Assembly: GCA_963662465.1 (NCBI GenBank) | Contig: OY759599.1 | Span: 512,001 to 576,000 of the forward strand | Reading direction: 5' to 3' | Source of the DNA: Desulfatiglandales bacterium | GTDB lineage: Bacteria > Desulfobacterota > DSM-4660 > Desulfatiglandales > Desulfatiglandaceae | DNA length: 64,000 bases | Shown: positions 1 through 64,000 of the stretch, in pieces | Layout: each line of letters starts with the position of its first letter | How positions within the stretch are numbered: the first letter of the stretch is position 1 | Translations under genes and position numbers: made by a program | Notes under the pieces: generated by a model | What the model was told of the DNA's origin: nothing | The model's input: the letters and a program-made list of their open reading frames with translations, nothing else | Databases searched by the model: none

Positions 1-1454
1 CCGCCAATTACTCGGCGGCCGCCTATTCGGGACTCTCTGACGGCGCGGCCCGCCTCATTGAAAATTTCGGAAGCAGGGACCTATACGACGCCTTTGTTCC
101 GCACATGCGTAGTGGCCGGTGGCAGGGGACCATGGCGCTCACGGAGCCGGAGGCGGGAAGTTCCCTGTCCGATATCACCACCACGGCGGAGCTTACCCCG
201 GAAGGTTATTATCACATTCAGGGACAGAAGATTTTTATTTCGGCGGGGGATCATGACGGCGTGGAAAACGTGGTTCATTTGATGCTCGCCAGGATTCAGG
301 GGGCGCCTTCCGGCGTCAAGGGCATTTCGTTGTTTGTGGTGCCGAAAAGACGTATCGATGCAAAGGGTCGGCTGGTTCCTAACGATGTGGTTACCTCAGG
401 AATTTTTCATAAACTGGGTTACCGGGGTTGCCCCATTGCACAGCTCAGCATGGGGGACAGAAACGATTGCCGGAGTTATCTGGTGGGTGAACCCCATAAG
501 GGGCTAGGGTATATGTTTCAGATGATGAATGAAGCGCGGATCGGTGTCGGCATGGGCGCCTGTGCCATGGCCACGGCTGCCTATTATGCCTCTCTCGACT
601 ATGCCGCCCTTCGAAAACAGGGGCGGAAAATAGCGGAGAAAAACCCTGCGAATCCTCCCGTTCCCATTATCGAACACGCCGATGTAAAACGGATGTTGCT
701 GTTTCAGCGGTCCGTCGTGGAGGGGGCCTTGAGCCTGCTTTTGCAATGCAGCCGATATGTGGATATGAAAAAAGTGGGAAGCGATGAAAAAAAGGAAAAA
801 TATGCGCTTCTGCTGGATCTTCTGACGCCGGTGGCGAAAAGCTATCCATCGGAGGCCGGCATCCTTTCCATCAGCCAGGGACTTCAGTGCTTCGGTGGTT
901 CCGGTTACTGTGACGATTACCCCCTCGAACAATACTACCGGGATGCTCGGATTCATCCCATCCATGAAGGGACCACCGGCATTCACGGCCTCGATCTTTT
1001 GGGCCGTAAAATCCCCATGAAAAACGGCAAGGCCTTTGCGTTGTATCTCGAAGAAGTCCAAACTGCCATCAGAGAGGCAAAGGAAATGCCTGCCCTTGAA
1101 TCCTATGGACGGCAGATGTCGGGGTTTCTGGAGAAGTTGAAACAGGTCACGGCGCACCTGGCCGATATCCAAAAAGAGCGGGGAGTAGAACATGCACTGT
1201 CCGATGCCACTCTTTATCTGGAATTGTTCGGGATTATTGCCGTGGCATGGCAGTGGCTCCTTCAGGCGATTGTTATCGCAAAAGCATTGAACGGGGAACC
1301 GTCAAAAGCGGAGATGGATTTCTACCAGGGGAAATTTTTCACCTTCCGATATTTTTTCGGTTACGAACTGCCCAAGGCTGAAGGGTTGGTCAACCGGTTG
1401 ATGCACACGGATGGTCTGACCGTTATAATGAAGCAGGAATGGTTTTCGGATTAG
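1..1454 (+). CDS. Acyl-CoA dehydrogenase (long type), 5'-truncated by window edge
   Basis: Frame is open from nt 3. Motifs GTMALTEPEAGS, GQKIFIS, KLGYRG, MMNEARIGVG and YYRDARIHPIHEGTTGI are present. Confidence 0.92.
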   Translation, partial: ANYSAAAYSGLSDGAARLIENFGSRDLYDAFVPHMRSGRWQGTMALTEPEAGSSLSDITTTAELTPEGYYHIQGQKIFISAGDHDGVENVVHLMLARIQGAPSGVKGISLFVVPKRRIDAKGRLVPNDVVTSGIFHKLGYRGCPIAQLSMGDRNDCRSYLVGEPHKGLGYMFQMMNEARIGVGMGACAMATAAYYASLDYAALRKQGRKIAEKNPANPPVPIIEHADVKRMLLFQRSVVEGALSLLLQCSRYVDMKKVGSDEKKEKYALLLDLLTPVAKSYPSEAGILSISQGLQCFGGSGYCDDYPLEQYYRDARIHPIHEGTTGIHGLDLLGRKIPMKNGKAFALYLEEVQTAIREAKEMPALESYGRQMSGFLEKLKQVTAHLADIQKERGVEHALSDATLYLELFGIIAVAWQWLLQAIVIAKALNGEPSKAEMDFYQGKFFTFRYFFGYELPKAEGLVNRLMHTDGLTVIMKQEWFSD

Positions 1455-1465
1455 AAGGATTTCGT

Positions 1466-1494
1466 TTGACCCGCAAGACCGTTTTTACTATACT
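1466..1494 (+). promoter_or_regulatory. Putative sigma70 promoter of the TA pair
   Basis: TTGACC-17 nt-TATACT lies upstream of the 1573 ORF. Confidence 0.6.
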
Positions 1495-1572
1495 TTTTAG
1501 CATTCTTGGTCAATGGTTTTATACTTGCGGTTTTACAAAAGTTTATCCGGAGATTTGGAGGAGGCAAAGCAG

Positions 1573-1773
1573 ATGATAGCAGTAGAAATGATTGAAAACG
1601 AGATAAAAAAATTTTCGCCAAGAAAATTAGCTGAATTCAGACGTTGGTTTGTAAAATATGATTCGGATGCTTGGGATGCACAAATTGAAGCGGATGCAAC
1701 AGCCGGAAGGTTGGATGCCCTGGCGAAAGAGGCCATTGCGGAATATGAATCAGGAAAGGCACAAGAAATTTGA
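1573..1773 (+). CDS. Putative antitoxin of a type II TA pair
   Basis: 66-aa acidic protein (WDAQIEADATAGRLDALA). GGAGGAGG RBS; overlaps the downstream toxin-like ORF by 4 nt. Confidence 0.7.
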   Translation: MIAVEMIENEIKKFSPRKLAEFRRWFVKYDSDAWDAQIEADATAGRLDALAKEAIAEYESGKAQEI

Positions 1774-2030
1774 AGCACTACGCATCAACCAGGTTTTGGC
1801 AATGTCTTGATATGCTGCCACCAGAAACTCAGAAACTCGCACATCACAATTACTCTCTGTTAAAGGGAAATCCATCTCATCCTTCTCTGCATTTTAAACA
1901 AGTTTGTCAGGGCCGTTACCGTAGTGTCCGTGTTGGCCTGCATTATCGAGCAATAGGTGTTCCCGTGCCTGACGGCGTACAGTGGTTCTGGATCGGAACA
2001 CATGCTGAATATGACAAACTATTGGGTTAA
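1770..2030 (+). CDS. RelE/ParE-like toxin
   Basis: 86-aa basic protein with NPSHPSLHFK, SVRVGLHYRA and WFWIGTHAEYD motifs. Confidence 0.75.
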   Translation: MKHYASTRFWQCLDMLPPETQKLAHHNYSLLKGNPSHPSLHFKQVCQGRYRSVRVGLHYRAIGVPVPDGVQWFWIGTHAEYDKLLG

Positions 2031-2154
2031 CTACCGAACCACGCTCGAAGGGGTCACCAAAGACAAGGAATGGATCTGTGGTCTTGAATTCGATGATGCC
2101 AACAGAGAACCTTTTTCCCGCATGATGAAGAAGTGACGGCAAGTCTCAAAAAAC

Positions 2155-2183
2155 TTGCGCGGATGACGGCTGTCGGTTAGAAT
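2155..2183 (+). promoter_or_regulatory. Putative sigma70 promoter of ispG-proS
   Basis: TTGCGC-17 nt-TAGAAT, bracketed by the inverted repeat AAACTTGCG/CGCAAGTTT. Confidence 0.5.
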
Positions 2184-2255
2184 CGTTCCGCAAGTTTGGA
2201 AGGTGTGTTATTGGACGTTTGATTTTTACAACCCTTAAGGAGATTCCCTTAATCC

Positions 2256-3338
2256 ATGCCCATAGAAGGAGTACGTAAACCCACGAAAATGATCCATGTC
2301 GGCGATGTTCCCATCGGCGGCGGCGCTCCCATCGCCGTTCAATCCATGACCAACACGGATACCCGGGACGTGTCCAAGACGGTGGCCCAAATCGAACGTC
2401 TGGCGGAAGCGGGATGCGAGATCGTTCGTTTGGCCATCCCCGATGAAGCGGCGGTTGCGGCTTTTGCCGAGATCAAGAAAAAAGTCAAACCCCCGCTCAT
2501 TGCCGACATTCATTTTGACCACCGCCTGGCCTTGGGGGTTTTGAAGGCCGGGGCCGACGGCCTCCGAATCAACCCCGGCAATATCGGAGGTCCGGATGCC
2601 GTTAAAAAGGTGGTCTCCGCCGCCCGTGAAGCGGAGGCCCCCATACGGATCGGGGTCAATGGGGGATCGATGCATCGGGATGTGTTGAAAAAATATGGCG
2701 GTCCCACCCCCGAGGCCATGGTTGCCAGCGCCATGGAACACGTCATGATGCTGGAGGATCTCGATTTTCCCCACATCAAAATTTCCTTGAAGTCTTCTGA
2801 TGTCCGGAATACCATTCATGCCTACGAACTCTTAAGTGAACGGGTGGACTATCCCCTTCACCTGGGGGTCACCGAAGCCGGTACGTTGATTGCGGGAACG
2901 GTTAAAAGCACCATGGGCATCGGGTTTCTGCTGGCGGAAGGCATTGGCGATACGTTCAGGGTGTCGCTTACCCGCGATCCCGTGGAAGAGGTGCGGGTGG
3001 CCTGGGAGATCTTAAGAGCCCTCGGATTGAGATCCCGGGGGCCTGAAATCGTAAGCTGCCCCACCTGCGGTCGGTGTGAGATTGACCTTTTCTCTCTTGT
3101 GGATCAAGTGGAAGCGGCCATTTCCGGCATCACGGCATCGCCCAAGGTGGCCATTATGGGCTGTGTGGTGAATGGTCCCGGCGAAGCCCGTGAAGCGGAT
3201 GTGGGGATTGCCGGCGGGCGAGGGCAGGGGATACTATTTAAGAAGGGAAAAGTGGTCAGAAAAGTCCCGGAAAATGAACTGGCGGACGTGCTGATTACCG
3301 AGGTTATGCAGCTGGTCCAATCGTCAGAAAGCCATTGA
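2256..3338 (+). CDS. ispG: 4-hydroxy-3-methylbut-2-enyl diphosphate synthase
   Basis: VQSMTNT, IADIHFD, RINPGNIG, SCPTCGR and MGCVVNGPGEA motifs. Confidence 0.98.
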   Translation: MPIEGVRKPTKMIHVGDVPIGGGAPIAVQSMTNTDTRDVSKTVAQIERLAEAGCEIVRLAIPDEAAVAAFAEIKKKVKPPLIADIHFDHRLALGVLKAGADGLRINPGNIGGPDAVKKVVSAAREAEAPIRIGVNGGSMHRDVLKKYGGPTPEAMVASAMEHVMMLEDLDFPHIKISLKSSDVRNTIHAYELLSERVDYPLHLGVTEAGTLIAGTVKSTMGIGFLLAEGIGDTFRVSLTRDPVEEVRVAWEILRALGLRSRGPEIVSCPTCGRCEIDLFSLVDQVEAAISGITASPKVAIMGCVVNGPGEAREADVGIAGGRGQGILFKKGKVVRKVPENELADVLITEVMQLVQSSESH

Positions 3339-3347
3339 AGATTTTAA

Positions 3348-3428
3348 CTCGTGCAAAGCCGCAACGCTCGCAAAGAAAAAACAAAGAATTTACTCATAAA
3401 CCTTCGCGCCTTTGCGCCTTTGCGCGAG
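3348..3428. repeat. Inverted 8-mer repeat element (CGCAAAGG-like / CTTTGCGC)
   Basis: Left arm ctcgtgcaaag-ccgcaacg-ctcgcaaag; right arm cttcgcgc-ctttgcgc-ctttgcgcgag; A-rich loop between them. Confidence 0.75.
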
Positions 3429-3456
3429 ATAAATTAAGGAGAACACCAATAACACC

Positions 3457-5181
3457 ATGCGATATTCAACCTATTTTATTCCCACGCAGAAAGAAGTGCC
3501 GGCCGATGCCGAGATTATCAGTCACCAGCTCATGGTTCGAGCCGGCATGATTCGCAAGCTCACATCGGGCATTTATACTTATCTTCCCGCGGGCCTTAGG
3601 TCCATCCGGAAGGTGGAAAACATCGTCCGGGAAGAGATGAACCGGGCAGGGGCCATCGAAATCCTCATGCCCGCTGTTCAGCCGGCGGAGCTGTGGCAGG
3701 AGAGCGGTCGGTGGGAATATTACGGCCGTGAACTGCTGAGGTTCAAAGACCGTCACGACCGGGAGGCCTGTTTCGGACCCACCCACGAAGAAGTGATCAC
3801 GGACCTGGTGCGAAAAGAGATACACTCCTACAAACAGCTGCCCATGAACCTCTATCAGATTCAGACCAAGTTTCGGGATGAAATTCGCCCCCGTTTCGGG
3901 CTCATGCGAGGTCGTGAATTCATTATGAAAGACGCCTACAGCTTTGATGTGGATGAAGCGGGGGCCGCTCGCAGCTACGAGGCCATGTATGCGGCCTATG
4001 AACGGATATTTCAACGATGCGGTTTGAAATTCAGGGCCGTCGAAGCGGACTCGGGCGCCATCGGCGGCAGTTATTCCCACGAGTTTATGGTGTTGGCGGA
4101 ATCGGGGGAGGATCAGATTGTCAATTGCACCAAATGCAGTTATGCGGCCAACCTGGAACGGGCCGAAGTGAAAGAAGGGGATTCCCAGCCTGATTCCGAT
4201 GCCTTTGAGGTCTTGGCCCGAGTGGATACGCCCAATCAGAGAACCATTGACGAAGTGACAAAATTTCTGGATATCGGCCCCGAACAACTAGTCAAGACCC
4301 TGATCTATGTGGTGGATGAAGCGCCGGTGGCGGTGTTGTTGCGCGGCGATCATGAATTGAATGAAGCCAAGCTGAAAAATGCCTTGAATGCACAGGTCGT
4401 TGAAATGGCTTCCGAGGGATTGGTGAAAGATGTTACCGGCGCCCCCACGGGGTTTGCGGGTCCGGTGGGGTTGAAGATCAAAGTGGTGGCTGATAACGCC
4501 CTCTTGGCCATGAAGAACTTTGTGGTGGGGGGGAACGAAAAAGACCTCCACCTGAAAAACGTGAACTTTCAGCGGGATTTCAAGGCGGCATTTTTCGGTG
4601 ATCTGCGAACCATCGCGCCTGGTGACAGGTGTCCCCGGTGCGGCGGGGAAATTATTTTTGGACGGGGCATTGAAGTGGGGCATGTGTTTAAGCTGGGCAC
4701 AAAATACAGCGAGGCCATGAAAGCCGTCTTTTTGAATGAACAGGGAAAAGAGATTCCCATGATCATGGGGTGCTACGGCATCGGCATCGGCCGCACTGTT
4801 GCGGCGGCCATTGAGCAGAACCATGACAAGGACGGTATTGTTTTTCCGGCGCCGGTAGCGCCCTTCGAGGTGACGATTCTGCCGCTGCAGATGCACGATG
4901 AAGCCGTGGTGGAAACAGCTATGAAACTCTATGAAGATCTTTTGGCCAAGGGGATTGATGTACTGCTGGATGATCGGGATGAGCGGGCCGGTGTTAAATT
5001 TAAAGATGCCGACTTGCTGGGCATTCCGGTGCGCATCACCGTGGGGTCCCGGGGGCTTAAAAACGGGCAGGTGGAGGTCAAGCTTCGGTCTGAGCCGGAG
5101 AGTTTCATGCTGCCCGTGGACAATGCCGCGACGGCCATTTCGGAGACGGTGAAAGGCCTGTATGATTCGATTAAAATCTGA
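3457..5181 (+). CDS. proS: Proline--tRNA ligase (with INS editing domain)
   Basis: 574 aa with [35 protein letters not shown] and MGCYGIG motifs. Confidence 0.98.
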
Positions 5182-5314
5182 AATCCTGAAACCCGCTTAT
5201 AATGAGGGTTTTCACGTTTTTACCTGCCTTAATTTTGCTGGATTTTATAGCTTTTGATTGCAAAAAAGGTAACTGTTACCGTGGACGATTTTTAACCGAG
5301 CGAGTTGGTAAAAT

Positions 5315-5349
5315 AAAAAAAGCCCGGGTCTATTTGACCCGGGCTTTTT
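5315..5349. terminator. Bidirectional Rho-independent terminator
   Basis: A7-GCCCGGGTC-tattt-GACCCGGGC-T5. Confidence 0.85.
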
Positions 5350-5612
5350 GCAATCCATCTAAATTCAAATTCTCAATTCAACAGCCGGGGACCCGGTTGT
5401 GGGGGCGGTTTTCCCTGATTATCCCACACCCATCTGGTCATTTTCGCCGCAATTTTCATTAACTTTGAAACCATCGGGATGATACTTATCAATATCCCTA
5501 TCCATGCCATTTTTTTGTCTTCTTTCGTACCAATTTATTATAGTGTTTTTCGCAATACGGCACCAATCCCATTTTGATTACAAAACAGCTGTAAAATGCA
5601 AGGATCTATGCT

Positions 5613-6452
5613 ATGGATATCGTGTCAGATACTTTGACTCCTAGAGGATGCGCATGCGTGGTCATCAGCCTTAAAAAAAATATCGATCTTTTCGGCTTCA
5701 AGACGAAGTCAGGCAGTACCCATTTGGCCCGGACCATCATGCTGGAGGATTTAGAGACGCTACTTTCATATATCGACAATCCAGAAGCGGGAAAAGCCAC
5801 CTACATCCGCGCCATAGAAGAGGAAAACTGTTTAGGGAAACGTTCCGGCAGAACCAGAACACTTACAGCCAGGCACCTCGTTGCCCTTTATGGACTGGAG
5901 CCATCTATCACCATTTTCAGAGGTCTGCTTTTTTTCTGGTCCAAAGACCTTGAGGCGCATCCATTGTTGGCACTGCTCTGTGCTTATGCGAGGGACCCCT
6001 TGCTACGAAAAAGTGCACCATTTATTTTGGCAATGACCGAAGGAGCAAACGTATTTAGGGAAAACCTGGAGGCCTTCATGGAAACCGAAGACCCCGGGCG
6101 TTTCAGCGGGGCAACGCTCAAATCATTGGCGCAGAATATCAATGCCACTTGGACCAAATCCGGCCATCTAAAAGGGAGAGTAAAAAAGGTTCGAGCGCGG
6201 GCTAATCCAACCCCCGGCGTCGTATCTTACGCCCTTTTCCTCGGATATTTAGAGGGCCTCCGGGGGCAATCTCTATTTCAATCCCAGTATGCCAGGATCC
6301 TTGATTGTTCGGCGGATTACGCCATGGAACTGGCGGAGCAGGCTTCGCGCCGGGGATGGTTTGTTTTCAAACGAATCGGCGATGTAATGGAGGTCCAGTT
6401 CCGTCATCTTTTAACCGCAAAAGAAATGGAGTGGCTTCGTGAGCAAGGTTAA
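5613..6452 (+). CDS. brxA: BREX protein BrxA (start codon uncertain)
   Basis: First gene of the BREX operon, overlapping brxB. Motifs HLARTIMLEDL, RDPLLR and FSGATLKSLAQN; the call rests mainly on position. Confidence 0.7.
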   Translation: MDIVSDTLTPRGCACVVISLKKNIDLFGFKTKSGSTHLARTIMLEDLETLLSYIDNPEAGKATYIRAIEEENCLGKRSGRTRTLTARHLVALYGLEPSITIFRGLLFFWSKDLEAHPLLALLCAYARDPLLRKSAPFILAMTEGANVFRENLEAFMETEDPGRFSGATLKSLAQNINATWTKSGHLKGRVKKVRARANPTPGVVSYALFLGYLEGLRGQSLFQSQYARILDCSADYAMELAEQASRRGWFVFKRIGDVMEVQFRHLLTAKEMEWLREQG

Positions 6453-6990
6453 GCGGCTGTTAAAGAATTACAGCAGGTTTATTTCCATCCCCTGGCGAGG
6501 AGATGCGGCGGCGGCTCAACGGGTTATTTTCTGCGTATATAACGAAAATGATGAGCTTCGCCTGCGGGCCAGGATCGACGAGTTTGAGATTGCCACAAGA
6601 CAACCGGGACACGATTGGGCCTTGTTCGATCTCACAGATACCTTCCCTCAATGGCTGGCTGAACAACGCTACGCCAAGAGCTATTTTCAGAAACCACAGC
6701 TTCTTTCAGCACTTTTACCCAAATACTTGGCCTATGTCGCGGAAACGTTCCGGAAATTCCTCCAGGAACGGGCCGTTGATGAAACTTCCGTGGTGGCCCT
6801 TAAAGGGGTTGGTGCTCTTTTCGGTTTTATCAAAGTGAAAGATGTCGTGGATCACCTGGCACCCATGGCGCTCGGAAGATTGTTGGTTTTTTTCCCGGGC
6901 AGCTACGAGAAAAACAATTACCGGCTTCTGGACGGTTATGACGGGTGGAACTATCTCGCGGTGCCGATTACAGCGGACAAGGAATTCTAA
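6439..6990 (+). CDS. brxB: BREX protein BrxB (DUF1788-like)
   Basis: 183 aa with GVGALFGF, LLVFFPG and WNYLA; lies between brxA and brxC. Confidence 0.8.
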   Translation: MSKVKRLLKNYSRFISIPWRGDAAAAQRVIFCVYNENDELRLRARIDEFEIATRQPGHDWALFDLTDTFPQWLAEQRYAKSYFQKPQLLSALLPKYLAYVAETFRKFLQERAVDETSVVALKGVGALFGFIKVKDVVDHLAPMALGRLLVFFPGSYEKNNYRLLDGYDGWNYLAVPITADKEF

Positions 6991-7004
6991 CTCAGGGGTT
7001 AAAC

Positions 7005-10000
7005 ATGCAGAACAGGCAAATTTATGTAACGGATCCGGAAGCCCGAAAATTGGTGAACGAGGGGGTTGCAAGCGTCAATGATGACATGAGTCCCGCAGCG
7101 CTTGCGGTGCTGCGCTATGAGCTTGAAACCTTTGTTTGCGATGGCCAATATGAAAAGGGTTTGGCCCATATTCTGGAAACCTATCTGAAGAATATCCAGC
7201 AGGCACAACAGCCCGCTGTGTGGGTCAGCGGCTTCTACGGTTCCGGCAAGTCGCACCTGGTTAAAATGCTCCGCGCCCTGTGGGTGGATACCTCTTTTGA
7301 AGACGGCGCCACTGCCCGTGGAATTGCCGCTCTGCCGCAGGACATTGGAGATCATTTAAAAGAACTGACCACGCAAGGCAAACGCCATGGAGGGCTCCAC
7401 GCCGCTTCAGGCACACTGGGCTCCGGCGCCACCGGAAGTGTTCGTCTGGCCCTTTTGGGCATCATTTTTAAATCAGTTGGGCTCCCGGAGCAGTACCCCT
7501 TGGCTCGGTTCGTACTGTGGCTCAAAAAGGAAGGGATTCAGGAAGAGATAGAAGAACAGTTAAAAGCCCATGGATACGATTGGGAAGAGGAGCTGGATAA
7601 TCTCCAAGTTGCCGAAGGTCTGCACCAGGTACTTTCGGAAGTGAAACCCAATCTTTTTCCATCGCCGGCATCCTGTGTGGAGACGCTGAACAATCGTTAT
7701 CCGTTTGTACAGGATATCTCCAGCGATGAAATGGTCAAGGCCATCCGACAAGCCTTGACCCGGAATGGCAAATTTCCCCTGACCCTGGTGGTTCTTGATG
7801 AGGTCCAGCAGTATATCGCCGAAGACAGCCAACGGTCCGATGAGGTCCGAGAGGCTGTGGAGGCCTGCTGCAAGAACATCGGCTCTAAACTTCTGTTTGT
7901 GGGAACCGGCCAGACAGCTGTAACCGGAACGCCTAACCTGAAAAAGCATGAAGGTCGATTCACCATCCGCATTGAACTTTCAGATGCCGATGTGGATGCG
8001 GTAATCCGCCAGGTTATCCTTGCCAAGAAGCCCGACGCCATTTCCCCTATTAATGCGCTTATGGAAACCAACCTGGGCGAAATCTCAAGACATCTATCCG
8101 ACACAACCATCGGGCATCGCCAGAATGATATTCCCTTTTTCCCTCAGGATTACCCCATCCTTCCGGTACGTCGGCGGTTCTGGGAACATACCCTGCGGGT
8201 GCTGGATCCCACGGGGACCGACAGCCAGCTTCGCAATCAACTGAGCATGGTGCACAAGGCCATACAAACCAACCTGGACCACCCAATGGGACATGTCATT
8301 CCAGCGGATTATCTCTATTTCGATTCGGCCGATAAACTCTTACAGTCTCGCATACTACCGCGAAAAGTACATGAAAAGACCATGATTTGGCTTAATGGAT
8401 CGGAAGAGGAGCGCCTTCTGGGAAGGGCCTGCGGCCTGGTTTTCCTCATCAATAAATTGGCGGGAAGCAACAAAGACATCGGCATTAAAGCCACCGTTGA
8501 TGCGATTGCCGATCTCATGGTGGAAGATCTTTCCAAAGGAAGTGGGGCATTGAGGGGAAAGCTTCCGGGTCTCTTGGGCAAAGCTGAACTGCTCATTAAG
8601 GTGGGGGATGAATATCGTATCCAGACCGAAGAGAGCGCTGCCTGGAACGATGAATTCCTAAGCCAGAGAAGCAGGCTTGCCAGTGAAGCATATCGCATAG
8701 AGGCGGAACGTGGGGATCGTATTCGTCGAAAATTCGGGGAACTGGTTAATAAACTTAACTTCACCCAGGGCAGTTCCAAGGTAACGCGAGACATACATCC
8801 CATATTCGATGCCGAACTTCCACCTGACAGTGATCAAAAGATTTGTGTCTGGGTCCGGGACGGTTGGAGCACGGATGAGAAATCCGTGTTGGCGGACGCA
8901 AGGCAGGCCGGCAATCAATCACCCACGGTGTTTGTTTTTATACCCAAAAGGTCTGCGGATGATCTACGTCACAATCTCATGGAATATAAGGCTGCCGTGG
9001 CCACACTGGAAAAACGGGGGGTCTCCAACACGTCCGAAGGCGTCGAGGCCCGGGCCGCCATGGAAACAACCCGTCAAGCCTCTGAGGGAAGGATCCAAGA
9101 ACTGATCGAGGATGCTTTTTCCGGTGCGCGCATCTATCAAGGCGGTGGGAACGAACTGGTGGGGAACGACTTCACAGAAGTGGTGTTGGAAGGGGCCGAA
9201 AATGCCGTTAAACGCCTTTATCCCCAGTTTCAGGCGGCAGATCATCCCGGATGGGAAAAGGTTTTTTCCCTGTCTCGCAAAGGTTCCCCTGATGCCCTCA
9301 AGGCCATTGGCGATGACGGTGAAGTTTCAAAGAACCCTGTTTGCAAGGCCATTTTGGGGCATATCGCCGGTGGGAAGAAGGGCGTTGATATTCGGCGCCA
9401 TTTTGAATCCCCACCCTTTGGATGGTCAAGGGATGCTGTTGATGGGGGCCTTCAGGCCTTGATGGTGGCCGGATTGATTCGTGCACAAAATGAACTGGGC
9501 AATGGGATTGATCCCAGAGAAATTGAAAGGAAGGCCATCGGAAAAGTCCTCTTTAAGGTGGAGTCCGCCACCGTAACCACGGCGCAAAGGATCCAGATAC
9601 GAAAGCTTTTTCAAAAGACGGGCATCAAAGCGAAGCCCGGGGAAGAACTTTCGTCCGTGGCTCTTTTTCTTCAGAAAATGGGAGAACTAGCCGAAGCGGC
9701 AGGCGGAGAGGCGCCCAAACCCGAACTCCCTGATACCGCCTTTATTGATGAGCTGCGCCTAACTGCTGGAAACGAGCAACTGCTGGCCGTTTACAACCGG
9801 CGCGATGATCTAACGCAGGCCATTGATTCCTGGACCCAGCTGGGCAAGCGGATCACCGTGCGGTGGCCCGATTGGATACTATTGAAACGCCTGGTGGGTC
9901 ATGCTACGGACATCAAAGACGCGGAAGTGATGCAGGCGCAGGCCACAACCATCGAAAAACAGCGCCAACTCCTGGAAGAGCTTGATTTGATCTTGCCCCT

Positions 10001-10442
10001 GGCTGCAAACCTGACCCAAATGCTTCGCGAAGAATTAAACCGGCTGGACAAGGAATATAAGGCGCTACACCAGAAAGGGATGGAGCGCCTCAAAGGAGAC
10101 GCCAACTGGCAGCAACTGGAACCTGAACAGCGCAACACCCTGCTGGCCGATCAGAAATTAACGCTTGAAGACCAGCCCCGGGTAGAGCTGAGCAATGTTG
10201 ACGATGTTTTGGCAACCCTGGGTCGAATAGGTCTTGATATGTTTACCGCCACCGTCGCCGCCATGCCCTCCCGTTTCGATAACGTTGCCAAAAGCGCCGC
10301 AGAGCTGTGCGAACCGGAGGTTCAGTTCATCCATGTGCCACGCCGAACGCTTAAGACCGAAATAGATATCGATACATGGATCGAGGAGGTGAAACAGCAA
10401 CTCAAAGACGCACTCCATGAAGGGCCGATCATTATTCGCTAA
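7005..10442 (+). CDS. brxC: BREX P-loop ATPase BrxC
   Basis: YELETFVCDGQY, Walker A WVSGFYGSGKSH, Walker B VVLDEVQQYI and PPFGWSRD; ~1145 aa. Confidence 0.92.
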   Translation: MQNRQIYVTDPEARKLVNEGVASVNDDMSPAALAVLRYELETFVCDGQYEKGLAHILETYLKNIQQAQQPAVWVSGFYGSGKSHLVKMLRALWVDTSFEDGATARGIAALPQDIGDHLKELTTQGKRHGGLHAASGTLGSGATGSVRLALLGIIFKSVGLPEQYPLARFVLWLKKEGIQEEIEEQLKAHGYDWEEELDNLQVAEGLHQVLSEVKPNLFPSPASCVETLNNRYPFVQDISSDEMVKAIRQALTRNGKFPLTLVVLDEVQQYIAEDSQRSDEVREAVEACCKNIGSKLLFVGTGQTAVTGTPNLKKHEGRFTIRIELSDADVDAVIRQVILAKKPDAISPINALMETNLGEISRHLSDTTIGHRQNDIPFFPQDYPILPVRRRFWEHTLRVLDPTGTDSQLRNQLSMVHKAIQTNLDHPMGHVIPADYLYFDSADKLLQSRILPRKVHEKTMIWLNGSEEERLLGRACGLVFLINKLAGSNKDIGIKATVDAIADLMVEDLSKGSGALRGKLPGLLGKAELLIKVGDEYRIQTEESAAWNDEFLSQRSRLASEAYRIEAERGDRIRRKFGELVNKLNFTQGSSKVTRDIHPIFDAELPPDSDQKICVWVRDGWSTDEKSVLADARQAGNQSPTVFVFIPKRSADDLRHNLMEYKAAVATLEKRGVSNTSEGVEARAAMETTRQASEGRIQELIEDAFSGARIYQGGGNELVGNDFTEVVLEGAENAVKRLYPQFQAADHPGWEKVFSLSRKGSPDALKAIGDDGEVSKNPVCKAILGHIAGGKKGVDIRRHFESPPFGWSRDAVDGGLQALMVAGLIRAQNELGNGIDPREIERKAIGKVLFKVESATVTTAQRIQIRKLFQKTGIKAKPGEELSSVALFLQKMGELAEAAGGEAPKPELPDTAFIDELRLTAGNEQLLAVYNRRDDLTQAIDSWTQLGKRITVRWPDWILLKRLVGHATDIKDAEVMQAQATTIEKQRQLLEELDLILPLAANLTQMLREELNRLDKEYKALHQKGMERLKGDANWQQLEPEQRNTLLADQKLTLEDQPRVELSNVDDVLATLGRIGLDMFTATVAAMPSRFDNVAKSAAELCEPEVQFIHVPRRTLKTEIDIDTWIEEVKQQLKDALHEGPIIIR

Positions 10443-10497
10443 AACCCGTATTGGGTTCGATGGGTTCCAACATTAAATCACCTATAGCGAGGGGAAA

Positions 10498-13400
10498 ATG
10501 CCACCGCTAGACAGACAGATCCGGAATACACTTGAGAGAGCTATTAAAGATGCCCGTGATATCGCCGAGGCTGCTGCCCGCGCTGCGCTGGAGCAACTGG
10601 GTGTGGGTGAATCTACCCCGTTTTCACATTTGAGCAATGAGGAAAGGGTGCTCCGCCGAAAGCTGCGTGTCCATGGCCGTCAGCTGGGAGACGTTAGCAA
10701 CGGTGGGGGCAGACAGGAAATTGATCGGTTGACCGAAGAGGTGGCCTATGAGCATTGGCACCGTATGCTGTTTGCCCGTTTTCTGGCGGAGAACAATCTC
10801 TTGATGTATCCGGATCCGGATGATCCGGTAGCCGTTTCACTGGAAGAGTGCGAAGACCTGGCCCCTGATGAAGGTGCAGCCAATGGCTGGGAGCTGGCCG
10901 CTCGTTTTGCTGCCCGCATGCTACCCCAGATTTTCCGGCCCGACTCCCCGGTATTTCAGCTAACGCTGCCGCCGGAACACCAGCAGAAACTTGAGCAACT
11001 TGTTGCGGATTTGCCACCGGAGGTGTTTGCCGCCTCCGATTCTTTAGGCTGGGTGTATCAGTTCTGGCAGGCGAAAAAGAAAGACGAGGTTAATGCCTCC
11101 GAGGTGAAGATCGGCGCACGGGAACTGCCTGCCGTCACCCAGCTTTTCACCGAGCCGTATATGGTCAGCTTCCTCTTGGATAACTCCCTGGGGGCATGGT
11201 GGGTGAAGCAGTTGTCAGTTGTCAGTGGTCAGTTATCAGGAAAAGCCCGAGAGATTTTGACAACAGCTGAAAATGAGCAGGAACTTCGTGATTTTTTCAG
11301 TATCCCCGGTGTTCCCCTTTCTTATTTAAGGTTCGTTAAAACTGATAACTGCACGCTGAAGCCTGACAACTCCAGCGTCTTCGAGGGTGAACATTGGATG
11401 CCCGCAAGCGGCTGGTTTGAGGGATGGCCCGATAACCTCTCAGAATTAAAAACACTGGACCCTTGCTGCGGCTCGGGACATTTTCTGGTGGCGGCCTTTT
11501 TGATGTTGGTGCCCATGCGCATGGAACTGGACGGCCTCTCGGTCCGGGAAGCCGTGGATGCCGTGCTACATGAAAACATCCATGGCCTTGAAATTGATAA
11601 ACGCTGTGTGGAGCTGGCCGCTTTTGCTCTGGCTTTGGCGGCATGGCAATATCCTGGTGCCAGTGGTTACCGAACTTTGTCGGAGCTGAATATAGCGTGT
11701 TCAGGGCTTGCAATCAGCACCAAAAAAGACGAGTGGCTCGCTTTGGCAGGTGCCGACACAAATTTGTGTTTTGCGTTGGAGGAGCTCTACAAGCAGTTCA
11801 AGGATGCATCGGTTCTAGGCAGTTTGATCAACCCAAAGACTAGCCTTGGGAAAGGATCGCTGTTCGAGCTGAAGTGGGAGGATGTTGGCCCGCTGCTAAC
11901 GAAGGCGTTGTTGGAAAAGCCCGATGACGAAATCCTAGAAATAGGTGTGATAGCAAGGGGTTTGTCAAAATCCGCGCAATTGTTGGCTAATAGATACCAT
12001 TGCCTGTTTACAAATGTTCCCTATCTAACTCGGGGTAAACAAGGTGATACGCTTCGTAGCTTCCTAGAATATCAACACAAATATAGCAAACACGATTTGG
12101 CGACTGCCTTTTTAGAGAGATGCCTTGATTTTTGTGCAGACGGTGGCACCGTTAGCGCTGTTATTCCACAAAACTGGATGTTTCTTTCCAGTTATCGCAA
12201 TTTTAGGCAGGGACTACTTAAAGAGCATCAATGGAATAGTGTGATTCGTCTTGGGTTTGCAGCATTTGATGTAATGGATTGGTGGGCATTCAATACAAGC
12301 TTGTTTGCAATAACAAGGGGGGAAAATAAAAATAGATTTTTTTTTGGGTTGGACGTCTCCGAGCCCCGTACCATCACCGAAAAATCCGCTGGGCTCTTGA
12401 CTTCGGAAATTAAATGCGTGGAACAAGCCAGTCAGCTAAAAAATCCAGATGCGCGCATTGCTTTTGATGAGATGCAGGGTGAATTACTTGAGGAATATGC
12501 AACCTCCCTAAATGGAATGCACGGTGCGGATGCTCCTAGATTCAGGATGTATTACTGGGAAGTGAACGGTTTAACGACTTGGAGATTTCTCCAAAACACT
12601 GTGGAATCGATCACCGTTTTTGGCGGGCGAAGCCAAGTTTTTTATTGGCCTAATGATGTTTTTTACCTACATAATTCTAAAGCACGTATTCAGGGAATGA
12701 AAGGATGGGATAGAAAAGGTGTAGCGATTAGCATGATGGGTACACTTCCTTGTACACTATCTACTGGCGAGGCATTTGATATTAGTTGTTCCTCAGTTAT
12801 ACCCAAAATAACCGCTCACCTCCCCTCCATTTGGTGCTTCTGCTCCTCACCGAAGTACAACAAAACGGTACGTTGTATAGATCAAAAAGTGAATGTTACC
12901 AACGCCACGCTGGCCAAAGTGCCCTTCGACCTTAACCAATGGACCAAGGTCGCCGAAGAAAAATACCCCAACGGCCTACCCAAACCCTATTCCCATGATC
13001 CCACACAATGGATCTTCCACGGCCATCCCTCTGGCTCTGTGGTGTGGGATGAGAAAAGCAAATGGACCGCGCGCGGCTCGCTCCGCAACGATGACACGGT
13101 TCTGCATGTCGCAGTTGCCCGCCTTCTCGGTTACCGCTGGCCTGCGGAGTTGGACCTAAACATGGAAGTGGCCGATGAACAGCGCGAATGGGTAAAACGT
13201 TGTGGACAGCTTCTGCCCTACGCCGACAAAGACGGCATCGTCTGCATCCCGCCGGTGCGAGGTGAAGCGACATGCGCCGATCGCTTGCTCAACCTGCTGG
13301 CGGCCACCTACGGCGATGTCTGGTCCAATGGCACCTTGCCTGAACTTCTCAAAAACACCAACCATGCTGGCAAAACCCTTGAAACCTGGCTGCGAGAGAA

Positions 13401-13953
13401 ATTTTTCATCCAACACTGCAAACTGTTCAAACACCGCCCCTTCATCTGGCACATCTGGGACGGCCTACGCGACGGTTTTGCCGCCCTGGTCAACTACCAC
13501 AAGCTTGATCAAAAAAACCTGGAAACCCTCATCTACACCTACCTGGGTGACTGGATCAGCCGCCAGAAGCAGGATATCACAACCGGTGTGGACGGCGCGG
13601 AAGAAAAACTGGCGGCCGCCGAAGGGCTCAAAAAACGCCTGGAATTGATCCTCGAAGGCGAATCCCCTTACGATATCTTCATCCGGTGGAAACCCATTGA
13701 AAAGCAACCCATGGGTTGGAACCCGGACTTAAACGACGGCGTGCGTTTAAACATAAGACCCTTTATGACCGTCCCGGATGTGGGCAAAAAAGGGGCCGGC
13801 GTCCTGCGCGACAAACCCAACATCAAATGGAACAAGGACCGGGGCAAGGATGTGGTCTCCGCGCCGTGGTATCACCTGTTCAAAGGGGACCGGATCAATG
13901 ATCATCATCTGACCCTTGAGGAAAAAAATAAAGTTAGAAATCCAAACAGATAA
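10498..13953 (+). CDS. pglX: BREX adenine methyltransferase PglX (BrxX)
   Basis: EEVAYEHWHRMLFARF, LGWVYQFW, PAVTQLFT, motif I LDPCCGSGHFL, motif IV variant TNVPY, RPFIWH and PDLNDGVRLNIRP. Confidence 0.92.
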   Translation: MPPLDRQIRNTLERAIKDARDIAEAAARAALEQLGVGESTPFSHLSNEERVLRRKLRVHGRQLGDVSNGGGRQEIDRLTEEVAYEHWHRMLFARFLAENNLLMYPDPDDPVAVSLEECEDLAPDEGAANGWELAARFAARMLPQIFRPDSPVFQLTLPPEHQQKLEQLVADLPPEVFAASDSLGWVYQFWQAKKKDEVNASEVKIGARELPAVTQLFTEPYMVSFLLDNSLGAWWVKQLSVVSGQLSGKAREILTTAENEQELRDFFSIPGVPLSYLRFVKTDNCTLKPDNSSVFEGEHWMPASGWFEGWPDNLSELKTLDPCCGSGHFLVAAFLMLVPMRMELDGLSVREAVDAVLHENIHGLEIDKRCVELAAFALALAAWQYPGASGYRTLSELNIACSGLAISTKKDEWLALAGADTNLCFALEELYKQFKDASVLGSLINPKTSLGKGSLFELKWEDVGPLLTKALLEKPDDEILEIGVIARGLSKSAQLLANRYHCLFTNVPYLTRGKQGDTLRSFLEYQHKYSKHDLATAFLERCLDFCADGGTVSAVIPQNWMFLSSYRNFRQGLLKEHQWNSVIRLGFAAFDVMDWWAFNTSLFAITRGENKNRFFFGLDVSEPRTITEKSAGLLTSEIKCVEQASQLKNPDARIAFDEMQGELLEEYATSLNGMHGADAPRFRMYYWEVNGLTTWRFLQNTVESITVFGGRSQVFYWPNDVFYLHNSKARIQGMKGWDRKGVAISMMGTLPCTLSTGEAFDISCSSVIPKITAHLPSIWCFCSSPKYNKTVRCIDQKVNVTNATLAKVPFDLNQWTKVAEEKYPNGLPKPYSHDPTQWIFHGHPSGSVVWDEKSKWTARGSLRNDDTVLHVAVARLLGYRWPAELDLNMEVADEQREWVKRCGQLLPYADKDGIVCIPPVRGEATCADRLLNLLAATYGDVWSNGTLPELLKNTNHAGKTLETWLREKFFIQHCKLFKHRPFIWHIWDGLRDGFAALVNYHKLDQKNLETLIYTYLGDWISRQKQDITTGVDGAEEKLAAAEGLKKRLELILEGESPYDIFIRWKPIEKQPMGWNPDLNDGVRLNIRPFMTVPDVGKKGAGVLRDKPNIKWNKDRGKDVVSAPWYHLFKGDRINDHHLTLEEKNKVRNPNR

Positions 13954-14040
13954 CAACCATATTGCACAATAACACTTCTTATGTTGTATTGCGGAATTCA
14001 TGTTATGGAATAAAACCCACAAGAATGAGGGAGGCATATC

Positions 14041-15147
14041 ATGTTGAAGAGGCTATACGCCAACAACTATCGTTGTTTGGTCAATTTTGAGATACATTTC
14101 GATGAGCTGACCCTTTTAATCGGCCCGAACGGTGGTGGAAAATCCACCTTGTTTGATTTCCTGTACAAGATTCGCCACCTGATAGTGGATAATGCCAAGG
14201 TCGCGGAAGTATTTCCACCCGAGGATCTTACCGCCTGGATCAATCAAACCGAACAATCTTTTGAGCTTGACGTGCAAGGTGAGGATGGTCTTTTTTCCTA
14301 CAAGATGGTCATTTCCCATCATCCCGAAACCAGGAAACAGAGAATTGAATTGGAACATCTATTATTGGATGGGAAAACGCTGTTCGAGTTCAAAATGGGG
14401 GAAGTAAAGCTCTACCACGATGACCATAAACCGGGCCAGGAATATTCTTTCGACTGGTCCGTTTCGGCCCTGGCAACCATTGCTTCAAGACCAGACAATA
14501 AGAAACTGACATGGTTTAAGGGATGGCTGGAGAGATTATTTATTGTCAGTCTTCAGCCCAAGGCCATGGTTTCGGAAACGGCGGAAGAATCAAGCTGGCT
14601 GCACCGGAATGGAAGCAATTTTGCCTCATGGTATCGCTATATATCCCAAGAGCACCAGGACAGAATCTTCGGATTGACTGAACAACTTCGCGACGTCCTG
14701 CCCGGCTTTCATGCCTTTAAGCTGGAACAGGCGGGAAAGCATCGAATTCTGAAAGCCGGATTTGGCGGCGAAGATCAAAACGCACCAAAAATATATTTTG
14801 ATTTTGAGCAACTCTCAGATGGTCAACGCATCATCATGATTCTCTATTCTCTACTGATCGGCCTACAGGCCATGGGCCATACCCTGTTTATCGAAGAACC
14901 GGAAAACTATGTTTCTTTACCGGAAATCCAACCCTGGCTGATGGAACTAAACGATGCTTGTGGTGAGGGGTTCCCGCAAGCGGTATTGATTAGCCATCAT
15001 CCGGAGCTGATCGACTATTTAGGTCCTGAAAGCAGTCAATGGCTTGTAAGGGACCCTCTGGGTCCGAGCCGCGTAAAAAAACTACCAACAGAAATTGAAC
15101 AGGGGCTGAAGCTTTCCGAAAAAATTGCCAGAGGGTGGGTCGAATGA
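14041..15147 (+). CDS. ABC-type (AAA_21/AAA_15-like) ATPase inserted in BREX
   Basis: N-terminal NNYRCL, Walker A GPNGGGKS, signature LSDGQR, Walker B/D-loop LFIEEPENY and H-loop ISHHP; no transmembrane segments. Confidence 0.85.
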   Translation: MLKRLYANNYRCLVNFEIHFDELTLLIGPNGGGKSTLFDFLYKIRHLIVDNAKVAEVFPPEDLTAWINQTEQSFELDVQGEDGLFSYKMVISHHPETRKQRIELEHLLLDGKTLFEFKMGEVKLYHDDHKPGQEYSFDWSVSALATIASRPDNKKLTWFKGWLERLFIVSLQPKAMVSETAEESSWLHRNGSNFASWYRYISQEHQDRIFGLTEQLRDVLPGFHAFKLEQAGKHRILKAGFGGEDQNAPKIYFDFEQLSDGQRIIMILYSLLIGLQAMGHTLFIEEPENYVSLPEIQPWLMELNDACGEGFPQAVLISHHPELIDYLGPESSQWLVRDPLGPSRVKKLPTEIEQGLKLSEKIARGWVE

Positions 15148-15704
15148 GCAAACGACGCGTGAAAATCGTAGTTCTTTGTGAGGATTCACAACACGAAGCC
15201 TTTATTCGAAGATTCCTCAAGGGAATGGGGTGGGATACAAGAGTGATCCGCATCGAAAAAAGCCCATCAGCCCTCGGTGCCGCGGAACAGTGGGTAAGAG
15301 AAAAATTCGTTTACGAACTGATGGCTTATCGGCAGCGGCGACAACGGGCGGCCTCTGCTCTAATGACAATGATTGATGCGGATAAAAAAGACGTGCTGGA
15401 TCGGATCAATGAATTCGAGGAGACATGTAATGCTCAGCAAATAGCATTTCGGGCTGTTGACGAGGCTGTGGCAATTGCAGTCCCGAAACGAAATATCGAG
15501 ACATGGATCCACTACCTGGATGGAAACACTGTGGATGAAAACCGATCCAAACCTTATCGCAAGTTGGAAAGGGCACGTAATTGTAAACCCGCTGTGGACA
15601 GGCTCGTACAATTGTGTAAGACAACCGGACTTCCATCGGATACCCCCCAAGCGTTGTTGACGGCCTGCCATGAGTATAATGCTAGAATAAGGCCGATGGG
15701 TTAA
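15144..15704 (+). CDS. TOPRIM-like partner of the ATPase (DUF4276/RloB/AriB-like)
   Basis: ATGA overlap with the ATPase gene. VVLCED, MIDAD (DxD) and PKRNIETW motifs. Confidence 0.6.
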   Translation: MSKRRVKIVVLCEDSQHEAFIRRFLKGMGWDTRVIRIEKSPSALGAAEQWVREKFVYELMAYRQRRQRAASALMTMIDADKKDVLDRINEFEETCNAQQIAFRAVDEAVAIAVPKRNIETWIHYLDGNTVDENRSKPYRKLERARNCKPAVDRLVQLCKTTGLPSDTPQALLTACHEYNARIRPMG

Positions 15705-15748
15705 ATTGGCCTTATTGAGGTTTTCAAAGATCAGCCGGGAGGTACTTA

Positions 15749-18103
15749 TTGACCCAAATAATTGAAATACTGACCCAAACCATCCGTTCCGCTGCCGTAT
15801 ACAATCCGGAAGTGCAAGTGGCCCCTGCATGCATCCTTTGGCCGGACCGGGACCACCAGTGGGAAGCAGTTATTCTGCGGCTTCAGGCCGAGTTGCCGGA
15901 GCTGTTTGTTTTGGGGGACTATGCCCCGGAAAAGCGAACCGGCCCAGCCATCTGGTTGCGCTGTATTCTTGCAGACATGGTGGAAGAGGTTTCGATCCCG
16001 GAGGGGTGGACACCGGTCTTTTATCTACCCGGTATCAGCCGCCAAGACCTGCGTGCCGTTGAAAGCTGTCCCGATCATCTAAAACCGTTGGCCGAACTCC
16101 AGTACAGGGGAGTGATCTGGTCGCAGATCAACGCCAAGGACTGGACCATCCTCGCGTTTCTGAAATCGGATCAGGGGGGATTAGGCCTGGATGTGGCCCA
16201 GGACAATGACGCCAAAAACGCCATGCAGTTGGCACTCTATCGGTTAGTGGATGAAGATGTGGCCTTGTTAGAAGGTAAACGCCTTGATAAAGATTACTTC
16301 AATACCCTGCTAACCGGTGGCGATCCAGTACGGGACCTGCTGCAATGGCTTGACCAGGGCGAGGCCTTTCAGGCTGCCCATGGCGAAAACGAATGGCGGG
16401 CCTTTCTGGAAGTCTGTAAATCTCAACTGGCCTTTAACCCCCAAAATGAGGGCGTGTTAACCGGCGCTTCCAAACTTGCGGAGCAAGAAGGCCCCTGGCA
16501 TGTGGTATGGGAACGGTTTTGCGAGGCCCCCAAACGATACCCCAACATTCCCACCCAGATCCGAAAATGCCGGCCCCCCAGTGACACCATGCTATGGGAC
16601 ATGGGTGGCGAAAAATATCATGGATGGCCCCAATGGAATACAGATCAGGAAGCCTTACTCCGTGAAGCATTGAATGGATTGAATGCCCTACCACCCCATG
16701 AGGCTCGAAATCGGCTGGCGGAATTGGAGAAACGCCATCATCAAAGGCGGCTTCTGGTCTGGGCCGAACTGGAAGAAGCGCCTCTTGCACGCGCACTCAA
16801 ACATCTGGCGGTTCTGGCGGAGACCACAGCAAGCTCAATTGCAGCGGGTTCACCACAAGAGATGGCCGCAGCCTACGACCATTCGGGCTGGCTGGCGGAT
16901 GATGCCGTCGTGCATGCCCTTGCCTGTGTGGCAAGAAATGAAGATTTTGAAGCCGTTACTTCGGCCATTTGCGCTGTTTACACAGCCTGGGCTGAAGACG
17001 CAGCGCTGCACCTCCAAAACGCAGTGGAAAAGGAAGGCTATCCGGGGGAATCCGTTGTCACACAGAAACCGAGGTCTTACAGCGTTGATGAATGTGTGCT
17101 GTTTGTGGATGGGCTTCGTTTCGATGCGGCCAGAAGGCTGGGGGAACTTCTTTCTCAAGAGGGCTGCCGGCTGGAAGAACGGATTTGCTGGGCGCCGCTA
17201 CCCACGCTCACTGCCACGGGAAAGCCTTTTGCATCGCCTGTATGGGATCAGATCAGAGGTCAAGATGCCGGCAATGATTTTGAGCCCTGCGTGTCAAAAA
17301 CCGGGAAATCGCTGGCAGGCGGTTATCATTTGAAGAAACTGCTGGCGGATGCCGGTTGGAAAGTCCTTAAAGGCATAGCCGGCGGGGACGACAAAATAAA
17401 CGCCTGGTGTGAATTTGGAAATATTGACCATGAGGGCCACGACAGAGGGTGGAAACTGGCGGGTCGCCTGGAGAACATGTTGAAGGAAATTCGCGACCAA
17501 ATAACGGGGCTTTTGTCGGCAGGCCGGCAGGCCGTTCGTATCGTCACCGACCATGGATGGTTGTTGCTGCCGGGAGGACTCCCCAAAACCGAGCTTCCCA
17601 GTGCGCTTACGGAGAATAAATGGGGCCGTTGTGCGGCGTTAAAGCCTGGGGCATCATCCGATGTTCGAGTATTTCCATGGTACTGGAATCCCAATCAATA
17701 CGTGGCATTGGCAAGCGGTATCAGCTGCTTCCGTAAGGGGATGGAGTACACCCATGGAGGGCTGAGCCTACAGGAAAGCCTGCTGTTGGAACTAAAGATC
17801 ACGCCCCAGGCCGCAACGCCCGCTCACACGGTTCAAATCACTGATGTGGTATGGAAGGGATTACGGTGCACCATTGGGGCGGAGGGAAAATTTGAAGGGT
17901 TGTCTCTGGATATTCGTAAGCAGCCTGGAAACCCGTCAAGCAGTGTGGTGTTGAGCGCCAAACCTCTCAAAAAAAACGGGACCGCTTCAGTGGTTGTGGA
18001 GGATGAAGAAATGGAGGGATCATCTGCTTTCATCATTTTATTCGATACGGATGGAGCTCCGACGGCACAGACGGATACAACCATTGGTGGGGACGAAAAA
18101 TGA
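15749..18103 (+). CDS. pglZ: BREX phosphatase-family protein PglZ
   Basis: LFVDGLRFD, LPTLTATGK, IDHEGH, IVTDHGW and YTHGGLSLQE motifs. Confidence 0.92.
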   Translation: MTQIIEILTQTIRSAAVYNPEVQVAPACILWPDRDHQWEAVILRLQAELPELFVLGDYAPEKRTGPAIWLRCILADMVEEVSIPEGWTPVFYLPGISRQDLRAVESCPDHLKPLAELQYRGVIWSQINAKDWTILAFLKSDQGGLGLDVAQDNDAKNAMQLALYRLVDEDVALLEGKRLDKDYFNTLLTGGDPVRDLLQWLDQGEAFQAAHGENEWRAFLEVCKSQLAFNPQNEGVLTGASKLAEQEGPWHVVWERFCEAPKRYPNIPTQIRKCRPPSDTMLWDMGGEKYHGWPQWNTDQEALLREALNGLNALPPHEARNRLAELEKRHHQRRLLVWAELEEAPLARALKHLAVLAETTASSIAAGSPQEMAAAYDHSGWLADDAVVHALACVARNEDFEAVTSAICAVYTAWAEDAALHLQNAVEKEGYPGESVVTQKPRSYSVDECVLFVDGLRFDAARRLGELLSQEGCRLEERICWAPLPTLTATGKPFASPVWDQIRGQDAGNDFEPCVSKTGKSLAGGYHLKKLLADAGWKVLKGIAGGDDKINAWCEFGNIDHEGHDRGWKLAGRLENMLKEIRDQITGLLSAGRQAVRIVTDHGWLLLPGGLPKTELPSALTENKWGRCAALKPGASSDVRVFPWYWNPNQYVALASGISCFRKGMEYTHGGLSLQESLLLELKITPQAATPAHTVQITDVVWKGLRCTIGAEGKFEGLSLDIRKQPGNPSSSVVLSAKPLKKNGTASVVVEDEEMEGSSAFIILFDTDGAPTAQTDTTIGGDEK

Positions 18104-20148
18104 CAGAAATGGATACCATTGACAAACTCGCCGCCGCATCCCTTGAGGGATATTTGGTCCGAAAAGACCTGGTCCGAACGTTTAGCCGACAGTTTCCCGT
18201 GCCCACTTACGTGGTAGAGTTTCTTCTGGGACGGTATTGTGCCAGTATCGATCCCGAGGAAATCGAAGAGGGCCTGGAGATCGTCCAACGCCAGCTTCAG
18301 GCGCGCACCGTCAAGGCGGGCGAGGCCGAACTCTTCAAGGCAAGGGCAAGGGAAAATGGAGAGGTGAAGATTATCGACCTGGTCACAGCGCGCCTGGATG
18401 CCTCAACGGATTCCTATTTGGCCGCTCTTCCCAGTCTACAGCTCACCAACGTGCGGATCAGCCCGGAACTGGTCAATACCCATGAGCGGATGCTCACAGG
18501 AGGATTTTACGCGGAGATCTCTCTCACCTACGACGCCGCCATCGCCCAGGAAAACAAGGGAAGGCCCTTTGGTGTGGAAACACTGCGGGAGATCCAGCTA
18601 TCCAAACGGGAGGTGTTGGACGAGCTGGCGGAGGCGCGAAAATCCTTTGATGTGGAACAATGGAAAGCGTTTTTACTTCGAAGTATCGGAATCGAGCCCA
18701 CAACACTTTCGGAAAGGGCCAAAAATGCCTTTTTGCTCAGGATGGTGCCCTTTGTGGAGCGAAATTACAACCTGGTGGAACTGGGGCCGCGCGGCACCGG
18801 AAAAAGCCATCTGTTTCAACAGATTTCACCCTATGCCCATCTGGTTTCAGGTGGAAAGGCAACGGTGGCCAGGATGTTTGTCCATATGGGCACGGGCCAG
18901 CGGGGTCTAGTGTGCCAGTACGATGTGGTTTGTTTTGACGAAATTTCGGGCATTTCTTTTGATCAAAAAGATGGCGTTAATATCCTCAAGGGGTATATGG
19001 AGTCCGGCGAATTCAGTCGGGGCAAGGAGAGCATCCGGGCGGATGGGTGTATCGTTCTCGTGGGGAACTTTGATGTAGATGTGGAACATCAGCAGCGTAT
19101 CGGTCATCTTTTCGGCCCTATGCCTACGGAAATGCGCGATGATACCGCATTTATGGACCGTATCCATGGCTATCTGCCCGGGTGGGATGTGCCCAAGATT
19201 CGGAAAGAGCTGCTCACGAACCATTTCGGCCTGGTTAGCGATTTCCTATCCGAATGTTGGAGCAGGCTTCGAGACCAGAGCCGGATTCATGCCCTGCAAA
19301 ATAAGGTTTTTTTTGGAGGATCACTCAGTGGTCGAGATACTAATGCGGTTAACAAAACGGTTAGCGGCCTTCTGAAATTGATTCATCCAGGTGCTGACAC
19401 CGATTATTCCGAAGAAACCCTGGAATGGGCTGTCCGCATCGCCATGGAGGCCAGGCGCAGGGTGAAGGAACAACAGAAGAGGATCGGTGCTGCTGAGTTT
19501 AGAAATACCCATTTCAGCTATGTCATGGGAGCCGATGGGATTGAGCAGTTTGTTTCAACACCCGAGCTTCAGAGCGAAAACAGCATCGGGAGTGATCCTT
19601 TGGAACCGGGTCAGATCTGGACCATCAGCCCTGGAGGAATGGACGACCATCCAGGCTTGTACCGCATTGAAGTAAACGAAGGACCGGGTTCGGGGGTAAA
19701 AATTCTCAATAAGCCGGTTCCACCCGCCTTTCGGGAGAGTACCGGATTTGCGGAGCAGAACCTGTACGCCCGGGCCGGGCAATTGGTAGGGGACAAGGAT
19801 CCGCGGCACCATGAATTTACAGCCCAGCTTCGCGCTTTTGATGCGTCCAAGTCAGGGGCAAAACTGGGTGTAGCCATCCTGATTGCTCTTTGTACCGCTC
19901 TCCTCAAGAAGAGCGTCCGGGGTGGACTGATCATTATCGGAGAAATCAACCTGGGTGGTTCCATAGAACCCGTCCATAATTCAGTCTCAATGGCCGAAAT
20001 CGCCGTGGAGAAAGGCGCCACTGCCCTACTCATGCCCGTCGCCTGTCGCCGCCGGCTATTCGATCTTTCTGACGACATGGCTACAAAGGTCGATATCCAG
20101 TTCTATTCCGATGCCAGGGATGCGCTTTTGAAGGCGATTGTGGATTAG
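18100..20148 (+). CDS. brxL: BREX Lon-like/AAA+ protein BrxL
   Basis: VPTYVVEFLLG, ELGPRGTGKSH, DVVCFDE, DTAFMDR and a C-terminal Lon-like domain; ATGA overlap with pglZ. Confidence 0.93.
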   Translation: MTEMDTIDKLAAASLEGYLVRKDLVRTFSRQFPVPTYVVEFLLGRYCASIDPEEIEEGLEIVQRQLQARTVKAGEAELFKARARENGEVKIIDLVTARLDASTDSYLAALPSLQLTNVRISPELVNTHERMLTGGFYAEISLTYDAAIAQENKGRPFGVETLREIQLSKREVLDELAEARKSFDVEQWKAFLLRSIGIEPTTLSERAKNAFLLRMVPFVERNYNLVELGPRGTGKSHLFQQISPYAHLVSGGKATVARMFVHMGTGQRGLVCQYDVVCFDEISGISFDQKDGVNILKGYMESGEFSRGKESIRADGCIVLVGNFDVDVEHQQRIGHLFGPMPTEMRDDTAFMDRIHGYLPGWDVPKIRKELLTNHFGLVSDFLSECWSRLRDQSRIHALQNKVFFGGSLSGRDTNAVNKTVSGLLKLIHPGADTDYSEETLEWAVRIAMEARRRVKEQQKRIGAAEFRNTHFSYVMGADGIEQFVSTPELQSENSIGSDPLEPGQIWTISPGGMDDHPGLYRIEVNEGPGSGVKILNKPVPPAFRESTGFAEQNLYARAGQLVGDKDPRHHEFTAQLRAFDASKSGAKLGVAILIALCTALLKKSVRGGLIIIGEINLGGSIEPVHNSVSMAEIAVEKGATALLMPVACRRRLFDLSDDMATKVDIQFYSDARDALLKAIVD

Positions 20149-20430
20149 GGTGAGCGCGTTTTCCTAATGCCTCGATTATCATATTGTCCAAATAGCATCT
20201 GAACATTTCGGCTTTGCGGAACCCACGTTATATCAGTGGGTTTCGAGCGGGCGTCTACTTAGAGGAAAACATTGCTTGAAAGTCGGTGTGCGTATTGTTA
20301 TCATCCGATGCTTTTATTGATTTCATGCGGAACGATGGATCAGCCTTTGAAAACGCATTCGAAAATGCCAAAAAAGGTAATGTCAAGGTAACGCCCTCTG
20401 TAAGTGTTTGGAATAAAAGGTAGGTCCTTT

Positions 20431-22581
20431 ATGATTCGGTTAAATGACATTACGTCCCAGGTCCTCAGCTATCATCCCAAAGCGGACATCGAATTGATTG
20501 AAAAGGCCTATGTTTATTCCGCCAAAGTCCACCAGGGCCAGATCCGTCTCTCGGGAGAGCCCTATCTTTCCCATCCCCTGGAAGCCGCTTATATCCTGAC
20601 CCAGTTGAAGATGGATGTCATCTGCATCGCAGCGGGGCTTCTACATGACGTTGTTGAAGATACCCATGCGAGTCTGGAGGAGATCTCGGCGATTTTTGGC
20701 CAAGAGACCGCCAATATCGTGGACGGGGTCACCAAAATCAGTAAAATGAATTTTAAGAGTTCCCAGCAGCGCCAGGCCGAGAATGTTCGGAAAATGATTC
20801 TTGCCATGAGTACGGACATTCGTGTGATTTTGGTCAAACTGGCGGACAGACTCCATAACATGCGAACCCTGGGGTTTCAGCCCGAGGAAAAGCAGCGACG
20901 CATCGCCACCGAAACCCTGGATATCTATGCCCCCCTGGCCGGGAGAATGGGCATCAACTGGATCAAGTCCAGCCTCGAGGATCTGTGTCTCTTTTATCTG
21001 GAGCCGGAGATTTATGCCCGCATCAAGGACCTGACGGCCCGGCGCCAGGGCGAGATGGGGGAATTCATGAGGAGTGTTCAGGTCACCCTGACCGAAGAAC
21101 TGGCCAAGGCCAACATTTCAGCCACCATCAAGGGACGGCAGAAACACTTCTACAGCATCTATCAAAAGATGGTGGACCAGGACCTTGAAGTCAGTCAGGT
21201 TTACGATATCCTGGCGTTCCGGGTGATTGTCAATACCATCAAAGAGTGTTATGCGGCCCTTGGGCACATTCATTCCATCTGGAAGCCCGTGTCTAAACGG
21301 TTCAAGGACTATATTTCCGTTCCTAAAGCCAATATGTACCAGTCCCTGCATACCACGGTTTTCGGTCCGTTGAGGGAAAGGATGGAGGTCCAGATCAGGA
21401 CCTGGGATATGAACCGGGTGGCGGAGAGCGGCATCGCGGCCCACTGGAAGTACAAAGAAGGAAACGTGGCCAGGAAAACCGATGAAAAGCAGTTCGCATG
21501 GCTTAATGAACTGCTGGACTGGCAGAAAAACCTTGAGGATCCCCAGGAGTTTCTGGATACCGTCAAAATGGATCTCTTCCCAGATGAGGTCTATGTGTTT
21601 ACGCCCACCGGGGAGGTGAAAGCCTTTCCCAAAGGGGCGACCATGATCGATTTTGCCTACGGCATCCATTCTGAGGTGGGTGAAAAGTGTACGGGGGCCA
21701 AGGTCGACGGCAGGATGGTTCCCCTTCGGAGCCCCCTAAAAAACGGCAATATTATCGAGGTGATCACGTCCCCGAAGCAGCATCCCAGTAAGGACTGGCT
21801 GAACTTTGTCAAAACGCCCCGGGCAAGGAACAAGATCAGGCACTGGATCAAAACAGAGGAAAAAGACGAAAGCATCACCCTGGGTAAAAGCATCCTGGAA
21901 AAGGCCCTGCAACAGGAAAGATTGACAGTGACCAACCTGCTCAAGAGCGAGCAGATCGCGGCCGTGGCCAAAGATCTTTCGTTTCAATCAGGGGAAGATC
22001 TCATTGCACAGATCGGTTTCGGCAAGATTTCGCCCATGCAGGTGGTGGGGCGCCTCAGGCCGAAACTGGGGGACAAAGAGGAAAGCCGGCAGGGATTGGT
22101 CAGCAAGGTGGTCAGCCGGCTAACCAGACCCAAAGGGGACGCCGGCATACATGTGGACGGCGTGAGCGATATGCTGCTTCATTTTGCCAAGTGCTGTCAA
22201 CCCCTCCCCGGTGAAAAGGTGATCGGGTTTATTACCCAGGGAAGCGGGGTGGCCATTCACAATAAAAACTGCCGGCATATGCAGGAAGCTGATCCCGCCC
22301 GGTTGGTGGCGGTGTCATGGGCGCCTTCCGAGAAAAGCACCTATCCAGCCAAATTACGGGTGAGTACCGTGGAAGGAAAGGGGATCCTGGCCGAGATCAG
22401 CACGATTTTCAGCCAGAAAGACGCCAATATCATCCAGGCCGAAGTGAAGACCACGGTGGACAATAAAGGCATCGCTCTTTTTACCATTGAGGTAGAAGAC
22501 TACGACCAACTGCAGGATATCATCCGTACCATCAAAAAGGTGAAAAACGTGCTGATGGTGGAACGGCTTCAGGAGGCTTGA
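20431..22581 (+). CDS. spoT: Bifunctional (p)ppGpp synthetase/hydrolase (Rel/SpoT)
   Basis: HD domain ([18 protein letters not shown]), synthetase (RFKDY, YQSLHT, EVQIRT), TGS and ACT domains. Confidence 0.95.
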
Positions 22582-22781
22582 ACGACTTTTTTGATCGGTT
22601 TTTCAACACGACCGGATTTAATGCAGCCGGTACATACCTTCATCCTGACGGTTTGGCCTTCTTTGATGCACCTGACGCTTTGAAGGTTGGGATACCAGCG
22701 TTTTTTGGTTTTATTATGGGCGTGGCTGACGCTATAACCCACAAGCGGCCTTTTGCCGCAAATATCACATACTTTTGACAT
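22569..22781 (-). CDS. rpmB: 50S ribosomal protein L28
   Basis: [10 protein letters not shown]...[16 protein letters not shown]...[19 protein letters not shown]. Confidence 0.97.
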
Positions 22782-22858
22782 TTGGATGTTTCCTCCCTGC
22801 TGAACATTATTAGAATCAGTCTTTCTAACGGATTCTGATGGCAATATCAAGTGTTTTT

Positions 22859-23554
22859 CTATGGTAGTTCATTTTTTTTCCCATCTATTGCAAGGGATTC
22901 AAGCCCTGCCCGATCCAGGAACCGGATAGCGCGGTCCCTGGTTTCAATGAGGCCCTGCTTGTGCATCCGGGTCAGGATGCGGGAAAGGGTTTCAGGGATG
23001 GTTCCCAGAAGGCTCGCCAGTTGCCCCTTTGAAATGTCAAGGGTGACGAAATCCTCTCGTTCCTGTTCCGTCGCCAGATAAAGCAGGTAGGCGGCCAGGC
23101 GGGCGGGAACTTCCTTTAGGGAAAGATTTTCGATCTGATAGGTGAATTGCCGAAGCCGCATGGCAAGGACCGCGAGCATGTTCAAGGCCAGGGATGGATG
23201 GGCCGAAATCAGAGCCAGGAATGCGGGTCTGGGGAAAAAGAGGACCCTTGACGTTTTGATGGCCTGAGCATTGGCGGGAAATTCTCGGCCTGAAAATACC
23301 GGCACTTCTCCGAAAGGTTCTAACGGACCGAAGATATGCAGAATCTGTTCTTTTCCCGATGGTGAGACTTTGAAGATTTTCACCAGACCGTCCGCTACCA
23401 GGTAAAAACCGTTTCCTTCATCCTGTTCCAGAAAGATGGTTTCGTCCTTGGCAAAATTTTTAGAAATGGCGATGGATTCAATCTGCTTGAGCTGTTGCTC
23501 CGGAAGCCCGTCAAAGATGACGGTTTTGGAAATGGTTTCTAAATGATTCGCCAT
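22859..23554 (-). CDS. Crp/Fnr family transcriptional regulator (HcpR-like)
   Basis: cNMP-binding fold (FGE) and [19 protein letters not shown]. Confidence 0.92.
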
Positions 23555-23579
23555 TCAGGACGGCTCCCAGCTGGAAGAT

Positions 23580-23649
23580 TCTAAAGCGGCAAGCCGCAGT
23601 TTTAAGTTTTTGGTGTTTGTTAAAATCCGCAATCCGCAATCCGCAATCC
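23580..23649. repeat. Dispersed hairpin+heptamer element followed by (AATCCGC)3
   Basis: TCTAAAGCGGCAAGCCGCAGTTTTAAGTTTT (30/31 identical to 43375-43405), then AATCCGC x3.7 at 23624-23649. Confidence 0.8.
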
Positions 23650-23663
23650 TATAGCATGTTCTC

Positions 23664-23677
23664 TTGACTCGGGTCAA
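23664..23677. promoter_or_regulatory. Fnr/HcpR-type palindrome TTGAC-N4-GTCAA
   Basis: TTGACtcggGTCAA in the divergent intergenic region next to the Crp/Fnr gene. Confidence 0.6.
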
Positions 23678-23832
23678 ATAATTTCGAGGATGCCCTTTTT
23701 TCATTGAAAAGCAAAGATTTGCCTGATATGAAGTAGCCGTTTAGAAAAAATAGGGTGAATCTGATGTCTCAGTTCCTTTCCCGCATTCATAAGGTAGCGT
23801 GGACCATGAAACACTGTAGGAGGTTATGGGCA

Positions 23833-24216
23833 ATGAAAGAGTTGGAAACATTTGTGAAAACGGTTGGCGAAGGGCTGAGAACCTTGGCCCAGGGCGTCCA
23901 TGCCATTGCGGACAAGCTGGAAAGTTATGTGGATGTGCCGGGTGATGACCGCTCGGAATCTGAGTTCGAACCGGCGGTGAATCACAACATCCATGCCAAG
24001 GCGACCCCGGCGGATGCACCATCGCGGGAAAAGCCGGTAATCAATGCGACGGCCCTGGTTTATGAAAAGATCAGCAGTGCTGAAGGTTCAGTTTCGATGG
24101 ATGACCTACATCAGGAAACCGGTTTTGATCGGAAGAAATTGAGCAACATTCTACATCGGCTGAGACTGCAGGGTAAAATCAAGAATGTCGGCAAGGGTGT
24201 GTACGTGAAGAAATGA
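23833..24216 (+). CDS. Hypothetical protein with C-terminal winged-helix-like segment
   Basis: AGGAGG RBS; N-terminal helix, low-complexity linker, then LHQETGFDRKKLSNILHRLRLQGKIKNVGKGVY. Confidence 0.7.
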   Translation: MKELETFVKTVGEGLRTLAQGVHAIADKLESYVDVPGDDRSESEFEPAVNHNIHAKATPADAPSREKPVINATALVYEKISSAEGSVSMDDLHQETGFDRKKLSNILHRLRLQGKIKNVGKGVYVKK

Positions 24217-24228
24217 AAAGAGTGTTTT

Positions 24229-25374
24229 ATGGACAGTTTTTTATCGGAAAAACATCGTATCGTGCGACGTTCCGTTCGTTCCTTTTGTGAACGGGAGATC
24301 AAGCCCATTGCCGGAGAGATCGATCGTGAGGCCCGTTTTCCCTGGGAAGTGGTGGAAAAAATGGGGAAGCTTGGGTATTTCGGCATCCAGGCCCCGAGAG
24401 AGTTGGGCGGCGCCGATCTCGATTCCGTCAGCTATGCCATTATCGTGGAGGAGATCAGCAGGGCCAGCGGCAGCCTCGGGCTCTGTGTAACGGTCCATAA
24501 CAGCGTGGCCCTCTACCCGATTATAGCCTTTGGTTCACGGGAGCAAAAGGAACAATGGGCACGGCCTTTGGCGCGGGGAGAGAAAATCGGGTCTTTTTGC
24601 CTGACCGAGCCCAACGCCGGGTCGGACGCGGCAGGCATTGAGTCCACGGCTGTGTGGGACAATGATGCCTACGTGGTGAACGCCAACAAGGTTTTCGTGA
24701 CCAACGGCGGGGTTGCGGACATCTGTCTGTTGTTTGTGCGGACCAACCCCGCATCTCATCCCAAGGAGGTCAGCGTCGTGGTGGCCGAGCGGGGAACCCC
24801 CGGATTCGTGGTGGGGGACCTTGAAGATCTATGCGGCATGCGGGCAAACCCGGTGAACTCCATACGGCTCTATGACTGCCGCCTGCCGCTGGGAAATTTA
24901 CTGGGTCAAGAAGGCATGGGGCTTAAGATCGGTCTGGCCGCCCTGGATACGGGACGGATGGGCATTGCGGCGCAATCCGTGGGCATTGCCCAGGCAGCGC
25001 TGGAAGAGGGGCTGTTGTATGCTAAACAGCGCCGTCAATTCAAGGTTCCCATTTGCAATCACCAGGCCATCCAAATGATGATTGCGGACATGGGAACCCT
25101 TGTGGAAGCATCGCGGCTCATGACCTATCGCGCCGCCGCCGTTCGCGACGGGGGAAAAGGATTTTCCCAGGAATCGGCTATGGCAAAGCTCTTCGCGTCG
25201 GAGGCCTGCTGCAAGGTGACGGATCTGGCGGTACAGATCCATGGGGGTTATGGGTATTCCAAATCCTACCCCGTGGAGCGCTACTACCGGGATGCCCGGG
25301 TAACAAGAATATACGAGGGGACCTCAGAGGTACACCGGATGGTGATTGCGAGAGGAATGATGGGGAAGAAGTGA
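24229..25374 (+). CDS. Acyl-CoA dehydrogenase (butyryl-CoA DH-like)
   Basis: FCLTEPNAGSD, KVFVTNG and YRDARVTRIYEGTSE motifs. Confidence 0.95.
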   Translation: MDSFLSEKHRIVRRSVRSFCEREIKPIAGEIDREARFPWEVVEKMGKLGYFGIQAPRELGGADLDSVSYAIIVEEISRASGSLGLCVTVHNSVALYPIIAFGSREQKEQWARPLARGEKIGSFCLTEPNAGSDAAGIESTAVWDNDAYVVNANKVFVTNGGVADICLLFVRTNPASHPKEVSVVVAERGTPGFVVGDLEDLCGMRANPVNSIRLYDCRLPLGNLLGQEGMGLKIGLAALDTGRMGIAAQSVGIAQAALEEGLLYAKQRRQFKVPICNHQAIQMMIADMGTLVEASRLMTYRAAAVRDGGKGFSQESAMAKLFASEACCKVTDLAVQIHGGYGYSKSYPVERYYRDARVTRIYEGTSEVHRMVIARGMMGKK

Positions 25375-26153
25375 TGGCTTTTCATATTGTGGCATGCATC
25401 AAATCGATTACGTTGGCGGCGCCCAGGGAACAGATGATTCGGACCGAAGACACCGCTGAACTCAATCCCTACGATCGCCCGGTTTTGGAGGCGGCCCTTC
25501 GCCTCAGGGAGCTTCACGGCGGCAGTGTGACGGCCCTTTCGATGGGTCCACCTTCGAGTCTTTCAGCCCTTTCCGAGGCCAGGGCCTTTGGGGTGGATCG
25601 GGAGATCCTTATCTGCGATCCGGCCCTTGGCGGTTCAGATACCCTGGCCACGTCCACGGCACTTGGGGCGGGCCTTCAAAAACTGGCGCCTTTCGATTTG
25701 GTACTCTTCGGCGTTCGGACCGCCGACAGCGATACCGGGCAGGTGGGCCCCCAGACGTCGGTGCTTCTGGGTCTCCCCTTTATCGGCATGGTACACCACA
25801 TGGAATGGGAGAAAGGCGTTTTCAGGGTGGAACGGGTTGCGGATCATTTTGTGGAAAAATATGAAGTTAGAGCTCCCGCGGCCTTCACCATTCATCCCGG
25901 CGCTTTTGCGCCCAGGGATATCGGGCTTTCAGGGATTGGTCAGGCATTTGAATCCCAGCGGATTGAACGATGGAATCTGGCGGATCTGGGGCTCGGACCG
26001 GACCAGGTGGGCGATGCCGGTTCCCCCACCCGGGTCATTTCCATGAAACGGGTGAAAAAGACAAAAAAATGCGAATTCCTTACCGGAGACGCCAGAGAGC
26101 AGGCCCATGAACTCATGAAACGGCTGTCGGTTTCCGGCGCTATCGGGGCTTGA
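25374..26153 (+). CDS. etfB: Electron transfer flavoprotein beta subunit
   Basis: TGATG coupling; LNPYD, GSDTLATS and DSDTGQVGP motifs. Confidence 0.93.
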   Translation: MAFHIVACIKSITLAAPREQMIRTEDTAELNPYDRPVLEAALRLRELHGGSVTALSMGPPSSLSALSEARAFGVDREILICDPALGGSDTLATSTALGAGLQKLAPFDLVLFGVRTADSDTGQVGPQTSVLLGLPFIGMVHHMEWEKGVFRVERVADHFVEKYEVRAPAAFTIHPGAFAPRDIGLSGIGQAFESQRIERWNLADLGLGPDQVGDAGSPTRVISMKRVKKTKKCEFLTGDAREQAHELMKRLSVSGAIGA

Positions 26154-27769
26154 TGATGGATGGAGAAATGACCAGAGAGATCTGGGTATTCGGTGATTTG
26201 CGGAACCGAAGGCTTTTTGGGTTCAGCCTGAATGTGTTGGCCAAGGCACGGGCCTTATGCCGGTCCGATGGAAAAGCGGTGATGGTTTTTTTGAGCGGCC
26301 ATGATGCGGAGGCGGATGGCGCTGTTTCCCTGGAGAGCGCTTTTGAGGAAGCCTTTTCCCGGGGCGCGGACCGGGTTTGCGTTCTTGAAAATGAACGGTT
26401 TTCGGTCCCGGCATGCCATTTGTTCGCCCAGGCCCTGGCGGATACGGTGCAAAAGCGCTCGCCCATGCTCGTGCTGTTTGCGCTCACCGATTTCGGCCGG
26501 GAGATGGCGTCCCGGGCCGCTCGAATATGCAATGCCGGATTGATGGCGGATTGCGTGGACCTTCGAATTTCGGGAGATCAGATTGTCGGCTTATGTCCCG
26601 CCTGGGGGGGCGAAATCATGGCTGAGATTACCTATGTAGAGGGTCATGGCACGGGATTTGCCACGGTGCATTGTCAAATCCAAACGGATGATAACTTGTC
26701 GGACGAAGGGCTGGCCATGGGTGAAGCCGTTGAACGGATCCCCGTTAAAATGGATACAGACGCTGGGGGACCCAGATTGTTGTCCTGTGCTCCCGAACCC
26801 GCGGAACACCGCAAACTTGAGGCGGCTGAGATCGTGGTGGTGGGCGGCGCCGGCCTTGGCAATATGGCGGGGTTTGCCCTTGTTCGTGAACTGGCGGCGG
26901 CCGTGGGGGGCGAGGTGGCGGCCACCCGGCCGCCCGTGTTGCATCACTGGATCGACGAGGATCGGCTGATCGGGCAGACCGGCAAGACTGTTCGCCCCAA
27001 TGTGCTTTTTTCCATCGGGACGTCGGGCGCCATTCAATACACGGCGGGCATTATGGAAGCCGGAACCATTGTGGCCGTCAATCGTGATCCCAACGCGACC
27101 ATTTTTCAGGTGGCGGATCTGGGCATCGTCGCCGATGCAAAGACTTTTCTGCCCCTGCTGACGGCGCAAGCCAAGCAGGTGGTCATGCGAAAACTGGCCG
27201 ATGCGTTGTCCGATGCCAAAAACGTTGAGGGGGAAGCGGAAGGGTTCGGCGCAAAAATTCGAAAGATTCGAGAATCTCAAAACTGGACCCTGGAATCCCT
27301 GGCCACGGCCACCGGGCAGACGCCGGAATTCATGGCCTCGGTGGAATCGGACACGGTATCGCCTCCGGTCAGTTTCCTACTCCGCCTTGCCGGGGCACTT
27401 GGCGTTGATCCGGGAACATTTCTCCGCAAGGAAGAGCAGGCCGCCATTCGGGACCAGCGTGCCCAGGCGTTTATCAAGCGAACGAGAAGCTATTCCTACG
27501 AGACCCTGACGCCGGGCGCGGAAGCGAGCCACCTTCGCGCCTTTATGGTGACCATCGAGTCCCATCATGCCCATAAACCGGTGGAATACCGGCACGAAGG
27601 GGAAGAATTCATCTATGTGATGGAAGGGGACCTGGAATTTGTTCTGGGGGGAAAGCCCCATGTCCTCAAAAAGGGGGAGAGTATTCACTTTAATTCCGAT
27701 ATTCCTCATAAACTGAAGAGCCTTTCCAATGAACCCACCCGCTGCCTGGTGATGTTGTATACGGTTTGA
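26153..27769 (+). CDS. etfA: Electron transfer flavoprotein alpha subunit fused to XRE-HTH and cupin domains
   Basis: EtfA motifs (VVGGAG, IGQTGKTVRP, GTSGAIQY, AVNRDPNA) continue in frame into HTH (IRKIRESQNWTLESLA) and cupin (HEGEEFIYVMEG, FNSDIPH) domains. Confidence 0.88.
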   Translation: MMDGEMTREIWVFGDLRNRRLFGFSLNVLAKARALCRSDGKAVMVFLSGHDAEADGAVSLESAFEEAFSRGADRVCVLENERFSVPACHLFAQALADTVQKRSPMLVLFALTDFGREMASRAARICNAGLMADCVDLRISGDQIVGLCPAWGGEIMAEITYVEGHGTGFATVHCQIQTDDNLSDEGLAMGEAVERIPVKMDTDAGGPRLLSCAPEPAEHRKLEAAEIVVVGGAGLGNMAGFALVRELAAAVGGEVAATRPPVLHHWIDEDRLIGQTGKTVRPNVLFSIGTSGAIQYTAGIMEAGTIVAVNRDPNATIFQVADLGIVADAKTFLPLLTAQAKQVVMRKLADALSDAKNVEGEAEGFGAKIRKIRESQNWTLESLATATGQTPEFMASVESDTVSPPVSFLLRLAGALGVDPGTFLRKEEQAAIRDQRAQAFIKRTRSYSYETLTPGAEASHLRAFMVTIESHHAHKPVEYRHEGEEFIYVMEGDLEFVLGGKPHVLKKGESIHFNSDIPHKLKSLSNEPTRCLVMLYTV

Positions 27770-27890
27770 AACTGTATTGCATTACAATAATTCAAGGTAT
27801 AAATAGTAACGCATTACTGTAAATTTAAAGCGTAGGAATTTCCATTTTTTGATCCGGCATATCAAATAGTTGTTGCAGTGATGGTGTTAA

Positions 27891-28310
27891 ATGTGTCAAA
27901 AAAAACACATTATGTATATGCCATCAAGCCAAAAAATTGATAAGGAAATTTTCCGGACGATTTTTATTGATCATTGGAAATCATTCAAAAATCGTCATCC
28001 TGGATATGATATTTCGCAATATGAAGATCCGGTTCAGATATCCATCGAAAAATCTTTGAAAGGTTTGTACTCAAAAGAACTGGCTGAAGTCCCACCCAAA
28101 ACCCATAATCTTCTCTATCTTCTGAAAAAAATCGAGAAGAAACCCGATCAAGATCTGCTGAAATTTATCACCAAACTGAACACTGCCAGCGTCGCCACGC
28201 GCTACCCTGATGATTTGGCAAAGATACAAGCCGCGTACACTGAAGAAATCACAAAAGAAATGATTGAAAAGAGCAAGGATGTATTGAAATGGGTCAAGAG
28301 ACAGTTCTAA
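27891..28310 (+). pseudogene. Chimeric ORF: IS91-like transposase N-terminal fragment joined to a HEPN C-terminal part
   Basis: KEIFRTIFIDHWKSFK...YEDPVQ switches abruptly to HEPN motifs SIEKSLK, PPKTHNL and TRYP; the normal HEPN N-terminal helix is missing. Confidence 0.55.
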
Positions 28311-28600
28311 CCACCGTCAAAAAATTCAAGAATGCGCTGGAGTCCATCGATATCCGAGTTGACCAGCTCATCCTGTTTGGTTCCCAAGCGGAAGGCACTG
28401 CCCGCGAAGATTCAGATATTGACCTGGTTGTCATTTCCACAAGCTTCACAAACAAAAGCTACTGGGAGCGCATAAACATCTTGAGCGATGCCATCTATCA
28501 AGTTTTTGCGCCTATCGAAGCATCTGCATTTACTCCAGATGAATGGAACTCTAAGAAATCCCTGATTACTGATTACGCTAAGAACGGCGTCTTGGTTTGA
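28289..28600 (+). CDS. Minimal nucleotidyltransferase (MNT antitoxin)
   Basis: LFGSQAEG...DSDIDL motif; overlaps the HEPN ORF. Confidence 0.88.
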   Translation: MGQETVLTTVKKFKNALESIDIRVDQLILFGSQAEGTAREDSDIDLVVISTSFTNKSYWERINILSDAIYQVFAPIEASAFTPDEWNSKKSLITDYAKNGVLV

Positions 28601-28607
28601 CATATAT

Positions 28608-28736
28608 TTTAGCGGCGAACCGAATGATGAACCGGCGGAAAAACTGCTTGAGCGGATAATGGGAGAAAAGGCCAGTATGGAATCGAATGTGAAGAAGACG
28701 GTAAAAAAAAGGGTCAGCAGGAGTAAGAAACAATGA
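28608..28736 (+). pseudogene. C-terminal remnant of a type I RM specificity subunit (HsdS-like)
   Basis: Reads FSGEPNDEPAEKLLERIMGEK...*; its stop overlaps the yhcG start (ATGA). Confidence 0.6.
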
Positions 28737-29835
28737 AAAAAGAAACTCAAATGAATGGCATAATAAATCATTCTTCTCAAAATAACATCGATGCATTGTA
28801 TGGCATTGCAAGGGAAATTATCGAGAAAGCAAGAAAGAATGTCCACCGGGCAATCAATATGGCAATGGTTGAAGCCTACTGGCATATCGGAAGGATGATT
28901 GTCGAAGAAGAACAGAACGGCAAGGAACGGGCGGATTACGGTAAATTCCTCATTCAGAACCTATCCGATAAACTGACAAAAGAATTTGGCAAAGGCTTTT
29001 CATCACAAAATCTTTGGAACATGCGGCTTTTTTTTCAAAAATTCTCCGCATTGCGGAGAGAATTAAAAATTGATGACAGCTCGGATATCCTCTCCGCACT
29101 GCGGAGAGAATTGTCCTGGACCCACTATAAAACCCTGCTCCGGGTTGAAAAACCGATGGCGTGCGTGTGGTATATGCATGAGGCTGCTGATCAAAACTGG
29201 TCGACCAGAGCATTGGAAAGACAAATAAACTCACTATATTATGAACGATTGCTCCTGAGTCGTGATAAAAAATCAGTGATGGAAGAAGCACAGGGGAAAA
29301 CAGAACTTTTAAAACCAGTACCGCGTGATTATTTGAAAGACCCGTATGTGCTTGAATTTTTAAATTTAAAAGACAGAAGCAATTATCGGGAATCTGAACT
29401 GGAACTGGCCATCATCAACAATATTCAGTCTTTTTTGCTGGAACTGGGCAAAGGCTTTGCTTTTGTCGCCCGCCAGAAACGCATCTCCACCGAAACCAAA
29501 GAGTTTTATATTGACCTGGTTTTTTACAACTACATTTTGAAGTGTTTTATTCTCATTGACCTGAAAACCGGTGAGCTGACCCATCAGGATGTGGGGCAGA
29601 TGGATATGTATGTCAGGATGTTCGATGATCTGGAGATCGGCCGGGATGATAACCGTCCGTGGGGCTGATTCTCTGTGCTGAAAAAGACCGGACTATCGTG
29701 AAATATTCTGTTTTGAATGAAAACAAACAGCTTTTTGCGTCTAAATATATGATGTATCTGCCAACGGAAGCGGAACTTGTGAAAGAATTGGAAAGGGAGA
29801 AGCACTTTATTGAAATGGCGTTGGAAGAAGGATAA
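28733..29835 (+). pseudogene. YhcG/DUF1016 PD-(D/E)XK nuclease with frameshift near 29654
   Basis: YWHIGRMI, LSWTHY, KDPYVLEFL, ELGKGFAFVARQ and GQMDMY. The expected tail VGLILCAEKD..VKYS...FASKY..YLPTE..L continues in another frame to TAA at 29833-29835. Confidence 0.8.
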
Positions 29836-29866
29836 ATTATAATAAGAATCTTTTGAAAACTATTGC

Positions 29867-29970
29867 ATGAAAAAAGTAAAAGGCCTGCCAAAAAATGAAC
29901 GCTCTCGGGAAAAATTATTGGAAGGGGGGGGGGAATTCCTGTCAGACCAAGAATTGCTTGCGAAAATTTC
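29867..29970 (+). pseudogene. RadC N-terminal stub
   Basis: MKKVKGLPKNERSREKLLEG, then a G-run frame break, then LSDQELLA, resembling RadC ERPREKL..G...LSD.ELLA. Confidence 0.6.
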
Positions 29971-30043
29971 CAACCAGAAAATACACAGGATAAACCGGTG
30001 ATTTTCATGTTCGCCCGCAAATGTACACGGTGTGAGAAAGACC

Positions 30044-30072
30044 TTGACTTTCTCCCGCTGATCCATTAAAAA
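30044..30072 (+). promoter_or_regulatory. Putative sigma70 promoter of the TonB/ABC operon
   Basis: TTGACT-17 nt-TAAAAA. Confidence 0.5.
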
Positions 30073-30210
30073 CGCGGGGATTCGCTGGGGCAACCGGAGT
30101 TGCCGGGATCTCATATCCTGAAGGATTTTGATTCGGAGATCCGCTCGGATTTTGCTGGTCTCATATTGCTGAATTTCAGCCGTTATGGTTGGGGTTCATG
30201 CTGTTTTAGG

Positions 30211-30266
30211 AAAAAGCCACGAAGGCTTACTTTTGAGGAAAAGTATGTCTTCGTGGCTTTTTTTTT
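30211..30266 (+). terminator. Leader terminator/attenuator upstream of the TonB receptor
   Basis: GCCACGAAGGC...GTCTTCGTGGC stem with inner TACTTTT/AAAAGTA pairing, followed by T9; ~50 nt before the start codon. Confidence 0.8.
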
Positions 30267-30314
30267 ATGGAATGGAAAGAAAACAACTGATCTTAAGGAG
30301 GAAGGAGATTCATA

Positions 30315-32327
30315 ATGAAAAATTGGAGTTGGTTTATTGCTTTTATAGCGGTTTTGATGTTGGCCCCTCCCGGGGCTGGGCAGGCCGAAGAACCGGAGGA
30401 TAAGGCTGTCCACAGACTGGACGAAGTGGTGGTTACCGCCACCAAATATGAAACATCCACCAAGGATATCCCGTCCAACGTGACGGTGGTTACCGGCGAG
30501 GAGATCCGGGCCCAGTATTTGCCCGACAATGATATCAGCGATGCTCTGCGGAACATATCGGGCCTTACCACCCGCCGGGCCTATGCGCCTTTTCCCGCCT
30601 ACATCAATATTCGGGGCGCGGGGAGTAACGGGACGGTCATTTTAGTGAACAACATTCCCACCAATTGGGAAATTATGCAGGCCATCCCGCCCGAGAACAT
30701 TGAGCGGGTGGAAATTATGAGAGGTCCGGCGTCGGTCCTGTATGGGGCCAATGCCAGCGGCGGTGTGATCAACATCATTACCAAGGAAGGGGGAGAGGGC
30801 ATCAACGGAACCGTGGGCGGTGGTTATGGGACCTTCAACACCTGGCGGGCCCAGGCTACAAGTAATGGAACCGTTGATAAATTTCATTATTCTTTTGCCG
30901 GCTACAAGGACAAATCCGATGGCAGCAACATCGTCAAGAACAATGTTATCCCGAGCGTCACCATGATCGAGGATTGTTCCTACGATAAATGGGCCGCGTC
31001 TTTGACCGCCGCCTACGATGTGAACGAAAAAGGCAAATTATCTTTTCTTTTCAACTATTTTAAAGACGAATACACCCGGGGACGTCCCAATGTGGGGGGT
31101 GACTGGGATCGTTATTTTACCAGCTTGACCTATGATCAGGCATTCGGCGATATGTTATTGTTTAAGGGATATGTGGGGTTTCGCTACGATGATCTGCTGC
31201 ATCGTTACGACAAGGGGAACCAGAATTACGAACTGAAGCAGACCCGGAACACGGATTACCGGGAAATACCCCTGGAACTTCAGATGACGGCCCGTCTGGG
31301 CTGGGGAAACGCATTGACGGGCGGGTTTTTCTGTAATTACCAGGACACGGATCAGGATTACCGCAATCCCGGAGGCGTTTTGATCAACAACAACCGCTAC
31401 AAGGTCAGGACCCTGGCCGGATACCTTCAGGACGTTTGGAAACCCATTGAAAAACTGGCCGTTACGGCAGGCCTTCGCTATGACAACTGGAGAAATTACG
31501 ACAATACCTTTTCCAATTTTGTGGATATTCATCCGGCCGACCGCACCGACGACAACTGGAGTCCCAAAATCGGCGCCAAGTACAATTTTACGGATCGACT
31601 GGGCCTGTGGGCCAACTATGCGGTGGGATTCAATCCCCCGACCCCCGAACAACTCTACGACGACCGGACTTCCGGCGGAAATCCCCGGGAACCCAATCCC
31701 GACCTGAAACCGGAAACCACCCGAAGCTGGGAGCTGGGGGTTGAAAACTGGTTTATGGACAACCTCAGCGCCAAGGTGGTGGGGTTTTTCACCTATACGG
31801 ACGACAAGATTATCTCCTGGTTCGATGACGAGAATATCTGGATCAACAAGAACATCGGTCGAAGTAAATCGTACGGCGTCGAAGTCGATATGTTTTTTCA
31901 GCCTTTCAAAAACTGGCTCGTCAATGCCAACTACACCTGGAACCCGGCGGAAATCGAAAGTAACCCGTCAGATCCCGGCCAGGAAGGAAATGAACTCCCC
32001 TTTTCGCCAAAACACAAGGCGAATTTGAGTGTCACCTATCAGATGCTCCGGAATTTCGAAGTGAGCGGTTTTTTGAGGTACTTAAGCAAGCAGCAGACCA
32101 ATGACGACAATACCGAATACACCTCTTCCGGTGAAGCGAAATACATGCCGTCCTCATTTGTGGTGGATTTCAAGGGGGTCAAGCATTTTCCCGTGCAAGA
32201 TGGCGTTCTCAAAAATATTGACCTGGCGTTGAGTGTGGACAACATCTTTAATGCTAACTACCGGGCCTTTTACATTTATGAAGACCCGGGACGGACCTTT
32301 TTCGGGGAGGTAAAGTTTTTCTTTTAA
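30315..32327 (+). CDS. TonB-dependent outer membrane receptor
   Basis: Signal peptide, TonB box DEVVVTAT, plug motif ERVEIMRGPASVLYG..GGVINIITK, NPDLKPE and C-terminal Phe. Confidence 0.95.
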   Translation: MKNWSWFIAFIAVLMLAPPGAGQAEEPEDKAVHRLDEVVVTATKYETSTKDIPSNVTVVTGEEIRAQYLPDNDISDALRNISGLTTRRAYAPFPAYINIRGAGSNGTVILVNNIPTNWEIMQAIPPENIERVEIMRGPASVLYGANASGGVINIITKEGGEGINGTVGGGYGTFNTWRAQATSNGTVDKFHYSFAGYKDKSDGSNIVKNNVIPSVTMIEDCSYDKWAASLTAAYDVNEKGKLSFLFNYFKDEYTRGRPNVGGDWDRYFTSLTYDQAFGDMLLFKGYVGFRYDDLLHRYDKGNQNYELKQTRNTDYREIPLELQMTARLGWGNALTGGFFCNYQDTDQDYRNPGGVLINNNRYKVRTLAGYLQDVWKPIEKLAVTAGLRYDNWRNYDNTFSNFVDIHPADRTDDNWSPKIGAKYNFTDRLGLWANYAVGFNPPTPEQLYDDRTSGGNPREPNPDLKPETTRSWELGVENWFMDNLSAKVVGFFTYTDDKIISWFDDENIWINKNIGRSKSYGVEVDMFFQPFKNWLVNANYTWNPAEIESNPSDPGQEGNELPFSPKHKANLSVTYQMLRNFEVSGFLRYLSKQQTNDDNTEYTSSGEAKYMPSSFVVDFKGVKHFPVQDGVLKNIDLALSVDNIFNANYRAFYIYEDPGRTFFGEVKFFF

Positions 32328-32335
32328 CGGGAACC

Positions 32336-34003
32336 ATGGGATTTTCTTTTCATCATAACGCCTCATCCAGGGCTTATGGCCTCGGATGGGGTCTCCTGCT
32401 GATGGCCTGTCTTTTGTTGGGCCTCGGGTGTTCAAGGGAGGAGGCGCCGGCAAGGGCCGACTTTTCCGAGCCGGTTCTTCGTATTGGGACCACCATGGTC
32501 GTCAAACAGGCCAACCCGGTGGCCGACTATTATTACAACATTCTGGCCATGGTCATGACCCACGATTCCCTGGTGCGTTTCGATGAAAACCTGAATCCCG
32601 TTCCCCAACTGGCCGTCAAGTTCGGTTCCGATGAGAAGGCGCGGGTTTGGACATTTGATCTGAACCCTCGCGCCAGGTGGCATGACGGGAAACCGGTGAT
32701 GCCCGATGATGTGAAGTTCACCTTTGAATATCTTGCTAAAAACCATGTTTCGGGGGGCTGGGTAGGCAGGATCATCGATAAAATTGAAACCCGGGACCAC
32801 CAGGTCATCTTTCATTTGAAACAACCCTACAGTCGATTTCTAATCAATGCGGGGTTCGTGGTGCGCATCCTGCCGCGCCATATCTGGGAGGGGATCTCCG
32901 ATCCCCATGAGACTCGCGCCGCGGGGGTTGCCATGGGGTGTGGTCCTTACCGATTGGATGCGTTTGATCGAAGCGCCGGAACCCTTCGGTTTAGTGTCAA
33001 TCGCGACTATTACGGCCCTTGTCCCCAAACAACCCATGTGAATTTTCGTACCTATGGCACTATGGATCTTCTGGCCCTGGCGCTGATCAAGGGGGAGGTG
33101 GATCTTCAGTATCAATATGCCGCGGGGATGCCGGTGCCCTATGTGGAAAAACTTGACGCACAACCCCATTTGGCTTCCATGGCGACAGGGTCCATGGGGA
33201 TTCCGGCGGTATTGGGATTTAATCTTGAAAGCCCCCGGGTGGCGGTCCCGGCCGTACGACGGGCCGTAGCCCTGGCCATGGACTATTCACAGATAAACGC
33301 CTGCCTCATGAAAGGGAAGGGGATGATCCCCTCCCCGGGAATGGTGCCTTCGCCTTTTCCGTTTCAGGTGAATATGACCCCCTGGAAACAGGATCTTGAG
33401 CAAAGTCGGCGCCTTCTGGCATCTGAAGGGTGGATGGATCGGGATGGCGATGGGATACTGGAAACGACCGGAAAGGTTCCCGGGGTCCTGACCCTTCTGG
33501 TTCGGTCCGATCTCTGGGGGGAAAATCAGATGGTGAAGCTGCTGGCCCGGGATCTGGGGAAGATCGGTCTGGGACTCAAGGTTCGATCGGCGGATCTGTC
33601 CACCTATCTCGCTTTTTTGAAGGAGGGCGCCTATGACCTGGTGTTGTTTCGCACCACCCCATGGGGGATGATGATGAATGCCGGGTACGGGACGGGATAC
33701 TTTGACGCCGGGACAACGGGGAGTCTCAACATGTGCCGTGTTAAAGACGAGGCCTTTTTCAATCTGTGCAACGGGATTTTGGAAAACACCGATCCGGACC
33801 GCCTCAAAACCCTCTACGCGGAGGTGCAGCGTTATTACGCAAAACACCTGCCCGCCGTAGCCCTCTGTTGGGGCCGAAGCTTTTTTTGCTATAACACGGC
33901 CTGGCAGGGTTTTCACATCAATCAGCTGGAGGGGGGGTTGGCCAACCGGTTTTCCTGGGAGACCCTGGCGTACTCCCAGCCGGAAAGGGCCGCGGTCCAA
34001 TAG
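32336..34003 (+). CDS. ABC transporter substrate-binding lipoprotein, family 5 (Opp/Dpp/Nik)
   Basis: Lipobox LGLGC, WHDGKPV..DDVKFT and GCGPY. Confidence 0.9.
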   Translation: MGFSFHHNASSRAYGLGWGLLLMACLLLGLGCSREEAPARADFSEPVLRIGTTMVVKQANPVADYYYNILAMVMTHDSLVRFDENLNPVPQLAVKFGSDEKARVWTFDLNPRARWHDGKPVMPDDVKFTFEYLAKNHVSGGWVGRIIDKIETRDHQVIFHLKQPYSRFLINAGFVVRILPRHIWEGISDPHETRAAGVAMGCGPYRLDAFDRSAGTLRFSVNRDYYGPCPQTTHVNFRTYGTMDLLALALIKGEVDLQYQYAAGMPVPYVEKLDAQPHLASMATGSMGIPAVLGFNLESPRVAVPAVRRAVALAMDYSQINACLMKGKGMIPSPGMVPSPFPFQVNMTPWKQDLEQSRRLLASEGWMDRDGDGILETTGKVPGVLTLLVRSDLWGENQMVKLLARDLGKIGLGLKVRSADLSTYLAFLKEGAYDLVLFRTTPWGMMMNAGYGTGYFDAGTTGSLNMCRVKDEAFFNLCNGILENTDPDRLKTLYAEVQRYYAKHLPAVALCWGRSFFCYNTAWQGFHINQLEGGLANRFSWETLAYSQPERAAVQ

Positions 34004-34006
34004 CCA

Positions 34007-34993
34007 ATGGCGTTTTTGCGGGGCAAGATTTGGCGCTATGGGCTCGCTGTTTTTTTTGTGCTGGGGTTGAATTTTTTCATTGTTCAGCTTCTGCCGGGGG
34101 ATCCCCTGGTCCACCTGGTGGGCGAGGAAACCTATTTTCACCTTCAGGGGACCGATCCCCAGGCGATTGTGGAATTGAGAGCCAGATATGGATTGGACCA
34201 ACCCCTTTATCAGCGCTTTCTCTCATCCATGGCCCATATGGCCCAATTCCGCCTGGGCTGGTCCCATCACTACGGTCAATCCGTGGCGCAAGTTATTTTA
34301 TACCGGCTCAAATGGACCCTGGTGCTTTTATGTCCGGCCTTTGGTTTGTCCGCGGTTCTGGGACTTTTTCTGGGATGCCTTGCGGGACGACCCGGTACAA
34401 ATATTGCCGACCGGATGATGACGCCCCTGTTCCTGACGGTCTATGCGGTTCCCGCCTATTGCCTGGCCTTTCTGCTCCTGCTGGCGTTTGCGCATCTGGG
34501 GAGTTTTTTGCCTTTGGGAGGCATGCGGGAATCGGTCAGTGGGCGCGGTGTTTCACCGTGGGATGTCTGGCGGCATATGGTCCTTCCCCAGACGGTTCTG
34601 GTGCTTCATGCCACCGCCTATCTTTATATGATCATGCGAAGCACGGTTCGGCAAACCTTCAGGGAAGATTATGTGATCACTGCCCTGTCTAAGGGGTTGA
34701 CGCGGAGAAGGGTGCTGTTGCGCCATGTGCTTCTAAACGCACTTCCGTCTTATGCTGCGGCCGTGGCGATTAATTTCGGCTTTATCGCGGGGGGGGCGCT
34801 CCTGGTGGAGGTGGTGTTCTCCTGGCAGGGGATGGGGTCTCTCATGTATGAGGCCGTCATGTCGCGGGATTACCCGATCCTCTCGGGTTGCTTCCTGATT
34901 TTGTCCCTTGCGGTGATCGGCGCCAACATGATGGCGGATATTTTCTGTATGTTCATTGATCCCAGATTAAGAGATGACCCGGCGACCCTTTAA
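34007..34993 (+). CDS. ABC permease (OppB/NikB-like)
   Basis: LPGDP, YGLDQPL, EDYVITALSKGL, VEVVFSWQG and RDYP. Confidence 0.92.
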   Translation: MAFLRGKIWRYGLAVFFVLGLNFFIVQLLPGDPLVHLVGEETYFHLQGTDPQAIVELRARYGLDQPLYQRFLSSMAHMAQFRLGWSHHYGQSVAQVILYRLKWTLVLLCPAFGLSAVLGLFLGCLAGRPGTNIADRMMTPLFLTVYAVPAYCLAFLLLLAFAHLGSFLPLGGMRESVSGRGVSPWDVWRHMVLPQTVLVLHATAYLYMIMRSTVRQTFREDYVITALSKGLTRRRVLLRHVLLNALPSYAAAVAINFGFIAGGALLVEVVFSWQGMGSLMYEAVMSRDYPILSGCFLILSLAVIGANMMADIFCMFIDPRLRDDPATL

Positions 34994-36770
34994 ACGTATC
35001 GCAAAAATGGCGCCGGTCGCAATCCTGTCGGGGTTGCTCCTGGCGGCCGTCTTTCCCGGTTTCCTGGCGCCCGTTTCACCCGGAATTCTGGATTTACCCT
35101 ACATGGCGCCCGATTCCCGGCACCTTCTGGGGACGGACAATATCGGGCAGGATCTGCTGAGCGAACTCATCCATTCGGCGCGCATCAGCCTGACCGTGGC
35201 ATTCCTGGCGTCTTTTCTGGCCACTTTCCTGGGGACCCTTGTGGGGACGGTATCCGGTTATTTCGGAGGGGCGTGGGATGAGTGGCTCATGCGCATTACC
35301 GACGTGTTTTTGCTGGTGCCGAGTTTGCCCCTCATCATTCTTCTGGCCGCTTATATGGATTCAGGTCTGGTTGGCATCGGTCTGGTCATCGGCATGACGG
35401 CCTGGCCCGGTACGGCCCGGGTGGTCAGGGCCAACGTTCAACAGGAACGCGGGAAAAACTATGTTCGAAACGCTCAAGCCATTGGGGCCGGGCATTTTTA
35501 CGTGATGGCGGTCCACATTTTGCCCGGTATTTTTGAGGTGGTTCTGGCCAAGGGAACCCTGGCTGCGGCCTCGGCCATGGTGGCGGAAGCCGGGGTGAGT
35601 TTTCTGGGATTGGGGGATCCCGGCTTTAAGAGCTGGGGGGCCATGCTGCACGAGGCATTTACCGGGGGTGGTCTGTTAAACGGTGCTTACGGGTGGTATT
35701 TGCCCCCCATTTTCTGCATTTCCATGACGGTGTTGTGCCTGACCCTGGTGGGACAACGATGGATTGAAGTTGAAGATGAAAATTCGGGTATGGTGGGCGC
35801 TTTGGGACATGCTCCCTTAAGTCCCTTGAAGCATGAGGCGGGGGATGAACTTCGGGTGAAGAACCTGTCCGTCGATTTCCTTGGCTCGGACGGGAGTGTT
35901 TCCCGTGCCCTTGATCAGGTGACGCTGACTGTGGATCAGGGGGATCATCTCGCCGTCGTGGGTGAAACGGGGAGTGGTAAAAGCGTGCTGTTGCTGGCAC
36001 TCATGGGTCTTCTGCCGCATAATGTTGCGGTAATGGGGAAGATTGGGTTTAAAGGTCTGAACCTTTGCGCACTTTCGGAAAATGGGTTTCAAAAGCTTCG
36101 AGGACGGCATCTGGCCTATGTTCCCCAGGGGGCCGGGCAGGCCTTGAATCCTTTGATGCGGGTGGGGCTCCAGGTGGCGGAGCCGGCCCGGATACATCAA
36201 GGACTGTCCAGGGCCGAGGCCATGGAAAAGGCGGTTAAAATCCTAAAACGGTTGGGGATTCCCCAGGTTCGGCGGCGCAGTCGGGAGTATCCCCATCAGT
36301 ATAGCGGGGGGATGGTTCAACGGGCTTTGGTGGCCATGGGGCTGGTGTCAGGGGCTTCCCTGATACTCCTGGACGAACCCACCAAAGGACTGGATCCCGA
36401 AAACAGGGACATGATGCTTCATATCTTAGAACAGCTTAATCCAAAGACCTTCGTGCTGGTGACCCATGATCTGGTATTTGCCCAAGGGTTTGCCGACAGG
36501 ATAGTGGTGATGCTCAATTCTCGAATGGTTGAAACGGGACCTGCAAAGGACTTTTTTCATAGACCCCTTCATCCCTATTCCGAAGCCCTGCTCAAGGCTC
36601 AGCCCCGGTATGGCCTTGAGGTTGGGCGTCATTTCAATGCACGGTTTTTTCACCCGTCGGGTTGTCCCTTTGGCGCCCGTTGCCCCAGGGCTTTTGAAAA
36701 ATGTCGGCGTATGCCGCCGCCAACGGATGTGGGGGAGCGATTTGTGAGGTGCTGGCATTATGGTGCTTAG
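34974..36770 (+). CDS. Fused ABC permease (OppC-like) + ATPase (OppD-like)
   Basis: HLLGTDNIGQD and SFLGLG permease part, followed by GETGSGKS, YSGGM, LLDEPT, HPY and GCPF..RCP. Confidence 0.88.
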   Translation: MTRRPFKRIAKMAPVAILSGLLLAAVFPGFLAPVSPGILDLPYMAPDSRHLLGTDNIGQDLLSELIHSARISLTVAFLASFLATFLGTLVGTVSGYFGGAWDEWLMRITDVFLLVPSLPLIILLAAYMDSGLVGIGLVIGMTAWPGTARVVRANVQQERGKNYVRNAQAIGAGHFYVMAVHILPGIFEVVLAKGTLAAASAMVAEAGVSFLGLGDPGFKSWGAMLHEAFTGGGLLNGAYGWYLPPIFCISMTVLCLTLVGQRWIEVEDENSGMVGALGHAPLSPLKHEAGDELRVKNLSVDFLGSDGSVSRALDQVTLTVDQGDHLAVVGETGSGKSVLLLALMGLLPHNVAVMGKIGFKGLNLCALSENGFQKLRGRHLAYVPQGAGQALNPLMRVGLQVAEPARIHQGLSRAEAMEKAVKILKRLGIPQVRRRSREYPHQYSGGMVQRALVAMGLVSGASLILLDEPTKGLDPENRDMMLHILEQLNPKTFVLVTHDLVFAQGFADRIVVMLNSRMVETGPAKDFFHRPLHPYSEALLKAQPRYGLEVGRHFNARFFHPSGCPFGARCPRAFEKCRRMPPPTDVGERFVRCWHYGA

Positions 36771-37446
36771 CACTCAGGACCTGTATAAGGGATTTACCGG
36801 CGGGCGACGGAGAAAAAACAGAACCGCCGTGTTGGAGGGGGTCGGGTTGTCCCTGAACCGGGGGGAAACCGTGGGGATTGTGGGGGGAAGCGGTGCGGGT
36901 AAGACCACTCTGGCCCTTATCCTGTGCGGCCTGCTGCGACCGGACCGGGGGGAGGTGTGGTTCAGGGGGGCGAAGGTTGGGCCTCGATCCAAAGGCAGCC
37001 TTCACCGTTTCGTGCAGATGGTATGGCAGCATCCGGAAACCGCCTTCAACCCCCGATGGAAGCTGATGCGAAGTTTAAAAGAACCGCTGGTGATACATCA
37101 TTTGCCCGTGACGCCCGGGCTTCTGGAATCGCGGTTGGATCAGGTGGATCTGGATCCGGAGGTGCTGGATCGGCGGCCCCGGCAGCTGAGCGGTGGGGAA
37201 TTGCAGCGCCTGGCCCTGGCCCGAGCCCTGATTTTGGATCCGGATGTCATCATCTTGGACGAACCCACCAGCATGCTGGACGCCCTGACCCAGGCTCAGG
37301 TCATAGGTATGCTTCGGGACATTCAACGCAAAACCGGCGTCGCTTATTTGTTGATCAGTCACGACAGGGAGTTGGTGCGGATCTTCAGCCATCGCGCCTA
37401 TGGGCTTGGGCGTGGAAAACTCAAATCTTTGGAAACGTCAGGGTAG
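36760..37446 (+). CDS. ABC ATPase (OppF/NikE-like)
   Basis: GGSGAGKT, LSGGELQR and ILDEPT. Confidence 0.92.
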   Translation: MVLSTQDLYKGFTGGRRRKNRTAVLEGVGLSLNRGETVGIVGGSGAGKTTLALILCGLLRPDRGEVWFRGAKVGPRSKGSLHRFVQMVWQHPETAFNPRWKLMRSLKEPLVIHHLPVTPGLLESRLDQVDLDPEVLDRRPRQLSGGELQRLALARALILDPDVIILDEPTSMLDALTQAQVIGMLRDIQRKTGVAYLLISHDRELVRIFSHRAYGLGRGKLKSLETSG

Positions 37447-37451
37447 GCACT

Positions 37452-38303
37452 ATGTCCATGAATGGGGGTAATGATTCGTTGTCTCGACAATTGGGATGTT
37501 CTGAATCGGGGGTCTGGGCAAAGAGATGGGGTCGTCAAATGGTCCTTTGGCGCCGGGAACGCATGGGGAAACGGGAAAACGTCAATTCCAGAGGGTTCTG
37601 GGACGGCTTTGATCTGTGGGAGGCCTATGAATCCTACACCGGCTATCCGGGTGAACTGATGGCGCCCATTTTAGGGCGCATCGATGGGCACACAACGGTC
37701 CTGGATGTGGGTGCGGGGAGCGGCGGCCTGGCCCTGCCCATGGCCCTGGCGGCAGATCGGGTTACGGCGGTTGAACCGTCTTCGGCCCAATGCAAACGGC
37801 TGCGGCGAAAGGCCCTTGCATTGGACCTCAATAACCTGGTTGTGGTGGAAAAGGCCTGGGAGGAAGTGGGCATGGAAGGGGTGGCGTCCCATGATATTGT
37901 GACCGCGGGCTACGCTCTGTTTATGGATGACATTCAGGGGGCGCTTTTGAAAATGCACCGTATGGCCCGCAAAAAAATCTTCCTGGTACATTTGGCGCAC
38001 CACGATCTGCAAGAGGCCATGGCCGGAATCCTGGATCGCCGAATTTCCTTCCCCGACCAAAACATGCTCTTCAATGTGCTGAAAGAATTGGGGTGGGAAG
38101 TCCGGTCCCGAATTTTTACCCGGAATTTCCAATTGCCTCTGGAACTTCAAATGAATATGTTCCGGTATTCCCAGGGGTTTGATGACCGGGAGGTGAGGAG
38201 CATGGAAGATTATCTTCAAAAGGCGGGCCGGGTTTTTATGCGGCGGGAGGAGGCCTGGGTGCGTCGTCGATATGGCGATGCGCTCATATGTGTTTCCAAA
38301 TGA
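37452..38303 (+). CDS. Class I SAM-dependent methyltransferase (start uncertain)
   Basis: VLDVGAGSG and VTAVEPS; last gene of the transport operon. Confidence 0.85.
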   Translation: MSMNGGNDSLSRQLGCSESGVWAKRWGRQMVLWRRERMGKRENVNSRGFWDGFDLWEAYESYTGYPGELMAPILGRIDGHTTVLDVGAGSGGLALPMALAADRVTAVEPSSAQCKRLRRKALALDLNNLVVVEKAWEEVGMEGVASHDIVTAGYALFMDDIQGALLKMHRMARKKIFLVHLAHHDLQEAMAGILDRRISFPDQNMLFNVLKELGWEVRSRIFTRNFQLPLELQMNMFRYSQGFDDREVRSMEDYLQKAGRVFMRREEAWVRRRYGDALICVSK

Positions 38304-38334
38304 CCTCTTTTCCCACCTGATCCCATCCCACGTT

Positions 38335-39843
38335 TTAGCCTTTGTTTTCAAGGCTTTCGGCGGGTAGGTAAATGTCTACGGTGGTGCCGACACTTATCTG
38401 AGAATTGATTTCCATATTCCCGTCGTGCTTTCGGACAATGGCGGATGCCGTTGCAAGCCCAAGCCCCATTCCTTTTTGTACGCCCATTTCTTTGGTGGAG
38501 AAATAGGGGTCGAATATCTTGGACATATCTTCTTCAGAAATGCCGACACCCTGGTCCTGAATGGAAATCTTCACATAATCGCCGTTTCTCAGTGGAAGCC
38601 CTGAAGGCTTGTTTTCCGTATGGCTGGGAAAGTTTGTGGCTGCCAGGGTAATGATTCCGCCTTCGGGCATGGATTCCACGGCGTTTGAGATCACATTTTT
38701 AAAAAGCGAACCGATTTGTCCGGCATCATATGAGATCGGTCGGAGGTTTTCGGAAATGGTGATGTGGAATCGAATGTGGGGTCCGGTCGTTATGCTGTTT
38801 GCGATGTTGTGCAATAAGGTTTTCAGGGCGCCGGTTTTTTTGATGGGCATCCCGCCCCGGGAAAGGGCCATGAGTTCATGGGTCAGGTCTTTGGCTTTAA
38901 GGGACGCTGTTTCGATGCGGCTCAAAAACTGGACCATGTCATCGCCCGGTTTTGTAACCGTTTCGATCATGGACAGGTTGCCCAGAATGATGGCCAGCAG
39001 GTTGTTGTAATCATGAGCGATGCCGCCGGTCAGGGTGGCGATGGCCTCCATTTTTCGGGTTTGCTGGAGTTGTGCTTCAAGTCTTTTTTTCTCCCTTTGG
39101 CTTTCGATGCGTTGTGTTATGTCCCGTCCGATGCCGTTGATATAGGGTTCGCCGGTTTCCGATAGTACCAGTTTACTTTCGTACTCGATGTAGAACCGGG
39201 TTCCGTCTTTTCGGCATGAGGTTAGCATGCCGGAATAATATTTCTGTTTTTTCAGGTTCTCAAGATATTCGCTTTCAAATAAAGATCTTGATTCCGGCGG
39301 CATGAAATCGGCGGCGCTTCGTCCGATGATTTCTTCTTTTTGATATCCGTAGGTTTTTTCGAGGGAAGGGTTTATGGAGATGAATCGTCCTTCGAGATCC
39401 TGGGTATAAATCAGGTCATTGGTGGATTCAAACAGGTCCCTGAAACGTTGTTCCGATTGGCGAAGGGCCGTTTCCATTTTCCTTTTGTGAAGGGCGATTT
39501 CCACAAAAGCCCGTACTTCCTCCTCTTCAACGGGTTTCATGACATAACCGAAAGGTTCAATCCGTTTCGCTCTTTCGACCAGTTCCGGGTCACCCATGCC
39601 GGTCAGGAAGACAACGGCCACATTGGAAGTTTTCTTGATTTCTTCGGCGGCCTTGATGCCGTCGATGGGCCCCGGCATCAAGATATCCATAAGGATGAGA
39701 TCGGGTTTGAGTCGACCGGCCATCTCTATGGCTTCTTGTCCGGTTTCGGCGGCGCCCACCACATTGTAATGAAGGGATGAAAGATACTCGCAAAGCAACA
39801 TCTGCATGGTCAGATCGTCATCGACAACCATTATTTTCGGCAT
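38335..39843 (-). CDS. Hybrid sensor kinase REC-PAS-HisKA-HATPase
   Basis: VVDDD, LMDI, PAS, GGIAHDYNN, DQGVG, PYFSTK and GMGLGL. Confidence 0.92.
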   Translation of the reverse strand: MPKIMVVDDDLTMQMLLCEYLSSLHYNVVGAAETGQEAIEMAGRLKPDLILMDILMPGPIDGIKAAEEIKKTSNVAVVFLTGMGDPELVERAKRIEPFGYVMKPVEEEEVRAFVEIALHKRKMETALRQSEQRFRDLFESTNDLIYTQDLEGRFISINPSLEKTYGYQKEEIIGRSAADFMPPESRSLFESEYLENLKKQKYYSGMLTSCRKDGTRFYIEYESKLVLSETGEPYINGIGRDITQRIESQREKKRLEAQLQQTRKMEAIATLTGGIAHDYNNLLAIILGNLSMIETVTKPGDDMVQFLSRIETASLKAKDLTHELMALSRGGMPIKKTGALKTLLHNIANSITTGPHIRFHITISENLRPISYDAGQIGSLFKNVISNAVESMPEGGIITLAATNFPSHTENKPSGLPLRNGDYVKISIQDQGVGISEEDMSKIFDPYFSTKEMGVQKGMGLGLATASAIVRKHDGNMEINSQISVGTTVDIYLPAESLENKG

Positions 39844-40025
39844 ATGCGATTCCACTTTTTATGTACCCCCTTAAAACTGTGGATAAAGCTTAATATCTAT
39901 CCTTATAAAACCTGCAAAATTTACAGTATCCCCGGAAGTATGTCAAATGGAAAAAGGAAAAGTAGTTAATTTTTATTGCTTGACTTTATCGTGCCCGGGG
40001 AATTGCCATATAGTCTTTTCCTTAA

Positions 40026-40095
40026 AATCCTTGATGGCGTGAGCTCCACCGCGGCAAAGGGCGAACTGATCTGTATTCTGGGATGCAGCGGTTGC
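40026..40095 (+). pseudogene. Short ABC ATPase N-terminal remnant
   Basis: Reads ILDGVSSTAAKGELICILGCSGC, breaking off inside Walker A. Confidence 0.45.
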
Positions 40096-40133
40096 TTACT
40101 CTGATTTTGACTTGACACATTATGTCGAATCCC

Positions 40134-40191
40134 CTACGGTTTATTCTTAAATTGCGCCTTGAATGGCTACGGTTTATTCTTAAATTGCGCC
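40134..40191. repeat. 25-bp perfect direct repeat x2 (33-nt period)
   Basis: CTACGGTTTATTCTTAAATTGCGCC at 40134-40158 and 40167-40191. Confidence 0.9.
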
Positions 40192-40212
40192 AGCCTTGAA
40201 AGGACCGTTGAT

Positions 40213-41364
40213 TTGAAAGCAATCGTTTCTTCCCTATTGTTGCTGATTATTTTTCTCGGCTTTTCGTTAACAGGCCTTGCAGCGCCTGATATGGAACAGG
40301 CGCCTACTCCGCAAAAAGGAAAAAAACTGGTGGTGGGCATCGACCCGATCCCACCCTTTGCCATACGAACGGAAGAAGGTCAGTGGCATGGCATCAGCTG
40401 GGCCATCTGGCACCTTGCCGCAACCCACCTCGGTTGGACCTATGAGATAAAACGCCTTCCCCTGGAACAGATTATTCCCGCACTCTTGTCAGGCGAAATC
40501 GATATTGCGGCAACAGCCTATGGCATTACGGAAAGGCGCGAAGAAAAAGTTGACTTTACAGTGCCTTACTATTTCAGCGCCTTCGGGATTGCCACTGCGA
40601 AACCCAGAGGCATTCATGCGTGGGCGGTTCTCTTAAAAGACATTTTCTCAAGTCATATTTTGAAACCGATCTTGATTCTGACAGCCATTTTGCTGTTTGT
40701 ATCCCTTCTCTTTTGGCTTTGTGAAAGAAGGCGGGATAGCGGACAAAAAAATGTGGGGTTCTTTGAAGGGATCTGGAATGCATTCCTGTTGTCATCGGAA
40801 ACCATGACAACGGTCGGGTATGGGGAGTATGTTCCCCAAACGCATCTGGGTCGACTGGTGGCATGCATATGGATGTTTGTTTCCATTATCCTTTTGACCT
40901 ACTTTATGGCCAGTTTAACGTCTTCTCTGACCACTATTCAGCTCCGTGAAAGCCGGTATGATCTGGAGGATCTACCCCATATCAGAGTGGGATGCATGGT
41001 CCTGCCATCAAGGAGTGCGCTTTATCTTCAGAAGCACGGTATCCCCCATCAATCCTTCGACACGGTGAAGGCTGCTTTAGAGGCCCTGTGCGAAGGAAAA
41101 ATAGATGCTGTTGTGTATGACTTTTCCACATTGCAGTATCTTGTTCGTAAAGATTTTCGGGAGGAACTCACCGTGCTGCGCCAGACATTCGATCCCAAGT
41201 TTTTCGGCTTGCCGCTTCCCCCGGACAGCCCCCTGCGAAGGCCATTGAATAAGGCAATCCTGAAGGTGATGGCAATGCCCATCTGGCCCAATATCCTGGT
41301 TTCTTATATGGGAAAGGATGCCGTGCCGTCCATGCTTCCCTTTGTTGAGCAAGCCTCTGATTAG
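40213..41364 (+). CDS. GluR0-like ligand-gated K+ channel (SBP family 3 split by a 2TM pore)
   Basis: Signal peptide; S1 (PPFAI, ITERREEKVDFT); M1; pore ETMTTVGYG; M2; S2 (IDAVVYD). Start codon uncertain. Confidence 0.85.
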   Translation: MKAIVSSLLLLIIFLGFSLTGLAAPDMEQAPTPQKGKKLVVGIDPIPPFAIRTEEGQWHGISWAIWHLAATHLGWTYEIKRLPLEQIIPALLSGEIDIAATAYGITERREEKVDFTVPYYFSAFGIATAKPRGIHAWAVLLKDIFSSHILKPILILTAILLFVSLLFWLCERRRDSGQKNVGFFEGIWNAFLLSSETMTTVGYGEYVPQTHLGRLVACIWMFVSIILLTYFMASLTSSLTTIQLRESRYDLEDLPHIRVGCMVLPSRSALYLQKHGIPHQSFDTVKAALEALCEGKIDAVVYDFSTLQYLVRKDFREELTVLRQTFDPKFFGLPLPPDSPLRRPLNKAILKVMAMPIWPNILVSYMGKDAVPSMLPFVEQASD

Positions 41365-41439
41365 AACAAACCGGAAAGACTGATCCATGTCAGGTTACCG
41401 CCTTGTTTTTAACCCTTTATGGTAACACTGGAAGTATTC

Positions 41440-43407
41440 ATGACGTCATCCATAACGCATGCGCTGAAAACACTCTTTGCCTTTCTGCTCCTCGTTTGTC
41501 CGGCTTTCGCCTTTGATTATGCCAACAACATAGATTATCACACTTTCAAGACGAAGGAGTTGTCTCGCATCAACGATATTGACTACGAATTATCCGTATT
41601 CGTTGCCAAGACTGAATCTGAGAGAAAGCTGGAGACGGCTCTCAAAGATCAGCGTGCCCTTAATATCAAAAACTTCCTCAAACAGCTGATCGCAGGAAAG
41701 CTGGCGGACTATGATCTATCCGTCATGCAAGCGGAACATAAAACTTTGAAGGCTGCACACGATAAACTGGCACGGGACGAAAGTTCATTTTCACGGTCAA
41801 AATATGTTGCTTATCTGGTTTCAGACCTGAATTTACGATCGATCCAGCTCAGTATAAAATTTGTGGAGTTTGTTGATGCCATACAAAACCGGCTCGATAA
41901 TTACGATACAAAAGAGCAGTTCGATAAAACACTGGTGGATTTTCGGCAGGAACTGATTTTCAATCCCCGTCTGTATGAGATGGTTTATGAGGACATCCTG
42001 AACCTTGGCTATCGCAAAGGTTCGGAATCACTTATCTATCTGAAAGCGTACGACAAGTTGCTGGATGAACTGGATGTTTACAATGCCATGCTCATGTTTA
42101 TCCACAAATACGTTGAAGAAGTTTTGAAGACCGACTCGATCATCGATTACCTCAGGATTAATAACATGGTGACCGCCATCAACCGGCATTTCGGCCGAAC
42201 AGATGCAGGTCGCATCATCAAAAAACGCCTGAACATCAGCATTGGTCAGGTAGCGGCCTCAGTGCTTGTCTTCATCCTGTTTTATGCATTCTATGTTGCC
42301 ATATTTAAAATCATTGAATTCATTATAAAAGCGCTCAACAACGGTATCAATAAACAACAGGAACTCAAGGATCGGGAAAAACAAATCCTTCGTTTTCTCG
42401 AACTCATTCACAAGGCCCTTTCCCGTCCGATCAAAGTTTTTCTGATATCCTTTGCCTTCGATATCGTTCAGCGGTTGATCTTCATCACTTCGGCCAGAAA
42501 CGAGGGCCTTGTTTACATCTTTGAAAGCCTCTACAGCCTTATCGCCGTATGGGCTTTATTTCGCATGGTTGATTATTTTGTTTTCTACTACAGCGATTTC
42601 TTTCTCAAGAGATACCCCACCATGCGCAAAGAGATTATTAACTTCTTTTTATTCCTGTCAAAATTTCTCATCCTTATAACCGCGGTACTCGTTATCCTGG
42701 ACAATATGGGCGTCAATATCAGCGGAATTCTCGCATCACTCGGCATTGGAGGCCTGGCCATTGCCCTGGCCGCCCGTGAGTCCCTGACCAATGTATTCGG
42801 TTCCATCCAGATTATTTTAGACAATGCATTCAGTCAGGGTCAGTGGATTGTGACGGATAAATATCAGGGCACCGTGGTGGAAATCGGACTTCGCTCGACC
42901 CGCATTCGAACTTTTGATAATGCCATGGTCTTTGCCCCCAATGGATACCTGGCCAATACCGAAGTCAAGAATTGGAACAAACGACAACTGGGTCGCCGCA
43001 TAAAGATGTCCATCGGGGTCCCTTATGATTCCAGGATGACCGATGTCATTAATGCGGTCGACGATATTCGCGCCATGCTCATAGACCATGAGGGTATTGC
43101 CGACGATAAAACGGAATATGAGCTGAGCAGCGAGGTGATGGCGCGTGTACTGCAGAAAGAAGACCAATTCGGCGTTCGTAAAACCCTGCTGGTTTACCTG
43201 AACGACTATGGGGACAGCGCCATGAACATACTGGTCTACTGTTTCAGTAAGTCCATAGACTGGGAGGAATGGCTTCGGGTCAAACAGGACGTCATGGTTC
43301 GAATCTCGGAAATTTTAACAAAGAACAATCTTTCTTTTGCCTTCCCGTCCCGAACCATTTATCTGGCGAATGAATCTAAAGCGGCAAGCCGCGGTTTTAA
43401 GTTTTAG
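41440..43407 (+). CDS. MscS family mechanosensitive channel with large N-terminal periplasmic domain
   Basis: ILASLGIGGLAIALAA, GTVVEIGLRSTRIRTFD and FAFPS. Confidence 0.92.
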   Translation: MTSSITHALKTLFAFLLLVCPAFAFDYANNIDYHTFKTKELSRINDIDYELSVFVAKTESERKLETALKDQRALNIKNFLKQLIAGKLADYDLSVMQAEHKTLKAAHDKLARDESSFSRSKYVAYLVSDLNLRSIQLSIKFVEFVDAIQNRLDNYDTKEQFDKTLVDFRQELIFNPRLYEMVYEDILNLGYRKGSESLIYLKAYDKLLDELDVYNAMLMFIHKYVEEVLKTDSIIDYLRINNMVTAINRHFGRTDAGRIIKKRLNISIGQVAASVLVFILFYAFYVAIFKIIEFIIKALNNGINKQQELKDREKQILRFLELIHKALSRPIKVFLISFAFDIVQRLIFITSARNEGLVYIFESLYSLIAVWALFRMVDYFVFYYSDFFLKRYPTMRKEIINFFLFLSKFLILITAVLVILDNMGVNISGILASLGIGGLAIALAARESLTNVFGSIQIILDNAFSQGQWIVTDKYQGTVVEIGLRSTRIRTFDNAMVFAPNGYLANTEVKNWNKRQLGRRIKMSIGVPYDSRMTDVINAVDDIRAMLIDHEGIADDKTEYELSSEVMARVLQKEDQFGVRKTLLVYLNDYGDSAMNILVYCFSKSIDWEEWLRVKQDVMVRISEILTKNNLSFAFPSRTIYLANESKAASRGFKF

Positions 43408-43427
43408 GTTTTAAGTTTTGAGTTTTT
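43375..43427. repeat. Dispersed hairpin + GTTTTAA heptamer element
   Basis: TCTAAAGCGGCAAGCCGCG followed by about four GTTTTAA/GTTTTAG/GTTTTGA units. Confidence 0.8.
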
Positions 43428-43508
43428 CCGGCAATGAATTTATTGTTTTTTGTGACAGGTTTTTTGGAAATAAGGCCTAAAGGATTGAGAAATCCGTGCC
43501 CCGCGTGA

Positions 43509-43919
43509 TCACGTCTGGAATACCCAATTTTCGCACTTGAGGTTTGGAATTCTTGAGAATTCGTTGATGTTGTTTGTGATAATCGTTAAATCCAGACTCA
43601 AAGCGTGAGCGGCTATCAGCGTGTCAAGAGGGCCGATTCTCTTACCCTTGGATTCCAGAAATGCCCTTATTTTTCCGTAACGTTCAACCAACCTTTTGCC
43701 ATGAAACGGCAGGATTGTCAGCGGCAGCAGAAACTCATCAAGCGCCTCTTGATTTTTGCTCTTGTGGGTGCTTTTCGCAATGCCGTATTGAAGTTCCGCG
43801 TGTGTTATGGCGGAAATCGCGAAATCGTGAATGGGGTACTGTTCGAATTTCCTCAAAACCATTTTTGGTTTTTCATTGATGATGTATATGCAGATATTGG
43901 TATCCAAAAGGTATTTCAT
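43509..43919 (-). CDS. vapC: VapC PIN-domain toxin
   Basis: YLLDTNICI, ELQYG, DTLIAAHA and TNN..EF. Confidence 0.95.
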   Translation of the reverse strand: MKYLLDTNICIYIINEKPKMVLRKFEQYPIHDFAISAITHAELQYGIAKSTHKSKNQEALDEFLLPLTILPFHGKRLVERYGKIRAFLESKGKRIGPLDTLIAAHALSLDLTIITNNINEFSRIPNLKCENWVFQT

Positions 43920-44152
43920 TGGAACATGGGCTCCCGCTGCTGTTCTTCTACCGGCTGATTTCGCGTTATCTTAAAATCCTTTTCAAAGTGATTCAGGCTT
44001 TCAAAGAGAGGCGCCCATGATTTTTCTTTTGGCAATAAGACGATTGTTTGCCCCTGTTTTTTGATATAGACCTCAGTACCCGGCATTCTAAATTCCTTTG
44101 GCAACCTGACGGCCTGGCTTTGCCCATTTTTAAACAATTTCGCGGTTTTCAT
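43916..44152 (-). CDS. vapB: VapB antitoxin (AbrB-type)
   Basis: AKLFKNGQSQAVRLPKEFR. Confidence 0.93.
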   Translation of the reverse strand: MKTAKLFKNGQSQAVRLPKEFRMPGTEVYIKKQGQTIVLLPKEKSWAPLFESLNHFEKDFKITRNQPVEEQQREPMFQ

Positions 44153-44175
44153 GATGATGCCCTCCCGACCCAAAG

Positions 44176-44215
44176 ATATATACTGTCAGTATATATTTTC
44201 AGGGTAAGTTGTCAA
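44176..44215 (-). promoter_or_regulatory. vapBC promoter with palindromic operator
   Basis: Minus-strand TTGACA-16 nt-TATACT; perfect palindrome ATATATACTG-t-CAGTATATAT (44176-44196) overlaps the -10. Confidence 0.75.
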
Positions 44216-44275
44216 GGGGAAAGAATCCCCCCGGATACCCGGCATAAGATCGATTGCAAACAACACTTCCGGCTA

Positions 44276-45574
44276 TCAATTTGTATCGTATCGACTGAGC
44301 AAAAGAGAAGCGTTCTGGCCTCCGAAGCCGAAGCTGTTGCTGATGGCATTTTTGATTTCCCTGGGAATGGGTTTTTGGGGGACATAAAAAAGATCGCAGT
44401 CTTCTCCAGGGGTTTCCAGGTTGATGGTGGCGTGAATTTTACGGTTTTCAATCATGAGGGCTGTGGCGATGGTTTCAATGCCGCCGGAAGCGCCGATCAG
44501 GTGTCCCGTCATGGATTTGGTGGAGCTGATGGGGACGGTGTCTGCGGTTTTACCAAGGGCCTTTTTGATGGCCAGGGTCTCGGCGGGATCATTCAGGGAG
44601 GTGGAGGTGCCGTGGGCATTGATGTAATCGATCTCCTTGGGAACCACCCCTGCTCTTTTCATGGCGTCCATCATGGCCTTGGCCTGCATTTCAGGCTCGG
44701 GGTCGGGGGCGGCAATGTGGTAGGCATCGGATGTGGCGCCGTAGCCCGATAATTCACAATAAATGTGAGCCCCCCGGTCAAGGGCATGGGACAGTTCTTC
44801 TAAAATGATGATCCCTGATCCTTCACCCATGACAAAACCGTCCCGGTCCCTGTCAAAGGGCCTGGAAGCTTTTTCAGGGTCGTCATTCCTCTTGCTCATG
44901 GCGTTCATGCTCACGAATCCCCCGAATACGAAGGGGGTGATGCACGCATCGGCGCCGCCGGTGACCATGATTTTTTCTTCACCCAGAAGAATCTGCTTAT
45001 AGGCTTCAATGATGGCATGGTTGGCGGATGCGCAGGCTGTGGAGACGCTGCAAGCGATCCCTTTGATGCCGAATGCTATGGTCACATTGACCGGTACGGA
45101 GCATATCTGCACATGGGGCAGGGCAAAGGGGGAAACCCTTTTGGGCCCATTGTATTTGAGAAATTGCCGGTACCATTTTTCGCACAGATCCATGTTTTGG
45201 GCGCCGATGCCGAGGATGACCCCCATGCCGGCAGGATCCATGTCTTTAACCGCATAGGTTCGACGTCCTTTTTCCCCTTCGATGTCGTCAAGTGAAAAGC
45301 CGGCGTCTTCCAGGGCCAGCCTGGTGGCGGCCATGGCGAATTCGGAAGTTCTCCCCAGATACCTGAAGTCTTTGTTTCGGTGCATGAAATCGGTCAGGGA
45401 AAATCCGTCAATGGGGCAGGCGACCCGGGATGGATATTGAGCCATATCCCATCCTTCAAACTGAATCTTTTGGGCGCCCGATTTGCCCGCCATGAGAGAT
45501 CCCCAGTAGGCTTCTTTGCCGATGCCGATGGGCGTTACAGGTCCTAAGCCCGTGATGACCGCTCTTTTTCGCAT
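44276..45574 (-). CDS. fabF: Beta-ketoacyl-ACP synthase II
   Basis: STACAS, SRPFDRDRDGFVMGEG, INAHGTST, KSMTGH and NSFGFGG. Confidence 0.93.
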   Translation of the reverse strand: MRKRAVITGLGPVTPIGIGKEAYWGSLMAGKSGAQKIQFEGWDMAQYPSRVACPIDGFSLTDFMHRNKDFRYLGRTSEFAMAATRLALEDAGFSLDDIEGEKGRRTYAVKDMDPAGMGVILGIGAQNMDLCEKWYRQFLKYNGPKRVSPFALPHVQICSVPVNVTIAFGIKGIACSVSTACASANHAIIEAYKQILLGEEKIMVTGGADACITPFVFGGFVSMNAMSKRNDDPEKASRPFDRDRDGFVMGEGSGIIILEELSHALDRGAHIYCELSGYGATSDAYHIAAPDPEPEMQAKAMMDAMKRAGVVPKEIDYINAHGTSTSLNDPAETLAIKKALGKTADTVPISSTKSMTGHLIGASGGIETIATALMIENRKIHATINLETPGEDCDLFYVPQKPIPREIKNAISNSFGFGGQNASLLLSRYDTN

Positions 45575-45669
45575 GCGTTGTTCCTTTCTCTTGATAATTC
45601 AAGATGCTGCACTGGATCGGCTATAACAGAAGATGGGTCCAGGGTCAAATGATTGGTTTGCAAGATAGA

Positions 45670-48600
45670 TTATTTTTGATGTTCGATCCCGAGGTTGTCC
45701 GTCAGAAGTTTCAGATGGGACAGGGCCTTTTCAAAGTCAAAATCGTTCAGGCTTTTTTCAAGGGATTCAATCGGGCCATGAAAGCCTGTGTTTTGGAGCT
45801 GTCCTTTCAGTTTTTCCAGAACTCTGTCCGCATCCAGGCTGGATTCTTCCAGCAGGGCCTTCAGTTCCCCAATGAGCAGCGCTGTTTTTTCCAGGTTGGG
45901 CCTTCGGGATGTGTCGGGTGTTGGTGCAATCGATTCATCCGGGGGCGGCGCTTTCGGGGCCATGCGGTGGATGGCTGTCAGTGTGGCTTCCAAATATTGA
46001 TGAAACCGGGTCAACTCATCCTCAATCAGGGGGCGATGGCCGTTTTTGACGGACTTCTCAAGCAACTGGGCAGCCTTGTTCAGGTCGTTGGCGCCGAGAT
46101 TGCCCGCGGTCCCCTTGATGCCGTGGATGAGGCTCCCCATTTCTTCCAGGTCATTTTTATCCAGGAGTCCCCTGAGTGTAGCGTGTGCCGGGCCGACCTG
46201 TCGGGCAAAATCCTGAAGGAGCTTTTCGTACAAGACCTGGTTTCCGGCAACCCGGGCCAGCCCTTCCGACAAATTTATTTCCGGCAGGGGTGAATCCTTA
46301 TTCGTTAGGTCATGGTCGGGGAGATGGACGACATTTTCTTTTTGAATCGGCCGGGGAGGCGGTGTTCTTCCTGCCACGGGCTGAATCCATTTGACCAGGA
46401 CGGCGAAGAGTTTCTCCGGGTCGATGGGTTTGGTCACATGGTCGTTCATGCCCGCTTCCAGGCTTTTTTCCCGGTCTCCCGCCAGGGCCTGGGCTGTCAT
46501 GGCAACGACGGGCAGGTTTTTATGGGCGGGATTTTTTCGAATTTGAGCAGTGGCTTCATAGCCGTCCATGACGGGCATGTGAATATCCGTTAGTACCAGA
46601 TCAAAGGCCGATTGTTCCACCGCCGAAACCGCCTCCTGTCCATTATTGACCACCTGAACCGAAAGCCCCTGTTGCTCCAGCAACTCCCGGGCCACCTGCT
46701 GGTTGATCTCATTGTCTTCCGCCAGGAGAATCCTGGCCCCCCGAATGTTTGAAAGGGCTTTTTGCAGGGCGGATTCAACCCTTTTCTCTCGTGGCCGTTT
46801 GGCCGGTTCCCGGCCGAATATTTCCATGATGGCGTCAAAAAGAAGGGAAGGATTCAAGGGTTTGAATAAAAAGGCGTCGAGGCCTGCTTCCCTCGCTTCC
46901 CTTATCACTTCTTCCCGGCTGTAGGCGGTGACCAGGATCATTTTGGGAACGATATTCAGTGAAAGATTCTGGATGCGGCGGGCGCATTGGATTCCGGTCA
47001 TGCCGCCCATTTTCCAATCCAGCAGCACGAGTTCGAAGGGCTTTTCCGTTTTCTGGTCGGCCTTTTGGATGGCTTCCAGGGCCATTTCCGCGGAATCCAC
47101 GGTTTGGACTTCAAAACCGAAGGAAAGCAGGAGTGTTTCCATGATCTTGCGGGCGGCAAAGTTGTCATCCGCCGCCAGAACCCGTTTTCCCCGTATTTCC
47201 GGGTCAAGCATCGGTTTCCAGGGGGATTTGTCCGGATGAAGTCCGAATCGGGCGGTAAAGAAAAAAGTGCTGCCTTTCCCGGGTTCGCTTTCCACCCCGA
47301 TGTCGCCCCCCATCATGCCCACCAGTTTTCTGGAGATGCTCAGCCCCAGCCCCGTGCCCCCGTATTTCCGCGTGGTGCCGCGATCCGCCTGGGTAAAGGG
47401 TTGAAAGAGACCCTCCGTCTGATCCCGGGACAGGCCGATGCCGGTATCCCGAACGGAAAACCGGAGGGTGACATGACTTTCATCTTCTTCCATAAGCCCA
47501 ACGGTCACGATGACTTCTCCGTGGTCGGTGAATTTGACCGCATTGTTGGCCAGGTTGATCAACACCTGCCCCAGCCGCAGGGGATCGCCCACCAGGTTGG
47601 CGGGCGCCAGGGGATCTGCGTCAAAGAGGAATTCAAGCCCCTTTTCTTCGGCTTTCAGGCTGATCAGGCTGCTCAGGTTGTCCAGCACGTCCTCCAGCCG
47701 AAAATCCACCTGTTCCATGGCCAGTTTGCCGGCTTCGATTTTGGAGAAGTCCAGCACGTCGTTGATGATGCCCAAAAGGGTATTGGCGGATCTTTGAATC
47801 TTCCCCAGGTAATCCGCCTGCTTGGCACTGAGGTCGGTTTTGAGGGCCAGGTGGCTCAAGCCGATGATGGCGTTCATGGGCGTTCGAATTTCATGGCTCA
47901 TGTTGGCCAGAAAGTCGCTCTTGAAACGGCTCACCTCATCCGCCTTCAATTTTTCCAGTTTCAATGTTCGCCCCCTGGAAATGGCGCGTTTCAGGTCCAG
48001 CAGGGCCAGCAGGATAAAAACGGCGCACAGGTTTAGCAGAGGCATGAGAGGCGAAAAGAACAGGCTTCGATTGGTGAAAAGCCATAACGTTCCCCACCAG
48101 ATGCCGACCCCCAGGAGCAATAGCCCCAGAAACCCCCAGAGGGGTTTGCCCGGCAGCAGCAGCATCCAGGCCAGGAGTCCGGTTGCCCCCATGAGGATCA
48201 ACTGCAATCCCCATTTCCAGGGGGCCGGCTCGATGAACTGTTCCGAAAGGATGTTGTCGGCGATGGCGGCCTGAACCAGTACGCCCGGAAAACCCGATTG
48301 AATGGGGGTGATGTGCGTATCCCCGATGCCGGCGGCCGTGGTGCCCACAAACACAATTTTTCCCTGGAGCTGTTCCATGGGAATGCGGTCTTCCAGGATA
48401 TCGGCGGCGGAGATATGCGCAAAGGCGTCCATTTCGGCCCTGTATTTAATCCACAGGTGTCCCGAAGGGTCCAGGGGAATCATCCGCCTGCCCATTCGCA
48501 GAGACAGGGTTCCGTCCTGGGTGACTTTAATCAGCACCTGGTCCGATTTTTCGGCATACATCAGGGTCGCCAGGGCCAGGCTTGGGTAAATGCCGTCCCG

Positions 48601-49302
48601 GTAGCTGACCAGCAGGGGGCTTCTTCTGATGACGCCGTCTTTATCCACAAGGGTGTTGATAAATCCGGCGTTGTTTGCGGCATTCCCCAGGATTTTCAGA
48701 CTGCAAAGCGCCCCTTGGGCGTTGATCAGATGGTGGGAAGGGGCCCAGCCCCCTCCAGGCGACTTGATGGCGGTTTTCAAGGGATAAAGGGTGCAGGTGT
48801 TTTCCGGTAAATCGTCTTTCTGAAACAGAAATGCATATCCCATTACATACGGACCCTGAGCTAGAATTCGAGCCAGGAGGCGGTCATTGTCCTTGAGGTC
48901 GTCGGGTAGGCCCGTGATCTTTGCCTGAACGTGAAGGTCCCGCTGCAATTGTTCCTCCAGGATTTTGGGGGATGTGCGATCCGGTTCAGGAAACAGCATG
49001 TCAAGTCCGATAGCCAGGGCCCCCAGACGCTTGATTTTTTCCAAAAGCAGCGCCACGCGGTATCTTGGCCAGGGCCACTGCCCGAATGTGAGAATTGCTT
49101 TTTCATCCAGCGTGACAATGACCGGCAGCGTTGGGGTCTTTGGAATCGGGACGGATCGCAGGAAGTGATCGTAGATTTTGAATTCAATGAACTTCAGGGC
49201 GTTGGGTTGCGTAACAGCCGTGCCGGCCAGGATCATGGTGACGCAGAGGGCAAGAACAAGCCCCCTGCCGCGAAATCCGAAAATGGGTTTTGCTTCCGGC
49301 AC
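45670..49302 (-). CDS. CHASE2-HisKA-HATPase-REC-REC-HPt hybrid sensor kinase
   Basis: CHASE2 (GQWPWPR, D.LF.EPD, DGVIRR, PGV), three TM segments, [19 protein letters not shown], two receivers and HPt HGIKG; likely GTG start at 49302. Confidence 0.93.
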
Positions 49303-49321
49303 GTCATTCCTTTCGCCCCTG

Positions 49322-49933
49322 CTATCTGACGGTGACATCCACTCGGCGGTTTTGAGGTTCCGCCACTTCGTCCGCCGTGGGAACCAACGGGTTGCTTTCA
49401 CCGTGGGCCGCGACAAATATGATCTTCGGGTCAACGCCCTGGGAAACCAGCAGATCTTTGATGGAAACGGCTCGATTCCGGGAAAGACGAAGGTTTAGGC
49501 TTTCAGCGCCCACCCGGTCCGTGTGTCCCACCACACTGATGTCTTTTGATTTTCTGGCGGTGATGGCGGCCAGGATATCCGGGATCAGTTTTTCCGATGA
49601 AGGGGTCAACTGGTCCGTGCCGCTTTTAAAATGGAGGCTGAAGGTGACCGGCAATCCCGGATCCGCCGCCAGGGCCATGCCGAATTTATTTTCAATGGTT
49701 TCCCGATCCATTTTTTCGGGTTTCCCGGGCGGTTCCTCGGTCGAGGAGATCTGCACCGCATATTCCGCCTGGCGGATCACCTGGGTTCCCTTGTCGGTGG
49801 CCACGGTGATTTCGCCAACGGTTCCATTGGGATCGGGCAGGAGAACAAAGGTGTTCTTTTTGGCGCATCCGGTTGTGGAAAACAGCCAGATCAGGATCAA
49901 AGCAAAGAAAGCAGTGGAAAGAATGTTCCGCAT
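49322..49933 (-). CDS. OmpA-family peptidoglycan-binding lipoprotein
   Basis: Lipobox STTGC; VGHTD, N..LS..RA and NRRV. Confidence 0.92.
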
Positions 49934-49948
49934 GATGATTTCTCCTAA

Positions 49949-50386
49949 TTATTCAACCTCTACCAGGAATCGGGTGCCGCGAATGCCCAATACGGCCAGG
50001 GGCGTTTTCACACGGGTGGCGCCGGGGGAGAGTTTACCGATTTGGCCGGAGAGATAGGCTGCGGTTCCCTTTGAAATTTTCGACACAAAGGAGAGCTTTC
50101 CCTCGCCCGGGGAAAACAGGAAATCGTCAATGGTGATCCTTGTGTCGGGTCCCATGGAGAGGGTGCTGTCATCCCTGAAAATGACTCCCATGCTCGCTTG
50201 GGGTCCTGTCTGAAGGATGTCCTTTGCATGGATTTTAACGCCTTCCACCGCTGGGATGATTTGGTTGTCCCGTTCGATGGAGGCTTTTCCGGTGATATTC
50301 TTGATGACGCCCGCCGGTTCCATGGCCGAAAGGAGCGGGGTGAAAAGAAAAAGAAACAAGACAAAAAAAAGGACAATTGTTTTCAT
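49949..50386 (-). CDS. Secreted FecR-domain protein
   Basis: Signal peptide; D.LQTG, F.D.S.L.MGP and KTPLAVLGIRGT. Confidence 0.88.
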   Translation of the reverse strand: MKTIVLFFVLFLFLFTPLLSAMEPAGVIKNITGKASIERDNQIIPAVEGVKIHAKDILQTGPQASMGVIFRDDSTLSMGPDTRITIDDFLFSPGEGKLSFVSKISKGTAAYLSGQIGKLSPGATRVKTPLAVLGIRGTRFLVEVE

Positions 50387-50640
50387 TATCGTTCCCCCAG
50401 TTGAAGATTTTCCCTTTTTCAAAGGATGTTCAATGTGTGAATCAGCATTAATGATGCATAAAGGCAATCTTAGAAGAAAAGATCATTTTCCGTCAAGTTG
50501 AATAATGCCGGAATTTGCGGGATCTTTCTTCAAATCCTTGTAACCCATCCCCGATTCTGTTAATTTCTTTGTGAATAACCACAGGGTATCTGTTCCCTCA
50601 ATAATCAACCCATCAGACTTCCACCCTAAGGAGGCGTTTA

Positions 50641-52224
50641 ATGCCGGATGCTGAAATCGGCCGGGAAAAAATCCTTATTGTAGACGATATCCCCGCGAAT
50701 ATCAGGATTCTGGGTCAGTTGCTGAGGTCCGAATATGATATTCGCATCGCCACCGGCGGAAAAAATGCCTTGGCCATTGTCGCTTCGGAAAACCCGCCCG
50801 ATCTGGTGCTTCTGGATATTATGATGCCGGATATGGATGGCTATGAAGTATGCCGACGGCTTAAAGAAGATTCTCGTTTAAAGGATATTCCGGTTATTTT
50901 CATTACGGCCAAGGGAGAGGTTGAAGATGAAACCAGGGGGCTTGAAATCGGCGCCGTGGACTATATCATCAAGCCCTTCAGCCCGCCGATCGTGGCGGCC
51001 CGGGTCAAGACCCATCTTCAGTTGAAAAGGCAACGGGACGAACTGGCGCAGATGACCCGCGACCTCACCGAACTCAACCGCATGAAGGACAATCTGCTGG
51101 CGGTCTGTTCCCATGATCTGCGTTCCCCGCTAAACGGCATCCTGGGGTTTACGGACCTGCTTCTGGAAAAGAAATATCTGGAAGCGGAGGATCGGGAGGG
51201 GCTCACCCACATCAAAGCCTCGGGCAACGTGCTCCTGGGCCTGATCAATGATATCATGGACCTCAGCAAGGCCAGGGCGGAACAGGTTGAGCTGGAGATG
51301 GCGCCTGTTATGCTCGCTGACGTGATCGAGACCAGCATCGGCGCGCTGAAACATATGGCAGTGCGCAAAGGACAGACCCTGCATTTGACGGATCAGTGCC
51401 CCGGTGCTCAAATATTGGGAAATGCGAGCGCATTGGGTCGGGTTTTCAATAACCTTCTGTCCAACGCCATCAAGTTTACACCGGAAAAGGGAGCGATCCA
51501 GATTCAAATTGAACCTGGAAGCGAGGGCGAGGTATGGGCGAGCGTTATCGATACGGGAATCGGTATTCCGGAAGACAGGATACCGTATCTTTTTGATCCG
51601 TTCACCAAAACTTCCCAAAGCGGCACCAGCGGGGAACAGGGAACGGGTCTCGGGATGTCGATTGTTAAAGAGATCCTTGAAAAGCATGGGGTTCCCATAG
51701 CGGTGGAGAGTCAAGAAGGAAAAGGGACCCGTTTCAAGTTGATTTTTCCTTTGAGCAAAGAGGCTCCCGTTGCGAGTCCTGACCCCGCCGGATTACCTGA
51801 GTTTTCAGCGGGGGCGTCGGTGGAAAAGAAACAGCATTTGAGAATCCTTTTGGCGGAAGACAATCCCGTCAACCAAAAACTCGGGGAAAAACTGTTGGCC
51901 AAAGCAGGTCACGAGGTCGTGGCGGCTAACAATGGTGAGGCGGCATTTCTGGCCTACAGTGCATCTCCCGAGGATTTCGATCTTATCTTCATGGACATCC
52001 AGATGCCCGGCATGGATGGATTGGAAGGGACGCGGGCCATCCGGAAATTTGAAGCCGGAGACTCGGGCAAAAGGATTCCCATTGTGGCCATGACCGGACA
52101 GGCCATGGCGGGAGACCGGGAAAAGTGCCTTGAAGCGGGCATGGACGACTATATGGTCAAACCCATCAGTAAAAAGCTGATTCTTGAGATGGTTCAAAAA
52201 TGGGCGCCGAACCTTATTCCTTAA
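50641..52224 (+). CDS. Cytoplasmic hybrid kinase REC-HisKA-HATPase-REC
   Basis: IVDD/LLDIMMP, SHDLRSPL, GTGLG and C-terminal receiver FMDIQMP. Confidence 0.93.
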   Translation: MPDAEIGREKILIVDDIPANIRILGQLLRSEYDIRIATGGKNALAIVASENPPDLVLLDIMMPDMDGYEVCRRLKEDSRLKDIPVIFITAKGEVEDETRGLEIGAVDYIIKPFSPPIVAARVKTHLQLKRQRDELAQMTRDLTELNRMKDNLLAVCSHDLRSPLNGILGFTDLLLEKKYLEAEDREGLTHIKASGNVLLGLINDIMDLSKARAEQVELEMAPVMLADVIETSIGALKHMAVRKGQTLHLTDQCPGAQILGNASALGRVFNNLLSNAIKFTPEKGAIQIQIEPGSEGEVWASVIDTGIGIPEDRIPYLFDPFTKTSQSGTSGEQGTGLGMSIVKEILEKHGVPIAVESQEGKGTRFKLIFPLSKEAPVASPDPAGLPEFSAGASVEKKQHLRILLAEDNPVNQKLGEKLLAKAGHEVVAANNGEAAFLAYSASPEDFDLIFMDIQMPGMDGLEGTRAIRKFEAGDSGKRIPIVAMTGQAMAGDREKCLEAGMDDYMVKPISKKLILEMVQKWAPNLIP

Positions 52225-52233
52225 AATGAGTGA

Positions 52234-54258
52234 TCACCTGACCACGACTTCCACCCGCCGGTTCTTGGGTTCCGCCACGCCATCGGCGGTTTTGACCAAT
52301 GGATTTCCCTCACCGTGGGATGTGATTTCAATGATTTTAGGATCGACGCCTTTTTTAACCAGAAACTCAGCCACTTTTCCGGCACGCTCCAGGGAAAGCC
52401 CGCGATTGAAATTCTTGGATCCGGTTCGATCCGTATGGCCGGAAATCGTCAAATCCACGGATCTTCGATCTTCGATGGATTTCAGGACCTTTGGGAGCTG
52501 TGCCATGGATTGCGGCGTCAGCACCGTGGTTCCGGTCGTAAAGTAGAGGATGAAGTGAACCGGGGGGGTGGGCTGGGCATTCAGCGCGTCTTTGAAGATC
52601 CTCTTGACTTCCGCTTCATCCATGATGATGGGCGTGCTGGGAACTTCGTCGGCGTTGTTCAATCCTGTGGCTTCAAAGGCCTTGTCCAGGACCTGGGAAC
52701 CTTTTTCACTGGCCACCGTGAGTCGGCCGATATCCCCATCCAGGTCCGGAATGAGGACATACCGGTTTTTGGGGTTCTTGCGGCAGCCTTTTTCGTCAAC
52801 CGCTATGCCTTCCGGTGTGTTCGGACACTGGTCCCGGTAATCCGACACCCCGTCCTTGTCGGTATCCAGCGGGCATCCCCGCGTATCCACTGCAATGCCT
52901 TCGGGCGTTTCAGGGCACTTATCCCGGTAGTCGGGTACGCTGTCCCCGTCCGTATCCAGTGGGCATCCTTCGTCGCCGACAGGCACGCTCTCCGGCGTGC
53001 TGGAGCATTGGTCCCGGTAATTCGGCACCCCGTCCTTGTCCGTATCCAGCGGGCATCCCCGTGTATCCACTGCTACGCCTTCGGGTGTTTCGGGGCACTT
53101 ATCCCGGTAGTCGGGTACGTCGTCCTTATCCGTGTCCTTGACTGGCCTTTTGGGCATGAACATGCCGGATACAGCTTTTGACACGGCTTCATCGCAACTG
53201 TTGTAAAGTTCCGGGGAGAGTGTGGATACCTTGTAATGTTGCACACGATCATCTCCGGTTTGAACTTCCAGATTCAGGTTGCACCCCACATCGTAAAAGG
53301 TCCAAAACAGTTTTGCAAAGGTGATGGAAAGCCTCAGAATCCGGGGCGGTCCGTCCACCAGCATAATGTCCCTTTTGCCCAGTTCCATTTTCAGGAGATC
53401 CAGGGTGCTGTTCCATTGTCCGGCGGTTGCTGAGAATGTCAACACATTGGGCTCCGTTTCCGAAAGCAAAATTCCGTTTTGACCCAGATGTTGCTGGATG
53501 AGTCGGATGACGGCATCGGGCGGCACCGGGCCCGCCACTGTAAATCGGCTTCCTTCCCCATGGCAGGGCACGGAAAAAGAACCCTTCTGATCGTGGGTAG
53601 TGGTGGCGCCGGTCTGTATCTTTCCGGGGGGCTTGGCATTTTTGGATGCTTTTTCCTCTCCGGCTTTTCCCGGACATGCGTCCCGGTAATTGGGCGCTCC
53701 GTCGTCATCCGTATCCAGCGGGCATCCCACATGGTCAACCTCCGCATCCAGGGGCGTACAGGGGCATTGATCCAGAAAATCGGACACACCGTCCCCGTCC
53801 GTATCCAGAGGACAACCTACTTTCTTCACATCCGTCCGGAGAAAACCACTTACCCTGCCCTCACTATCCTTACAAAGATCCAGTTCAAAAACAGTCGCGG
53901 CATTCACCATCACCACCGAGCCCCGCTTTTTCAGTTCCGCCTCGGCCAGGTGGACGGCCGTATCGGTCCATCGGTTCAGGTTCGCCAGCCACTCGTGGGA
54001 CTCCGTGCCGATTTGAATCCAATCGGTGTTGGGTTGTCCATTTTCAAGATTGACAAATCGATCCACTTTGAAGGTTGGATTCAAAATGGTTCCGGAGGCA
54101 ACGGGAATTCCCTTGGGGATGTAGAACCGATCAGGGGCTGTTGCACAGCCGGAAAGGATGATCAACGTCGGCAACAGGGTGCTCAGCGTGAACAGGTTTT
54201 GAAGATAGCGATTGAAATGCTTTGGAATATTCGATTTACGGTTTAAAACGGAGATCAT
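52234..54258 (-). CDS. OmpA-domain lipoprotein with thrombospondin type 3 (Ca-binding) repeats
   Basis: Lipobox LSGC; six DTDxDGVxDxxDxCP repeats; C-terminal GHTD...NRRVE. Start uncertain. Confidence 0.88.
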   Translation of the reverse strand: MISVLNRKSNIPKHFNRYLQNLFTLSTLLPTLIILSGCATAPDRFYIPKGIPVASGTILNPTFKVDRFVNLENGQPNTDWIQIGTESHEWLANLNRWTDTAVHLAEAELKKRGSVVMVNAATVFELDLCKDSEGRVSGFLRTDVKKVGCPLDTDGDGVSDFLDQCPCTPLDAEVDHVGCPLDTDDDGAPNYRDACPGKAGEEKASKNAKPPGKIQTGATTTHDQKGSFSVPCHGEGSRFTVAGPVPPDAVIRLIQQHLGQNGILLSETEPNVLTFSATAGQWNSTLDLLKMELGKRDIMLVDGPPRILRLSITFAKLFWTFYDVGCNLNLEVQTGDDRVQHYKVSTLSPELYNSCDEAVSKAVSGMFMPKRPVKDTDKDDVPDYRDKCPETPEGVAVDTRGCPLDTDKDGVPNYRDQCSSTPESVPVGDEGCPLDTDGDSVPDYRDKCPETPEGIAVDTRGCPLDTDKDGVSDYRDQCPNTPEGIAVDEKGCRKNPKNRYVLIPDLDGDIGRLTVASEKGSQVLDKAFEATGLNNADEVPSTPIIMDEAEVKRIFKDALNAQPTPPVHFILYFTTGTTVLTPQSMAQLPKVLKSIEDRRSVDLTISGHTDRTGSKNFNRGLSLERAGKVAEFLVKKGVDPKIIEITSHGEGNPLVKTADGVAEPKNRRVEVVVR
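52778..53136 (-). repeat. Four 90-nt coding repeats (ABAB, 180-nt period) encoding TSP3 units
   Basis: For example CACTTATCCCGGTAGTCGGGTACG and GTATCCAGCGGGCATCCCC recur exactly 180 nt apart. Confidence 0.85.
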
Positions 54259-54277
54259 CAGATCCCTCCGTAGGGTT

Positions 54278-54859
54278 TCATGGGTTTTGAGATATCAACA
54301 ACCACAGCCCGCCTTCCTCGATGATGGCGCTTTGGTTTTCCATGCCCGTTTCCGAGACCATTTCTTCCAGATTTTTGCGGGAAAGCCATTTTTTTCCCAA
54401 CCGGTAGTTGAGGTCCTTGGATTCCTCTGCAATGGGTGAAATAATTTCTTCCGGCGTAACCGGACCATATCCTCCACCCAAGAGGGCATGTCCCCCGGGT
54501 TGCAGAATGCGGCAGCTCTCTTTGATGATGTGGGGGGTGAGAAAGAAAAAGGCCCCCCGGCAGATCACCAGGTTGAAGGTCGGCAACAGGGGGAGATGCT
54601 CCAGCCGTGAAATCAGCATGGGGCAGGGAGCGCGAAATGAGGCTTGAATGGCCTTGGCTACTCCTGATTCTTCCAGGGCGATGGCGCCCTTTAGTGTGGG
54701 ATGGCGTTTCAGCAGGGAAGTGATGATGCCCCCGGAAAATGGACCGATTTCCAATACACGCGCATCTTTTTTGGGCAACCGATTTTCAATCCATCGGGCC
54801 AGGTAGGGATAAACCGGTTCCCAGAGCAGGTTCAAGCGGGTAATAAGTTCAGTATCCAT
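54278..54859 (-). CDS. SAM-dependent methyltransferase-like protein
   Basis: VLEIGPFSGG, LVICRGAFFF and RILQPGG. Confidence 0.75.
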   Translation of the reverse strand: MDTELITRLNLLWEPVYPYLARWIENRLPKKDARVLEIGPFSGGIITSLLKRHPTLKGAIALEESGVAKAIQASFRAPCPMLISRLEHLPLLPTFNLVICRGAFFFLTPHIIKESCRILQPGGHALLGGGYGPVTPEEIISPIAEESKDLNYRLGKKWLSRKNLEEMVSETGMENQSAIIEEGGLWLLISQNP

Positions 54860-55047
54860 TCGAATATTTTTCCTAGAATATGAAAATGAGTTTGCCTATT
54901 TCAGCGGCAAAAAATATACTTACTTCCTGCGGATTATACGGGTTTTGGTTTTCAAACGCCACAACTTGTTGAGCATTTTTTTGCAGGTTTTAATGAAATT
55001 ACATTAAGCTGCCGGTTTCGCTGCGGGAACCAGGTGATAAGGTACTA

Positions 55048-56439
55048 ATGGAGCAAATAATGATCAACGCATCGTCCGTTGCACGGGAAGCATTTTTTTC
55101 ATATCTGGAGAAAATATTTTTAATTTCATCGGATGATATCAAGCTGATGATTGAAAGTTTTCATGCTGAAATGCACAAAGGTCTCTTGGGCCATGAAAGT
55201 TCCCTTAAGATGATCCCTTCATTTGTGGACAAACCCAAAGGGAATGAAACGGGAGAATTTATGGCGCTGGACCTGGGCGGTACCAATTTCAGGGTGCTGG
55301 CCGTCAAGCTGGATGGGAAGGGGACCGCCGGTATTACGGCCGTCAGTAAATTCGCTGTTCCCCAAAAGGGAATGCAGGGAACGGGGGTGCAGCTTTTTGA
55401 TTTCATTGCCGGATGTATCGATGTCTTTTTAAACGAAAATCATATGGATAGGGGAAAAAACCATGATCTCGCCTTCACCTTTTCCTTTCCGGTAGCGCAG
55501 ACCGGCATTGCCGCCGGTAAGCTGATCGTTTGGACAAAAGGGTTTACGGCCAGGGGGGTACAGGGTGAAGATGTGGTCATGCTCTTAAACGAAGCGTTGC
55601 GGCGGAAGGGAATCGACTGTATTACCGTAACAGCCCTGGCCAATGATACCGTCGGTACTCTGGTTGCGAGAAGCTATACCGACCCCGGATGTGACATGGG
55701 GGTTATCATGGGGACCGGAACCAATGCGTGTTATCGGGAAAAAATTTTAAATATTCGGAAATTAAAGGGACCTGATCCCGATGGGTATATGATTCTCAAT
55801 ATAGAATGGGGTAATTTCGATAAAGTGCGGCTTACCTTTTACGACCATATGCTGGATAAGGCATCGGTAAATCCAGGGACCATGTATCTGGAAAAAATGG
55901 TGTCCGGTATGTACTTAGGAGAGATCACAAGGCTTGTTTTAATGGATTTGATAAATAGAGACCTCATATTCTCGGATGAGCCGGAGGCCGCGCAATATTT
56001 CAATGTGAAAGGGTCATTGAAAACAGAGGATATGTCCCTGATTGAAGGAGATGAAACCGAAACCCTTTCTGAAATAGACGCATTTCTTGAAACCAAAGGG
56101 ATTTTAAACAGACCTCTTCACGATAGAAATTTGTTGAAACGCCTTTGCCGGATGGTATCGGCCAGGGCGGCAGGCCTCGGGGCAGGGGCCATGGCATCGG
56201 TACTGACCTGGATCGATCCGCAATTGAAAAAAGCGCACACGGTTGGCGTTGACGGGTCACTTTTTGAAAAATACCCCGGATTTCGAACCAAAATAACGGA
56301 TATGTTTAAGGTTCTGTACGGGGAAAATGCAAAAAAAATAACCCTGGTTCATTCCAGGGATGGCTCCGGCATAGGCGCCGCCATCATTGCCGCCGTCGCC
56401 GCACGCCTGGAAAGCATGAAATGTGAAAGGAGAATTTAA
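55048..56439 (+). CDS. Hexokinase (eukaryote-type Hexokinase_1/2 family)
   Basis: LKMIPSFV, LDLGGTNFRV, FTFSFP, WTKGF, NDTVGTL, GTGTNACY, NIEWG, EKMVSGMYLGE and DGSGIGAA. Confidence 0.93.
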   Translation: MEQIMINASSVAREAFFSYLEKIFLISSDDIKLMIESFHAEMHKGLLGHESSLKMIPSFVDKPKGNETGEFMALDLGGTNFRVLAVKLDGKGTAGITAVSKFAVPQKGMQGTGVQLFDFIAGCIDVFLNENHMDRGKNHDLAFTFSFPVAQTGIAAGKLIVWTKGFTARGVQGEDVVMLLNEALRRKGIDCITVTALANDTVGTLVARSYTDPGCDMGVIMGTGTNACYREKILNIRKLKGPDPDGYMILNIEWGNFDKVRLTFYDHMLDKASVNPGTMYLEKMVSGMYLGEITRLVLMDLINRDLIFSDEPEAAQYFNVKGSLKTEDMSLIEGDETETLSEIDAFLETKGILNRPLHDRNLLKRLCRMVSARAAGLGAGAMASVLTWIDPQLKKAHTVGVDGSLFEKYPGFRTKITDMFKVLYGENAKKITLVHSRDGSGIGAAIIAAVAARLESMKCERRI

Positions 56440-58061
56440 TGACGTTTGATCATTTGGCCGGAAATCCGGCGCCGGAATCCATGTTGGAAAATATTCCCGG
56501 GCTGGTATCTTCCTATTATACCGGTGAAGCGACGGGACAGGTTTCTTTCGGTACATCAGGACACCGGGGATCTGCCTTGAAAGGAACCTTCAACGAATTG
56601 CACGTGGCCGCCATGGCACAGGCTATTTGTGATTATCGATGGGAAAAAGGACGTAAAGGACCGCTGTTCATGGGGTTTGATACCCATGCGCTTTCAACGC
56701 CCGCGTTTCGCACCGCCCTCGAAGTTTTTGCGGCCAATGGCGTGGAGACGATTATTCATAACCAGGATGAATTTACCCCGACCCCGGTGATTTCCTTTTT
56801 GATTGTAAGGTATAATCGGGGCAATTCGAACAAAAGGGCCGACGGCGTGGTGATCACCCCTTCCCATAACCCGCCCCGGGACGGGGGCTTCAAGTATAAC
56901 CCCCCCCATGGCGGGCCGGCCGATGTCACTGAAACCTCTTGGATCGAGGTGCGGGCCAACCAGCTCATGGGGCCGGAAAAAGCCCATATCAAACGGTTCC
57001 CCTATGAAAAGGCCTATGTGGCTTCGACGACCCACAAAGAGGATTTCATCACGCCCTTTGTCAAAGCCCTCGATCAGGTGGTTGACATGAAAGCCATCCG
57101 GGAGGCCGGGGTACGAATGGGCGTGGATCCCATGGGAGGATCCGGCGTTCATTACTGGCGGGTGATCGCTGAAACCTATCAGTTGAATATGGAAGTCGTT
57201 AATCCCCGCGTCGATCCGGCGTTCGGGTTTATGCCCCTGGACTGGGATGGGGAAATCCGTATGGATTGTTCATCCCCCTGTGCAATGGCAAACCTCATTG
57301 CCCTTGCGGATCATTTTGATGTGGCCTGGGGGAACGACCCGGATTTCGATCGCCACGGGATTGTATGTCCCACGGGGCTCATGAACCCCAATCATTATCT
57401 CTCCGTGGCCATCTGGTACCTGTTGCGGCATCGTCCATCGTGGCGTTCCGGTCTCAAAATCGGCAAAACCCTGGTCAGCAGCACCATGATTGACCGGGTG
57501 GTCCAGGACCTGGGTCGAAGCCTTTATGAGGTTCCCGTGGGATTCAAATGGTTCGTGGACGGCCTTTTGAAGGGAGAACTGGCTTTCGGCGGGGAGGAAA
57601 GTGCGGGCGCCTCTTTTCTCAGGATGGACGGCCTCCCGTGGTGTACGGACAAGGACGGATTTTCGGCGGGTCTTCTTTCGGCGGAAATCATCGCCAGAAC
57701 GGGAAAAACACCCGCTGAGATCTATGAGACGGTTCTGGTTCCGAAACATGGCGCGCCCTTTTACAAAAGGGCCGACGGCCCCATTTCGGATGTGCAACGA
57801 CAGATCTTGAAAAATCTTACGCCCGATTCCGTCAAAGTCTCTTCCGTGGCTGGGCTGCCCATTGCATCCATTGCCACCACGGCGGCTGGAAATGGGGCGT
57901 CCATCGGGGGGGTGAAAGTGACCCTGGAAGATGGGTCCTGGTTTGCCATTCGCCCATCCGGGACCGAGCCCAAAATGAAGGTCTACGTGGAGAGCTTTGC
58001 CGGAGAAGTTCTCTGGCAAAAGATTTACAACGAAGTCCACGGTTGTATCTTCTGCCGGTAA
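56439..58061 (+). CDS. pgm: Phosphoglucomutase
   Basis: FGTSGHRG, ITPSHNPP, DPDFDRH, GGEESAG and RPSGTEP; TAATG coupling to hexokinase. Confidence 0.95.
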   Translation: MTFDHLAGNPAPESMLENIPGLVSSYYTGEATGQVSFGTSGHRGSALKGTFNELHVAAMAQAICDYRWEKGRKGPLFMGFDTHALSTPAFRTALEVFAANGVETIIHNQDEFTPTPVISFLIVRYNRGNSNKRADGVVITPSHNPPRDGGFKYNPPHGGPADVTETSWIEVRANQLMGPEKAHIKRFPYEKAYVASTTHKEDFITPFVKALDQVVDMKAIREAGVRMGVDPMGGSGVHYWRVIAETYQLNMEVVNPRVDPAFGFMPLDWDGEIRMDCSSPCAMANLIALADHFDVAWGNDPDFDRHGIVCPTGLMNPNHYLSVAIWYLLRHRPSWRSGLKIGKTLVSSTMIDRVVQDLGRSLYEVPVGFKWFVDGLLKGELAFGGEESAGASFLRMDGLPWCTDKDGFSAGLLSAEIIARTGKTPAEIYETVLVPKHGAPFYKRADGPISDVQRQILKNLTPDSVKVSSVAGLPIASIATTAAGNGASIGGVKVTLEDGSWFAIRPSGTEPKMKVYVESFAGEVLWQKIYNEVHGCIFCR

Positions 58062-58130
58062 CCGGTATGAACGCGTCACTTGTTACTCGCCGCTTGCCTA
58101 GCGGAATTCACGGATTGATGGGAGGTAGAA

Positions 58131-59396
58131 ATGCTGTATCGTACGGTGGAAAAAACAGGAGACCGGTTGTCAATATTAGGATTCGGATGTATGCGTCTTC
58201 CCCAGAAGCGGGGACAGCCGGGCAGCGGCAGAATTGACGAAGACCGTGCTCGAAAGCAGATTCGTCATGCCATCGATCAGGGGGTCAACTATATCGATAC
58301 GGCTATGCCCTATCATGCGGGGGGCAGTGAGCCCTTTTTAGGGCGTACGCTGAGTGATGGCTATCGCGAAAAAGTCAAACTGGCCACGAAACTGCCGCCC
58401 TGGTCCGTGAAATCCCGGGGAGACATGGATCAACTCCTGAGAGCGCAGACGGATCATCTCAAGACCGACCATATCGACTATTATCTGCTTCATGCTCTCG
58501 AACGTAGAAGCTGGGAAAAATTAAAACGCCTCGGCGTGCTGGAATTTCTGGACCAGGCCAAAAGGGACGGGCTTATTTTAAATGCGGGTTTCTCTTTCCA
58601 CGGCGATCTGGAAGTGTTTAAAGAAATTGTGGATGTCTATGAGTGGACGTTCTGCCAGATCCAGTACAATTATCTTGATGAACAGAACCAAGCCGGCACC
58701 GAGGGACTTCGGTATGCATCGGAAAGACGGCTGGCGGTGATGGTGATGGAGCCGCTTCGGGGCGGCAATCTGGCACGCCCGGCGCCGCCGCGAATTCAGG
58801 CCCTGTGGGATCAGGCCGGAACAAAACGGACGCCTGCGGAGTGGGCCCTGCGCTGGGTGTGGAATCACCCCGAGGTGACTGTGGTGCTTTCGGGAATGAA
58901 CCATGAAAGGCATATTGAAGAAAATCTGCGCATTGCGGGTGAGGGTTATCCTGAATCCTTGACGGACGGGGAATTACACTTGATCGGCAGGGTCGAAGAA
59001 ACCTATCGAGGATTGACCAAGGCCGCTTGCACCGGTTGTCGTTACTGTATGCCCTGTCCGTCGGGTGTGGATATCCCTCTGTGTTTTGAACTTTATAACC
59101 GAAAGCATTTGTTCGATGATACAAAATGGGCCAACATCGTTTACCTGACCCGACTGGCTGGAGGCGAGGGGGAAGCGCCGTCATTGGCTTCCCTGTGCGA
59201 GCATTGTGGAAAATGCGAAAAGGCATGTCCTCAGCATCTTCCCATCCAGTCGCTCCTGGAGGATGTGGCGGAGGATTTTGAGGGGTGGACGTTGAAGCCC
59301 ATGGTATGGGCAACCCATAAATTTTTTGCGTTTCAAAGGTGGTCCAGCGTGCGAAGGGCACAAAAAATGGCAAAACGAAAACAGCCGGCGGTTTAA
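58131..59396 (+). CDS. Aldo/keto reductase with C-terminal 4Fe-4S dicluster
   Basis: LGFGCMRLP, IDTAMPY, MEPLRGG, CTGCRYCMPCP and CEHCGKCEKACP. Confidence 0.92.
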   Translation: MLYRTVEKTGDRLSILGFGCMRLPQKRGQPGSGRIDEDRARKQIRHAIDQGVNYIDTAMPYHAGGSEPFLGRTLSDGYREKVKLATKLPPWSVKSRGDMDQLLRAQTDHLKTDHIDYYLLHALERRSWEKLKRLGVLEFLDQAKRDGLILNAGFSFHGDLEVFKEIVDVYEWTFCQIQYNYLDEQNQAGTEGLRYASERRLAVMVMEPLRGGNLARPAPPRIQALWDQAGTKRTPAEWALRWVWNHPEVTVVLSGMNHERHIEENLRIAGEGYPESLTDGELHLIGRVEETYRGLTKAACTGCRYCMPCPSGVDIPLCFELYNRKHLFDDTKWANIVYLTRLAGGEGEAPSLASLCEHCGKCEKACPQHLPIQSLLEDVAEDFEGWTLKPMVWATHKFFAFQRWSSVRRAQKMAKRKQPAV

Positions 59397-59497
59397 AGGG
59401 GTCACTCAAAAATAACGTCACACCCATAATCAAAGAAGAAGATAGCCGGTTTAGCGCCATAATTTTCTGTCACCTTGACGATGGAGGCTTCCAGACT

Positions 59498-61279
59498 ATG
59501 ATTAAATTTCCCTACGGAATGGCAGATTTCCGAAAAATCATCACCCAGGGCTATTTTTACCGGGACCGCACCGGAGCCATCCCATTACTGGAGCGGGCGG
59601 AATCAATTCTTTTTATCCGCCCCCGTCGCTTCGGCAAGAGTCTGCTGTTGTCTATGCTGGAGAACTACTATGATATCGCCCGCAAGGATGTGTTTGAGGC
59701 CCTGTTCGGGCATCTGGCCATCGGCCAAAACCCCACCCCTTACCGCAATGGGTATTTCATTTTGCGCCTGGATTTCTCGTGTGTTGATCCCACCGGTACA
59801 CCGGATGAGGTGAAACGTTCCCTGTACAATCACATCAATGCCGGCATTGAAGATTCAGTCCAGACCTACAGGTCCGCGGGTTTTGATCTTCCGGGGGTCG
59901 CCATCGACCGTTCCGACGCTTTGTATTCCATTCGATCGTTTATTTCGGCTGTTAAAACCCTCGCGCATCCCGTCTATCTCCTGATCGACGAGTACGACAA
60001 TTTCGCTAATACCATCATGATGTTGCCCCTTGCTGATGCCACGGATCTCTACAAGGCCCTGGTGCATGACGAAGGGGTGTTGCGAACGGTGTTCAAGGCC
60101 ATCAAATCTTCCACGGGTGGAAGCATGTTCGACCGGGTGTTCATCACGGGCGTGTCGCCGGTGGTGTTGAGCGACATCACCAGCGGGTACAATATTGCGG
60201 AGAACCTCTATTTCGAGCCGGAGTTTGGAGATTTGTGCGGGTTCCTGGAAGAGGAAGTGCTGGAAACCCTGAACCGAATCGCCAAAGATTGCGGCCTGGG
60301 AGAGGAAAAGACCCGGGAGGCGCTGTTGATGATGCGCACCTATTACAATGGCTACAATTTCGTTCCCCGTGGCCACGGCATGGTGTATAATCCTACCCTT
60401 TGTCTCTATTTTTTCAAGCAGTTTCAGAAGTTGTGCGAATATCCCCGTAAGATGCTGGATGCCAATCTGGCCGTGGATGATTCTAAATTGGAATACGTGG
60501 CCGGGATACCCGGTGGTCGGGAGCTGATCCTTTCCCTGGTGGAAAAAGGGTGCGAAGTTGCCGTACCCGATATCGAGGACCGATTCGGATTGAGTGAAAT
60601 GCTTTCGGACCACTCCAAGGACAAGACCTTTATCGCCTCTTTCCTGTACTATTTCGGTGTTCTCACCCTGTCGGGAGAAACGGACAAGGGGGAACTGGTG
60701 CTGAAGGTTCCCAATCTGGTGATGCAGGGGCTGTATGTGGAGCGGGTACAGCGGATGATGCTCCCGGACCCCGTGATCCGGGACCGGGGTCTGGATGCGG
60801 CCAAGCGGGTTTACCAATACGGCGAGATGGCGCCGGTATGCGCCTTTGTGGAAGAAGCTTATTTTCCGGTCTTCAAAAACCGGGATTATGCCCAGGCCAA
60901 CGAGCTGACCTTGAAAACCTGCTTTCTGACCCTGCTGTACAACGACATTTTGTACATCATGGATTCCGAACCGGAACTGACGCGCCGGTACGCGGACCTG
61001 ACCATGATCATCCGGCCGGACAAGCGCTATTTGACTCTCTTTGATGTGTTGATCGAGTTCAAATTCCTGAGCCTGAAGGAACTGAGCCTTTCAGGAGAAG
61101 CTATCCGCGCCATGCCCCGCAAGGAACTCTATGCCCTGCCGCAGGTCAAACAGGCCCTGGAGGAGGGAACGGCCCAGGTTATGGATTACGGAAATCGCTT
61201 GGTCGGCCGATACCGGGACTTACGGCTCAAACGGTTTGTGGTGGTGGCTTTGGGGTTTGAGCGGGTCTGTTACCAGTGA
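59498..61279 (+). CDS. AAA-ATPase-like + PD-(D/E)XK nuclease domain protein
   Basis: FPYG..DF, RPRRFGKSL, LIDEYD, FITGVSP, YYNGY, YNP and C-terminal RYADL...IEFK. Confidence 0.88.
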   Translation: MIKFPYGMADFRKIITQGYFYRDRTGAIPLLERAESILFIRPRRFGKSLLLSMLENYYDIARKDVFEALFGHLAIGQNPTPYRNGYFILRLDFSCVDPTGTPDEVKRSLYNHINAGIEDSVQTYRSAGFDLPGVAIDRSDALYSIRSFISAVKTLAHPVYLLIDEYDNFANTIMMLPLADATDLYKALVHDEGVLRTVFKAIKSSTGGSMFDRVFITGVSPVVLSDITSGYNIAENLYFEPEFGDLCGFLEEEVLETLNRIAKDCGLGEEKTREALLMMRTYYNGYNFVPRGHGMVYNPTLCLYFFKQFQKLCEYPRKMLDANLAVDDSKLEYVAGIPGGRELILSLVEKGCEVAVPDIEDRFGLSEMLSDHSKDKTFIASFLYYFGVLTLSGETDKGELVLKVPNLVMQGLYVERVQRMMLPDPVIRDRGLDAAKRVYQYGEMAPVCAFVEEAYFPVFKNRDYAQANELTLKTCFLTLLYNDILYIMDSEPELTRRYADLTMIIRPDKRYLTLFDVLIEFKFLSLKELSLSGEAIRAMPRKELYALPQVKQALEEGTAQVMDYGNRLVGRYRDLRLKRFVVVALGFERVCYQ

Positions 61280-61350
61280 ATCCGGTCATTTTTTTATTCC
61301 CTCCCCAGGTCAAAAAATGATAGGACCCGCAGTTTGCCGGTCAGGGTGCG

Positions 61351-61722
61351 TCAGATCCTTCGAAAACAAAAACGTTTCGCGGACCGGGCCATCCATATTC
61401 CCAGCATCACGCCCAGGCCGTTGGCCGCCATGTCTGCCACTGAAAAAGACCTGCCAGGAACATAGACTTGTAAAAATTCCAAACCGATACCCAGGAGAAC
61501 CATGCACAAGGCGCCCGTAAGGGCTGATTTCGGGGTCGGGAAGGCAAAAAAAGAGAGGGTGGCAAGCCATAGGTAGGCCAGAAGGTGGGCGACCTTGTCC
61601 GCGTTGGAAAAATCATATGGCATTTCCAGCCGGGGAGAGAGCGACAGATAGATAACTATCGCAACGGATGCAACCCACAGTACCAGGGTCATTTGCTGTA
61701 ATCTGGATTTTTGAAGGATCAT
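61351..61722 (-). CDS. VanZ family membrane protein
   Basis: DKVAH, EFLQVYVPGR and D..AN.LG. Confidence 0.88.
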   Translation of the reverse strand: MILQKSRLQQMTLVLWVASVAIVIYLSLSPRLEMPYDFSNADKVAHLLAYLWLATLSFFAFPTPKSALTGALCMVLLGIGLEFLQVYVPGRSFSVADMAANGLGVMLGIWMARSAKRFCFRRI

Positions 61723-61733
61723 GGCATATCGGG

Positions 61734-61771
61734 GTTTTAAGTTTTAAGTTTTAGGTTTTAAGTTTTAAGTT
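61734..61771. repeat. Heptamer tandem repeat (GTTTTAA)5
   Basis: GTTTTAA GTTTTAA GTTTTAG GTTTTAA GTTTTAA GTT. Confidence 0.9.
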
Positions 61772-61852
61772 GAAAAAAACAAAGCTATATCATATAGTTG
61801 TAAAGTTCTAGCGAAAATTGGAAAACTATATTTGGAGGTTTTTGTTTAGTTG

Positions 61853-62383
61853 CTATTTTAGAAAGAGGGGCAGGCCCGCCACGGTCATGACTACTTTGTC
61901 GGCTGCCGCCGCCATTTTTTGGTTCAGAAACCCGGCCATATCTCGATATTGCCGGCCTAAGGGGTGCTCCGGGACGATACCCATTCCCACCTCATTGGAT
62001 ACGATGATGATTGATTTCCGGGTTCGGGCCAAGGCTTCAATAAGCCTGTTTTGGTAGGTCAGGACCTTGTCTTCACCCTGTTTCAGGAGAACGTTGCTTA
62101 ACCAGATGGTCATGCAGTCAATGAGGACCGCATCCACGTCCCGGCAATCCGTTTCCAGCACATCCGCAATCTCAAGCGGCTCTTCCCTCAGTTTCCATTG
62201 GGGGCCTCGGGCGTCCTTGTGCAGTCGGACCCTGTCCGCCATTTCATCATCCATGATTTCGGCGGTTGCCAGGAATATATAGGATTCGTAATGTTTTTCG
62301 GTGTATTCAAGGGCCCAGGAACTTTTTCCGCTTCGGGCGCCGCCCAACACCAGTACGATCTCTTTATGCGTTGAACGGGTCAT
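61853..62383 (-). CDS. cobU: Adenosylcobinamide kinase/cobinamide-phosphate guanylyltransferase
   Basis: GGARSGKS, ATA...D.EM..R...H, LIDC.T.W and VSNEVGMGIVP. Confidence 0.95.
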   Translation of the reverse strand: MTRSTHKEIVLVLGGARSGKSSWALEYTEKHYESYIFLATAEIMDDEMADRVRLHKDARGPQWKLREEPLEIADVLETDCRDVDAVLIDCMTIWLSNVLLKQGEDKVLTYQNRLIEALARTRKSIIIVSNEVGMGIVPEHPLGRQYRDMAGFLNQKMAAAADKVVMTVAGLPLFLK

Positions 62384-62426
62384 TTTTGATTAGTGCCTTC
62401 ATGCTGTTGATGTCCGATTTTATTTC

Positions 62427-63272
62427 TCAAAGGATCAGCTCGCTGCCTTCCTTAGCCGCCTCGATGATGATATCGGCCTTCTGTTTTTTGGCCAGTTCCC
62501 GGCATTTTTTTTCGATCAGGGCTTCTTGCGTGTCCGTTCTGGCGGGTTCATGGTGAAACAGGAGCAGGTGTTTCACCCCGGCTTTCATGGCCAGCTCCAG
62601 AGCGGTACTGTAGTCGGAATGCCCCCAGCCCCGATGCGTTTCAATTTCTTCGGGGATGTACTGAGCATCGTGGACCAGGATGTCCGCATTTCGACAGAAG
62701 GGAACAAAATCTTCAATGCGTTTTCCCTGCCAGATTTTCCGGGTCAGTTCGTTGTCCGTGATAAAGACAAATGACTTATTGTCTTCCTCGAAGCGGAATC
62801 CGAGCGCCCCTTGTGGATGTTGAAGTTCAATGGTGCGGATAGTGGTATTGTGGATTTTTAAAGGTCCATAATGCAACTGGTCCAGATAGCGGATGTCAGC
62901 CCCCAGGTCTTCAAATTTGATGGGAAAAAACCCGTCGCCGATTTTATTGTCAAAAATAGCCCGCAGCCCCTTGATGCATCTGCGTGTGCCGTCAACGGAT
63001 ATTTTCGTGGTGGGTTTAAAAACCGGGTCAAAAAAGGGGAATCCCTGTACATGGTCCCAATGAACGTGGGTCATCAAAAGGTGAATGTCTACTGCTTTTC
63101 CAAGGGCCATCAGGTGGTCTCCCAGCGGCCGCATGCCGGTTCCCGCATCAATGATGACGGTTTCGCCGCAATTCAGCAAAATTTCAACGCAGCAGGTGTT
63201 TCCTCCGTAAACGATGGTGTCTTTTCCCGGCGATGCGATGGAACCCCTTGTTCCCCAGAATTTGACCTTCAT
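62427..63272 (-). CDS. Metallo-beta-lactamase fold hydrolase
   Basis: FWGTRGS, YGGNT, IDAGTG, THVHWDH, HDAQY, WGHS and FHH.P. Confidence 0.92.
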   Translation of the reverse strand: MKVKFWGTRGSIASPGKDTIVYGGNTCCVEILLNCGETVIIDAGTGMRPLGDHLMALGKAVDIHLLMTHVHWDHVQGFPFFDPVFKPTTKISVDGTRRCIKGLRAIFDNKIGDGFFPIKFEDLGADIRYLDQLHYGPLKIHNTTIRTIELQHPQGALGFRFEEDNKSFVFITDNELTRKIWQGKRIEDFVPFCRNADILVHDAQYIPEEIETHRGWGHSDYSTALELAMKAGVKHLLLFHHEPARTDTQEALIEKKCRELAKKQKADIIIEAAKEGSELIL

Positions 63273-63470
63273 AAAATGATCCCTGTCTCTGATGTTAAGA
63301 GGGTATTTTCAGGTTTTCACATGCGCAAGAACCGTTCTTTGAATGTGAAAACAATGGTTGCGGTTAGAAAGAAAGATTTTCTACTGCATTCAGGCGCTAA
63401 GGTATCTTTTTGTCGATTAGGTGTCAATTCAAAAAAAACAATGCCTTGGGCCATTTTGAATGGGTGTTTG

Positions 63471-64000
63471 TCAGTCTTCATCATCCTGATAGATGCAGGC
63501 AAATACCTTTGCATCGGCGATGATCTGGGAAATCAGGCAGTATTCATTGGGTTGATGGGCGGTATCCGGACAGGTGGACCAAACCGCCGCGGGCAGTCCG
63601 GCTGCCCGGAAAAATGCCGCCACGGTTCCGCCGCCGATGCCCATGGGTTTGGCTTCCCTGCCGGTGATTTTTCGTACGGCCTTTTTTAACGCCGTCACCA
63701 CCGGCGCGTTCACGGGAGTCGGCGGCGCTGCATCATGGCGATGATCGGTTTCCATCTCAACTTCAAGGCCCGTTTCGGCGGCCGCGGTCTCGGCGATTTT
63801 TTCCGTTGCCGTGATGATGGCATCTACGGGATATTCAGGCAGGATTCGGCAGTCCATATAAAAAACTTCTTTTCCCGGAATGGTGTTGACGTTGGCAACA
63901 TTGGCCAGAAATTTGGTGGGTTCAAAAGTGGAAATCGGTGGACTGAAAAGGGGATTAGAACCTGGAAACGTTTCTTTCAGCGCCCCAAGGGCCAGGATGA
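63471..64000 (-). CDS. M20 family metallo-hydrolase (DapE/ArgE-like), 5' part outside window
   Basis: STFEPT, NVNTIPG, DCRILP, GIGGGTVAAFFR and AHQPNEY. Confidence 0.88.
   Translation of the reverse strand, partial: ILALGALKETFPGSNPLFSPPISTFEPTKFLANVANVNTIPGKEVFYMDCRILPEYPVDAIITATEKIAETAAAETGLEVEMETDHRHDAAPPTPVNAPVVTALKKAVRKITGREAKPMGIGGGTVAAFFRAAGLPAAVWSTCPDTAHQPNEYCLISQIIADAKVFACIYQDDED

Follow-up and report, generated by a model that had tools for sequence, protein, structure and literature searches.

Known pairs of ABC ATPases and Toprim proteins

The closest described relatives of the locus analyzed here belong to a catalogued class in which an ABC ATPase is paired with a Toprim protein. 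One of these is HEC-01 ('Hma-embedded candidate 01'), a pair located within Hma that is described in the available portion of Payne et al. (bioRxiv 10.1101/2024.01.29.577857). According to that portion, the HEC-01 representative protected against none of the phages used by those authors. A HEC-01 from a cold seep is reported to have protected E. coli B from one or more of the phages T7, T5 and T4. The other is MAD3-MAD4, from the MADS system of Pseudomonas aeruginosa, whose two proteins assemble 2:2 into a complex that hydrolyzes ATP and cleaves DNA (NAR 2026, PMC13662399).

Other known systems also combine an ABC ATPase with a Toprim domain. PARIS is a split system of an OLD-like ABC ATPase and a Toprim effector. 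The accessible sections of PMC11464382 describe AriB as a 35-kDa DUF4435 protein and AriA as a 55-kDa protein with coiled-coil insertions. The OLD nucleases (P2 Old, Ts OLD 6p74, Bp OLD 6nk8) and Gabija GajA have the ATPase and the Toprim domain fused in one polypeptide. Such modules can be found inside BREX operons. PARIS has been described between BREX genes in Salmonella D23580, and nuclease modules of the OLD-type ABC-ATPase kind (OLD-ABC) have been recorded from at least 1242 BREX or BREX-related taxa.

A two-gene cassette nested in a complete type I BREX operon

We analyzed a stretch of 64,000 nucleotides from a Desulfatiglandales bacterium (hereafter the window). It contains a complete type I BREX operon in which a cassette of two genes is nested between pglX and pglZ, all on the + strand. 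Using PADLOC, we found all six type I BREX genes, full-length and on one strand: brxA (5613..6452; BrxA E 4.7e-104, residues 21-276 on profile positions 5-259 of 259), brxB (6439..6990; BrxB E 8.9e-81, full length, also matching Pfam BrxB), brxC/pglY (6945..10442; BrxC 1617 bits, profile positions 1-1146 of 1146), the methyltransferase gene pglX (10498..13953; PglX 1716 bits, full length; Pfam Eco57I, MmeI_Mtase and N6_Mtase), pglZ (15749..18103; PglZ 1068.9 bits, profile positions 3-773 of 774) and brxL (18100..20148; BrxL E 6.3e-300; Pfam BrxL_N, BrxL_ATPase and Lon_C).

The pglX gene ends with a TAA codon at 13951-13953 and is followed by an AT-rich spacer of 87 nt (GAGGGAGG; 13954..14040, + strand), with a GC content of 36.8% compared to 51.8% for the window. 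The first cassette gene (14041..15147, + strand) encodes a predicted HEC-01A-like ABC-type ATPase of 368 aa (P0001), with matches to Pfam AAA_15 and AAA_21 and to PADLOC HEC-01A. The second (15144..15704, + strand) encodes a small protein of 186 aa (P0002) with a predicted Toprim fold and likeness to DUF4276 and HEC-01B. The two genes overlap by 4 nt, the ATG of the partner lying within the ATGA of the ATPase stop, and a gap of 44 nt separates the cassette from pglZ. The GC content of the cassette is below that of its flanks. Both open reading frames are real genes and not chance frames: each protein has many relatives (4027 at E≤1e-3 among 6903 candidates for the ATPase, and 450 at E≤1e-3 among 651 candidates for the partner). 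A sequence-only reading of this DNA had described the spacer, the coupled genes and the acidic motifs of the partner, and all are present. It had also placed the pair inside the BREX core, in agreement with the full-length pglX upstream and pglZ downstream.

We looked for traces of insertion. Direct and inverted repeats around the cassette were limited to short ones of chance size, and there were no tRNA genes adjoining the island in window positions 1-30000. In the half share of run X3 (a fragmented assembly) in which a cassette-free allele was sought, none of the contigs ran from pglX across the cassette into pglZ.

The ABC ATPase

The first protein has a Walker A motif (GPNGGGKS), an ABC signature (LSDGQ) and an H-loop (SHHP). 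Residues G28-K34-S35, S259-G261-Q262, E286 and H319/H320 are conserved in at least 95% of 79 aligned ATPases. The Walker B Asp is replaced by Glu (E285) in the window copy alone (1 of 79), and this copy may therefore be attenuated. Judged by its Walker A, signature, Walker B and H-loop sequences, the protein is an ABC ATPase, with E285 a conservative deviation at one position.

PADLOC matches included HEC-01A (PDLC04182, E 1.2e-24, residues 2-347 on profile positions 4-374 of 406; PDLC04178, E 1.6e-24) and PDC-M25A (E 3.6e-22), and AbiLi also matched (E 1.3e-13). The predicted structure (pLDDT 91.9) has a beta-rich insert at residues 71-136 and no long coiled coil. In a Foldseek search its best matches were PtuA, Rad50 and Thermus scotoductus (Ts) OLD, at E values from 1e-14 to 1e-12.

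The small partner has a predicted Toprim fold

The partner contains three acidic motifs: VVLCED (residues 9-14), MIDAD (76-80) and RNIETW (116-121). Its model (pLDDT 95.9) has the order β1-α1-β2-α2-β3-α3-β4-α4 followed by two helices, with strands at 7-12, 35-39, 71-76 and 109-112 and helices between them. A Toprim motif is defined, in the available part of PMC12065111, by a Glu after strand 1 and a DxD after strand 3. The model is a three-layer alpha/beta domain and has four parallel strands, the Glu and DxD motifs, and likeness to solved Toprim nucleases; among structures compared with it, Burkholderia pseudomallei (Bp) OLD ranked 2, PH0156 ranked 3, GajA ranked 6 and AriB ranked 9. We conclude from the predicted structure that the partner has a Toprim fold of the OLD type, with a Glu after strand 1, a DxD after strand 3 and a Glu after strand 4. 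Of 125 family sequences, all keep E13 and D78 and at least 90% keep D80.

Motifs, models and fold matches thus bear out the earlier description of a soluble ABC ATPase with a Toprim-fold partner. The Foldseek comparison proposed to check that description gave a divided result: the ATPase resembles PtuA, Rad50 and OLD, but the partner model had no match in the PDB at E≤0.001, with generic alpha/beta folds at the top. A sequence profile of the partner family gave only chance-level matches to PDB chains (E 0.17 and 0.43).

The partner was below all curated thresholds in the profile searches. RloB matched with an E value of 0.046 and DUF4276 (PF14103) with 0.1, the latter at 13.2 bits against a Pfam gathering cut-off of 30.2 bits. 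The best HEC-01B match (E 0.013) was below the threshold of every HEC-01B model, and neither the mad4 models nor DUF4435 matched at E≤10. A six-frame search of the genome with PF14103 found three other genes and not the partner gene. In a comparison of profiles with hhalign, an alignment of the partner family (A1) matched 14 canonical DUF4276 proteins with a probability of 94.25 and an E value of 1.1e-7 over 110 columns, and paired E13, D78 and E119 with the invariant E, D and E of canonical DUF4276. By these alignments, the partner shares profile-level homology and acidic residues with DUF4276. The 14 canonical DUF4276 proteins aligned have one invariant Asp in common, in contrast to the full DxD of the window partner. 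The canonical DUF4276 profile itself recovered nothing among the PDB chains, and MAD4 therefore seems to be missing from the chain set searched.

A divergent member of a catalogued class

Like HEC-01, the cassette consists of two coupled genes on one strand, which encode an ABC ATPase (about 370 aa) and a Toprim-like protein (about 200 aa), and it sits within a methylation-based defense operon, here BREX. The window ATPase matches HEC-01A, and members of the partner's family match HEC-01B models: 39 of 125 matched PDLC04202 at E≤0.01 (best 2.9e-8). The window partner itself differs from HEC-01B in falling short of those models and in coming from a large sister family for which Pfam has no model. 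The pair shares several features with MAD3-MAD4 (PMC13662399): the ABC ATPase is split from a Toprim protein of the DUF4276 type that has a helical domain next to it, Asp and Glu residues form an acidic pocket, and the Walker A Lys is residue 34. It differs from MAD3-MAD4 in that the window ATPase scores 51.4 bits on the NCBIfam MADS3 model (antiphage_MADS3) against a cut-off of 420 bits. No mad4 model matches the partner, although such matches (E≤0.01) were obtained for 12 of 125 family members, and the surrounding system is BREX instead of MADS.

ABC ATPase and Toprim folds, as in the OLD nucleases and GajA, are the best structural matches of the two proteins, but OLD nucleases and GajA are fused proteins, and their sequence similarity to the window pair is confined to the P-loop region. 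At E≤0.1, the 125 family members matched DUF3226 (32; represented by PH0156, PDB 2p62), DUF4276 (20, best 6.8e-6), RloB (3) and OLD-like_TOPRIM (1). A further point in common with RloB/AbiLii is the match of the window ATPase to AbiLi; the window partner itself has no significant match to DUF3226 or RloB.

We rejected membership in PARIS. There was no DUF4435 match to the partner, DUF4435 was not among the 25 listed of the 43 families matched by family members, and the match of the ATPase to the fused AriAB model was confined to residues 2-42. PADLOC AriA models of 304 and 373 positions, the lengths of Pfam AAA_21 and AAA_15, did match the ATPase, over the residues that those two Pfam families also cover; these models look generic, and we rejected identity with AriA. 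The window proteins (186 aa and 368 aa) also differ from AriB and AriA in size and in having no long coiled coil. The earlier suspicion that the partner is too short for AriB was therefore correct. Given the match to HEC-01A and the failure of PARIS assignment, the sequence evidence identifies the cassette as a divergent member of the catalogued class that includes HEC-01 and MAD3-MAD4. The further proposal of an undescribed module does not stand, as the architecture is that of HEC-01 (Payne et al.) and resembles the published MAD3-MAD4.

The partner family is strictly paired and mostly found outside BREX

An exhaustive search delineated a partner family of 1335 representative clusters. Its hallmarks are the conserved acidic residues E13/D14, D78xD80 and E119 and a length of about 185 aa. 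We compared 80 loci encoding family members. The ATPase gene was directly upstream of the partner gene in all 80, and the two overlapped by 1-14 nt in 78.

BREX genes were present at three of the 80 loci (L001, L003 and L005), each with the cassette in the interval from pglX to pglZ. The window groups with L001 and L003 in a single supported clade (SH-aLRT 95). L005 groups with a locus outside BREX, L010 (SH-aLRT 99), indicating that BREX linkage is not stable. The close clade covers several phyla on short branches. In 19 dereplicated non-BREX contexts, 13 of 142 neighboring proteins had a PADLOC match at E≤1e-10: eleven were partial-domain cross-hits of proteins that Pfam places in ordinary, mostly housekeeping families, and two were full-length matches, to a PD-T4-6-like kinase (L033) and to a cas-associated 2OG oxygenase model (L035). 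The family is mostly unlinked to BREX, and homologues outside a small clade sit among housekeeping genes. Lack of enrichment in defense islands had been named as an observation that would refute the earlier proposal, and since the homologues outside the small clade are not in such islands, this counts in part against it.

Five copies of the pair are present in the source genome, two of them decayed. Of two intact paralogous pairs, one sits within a flagellar cluster and the other next to a TRAP transporter. No copy was found in 60 relatives. In two Chlorobiaceae loci (L030 and L032) the pair is inserted in a MacAB-like operon. In none of the 19 contexts scanned did an integrase or transposase accompany the cassette. 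Searches for relatives of the partner found none in 72,556 plasmids, in 50,697 phages or in IMG/VR viral contigs, the last in a scan sensitive to close relatives only.

The interval between pglX and pglZ accepts different cargo. A related BREX operon (L092), with a pglZ 62% identical to that of the window, has a canonical HEC-01 in this slot (A 1.8e-149, B 7.2e-81) whose ATPase is only 21% identical to the window ATPase. L003 has an extra gene in the same slot. Together with the PARIS and OLD-ABC modules reported inside BREX in the available literature, the HEC-01 of L092 supports the earlier view of this slot as a host for accessory genes.

Possible functions of the cassette

We think it probable that the cassette is a divergent module of the HEC-01/MAD3-MAD4 kind, an ATPase-controlled nuclease carried as self-contained, back-up anti-phage cargo instead of being a component of BREX. 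If MAD3-MAD4 and PARIS are taken as analogues, the ATPase and the Toprim protein would bind each other, the ATPase would sense an infection cue or hold the nuclease in check, and the Toprim protein would cut DNA or RNA. The outcome would be phage restriction or abortive infection.

A more specific role, as a guard of BREX, which the earlier reading had proposed, appears unlikely to us. In this PARIS-like scheme, the ATPase would respond to phage proteins that counter BREX, among them DNA mimics of the Ocr type, or to a loss of BREX activity, and would free the Toprim nuclease, aborting the infection. It seems similarly doubtful that this DUF4276-like sister family acts generally as an anti-anti-restriction guard, whose ATPase would recognize phage inhibitors that target methylation-based immunity, or BREX failure, and unleash a minimal 186-aa Toprim nuclease, with slot swapping reflecting selection for guards. 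Guard logic of this kind has been proposed for embedded ABC-ATPase systems, including in the available portion of Payne et al. (bioRxiv 10.1101/2024.01.29.577857), and the slot is of the type occupied by PARIS in Salmonella D23580. The position of the cassette in L001, L003 and L005, and the single clade formed by the window, L001 and L003, also fit a guard. They do so against the rejection of PARIS membership, the 77 of 80 loci with no BREX genes in the DNA examined, the intact paralogous pairs in non-BREX surroundings of the same genome, and the grouping of L005 with L010. In the published Salmonella case itself, the embedded PARIS gave no response to Ocr. Tighter integration, with the pair as an accessory subunit required for methylation or restriction by this BREX variant, is very improbable. 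Its strand, its packing between core genes with 44 nt to pglZ and its conserved position in three BREX loci would suit a subunit, but the family is overwhelmingly found without BREX, the six canonical genes are already present and full-length, and the slot holds another cassette in L092 and an extra gene in L003. Deletion of the embedded pair in Salmonella is reported to have left methylation near wild type.

We also considered a selfish, toxin-antitoxin-like cassette, in which a nuclease toxin is restrained by the ATPase and the pair spreads for itself, with BREX as one landing site. Five genomic copies with decay of two, absence from the 60 relatives, insertion in unrelated operons (the flagellar cluster and the MacAB-like operon), the wide phyletic range of the close clade and the low GC content of the cassette are all in keeping with such an element, and the Pfam text for AAA_21 reads 'putative AbiEii toxin, Type IV TA system'. 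We nevertheless consider addiction an unlikely primary explanation, given the lack of an integrase or transposase in the 19 contexts and the defense activity reported for class relatives (MAD3-MAD4, PMC13662399; HEC-01 from a cold seep). Defense and addiction roles can coexist.

The cassette does not amount to a new type of system. It adds a well-documented case of BREX operons carrying interchangeable back-up cassettes that pair an ABC ATPase with a Toprim protein, and it delineates a large partner family that has no Pfam model and is caught only in part by PADLOC models, so that defense-finding pipelines tend to miss these pairs. With its strict pairing, its several copies in one genome, its absence from the relatives searched and its location largely outside defense islands, the family is a useful test case for deciding if modules of this sort serve defense, are selfish cassettes or are both.

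Sequences at the ends of the cassette

About 60-70 nt of the spacer have an aligned counterpart upstream of the ATPase gene in L001 and L003, and that upstream sequence contains a TATAAT box. The spacer (13954-14040) likely holds the cassette's own upstream or putative promoter region, with its ribosome-binding site. A sigma-70 scan called neither a + strand promoter within the spacer nor a terminator downstream of the cassette. Metatranscriptome contigs from X5 and X7 include pieces of 150-199 nt inside both cassette genes, with 0-1 differences. They give no more than a weak hint of transcription, as contigs from RNA libraries cannot show it. At the 3' end of the cassette, a repeat search found an inverted repeat (15686..15716, + strand) with 12-nt arms, 92% complementary, and a 7-nt loop, which the scan did not classify as a terminator. 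It spans the stop codon of the small Toprim gene and is possibly an RNA hairpin.

A two-gene cassette between pglX and pglZ

A type I BREX operon is encoded in full on the + strand of the window, comprising brxA (5613-6452), brxB (6439-6990), brxC (6945-10442), pglX (10498-13953), pglZ (15749-18103) and brxL (18100-20148), each with a full-length PADLOC match and Pfam domains. By Pfam, the operon is flanked by proS/ispG-type housekeeping genes on one side and a relA/spoT gene on the other. A sequence-only reading had described a spacer and two coupled ORFs with acidic motifs between pglX and pglZ, and we found all of these exactly as described. The spacer (13954-14040) is 87 nt long with 36.8% GC, compared to 51.8% for the whole window. 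The first ORF (14041-15147, + strand) encodes the 368-aa ABC ATPase P0001, and the second (15144-15704, + strand) encodes the 186-aa P0002, with motifs VVLCED, MIDAD and RNIETW; its ATG overlaps the ATPase stop codon as ATGA.

Both ORFs are real genes, with numerous relatives found for each protein: 4027 for P0001 (E ≤1e-3, among 6903 candidates) and 450 for P0002 (E ≤1e-3, among 651 candidates). An exhaustive search with P0002 recovered 1335 representative clusters at E ≤1e-3; tightening the threshold to 1e-10 left 810, and 61 remained at 1e-30.

The stop codon of the small gene falls within an inverted repeat at 15686-15716 (12-nt arms, 7-nt loop), after which comes GAGGTTTTC; the repeat may form a hairpin at the 3' boundary of the cassette.

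P0001 is an ABC ATPase related to HEC-01A

P0001 carries the Pfam signatures AAA_15, AAA_21, AAA_23 and ABC_tran. Its top PADLOC match was HEC-01A (E 1.2e-24; residues 2-347 on profile positions 4-374 of 406), and PDC-M25A also matched (E 3.6e-22), as did models for AriA, AbiLi, mad3, NsnB, GajA and PtuA. The NCBIfam MADS3 equivalog scored 51 bits on P0001, far below its 420-bit cut-off. The AlphaFold model (49 input sequences; pLDDT 91.9) had PtuA of Septu and retron systems, Rad50 and Thermus OLD as Foldseek neighbors (E 3e-14 to 4e-12), and the structural neighbors that PMC13662399 names for MAD3 are those found for P0001.

PARIS, the AriA and AriB system, was considered as an identity for the pair and ruled out. 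The two AriA models that matched P0001 (304 and 373 positions) aligned to the stretches also matched by Pfam AAA_21 and AAA_15, and these matches appear to be generic because the model lengths and residue ranges coincide with those of the Pfam families. The fused AriAB model aligned only to residues 2-42.

Of 79 aligned homologs, at least 95% retain the Walker A motif, the signature LSDGQ, the H-loop SHHP and the catalytic Glu. The Walker B Asp position is Glu (E285; codon at 14893-14895) in P0001 alone and Asp in the other 78 of 79, a substitution that may attenuate this copy of the ATPase. Contigs from sequencing run X1 are identical, but they may share their source with the window and are thus no independent argument against an error.

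P0002 is a Toprim-fold protein

Searched alone, P0002 had no significant family match in Pfam, PADLOC or NCBIfam. Its best scores were to RloB (E 0.046) and DUF4276 (E 0.1) in Pfam and to HEC-01B (E 0.013) and PDC-M38B (E 0.0013, first 45 residues) in PADLOC; none of the NCBIfam models matched. Its relatives were scored as well, using an alignment of 125 diverse family members. At E ≤0.1, Pfam DUF3226 matched 32 of the 125 (best 6.1e-8), DUF4276 matched 20 (best 6.8e-6), RloB 3 (best 0.002) and OLD-like_TOPRIM 1 (best 0.0078). At E ≤0.01, the PADLOC models HEC-01B (PDLC04202), PDC-M38B (PDLC04615) and mad4 matched 39, 14 and 12 members, respectively (best 2.9e-8, 4.5e-7 and 5.9e-5). E13 and D78 are invariant in the alignment, and D14, D80, E119 and the PKRNIETW block are kept in at least 90% of members.

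The predicted structure of P0002 (pLDDT 95.9, pTM 0.91) has four strands alternating with helices, followed by two C-terminal helices. E13 lies after strand 1 and D78-x-D80 after strand 3, a placement that, in the model, is the Toprim signature as set out in PMC12065111. Foldseek found no match to this model in the PDB at E ≤0.001. We compared the alignment with 14 canonical DUF4276 proteins, collected with the Pfam model from genomes of the same phylum. The two profiles aligned over 110 columns (probability 94.25%, E 1.1e-7), and the three acidic positions that never vary in DUF4276 were matched to E13, D78 and E119. The nearest protein-atlas clusters are automatically named 'DUF4276 family protein'. 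P0002 is thus a Toprim-fold protein from a sister family of DUF4276, DUF3226 and RloB that itself lies outside Pfam coverage.

The pair belongs to a described class

The ABC motifs and fold of P0001, and the Toprim fold and DUF4276 profile homology of P0002, bear out the sequence-only reading of an ATPase and Toprim pair. The same reading proposed an undescribed system, but the pair is of a kind already described, as a divergent member of the HEC-01 / MAD3-MAD4 class; the family to which the partner P0002 belongs has no curated model.

Several published systems are related. HEC-01 was defined as an Hma-embedded ABC ATPase and Toprim protein, and its representative protected against none of the phages tested in that study, which also describes embedded genes as frequent in BREX, DISARM and RM systems (Payne et al., bioRxiv 10.1101/2024.01.29.577857). 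For a cold-seep HEC-01, protection of E. coli B is reported against one or more of the phages T7, T5 and T4 (PMC12881386). MAD3-MAD4 of MADS is described as a 2:2 heterotetramer, in a study that leaves unresolved how ATP hydrolysis relates to cleavage (PMC13662399). According to PMC12065111, the Toprim superfamily includes DUF4276 and RloB, and Mad4 is a DUF4276 homolog; PMC11464382 describes AriB as a DUF4435 Toprim protein and an AAA15/21 ATPase tree that includes DUF4276 and RloB partners. OLD-type ABC-ATPase (OLD-ABC) nuclease modules are reported in BREX and related systems of no fewer than 1242 taxa, where they are read as back-up effectors (PMC12839542). In the Salmonella D23580 BREX, which has an embedded PARIS, methylation was near wild type after PARIS was deleted, and the work reports that no activating condition was found (PMC11341690).

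The genes are consistently paired, mainly outside BREX

Scanning 185,579 species genomes gave 231 pattern matches, of which 173 encoded relatives; 80 loci were kept. The ATPase gene is directly upstream of the small gene in all 80. In 78 loci the two genes overlap: 38 share 14 nt, 15 share 8 nt, 18 share 4 nt and 7 share 1 nt. L007 and L075, the two loci lacking an overlap, have a broken ATPase gene. L007 has a mere ATPase fragment 953 nt upstream of the small gene, and in L075 an early stop lies 907 nt before it; the small gene looks intact in both.

BREX genes were present in only three of the 80 loci (L001, L003 and L005, from Desulfobacterales-type MAGs), in the order pglX-pair-pglZ as in the window. 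More than 5 kb of sequence was available on either side in 43 loci, reduced to 20 once shared flanks were removed, 19 of them non-BREX. The four closest genes per side in these 19 encode 142 proteins, mainly housekeeping (gyrA, topA, ribosomal proteins, aminoacyl-tRNA synthetases and metabolic enzymes). Thirteen had a PADLOC match at E ≤1e-10, of which 11 were partial cross-matches (transporters, topoisomerase I, RecG and similar) and two were full-length: a PD-T4-6-like kinase (L033) and a cas-associated 2OG model (L035). Because the neighbors are mainly housekeeping genes and the PADLOC matches few and mostly partial, the family as a whole is not resident in defense islands in the sampled loci, and outside a small clade the expected enrichment there was not borne out.

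The cassette moves and may be exchanged

A same-phylum locus, L092 (1-3373; G180:C31:39485-42857), has a canonical HEC-01 flanked by the 3' end of pglX and by pglZ, with full-length matches to HEC-01A (E 1.8e-149) and HEC-01B (E 7.2e-81). Its PglZ is 62% identical to that of the window; its ATPase is just 21% identical to P0001. Because this HEC-01 sits where P0001-P0002 does, one slot of related BREX operons is occupied by two different ATPase-Toprim cassettes, which suggests exchange at this site.

The window's own genome (8.16 Mb, single contig) has five copies of the two-gene family. Besides the BREX cassette, two are intact and distant (37% identity): one (2590886-2591401; 2.59 Mb) separates motA from flgE in a flagellar cluster, and the other (7503105-7503635; 7.50 Mb) adjoins a Uma2 gene and a TRAP transporter. 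The remaining two are decayed, truncated remnants (7900162-7900353, 7.90 Mb; 3572552-3572794, 3.57 Mb), one with an in-frame TAA and the other with a transposase nearby. The genome also has three canonical DUF4276 (PF14103) genes, one partial (1730606-1731274, 4069291-4069869 and 1170832-1171170).

No copy was detected at E ≤1e-5 in 60 relatives (10 at genus level, 26 at family level and 24 at order level; 37 at least 90% complete with ≤5% contamination). The cassette has 46.7-48.5% GC, compared to 51-54.5% for the BREX genes, and the 60-70 nt upstream of it can be aligned with the same region of L001 and L003. In an ATPase tree of 45 of 81 rows (the 36 omitted were cyanobacterial or otherwise outside the window's close clade), the window clusters with L001, L003 and L002 (SH-aLRT 95), the last on a contig too short for gene context, and the BREX locus L005 clusters with the non-BREX L010 (SH-aLRT 99). 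Several phyla are represented, on short branches, in the close clade. Taken together, the multiple copies, lack of a match in relatives, lower GC, shared upstream stretch and phylogeny argue that the cassette is self-contained and moves horizontally.

A probable autonomous defense module

By analogy with its relatives, the pair is probably an autonomous anti-phage or anti-MGE module that the BREX operon carries as cargo. P0001 and P0002 would bind each other, and the ABC ATPase would control P0002 as a putative Toprim nuclease; a trigger would be expected, with anti-phage or anti-MGE action as the outcome. The sequence-only reading suggested that the cassette may guard BREX, a role that we consider unlikely and which is weakened by the mainly BREX-free distribution of the family. 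A selfish addiction cassette would fit the multi-copy, decaying and operon-interrupting behavior; we regard this as about equally improbable, and it is compatible with a defense role too. That the pair is a BREX subunit seems very unlikely.

Additional features of individual loci

In two Chlorobiaceae MAGs (L030, 5632-7267; L032, 8902-10522), the pair lies within a MacAB/TolC-like efflux operon, with an HlyD-family gene on one side and two MacB_PCD/FtsX permease genes on the other. In L003, the slot holds an additional gene between pglX and the cassette (3436-4131), encoding a 231-aa protein with a C-terminal HTH and weak Csa3/CasR-type PADLOC matches (E 1e-7), which may be a regulator. Within pglX of the window, positions 12001-13000 have 43.8% GC, below the remainder of the gene, and may be a target-recognition region of separate history.
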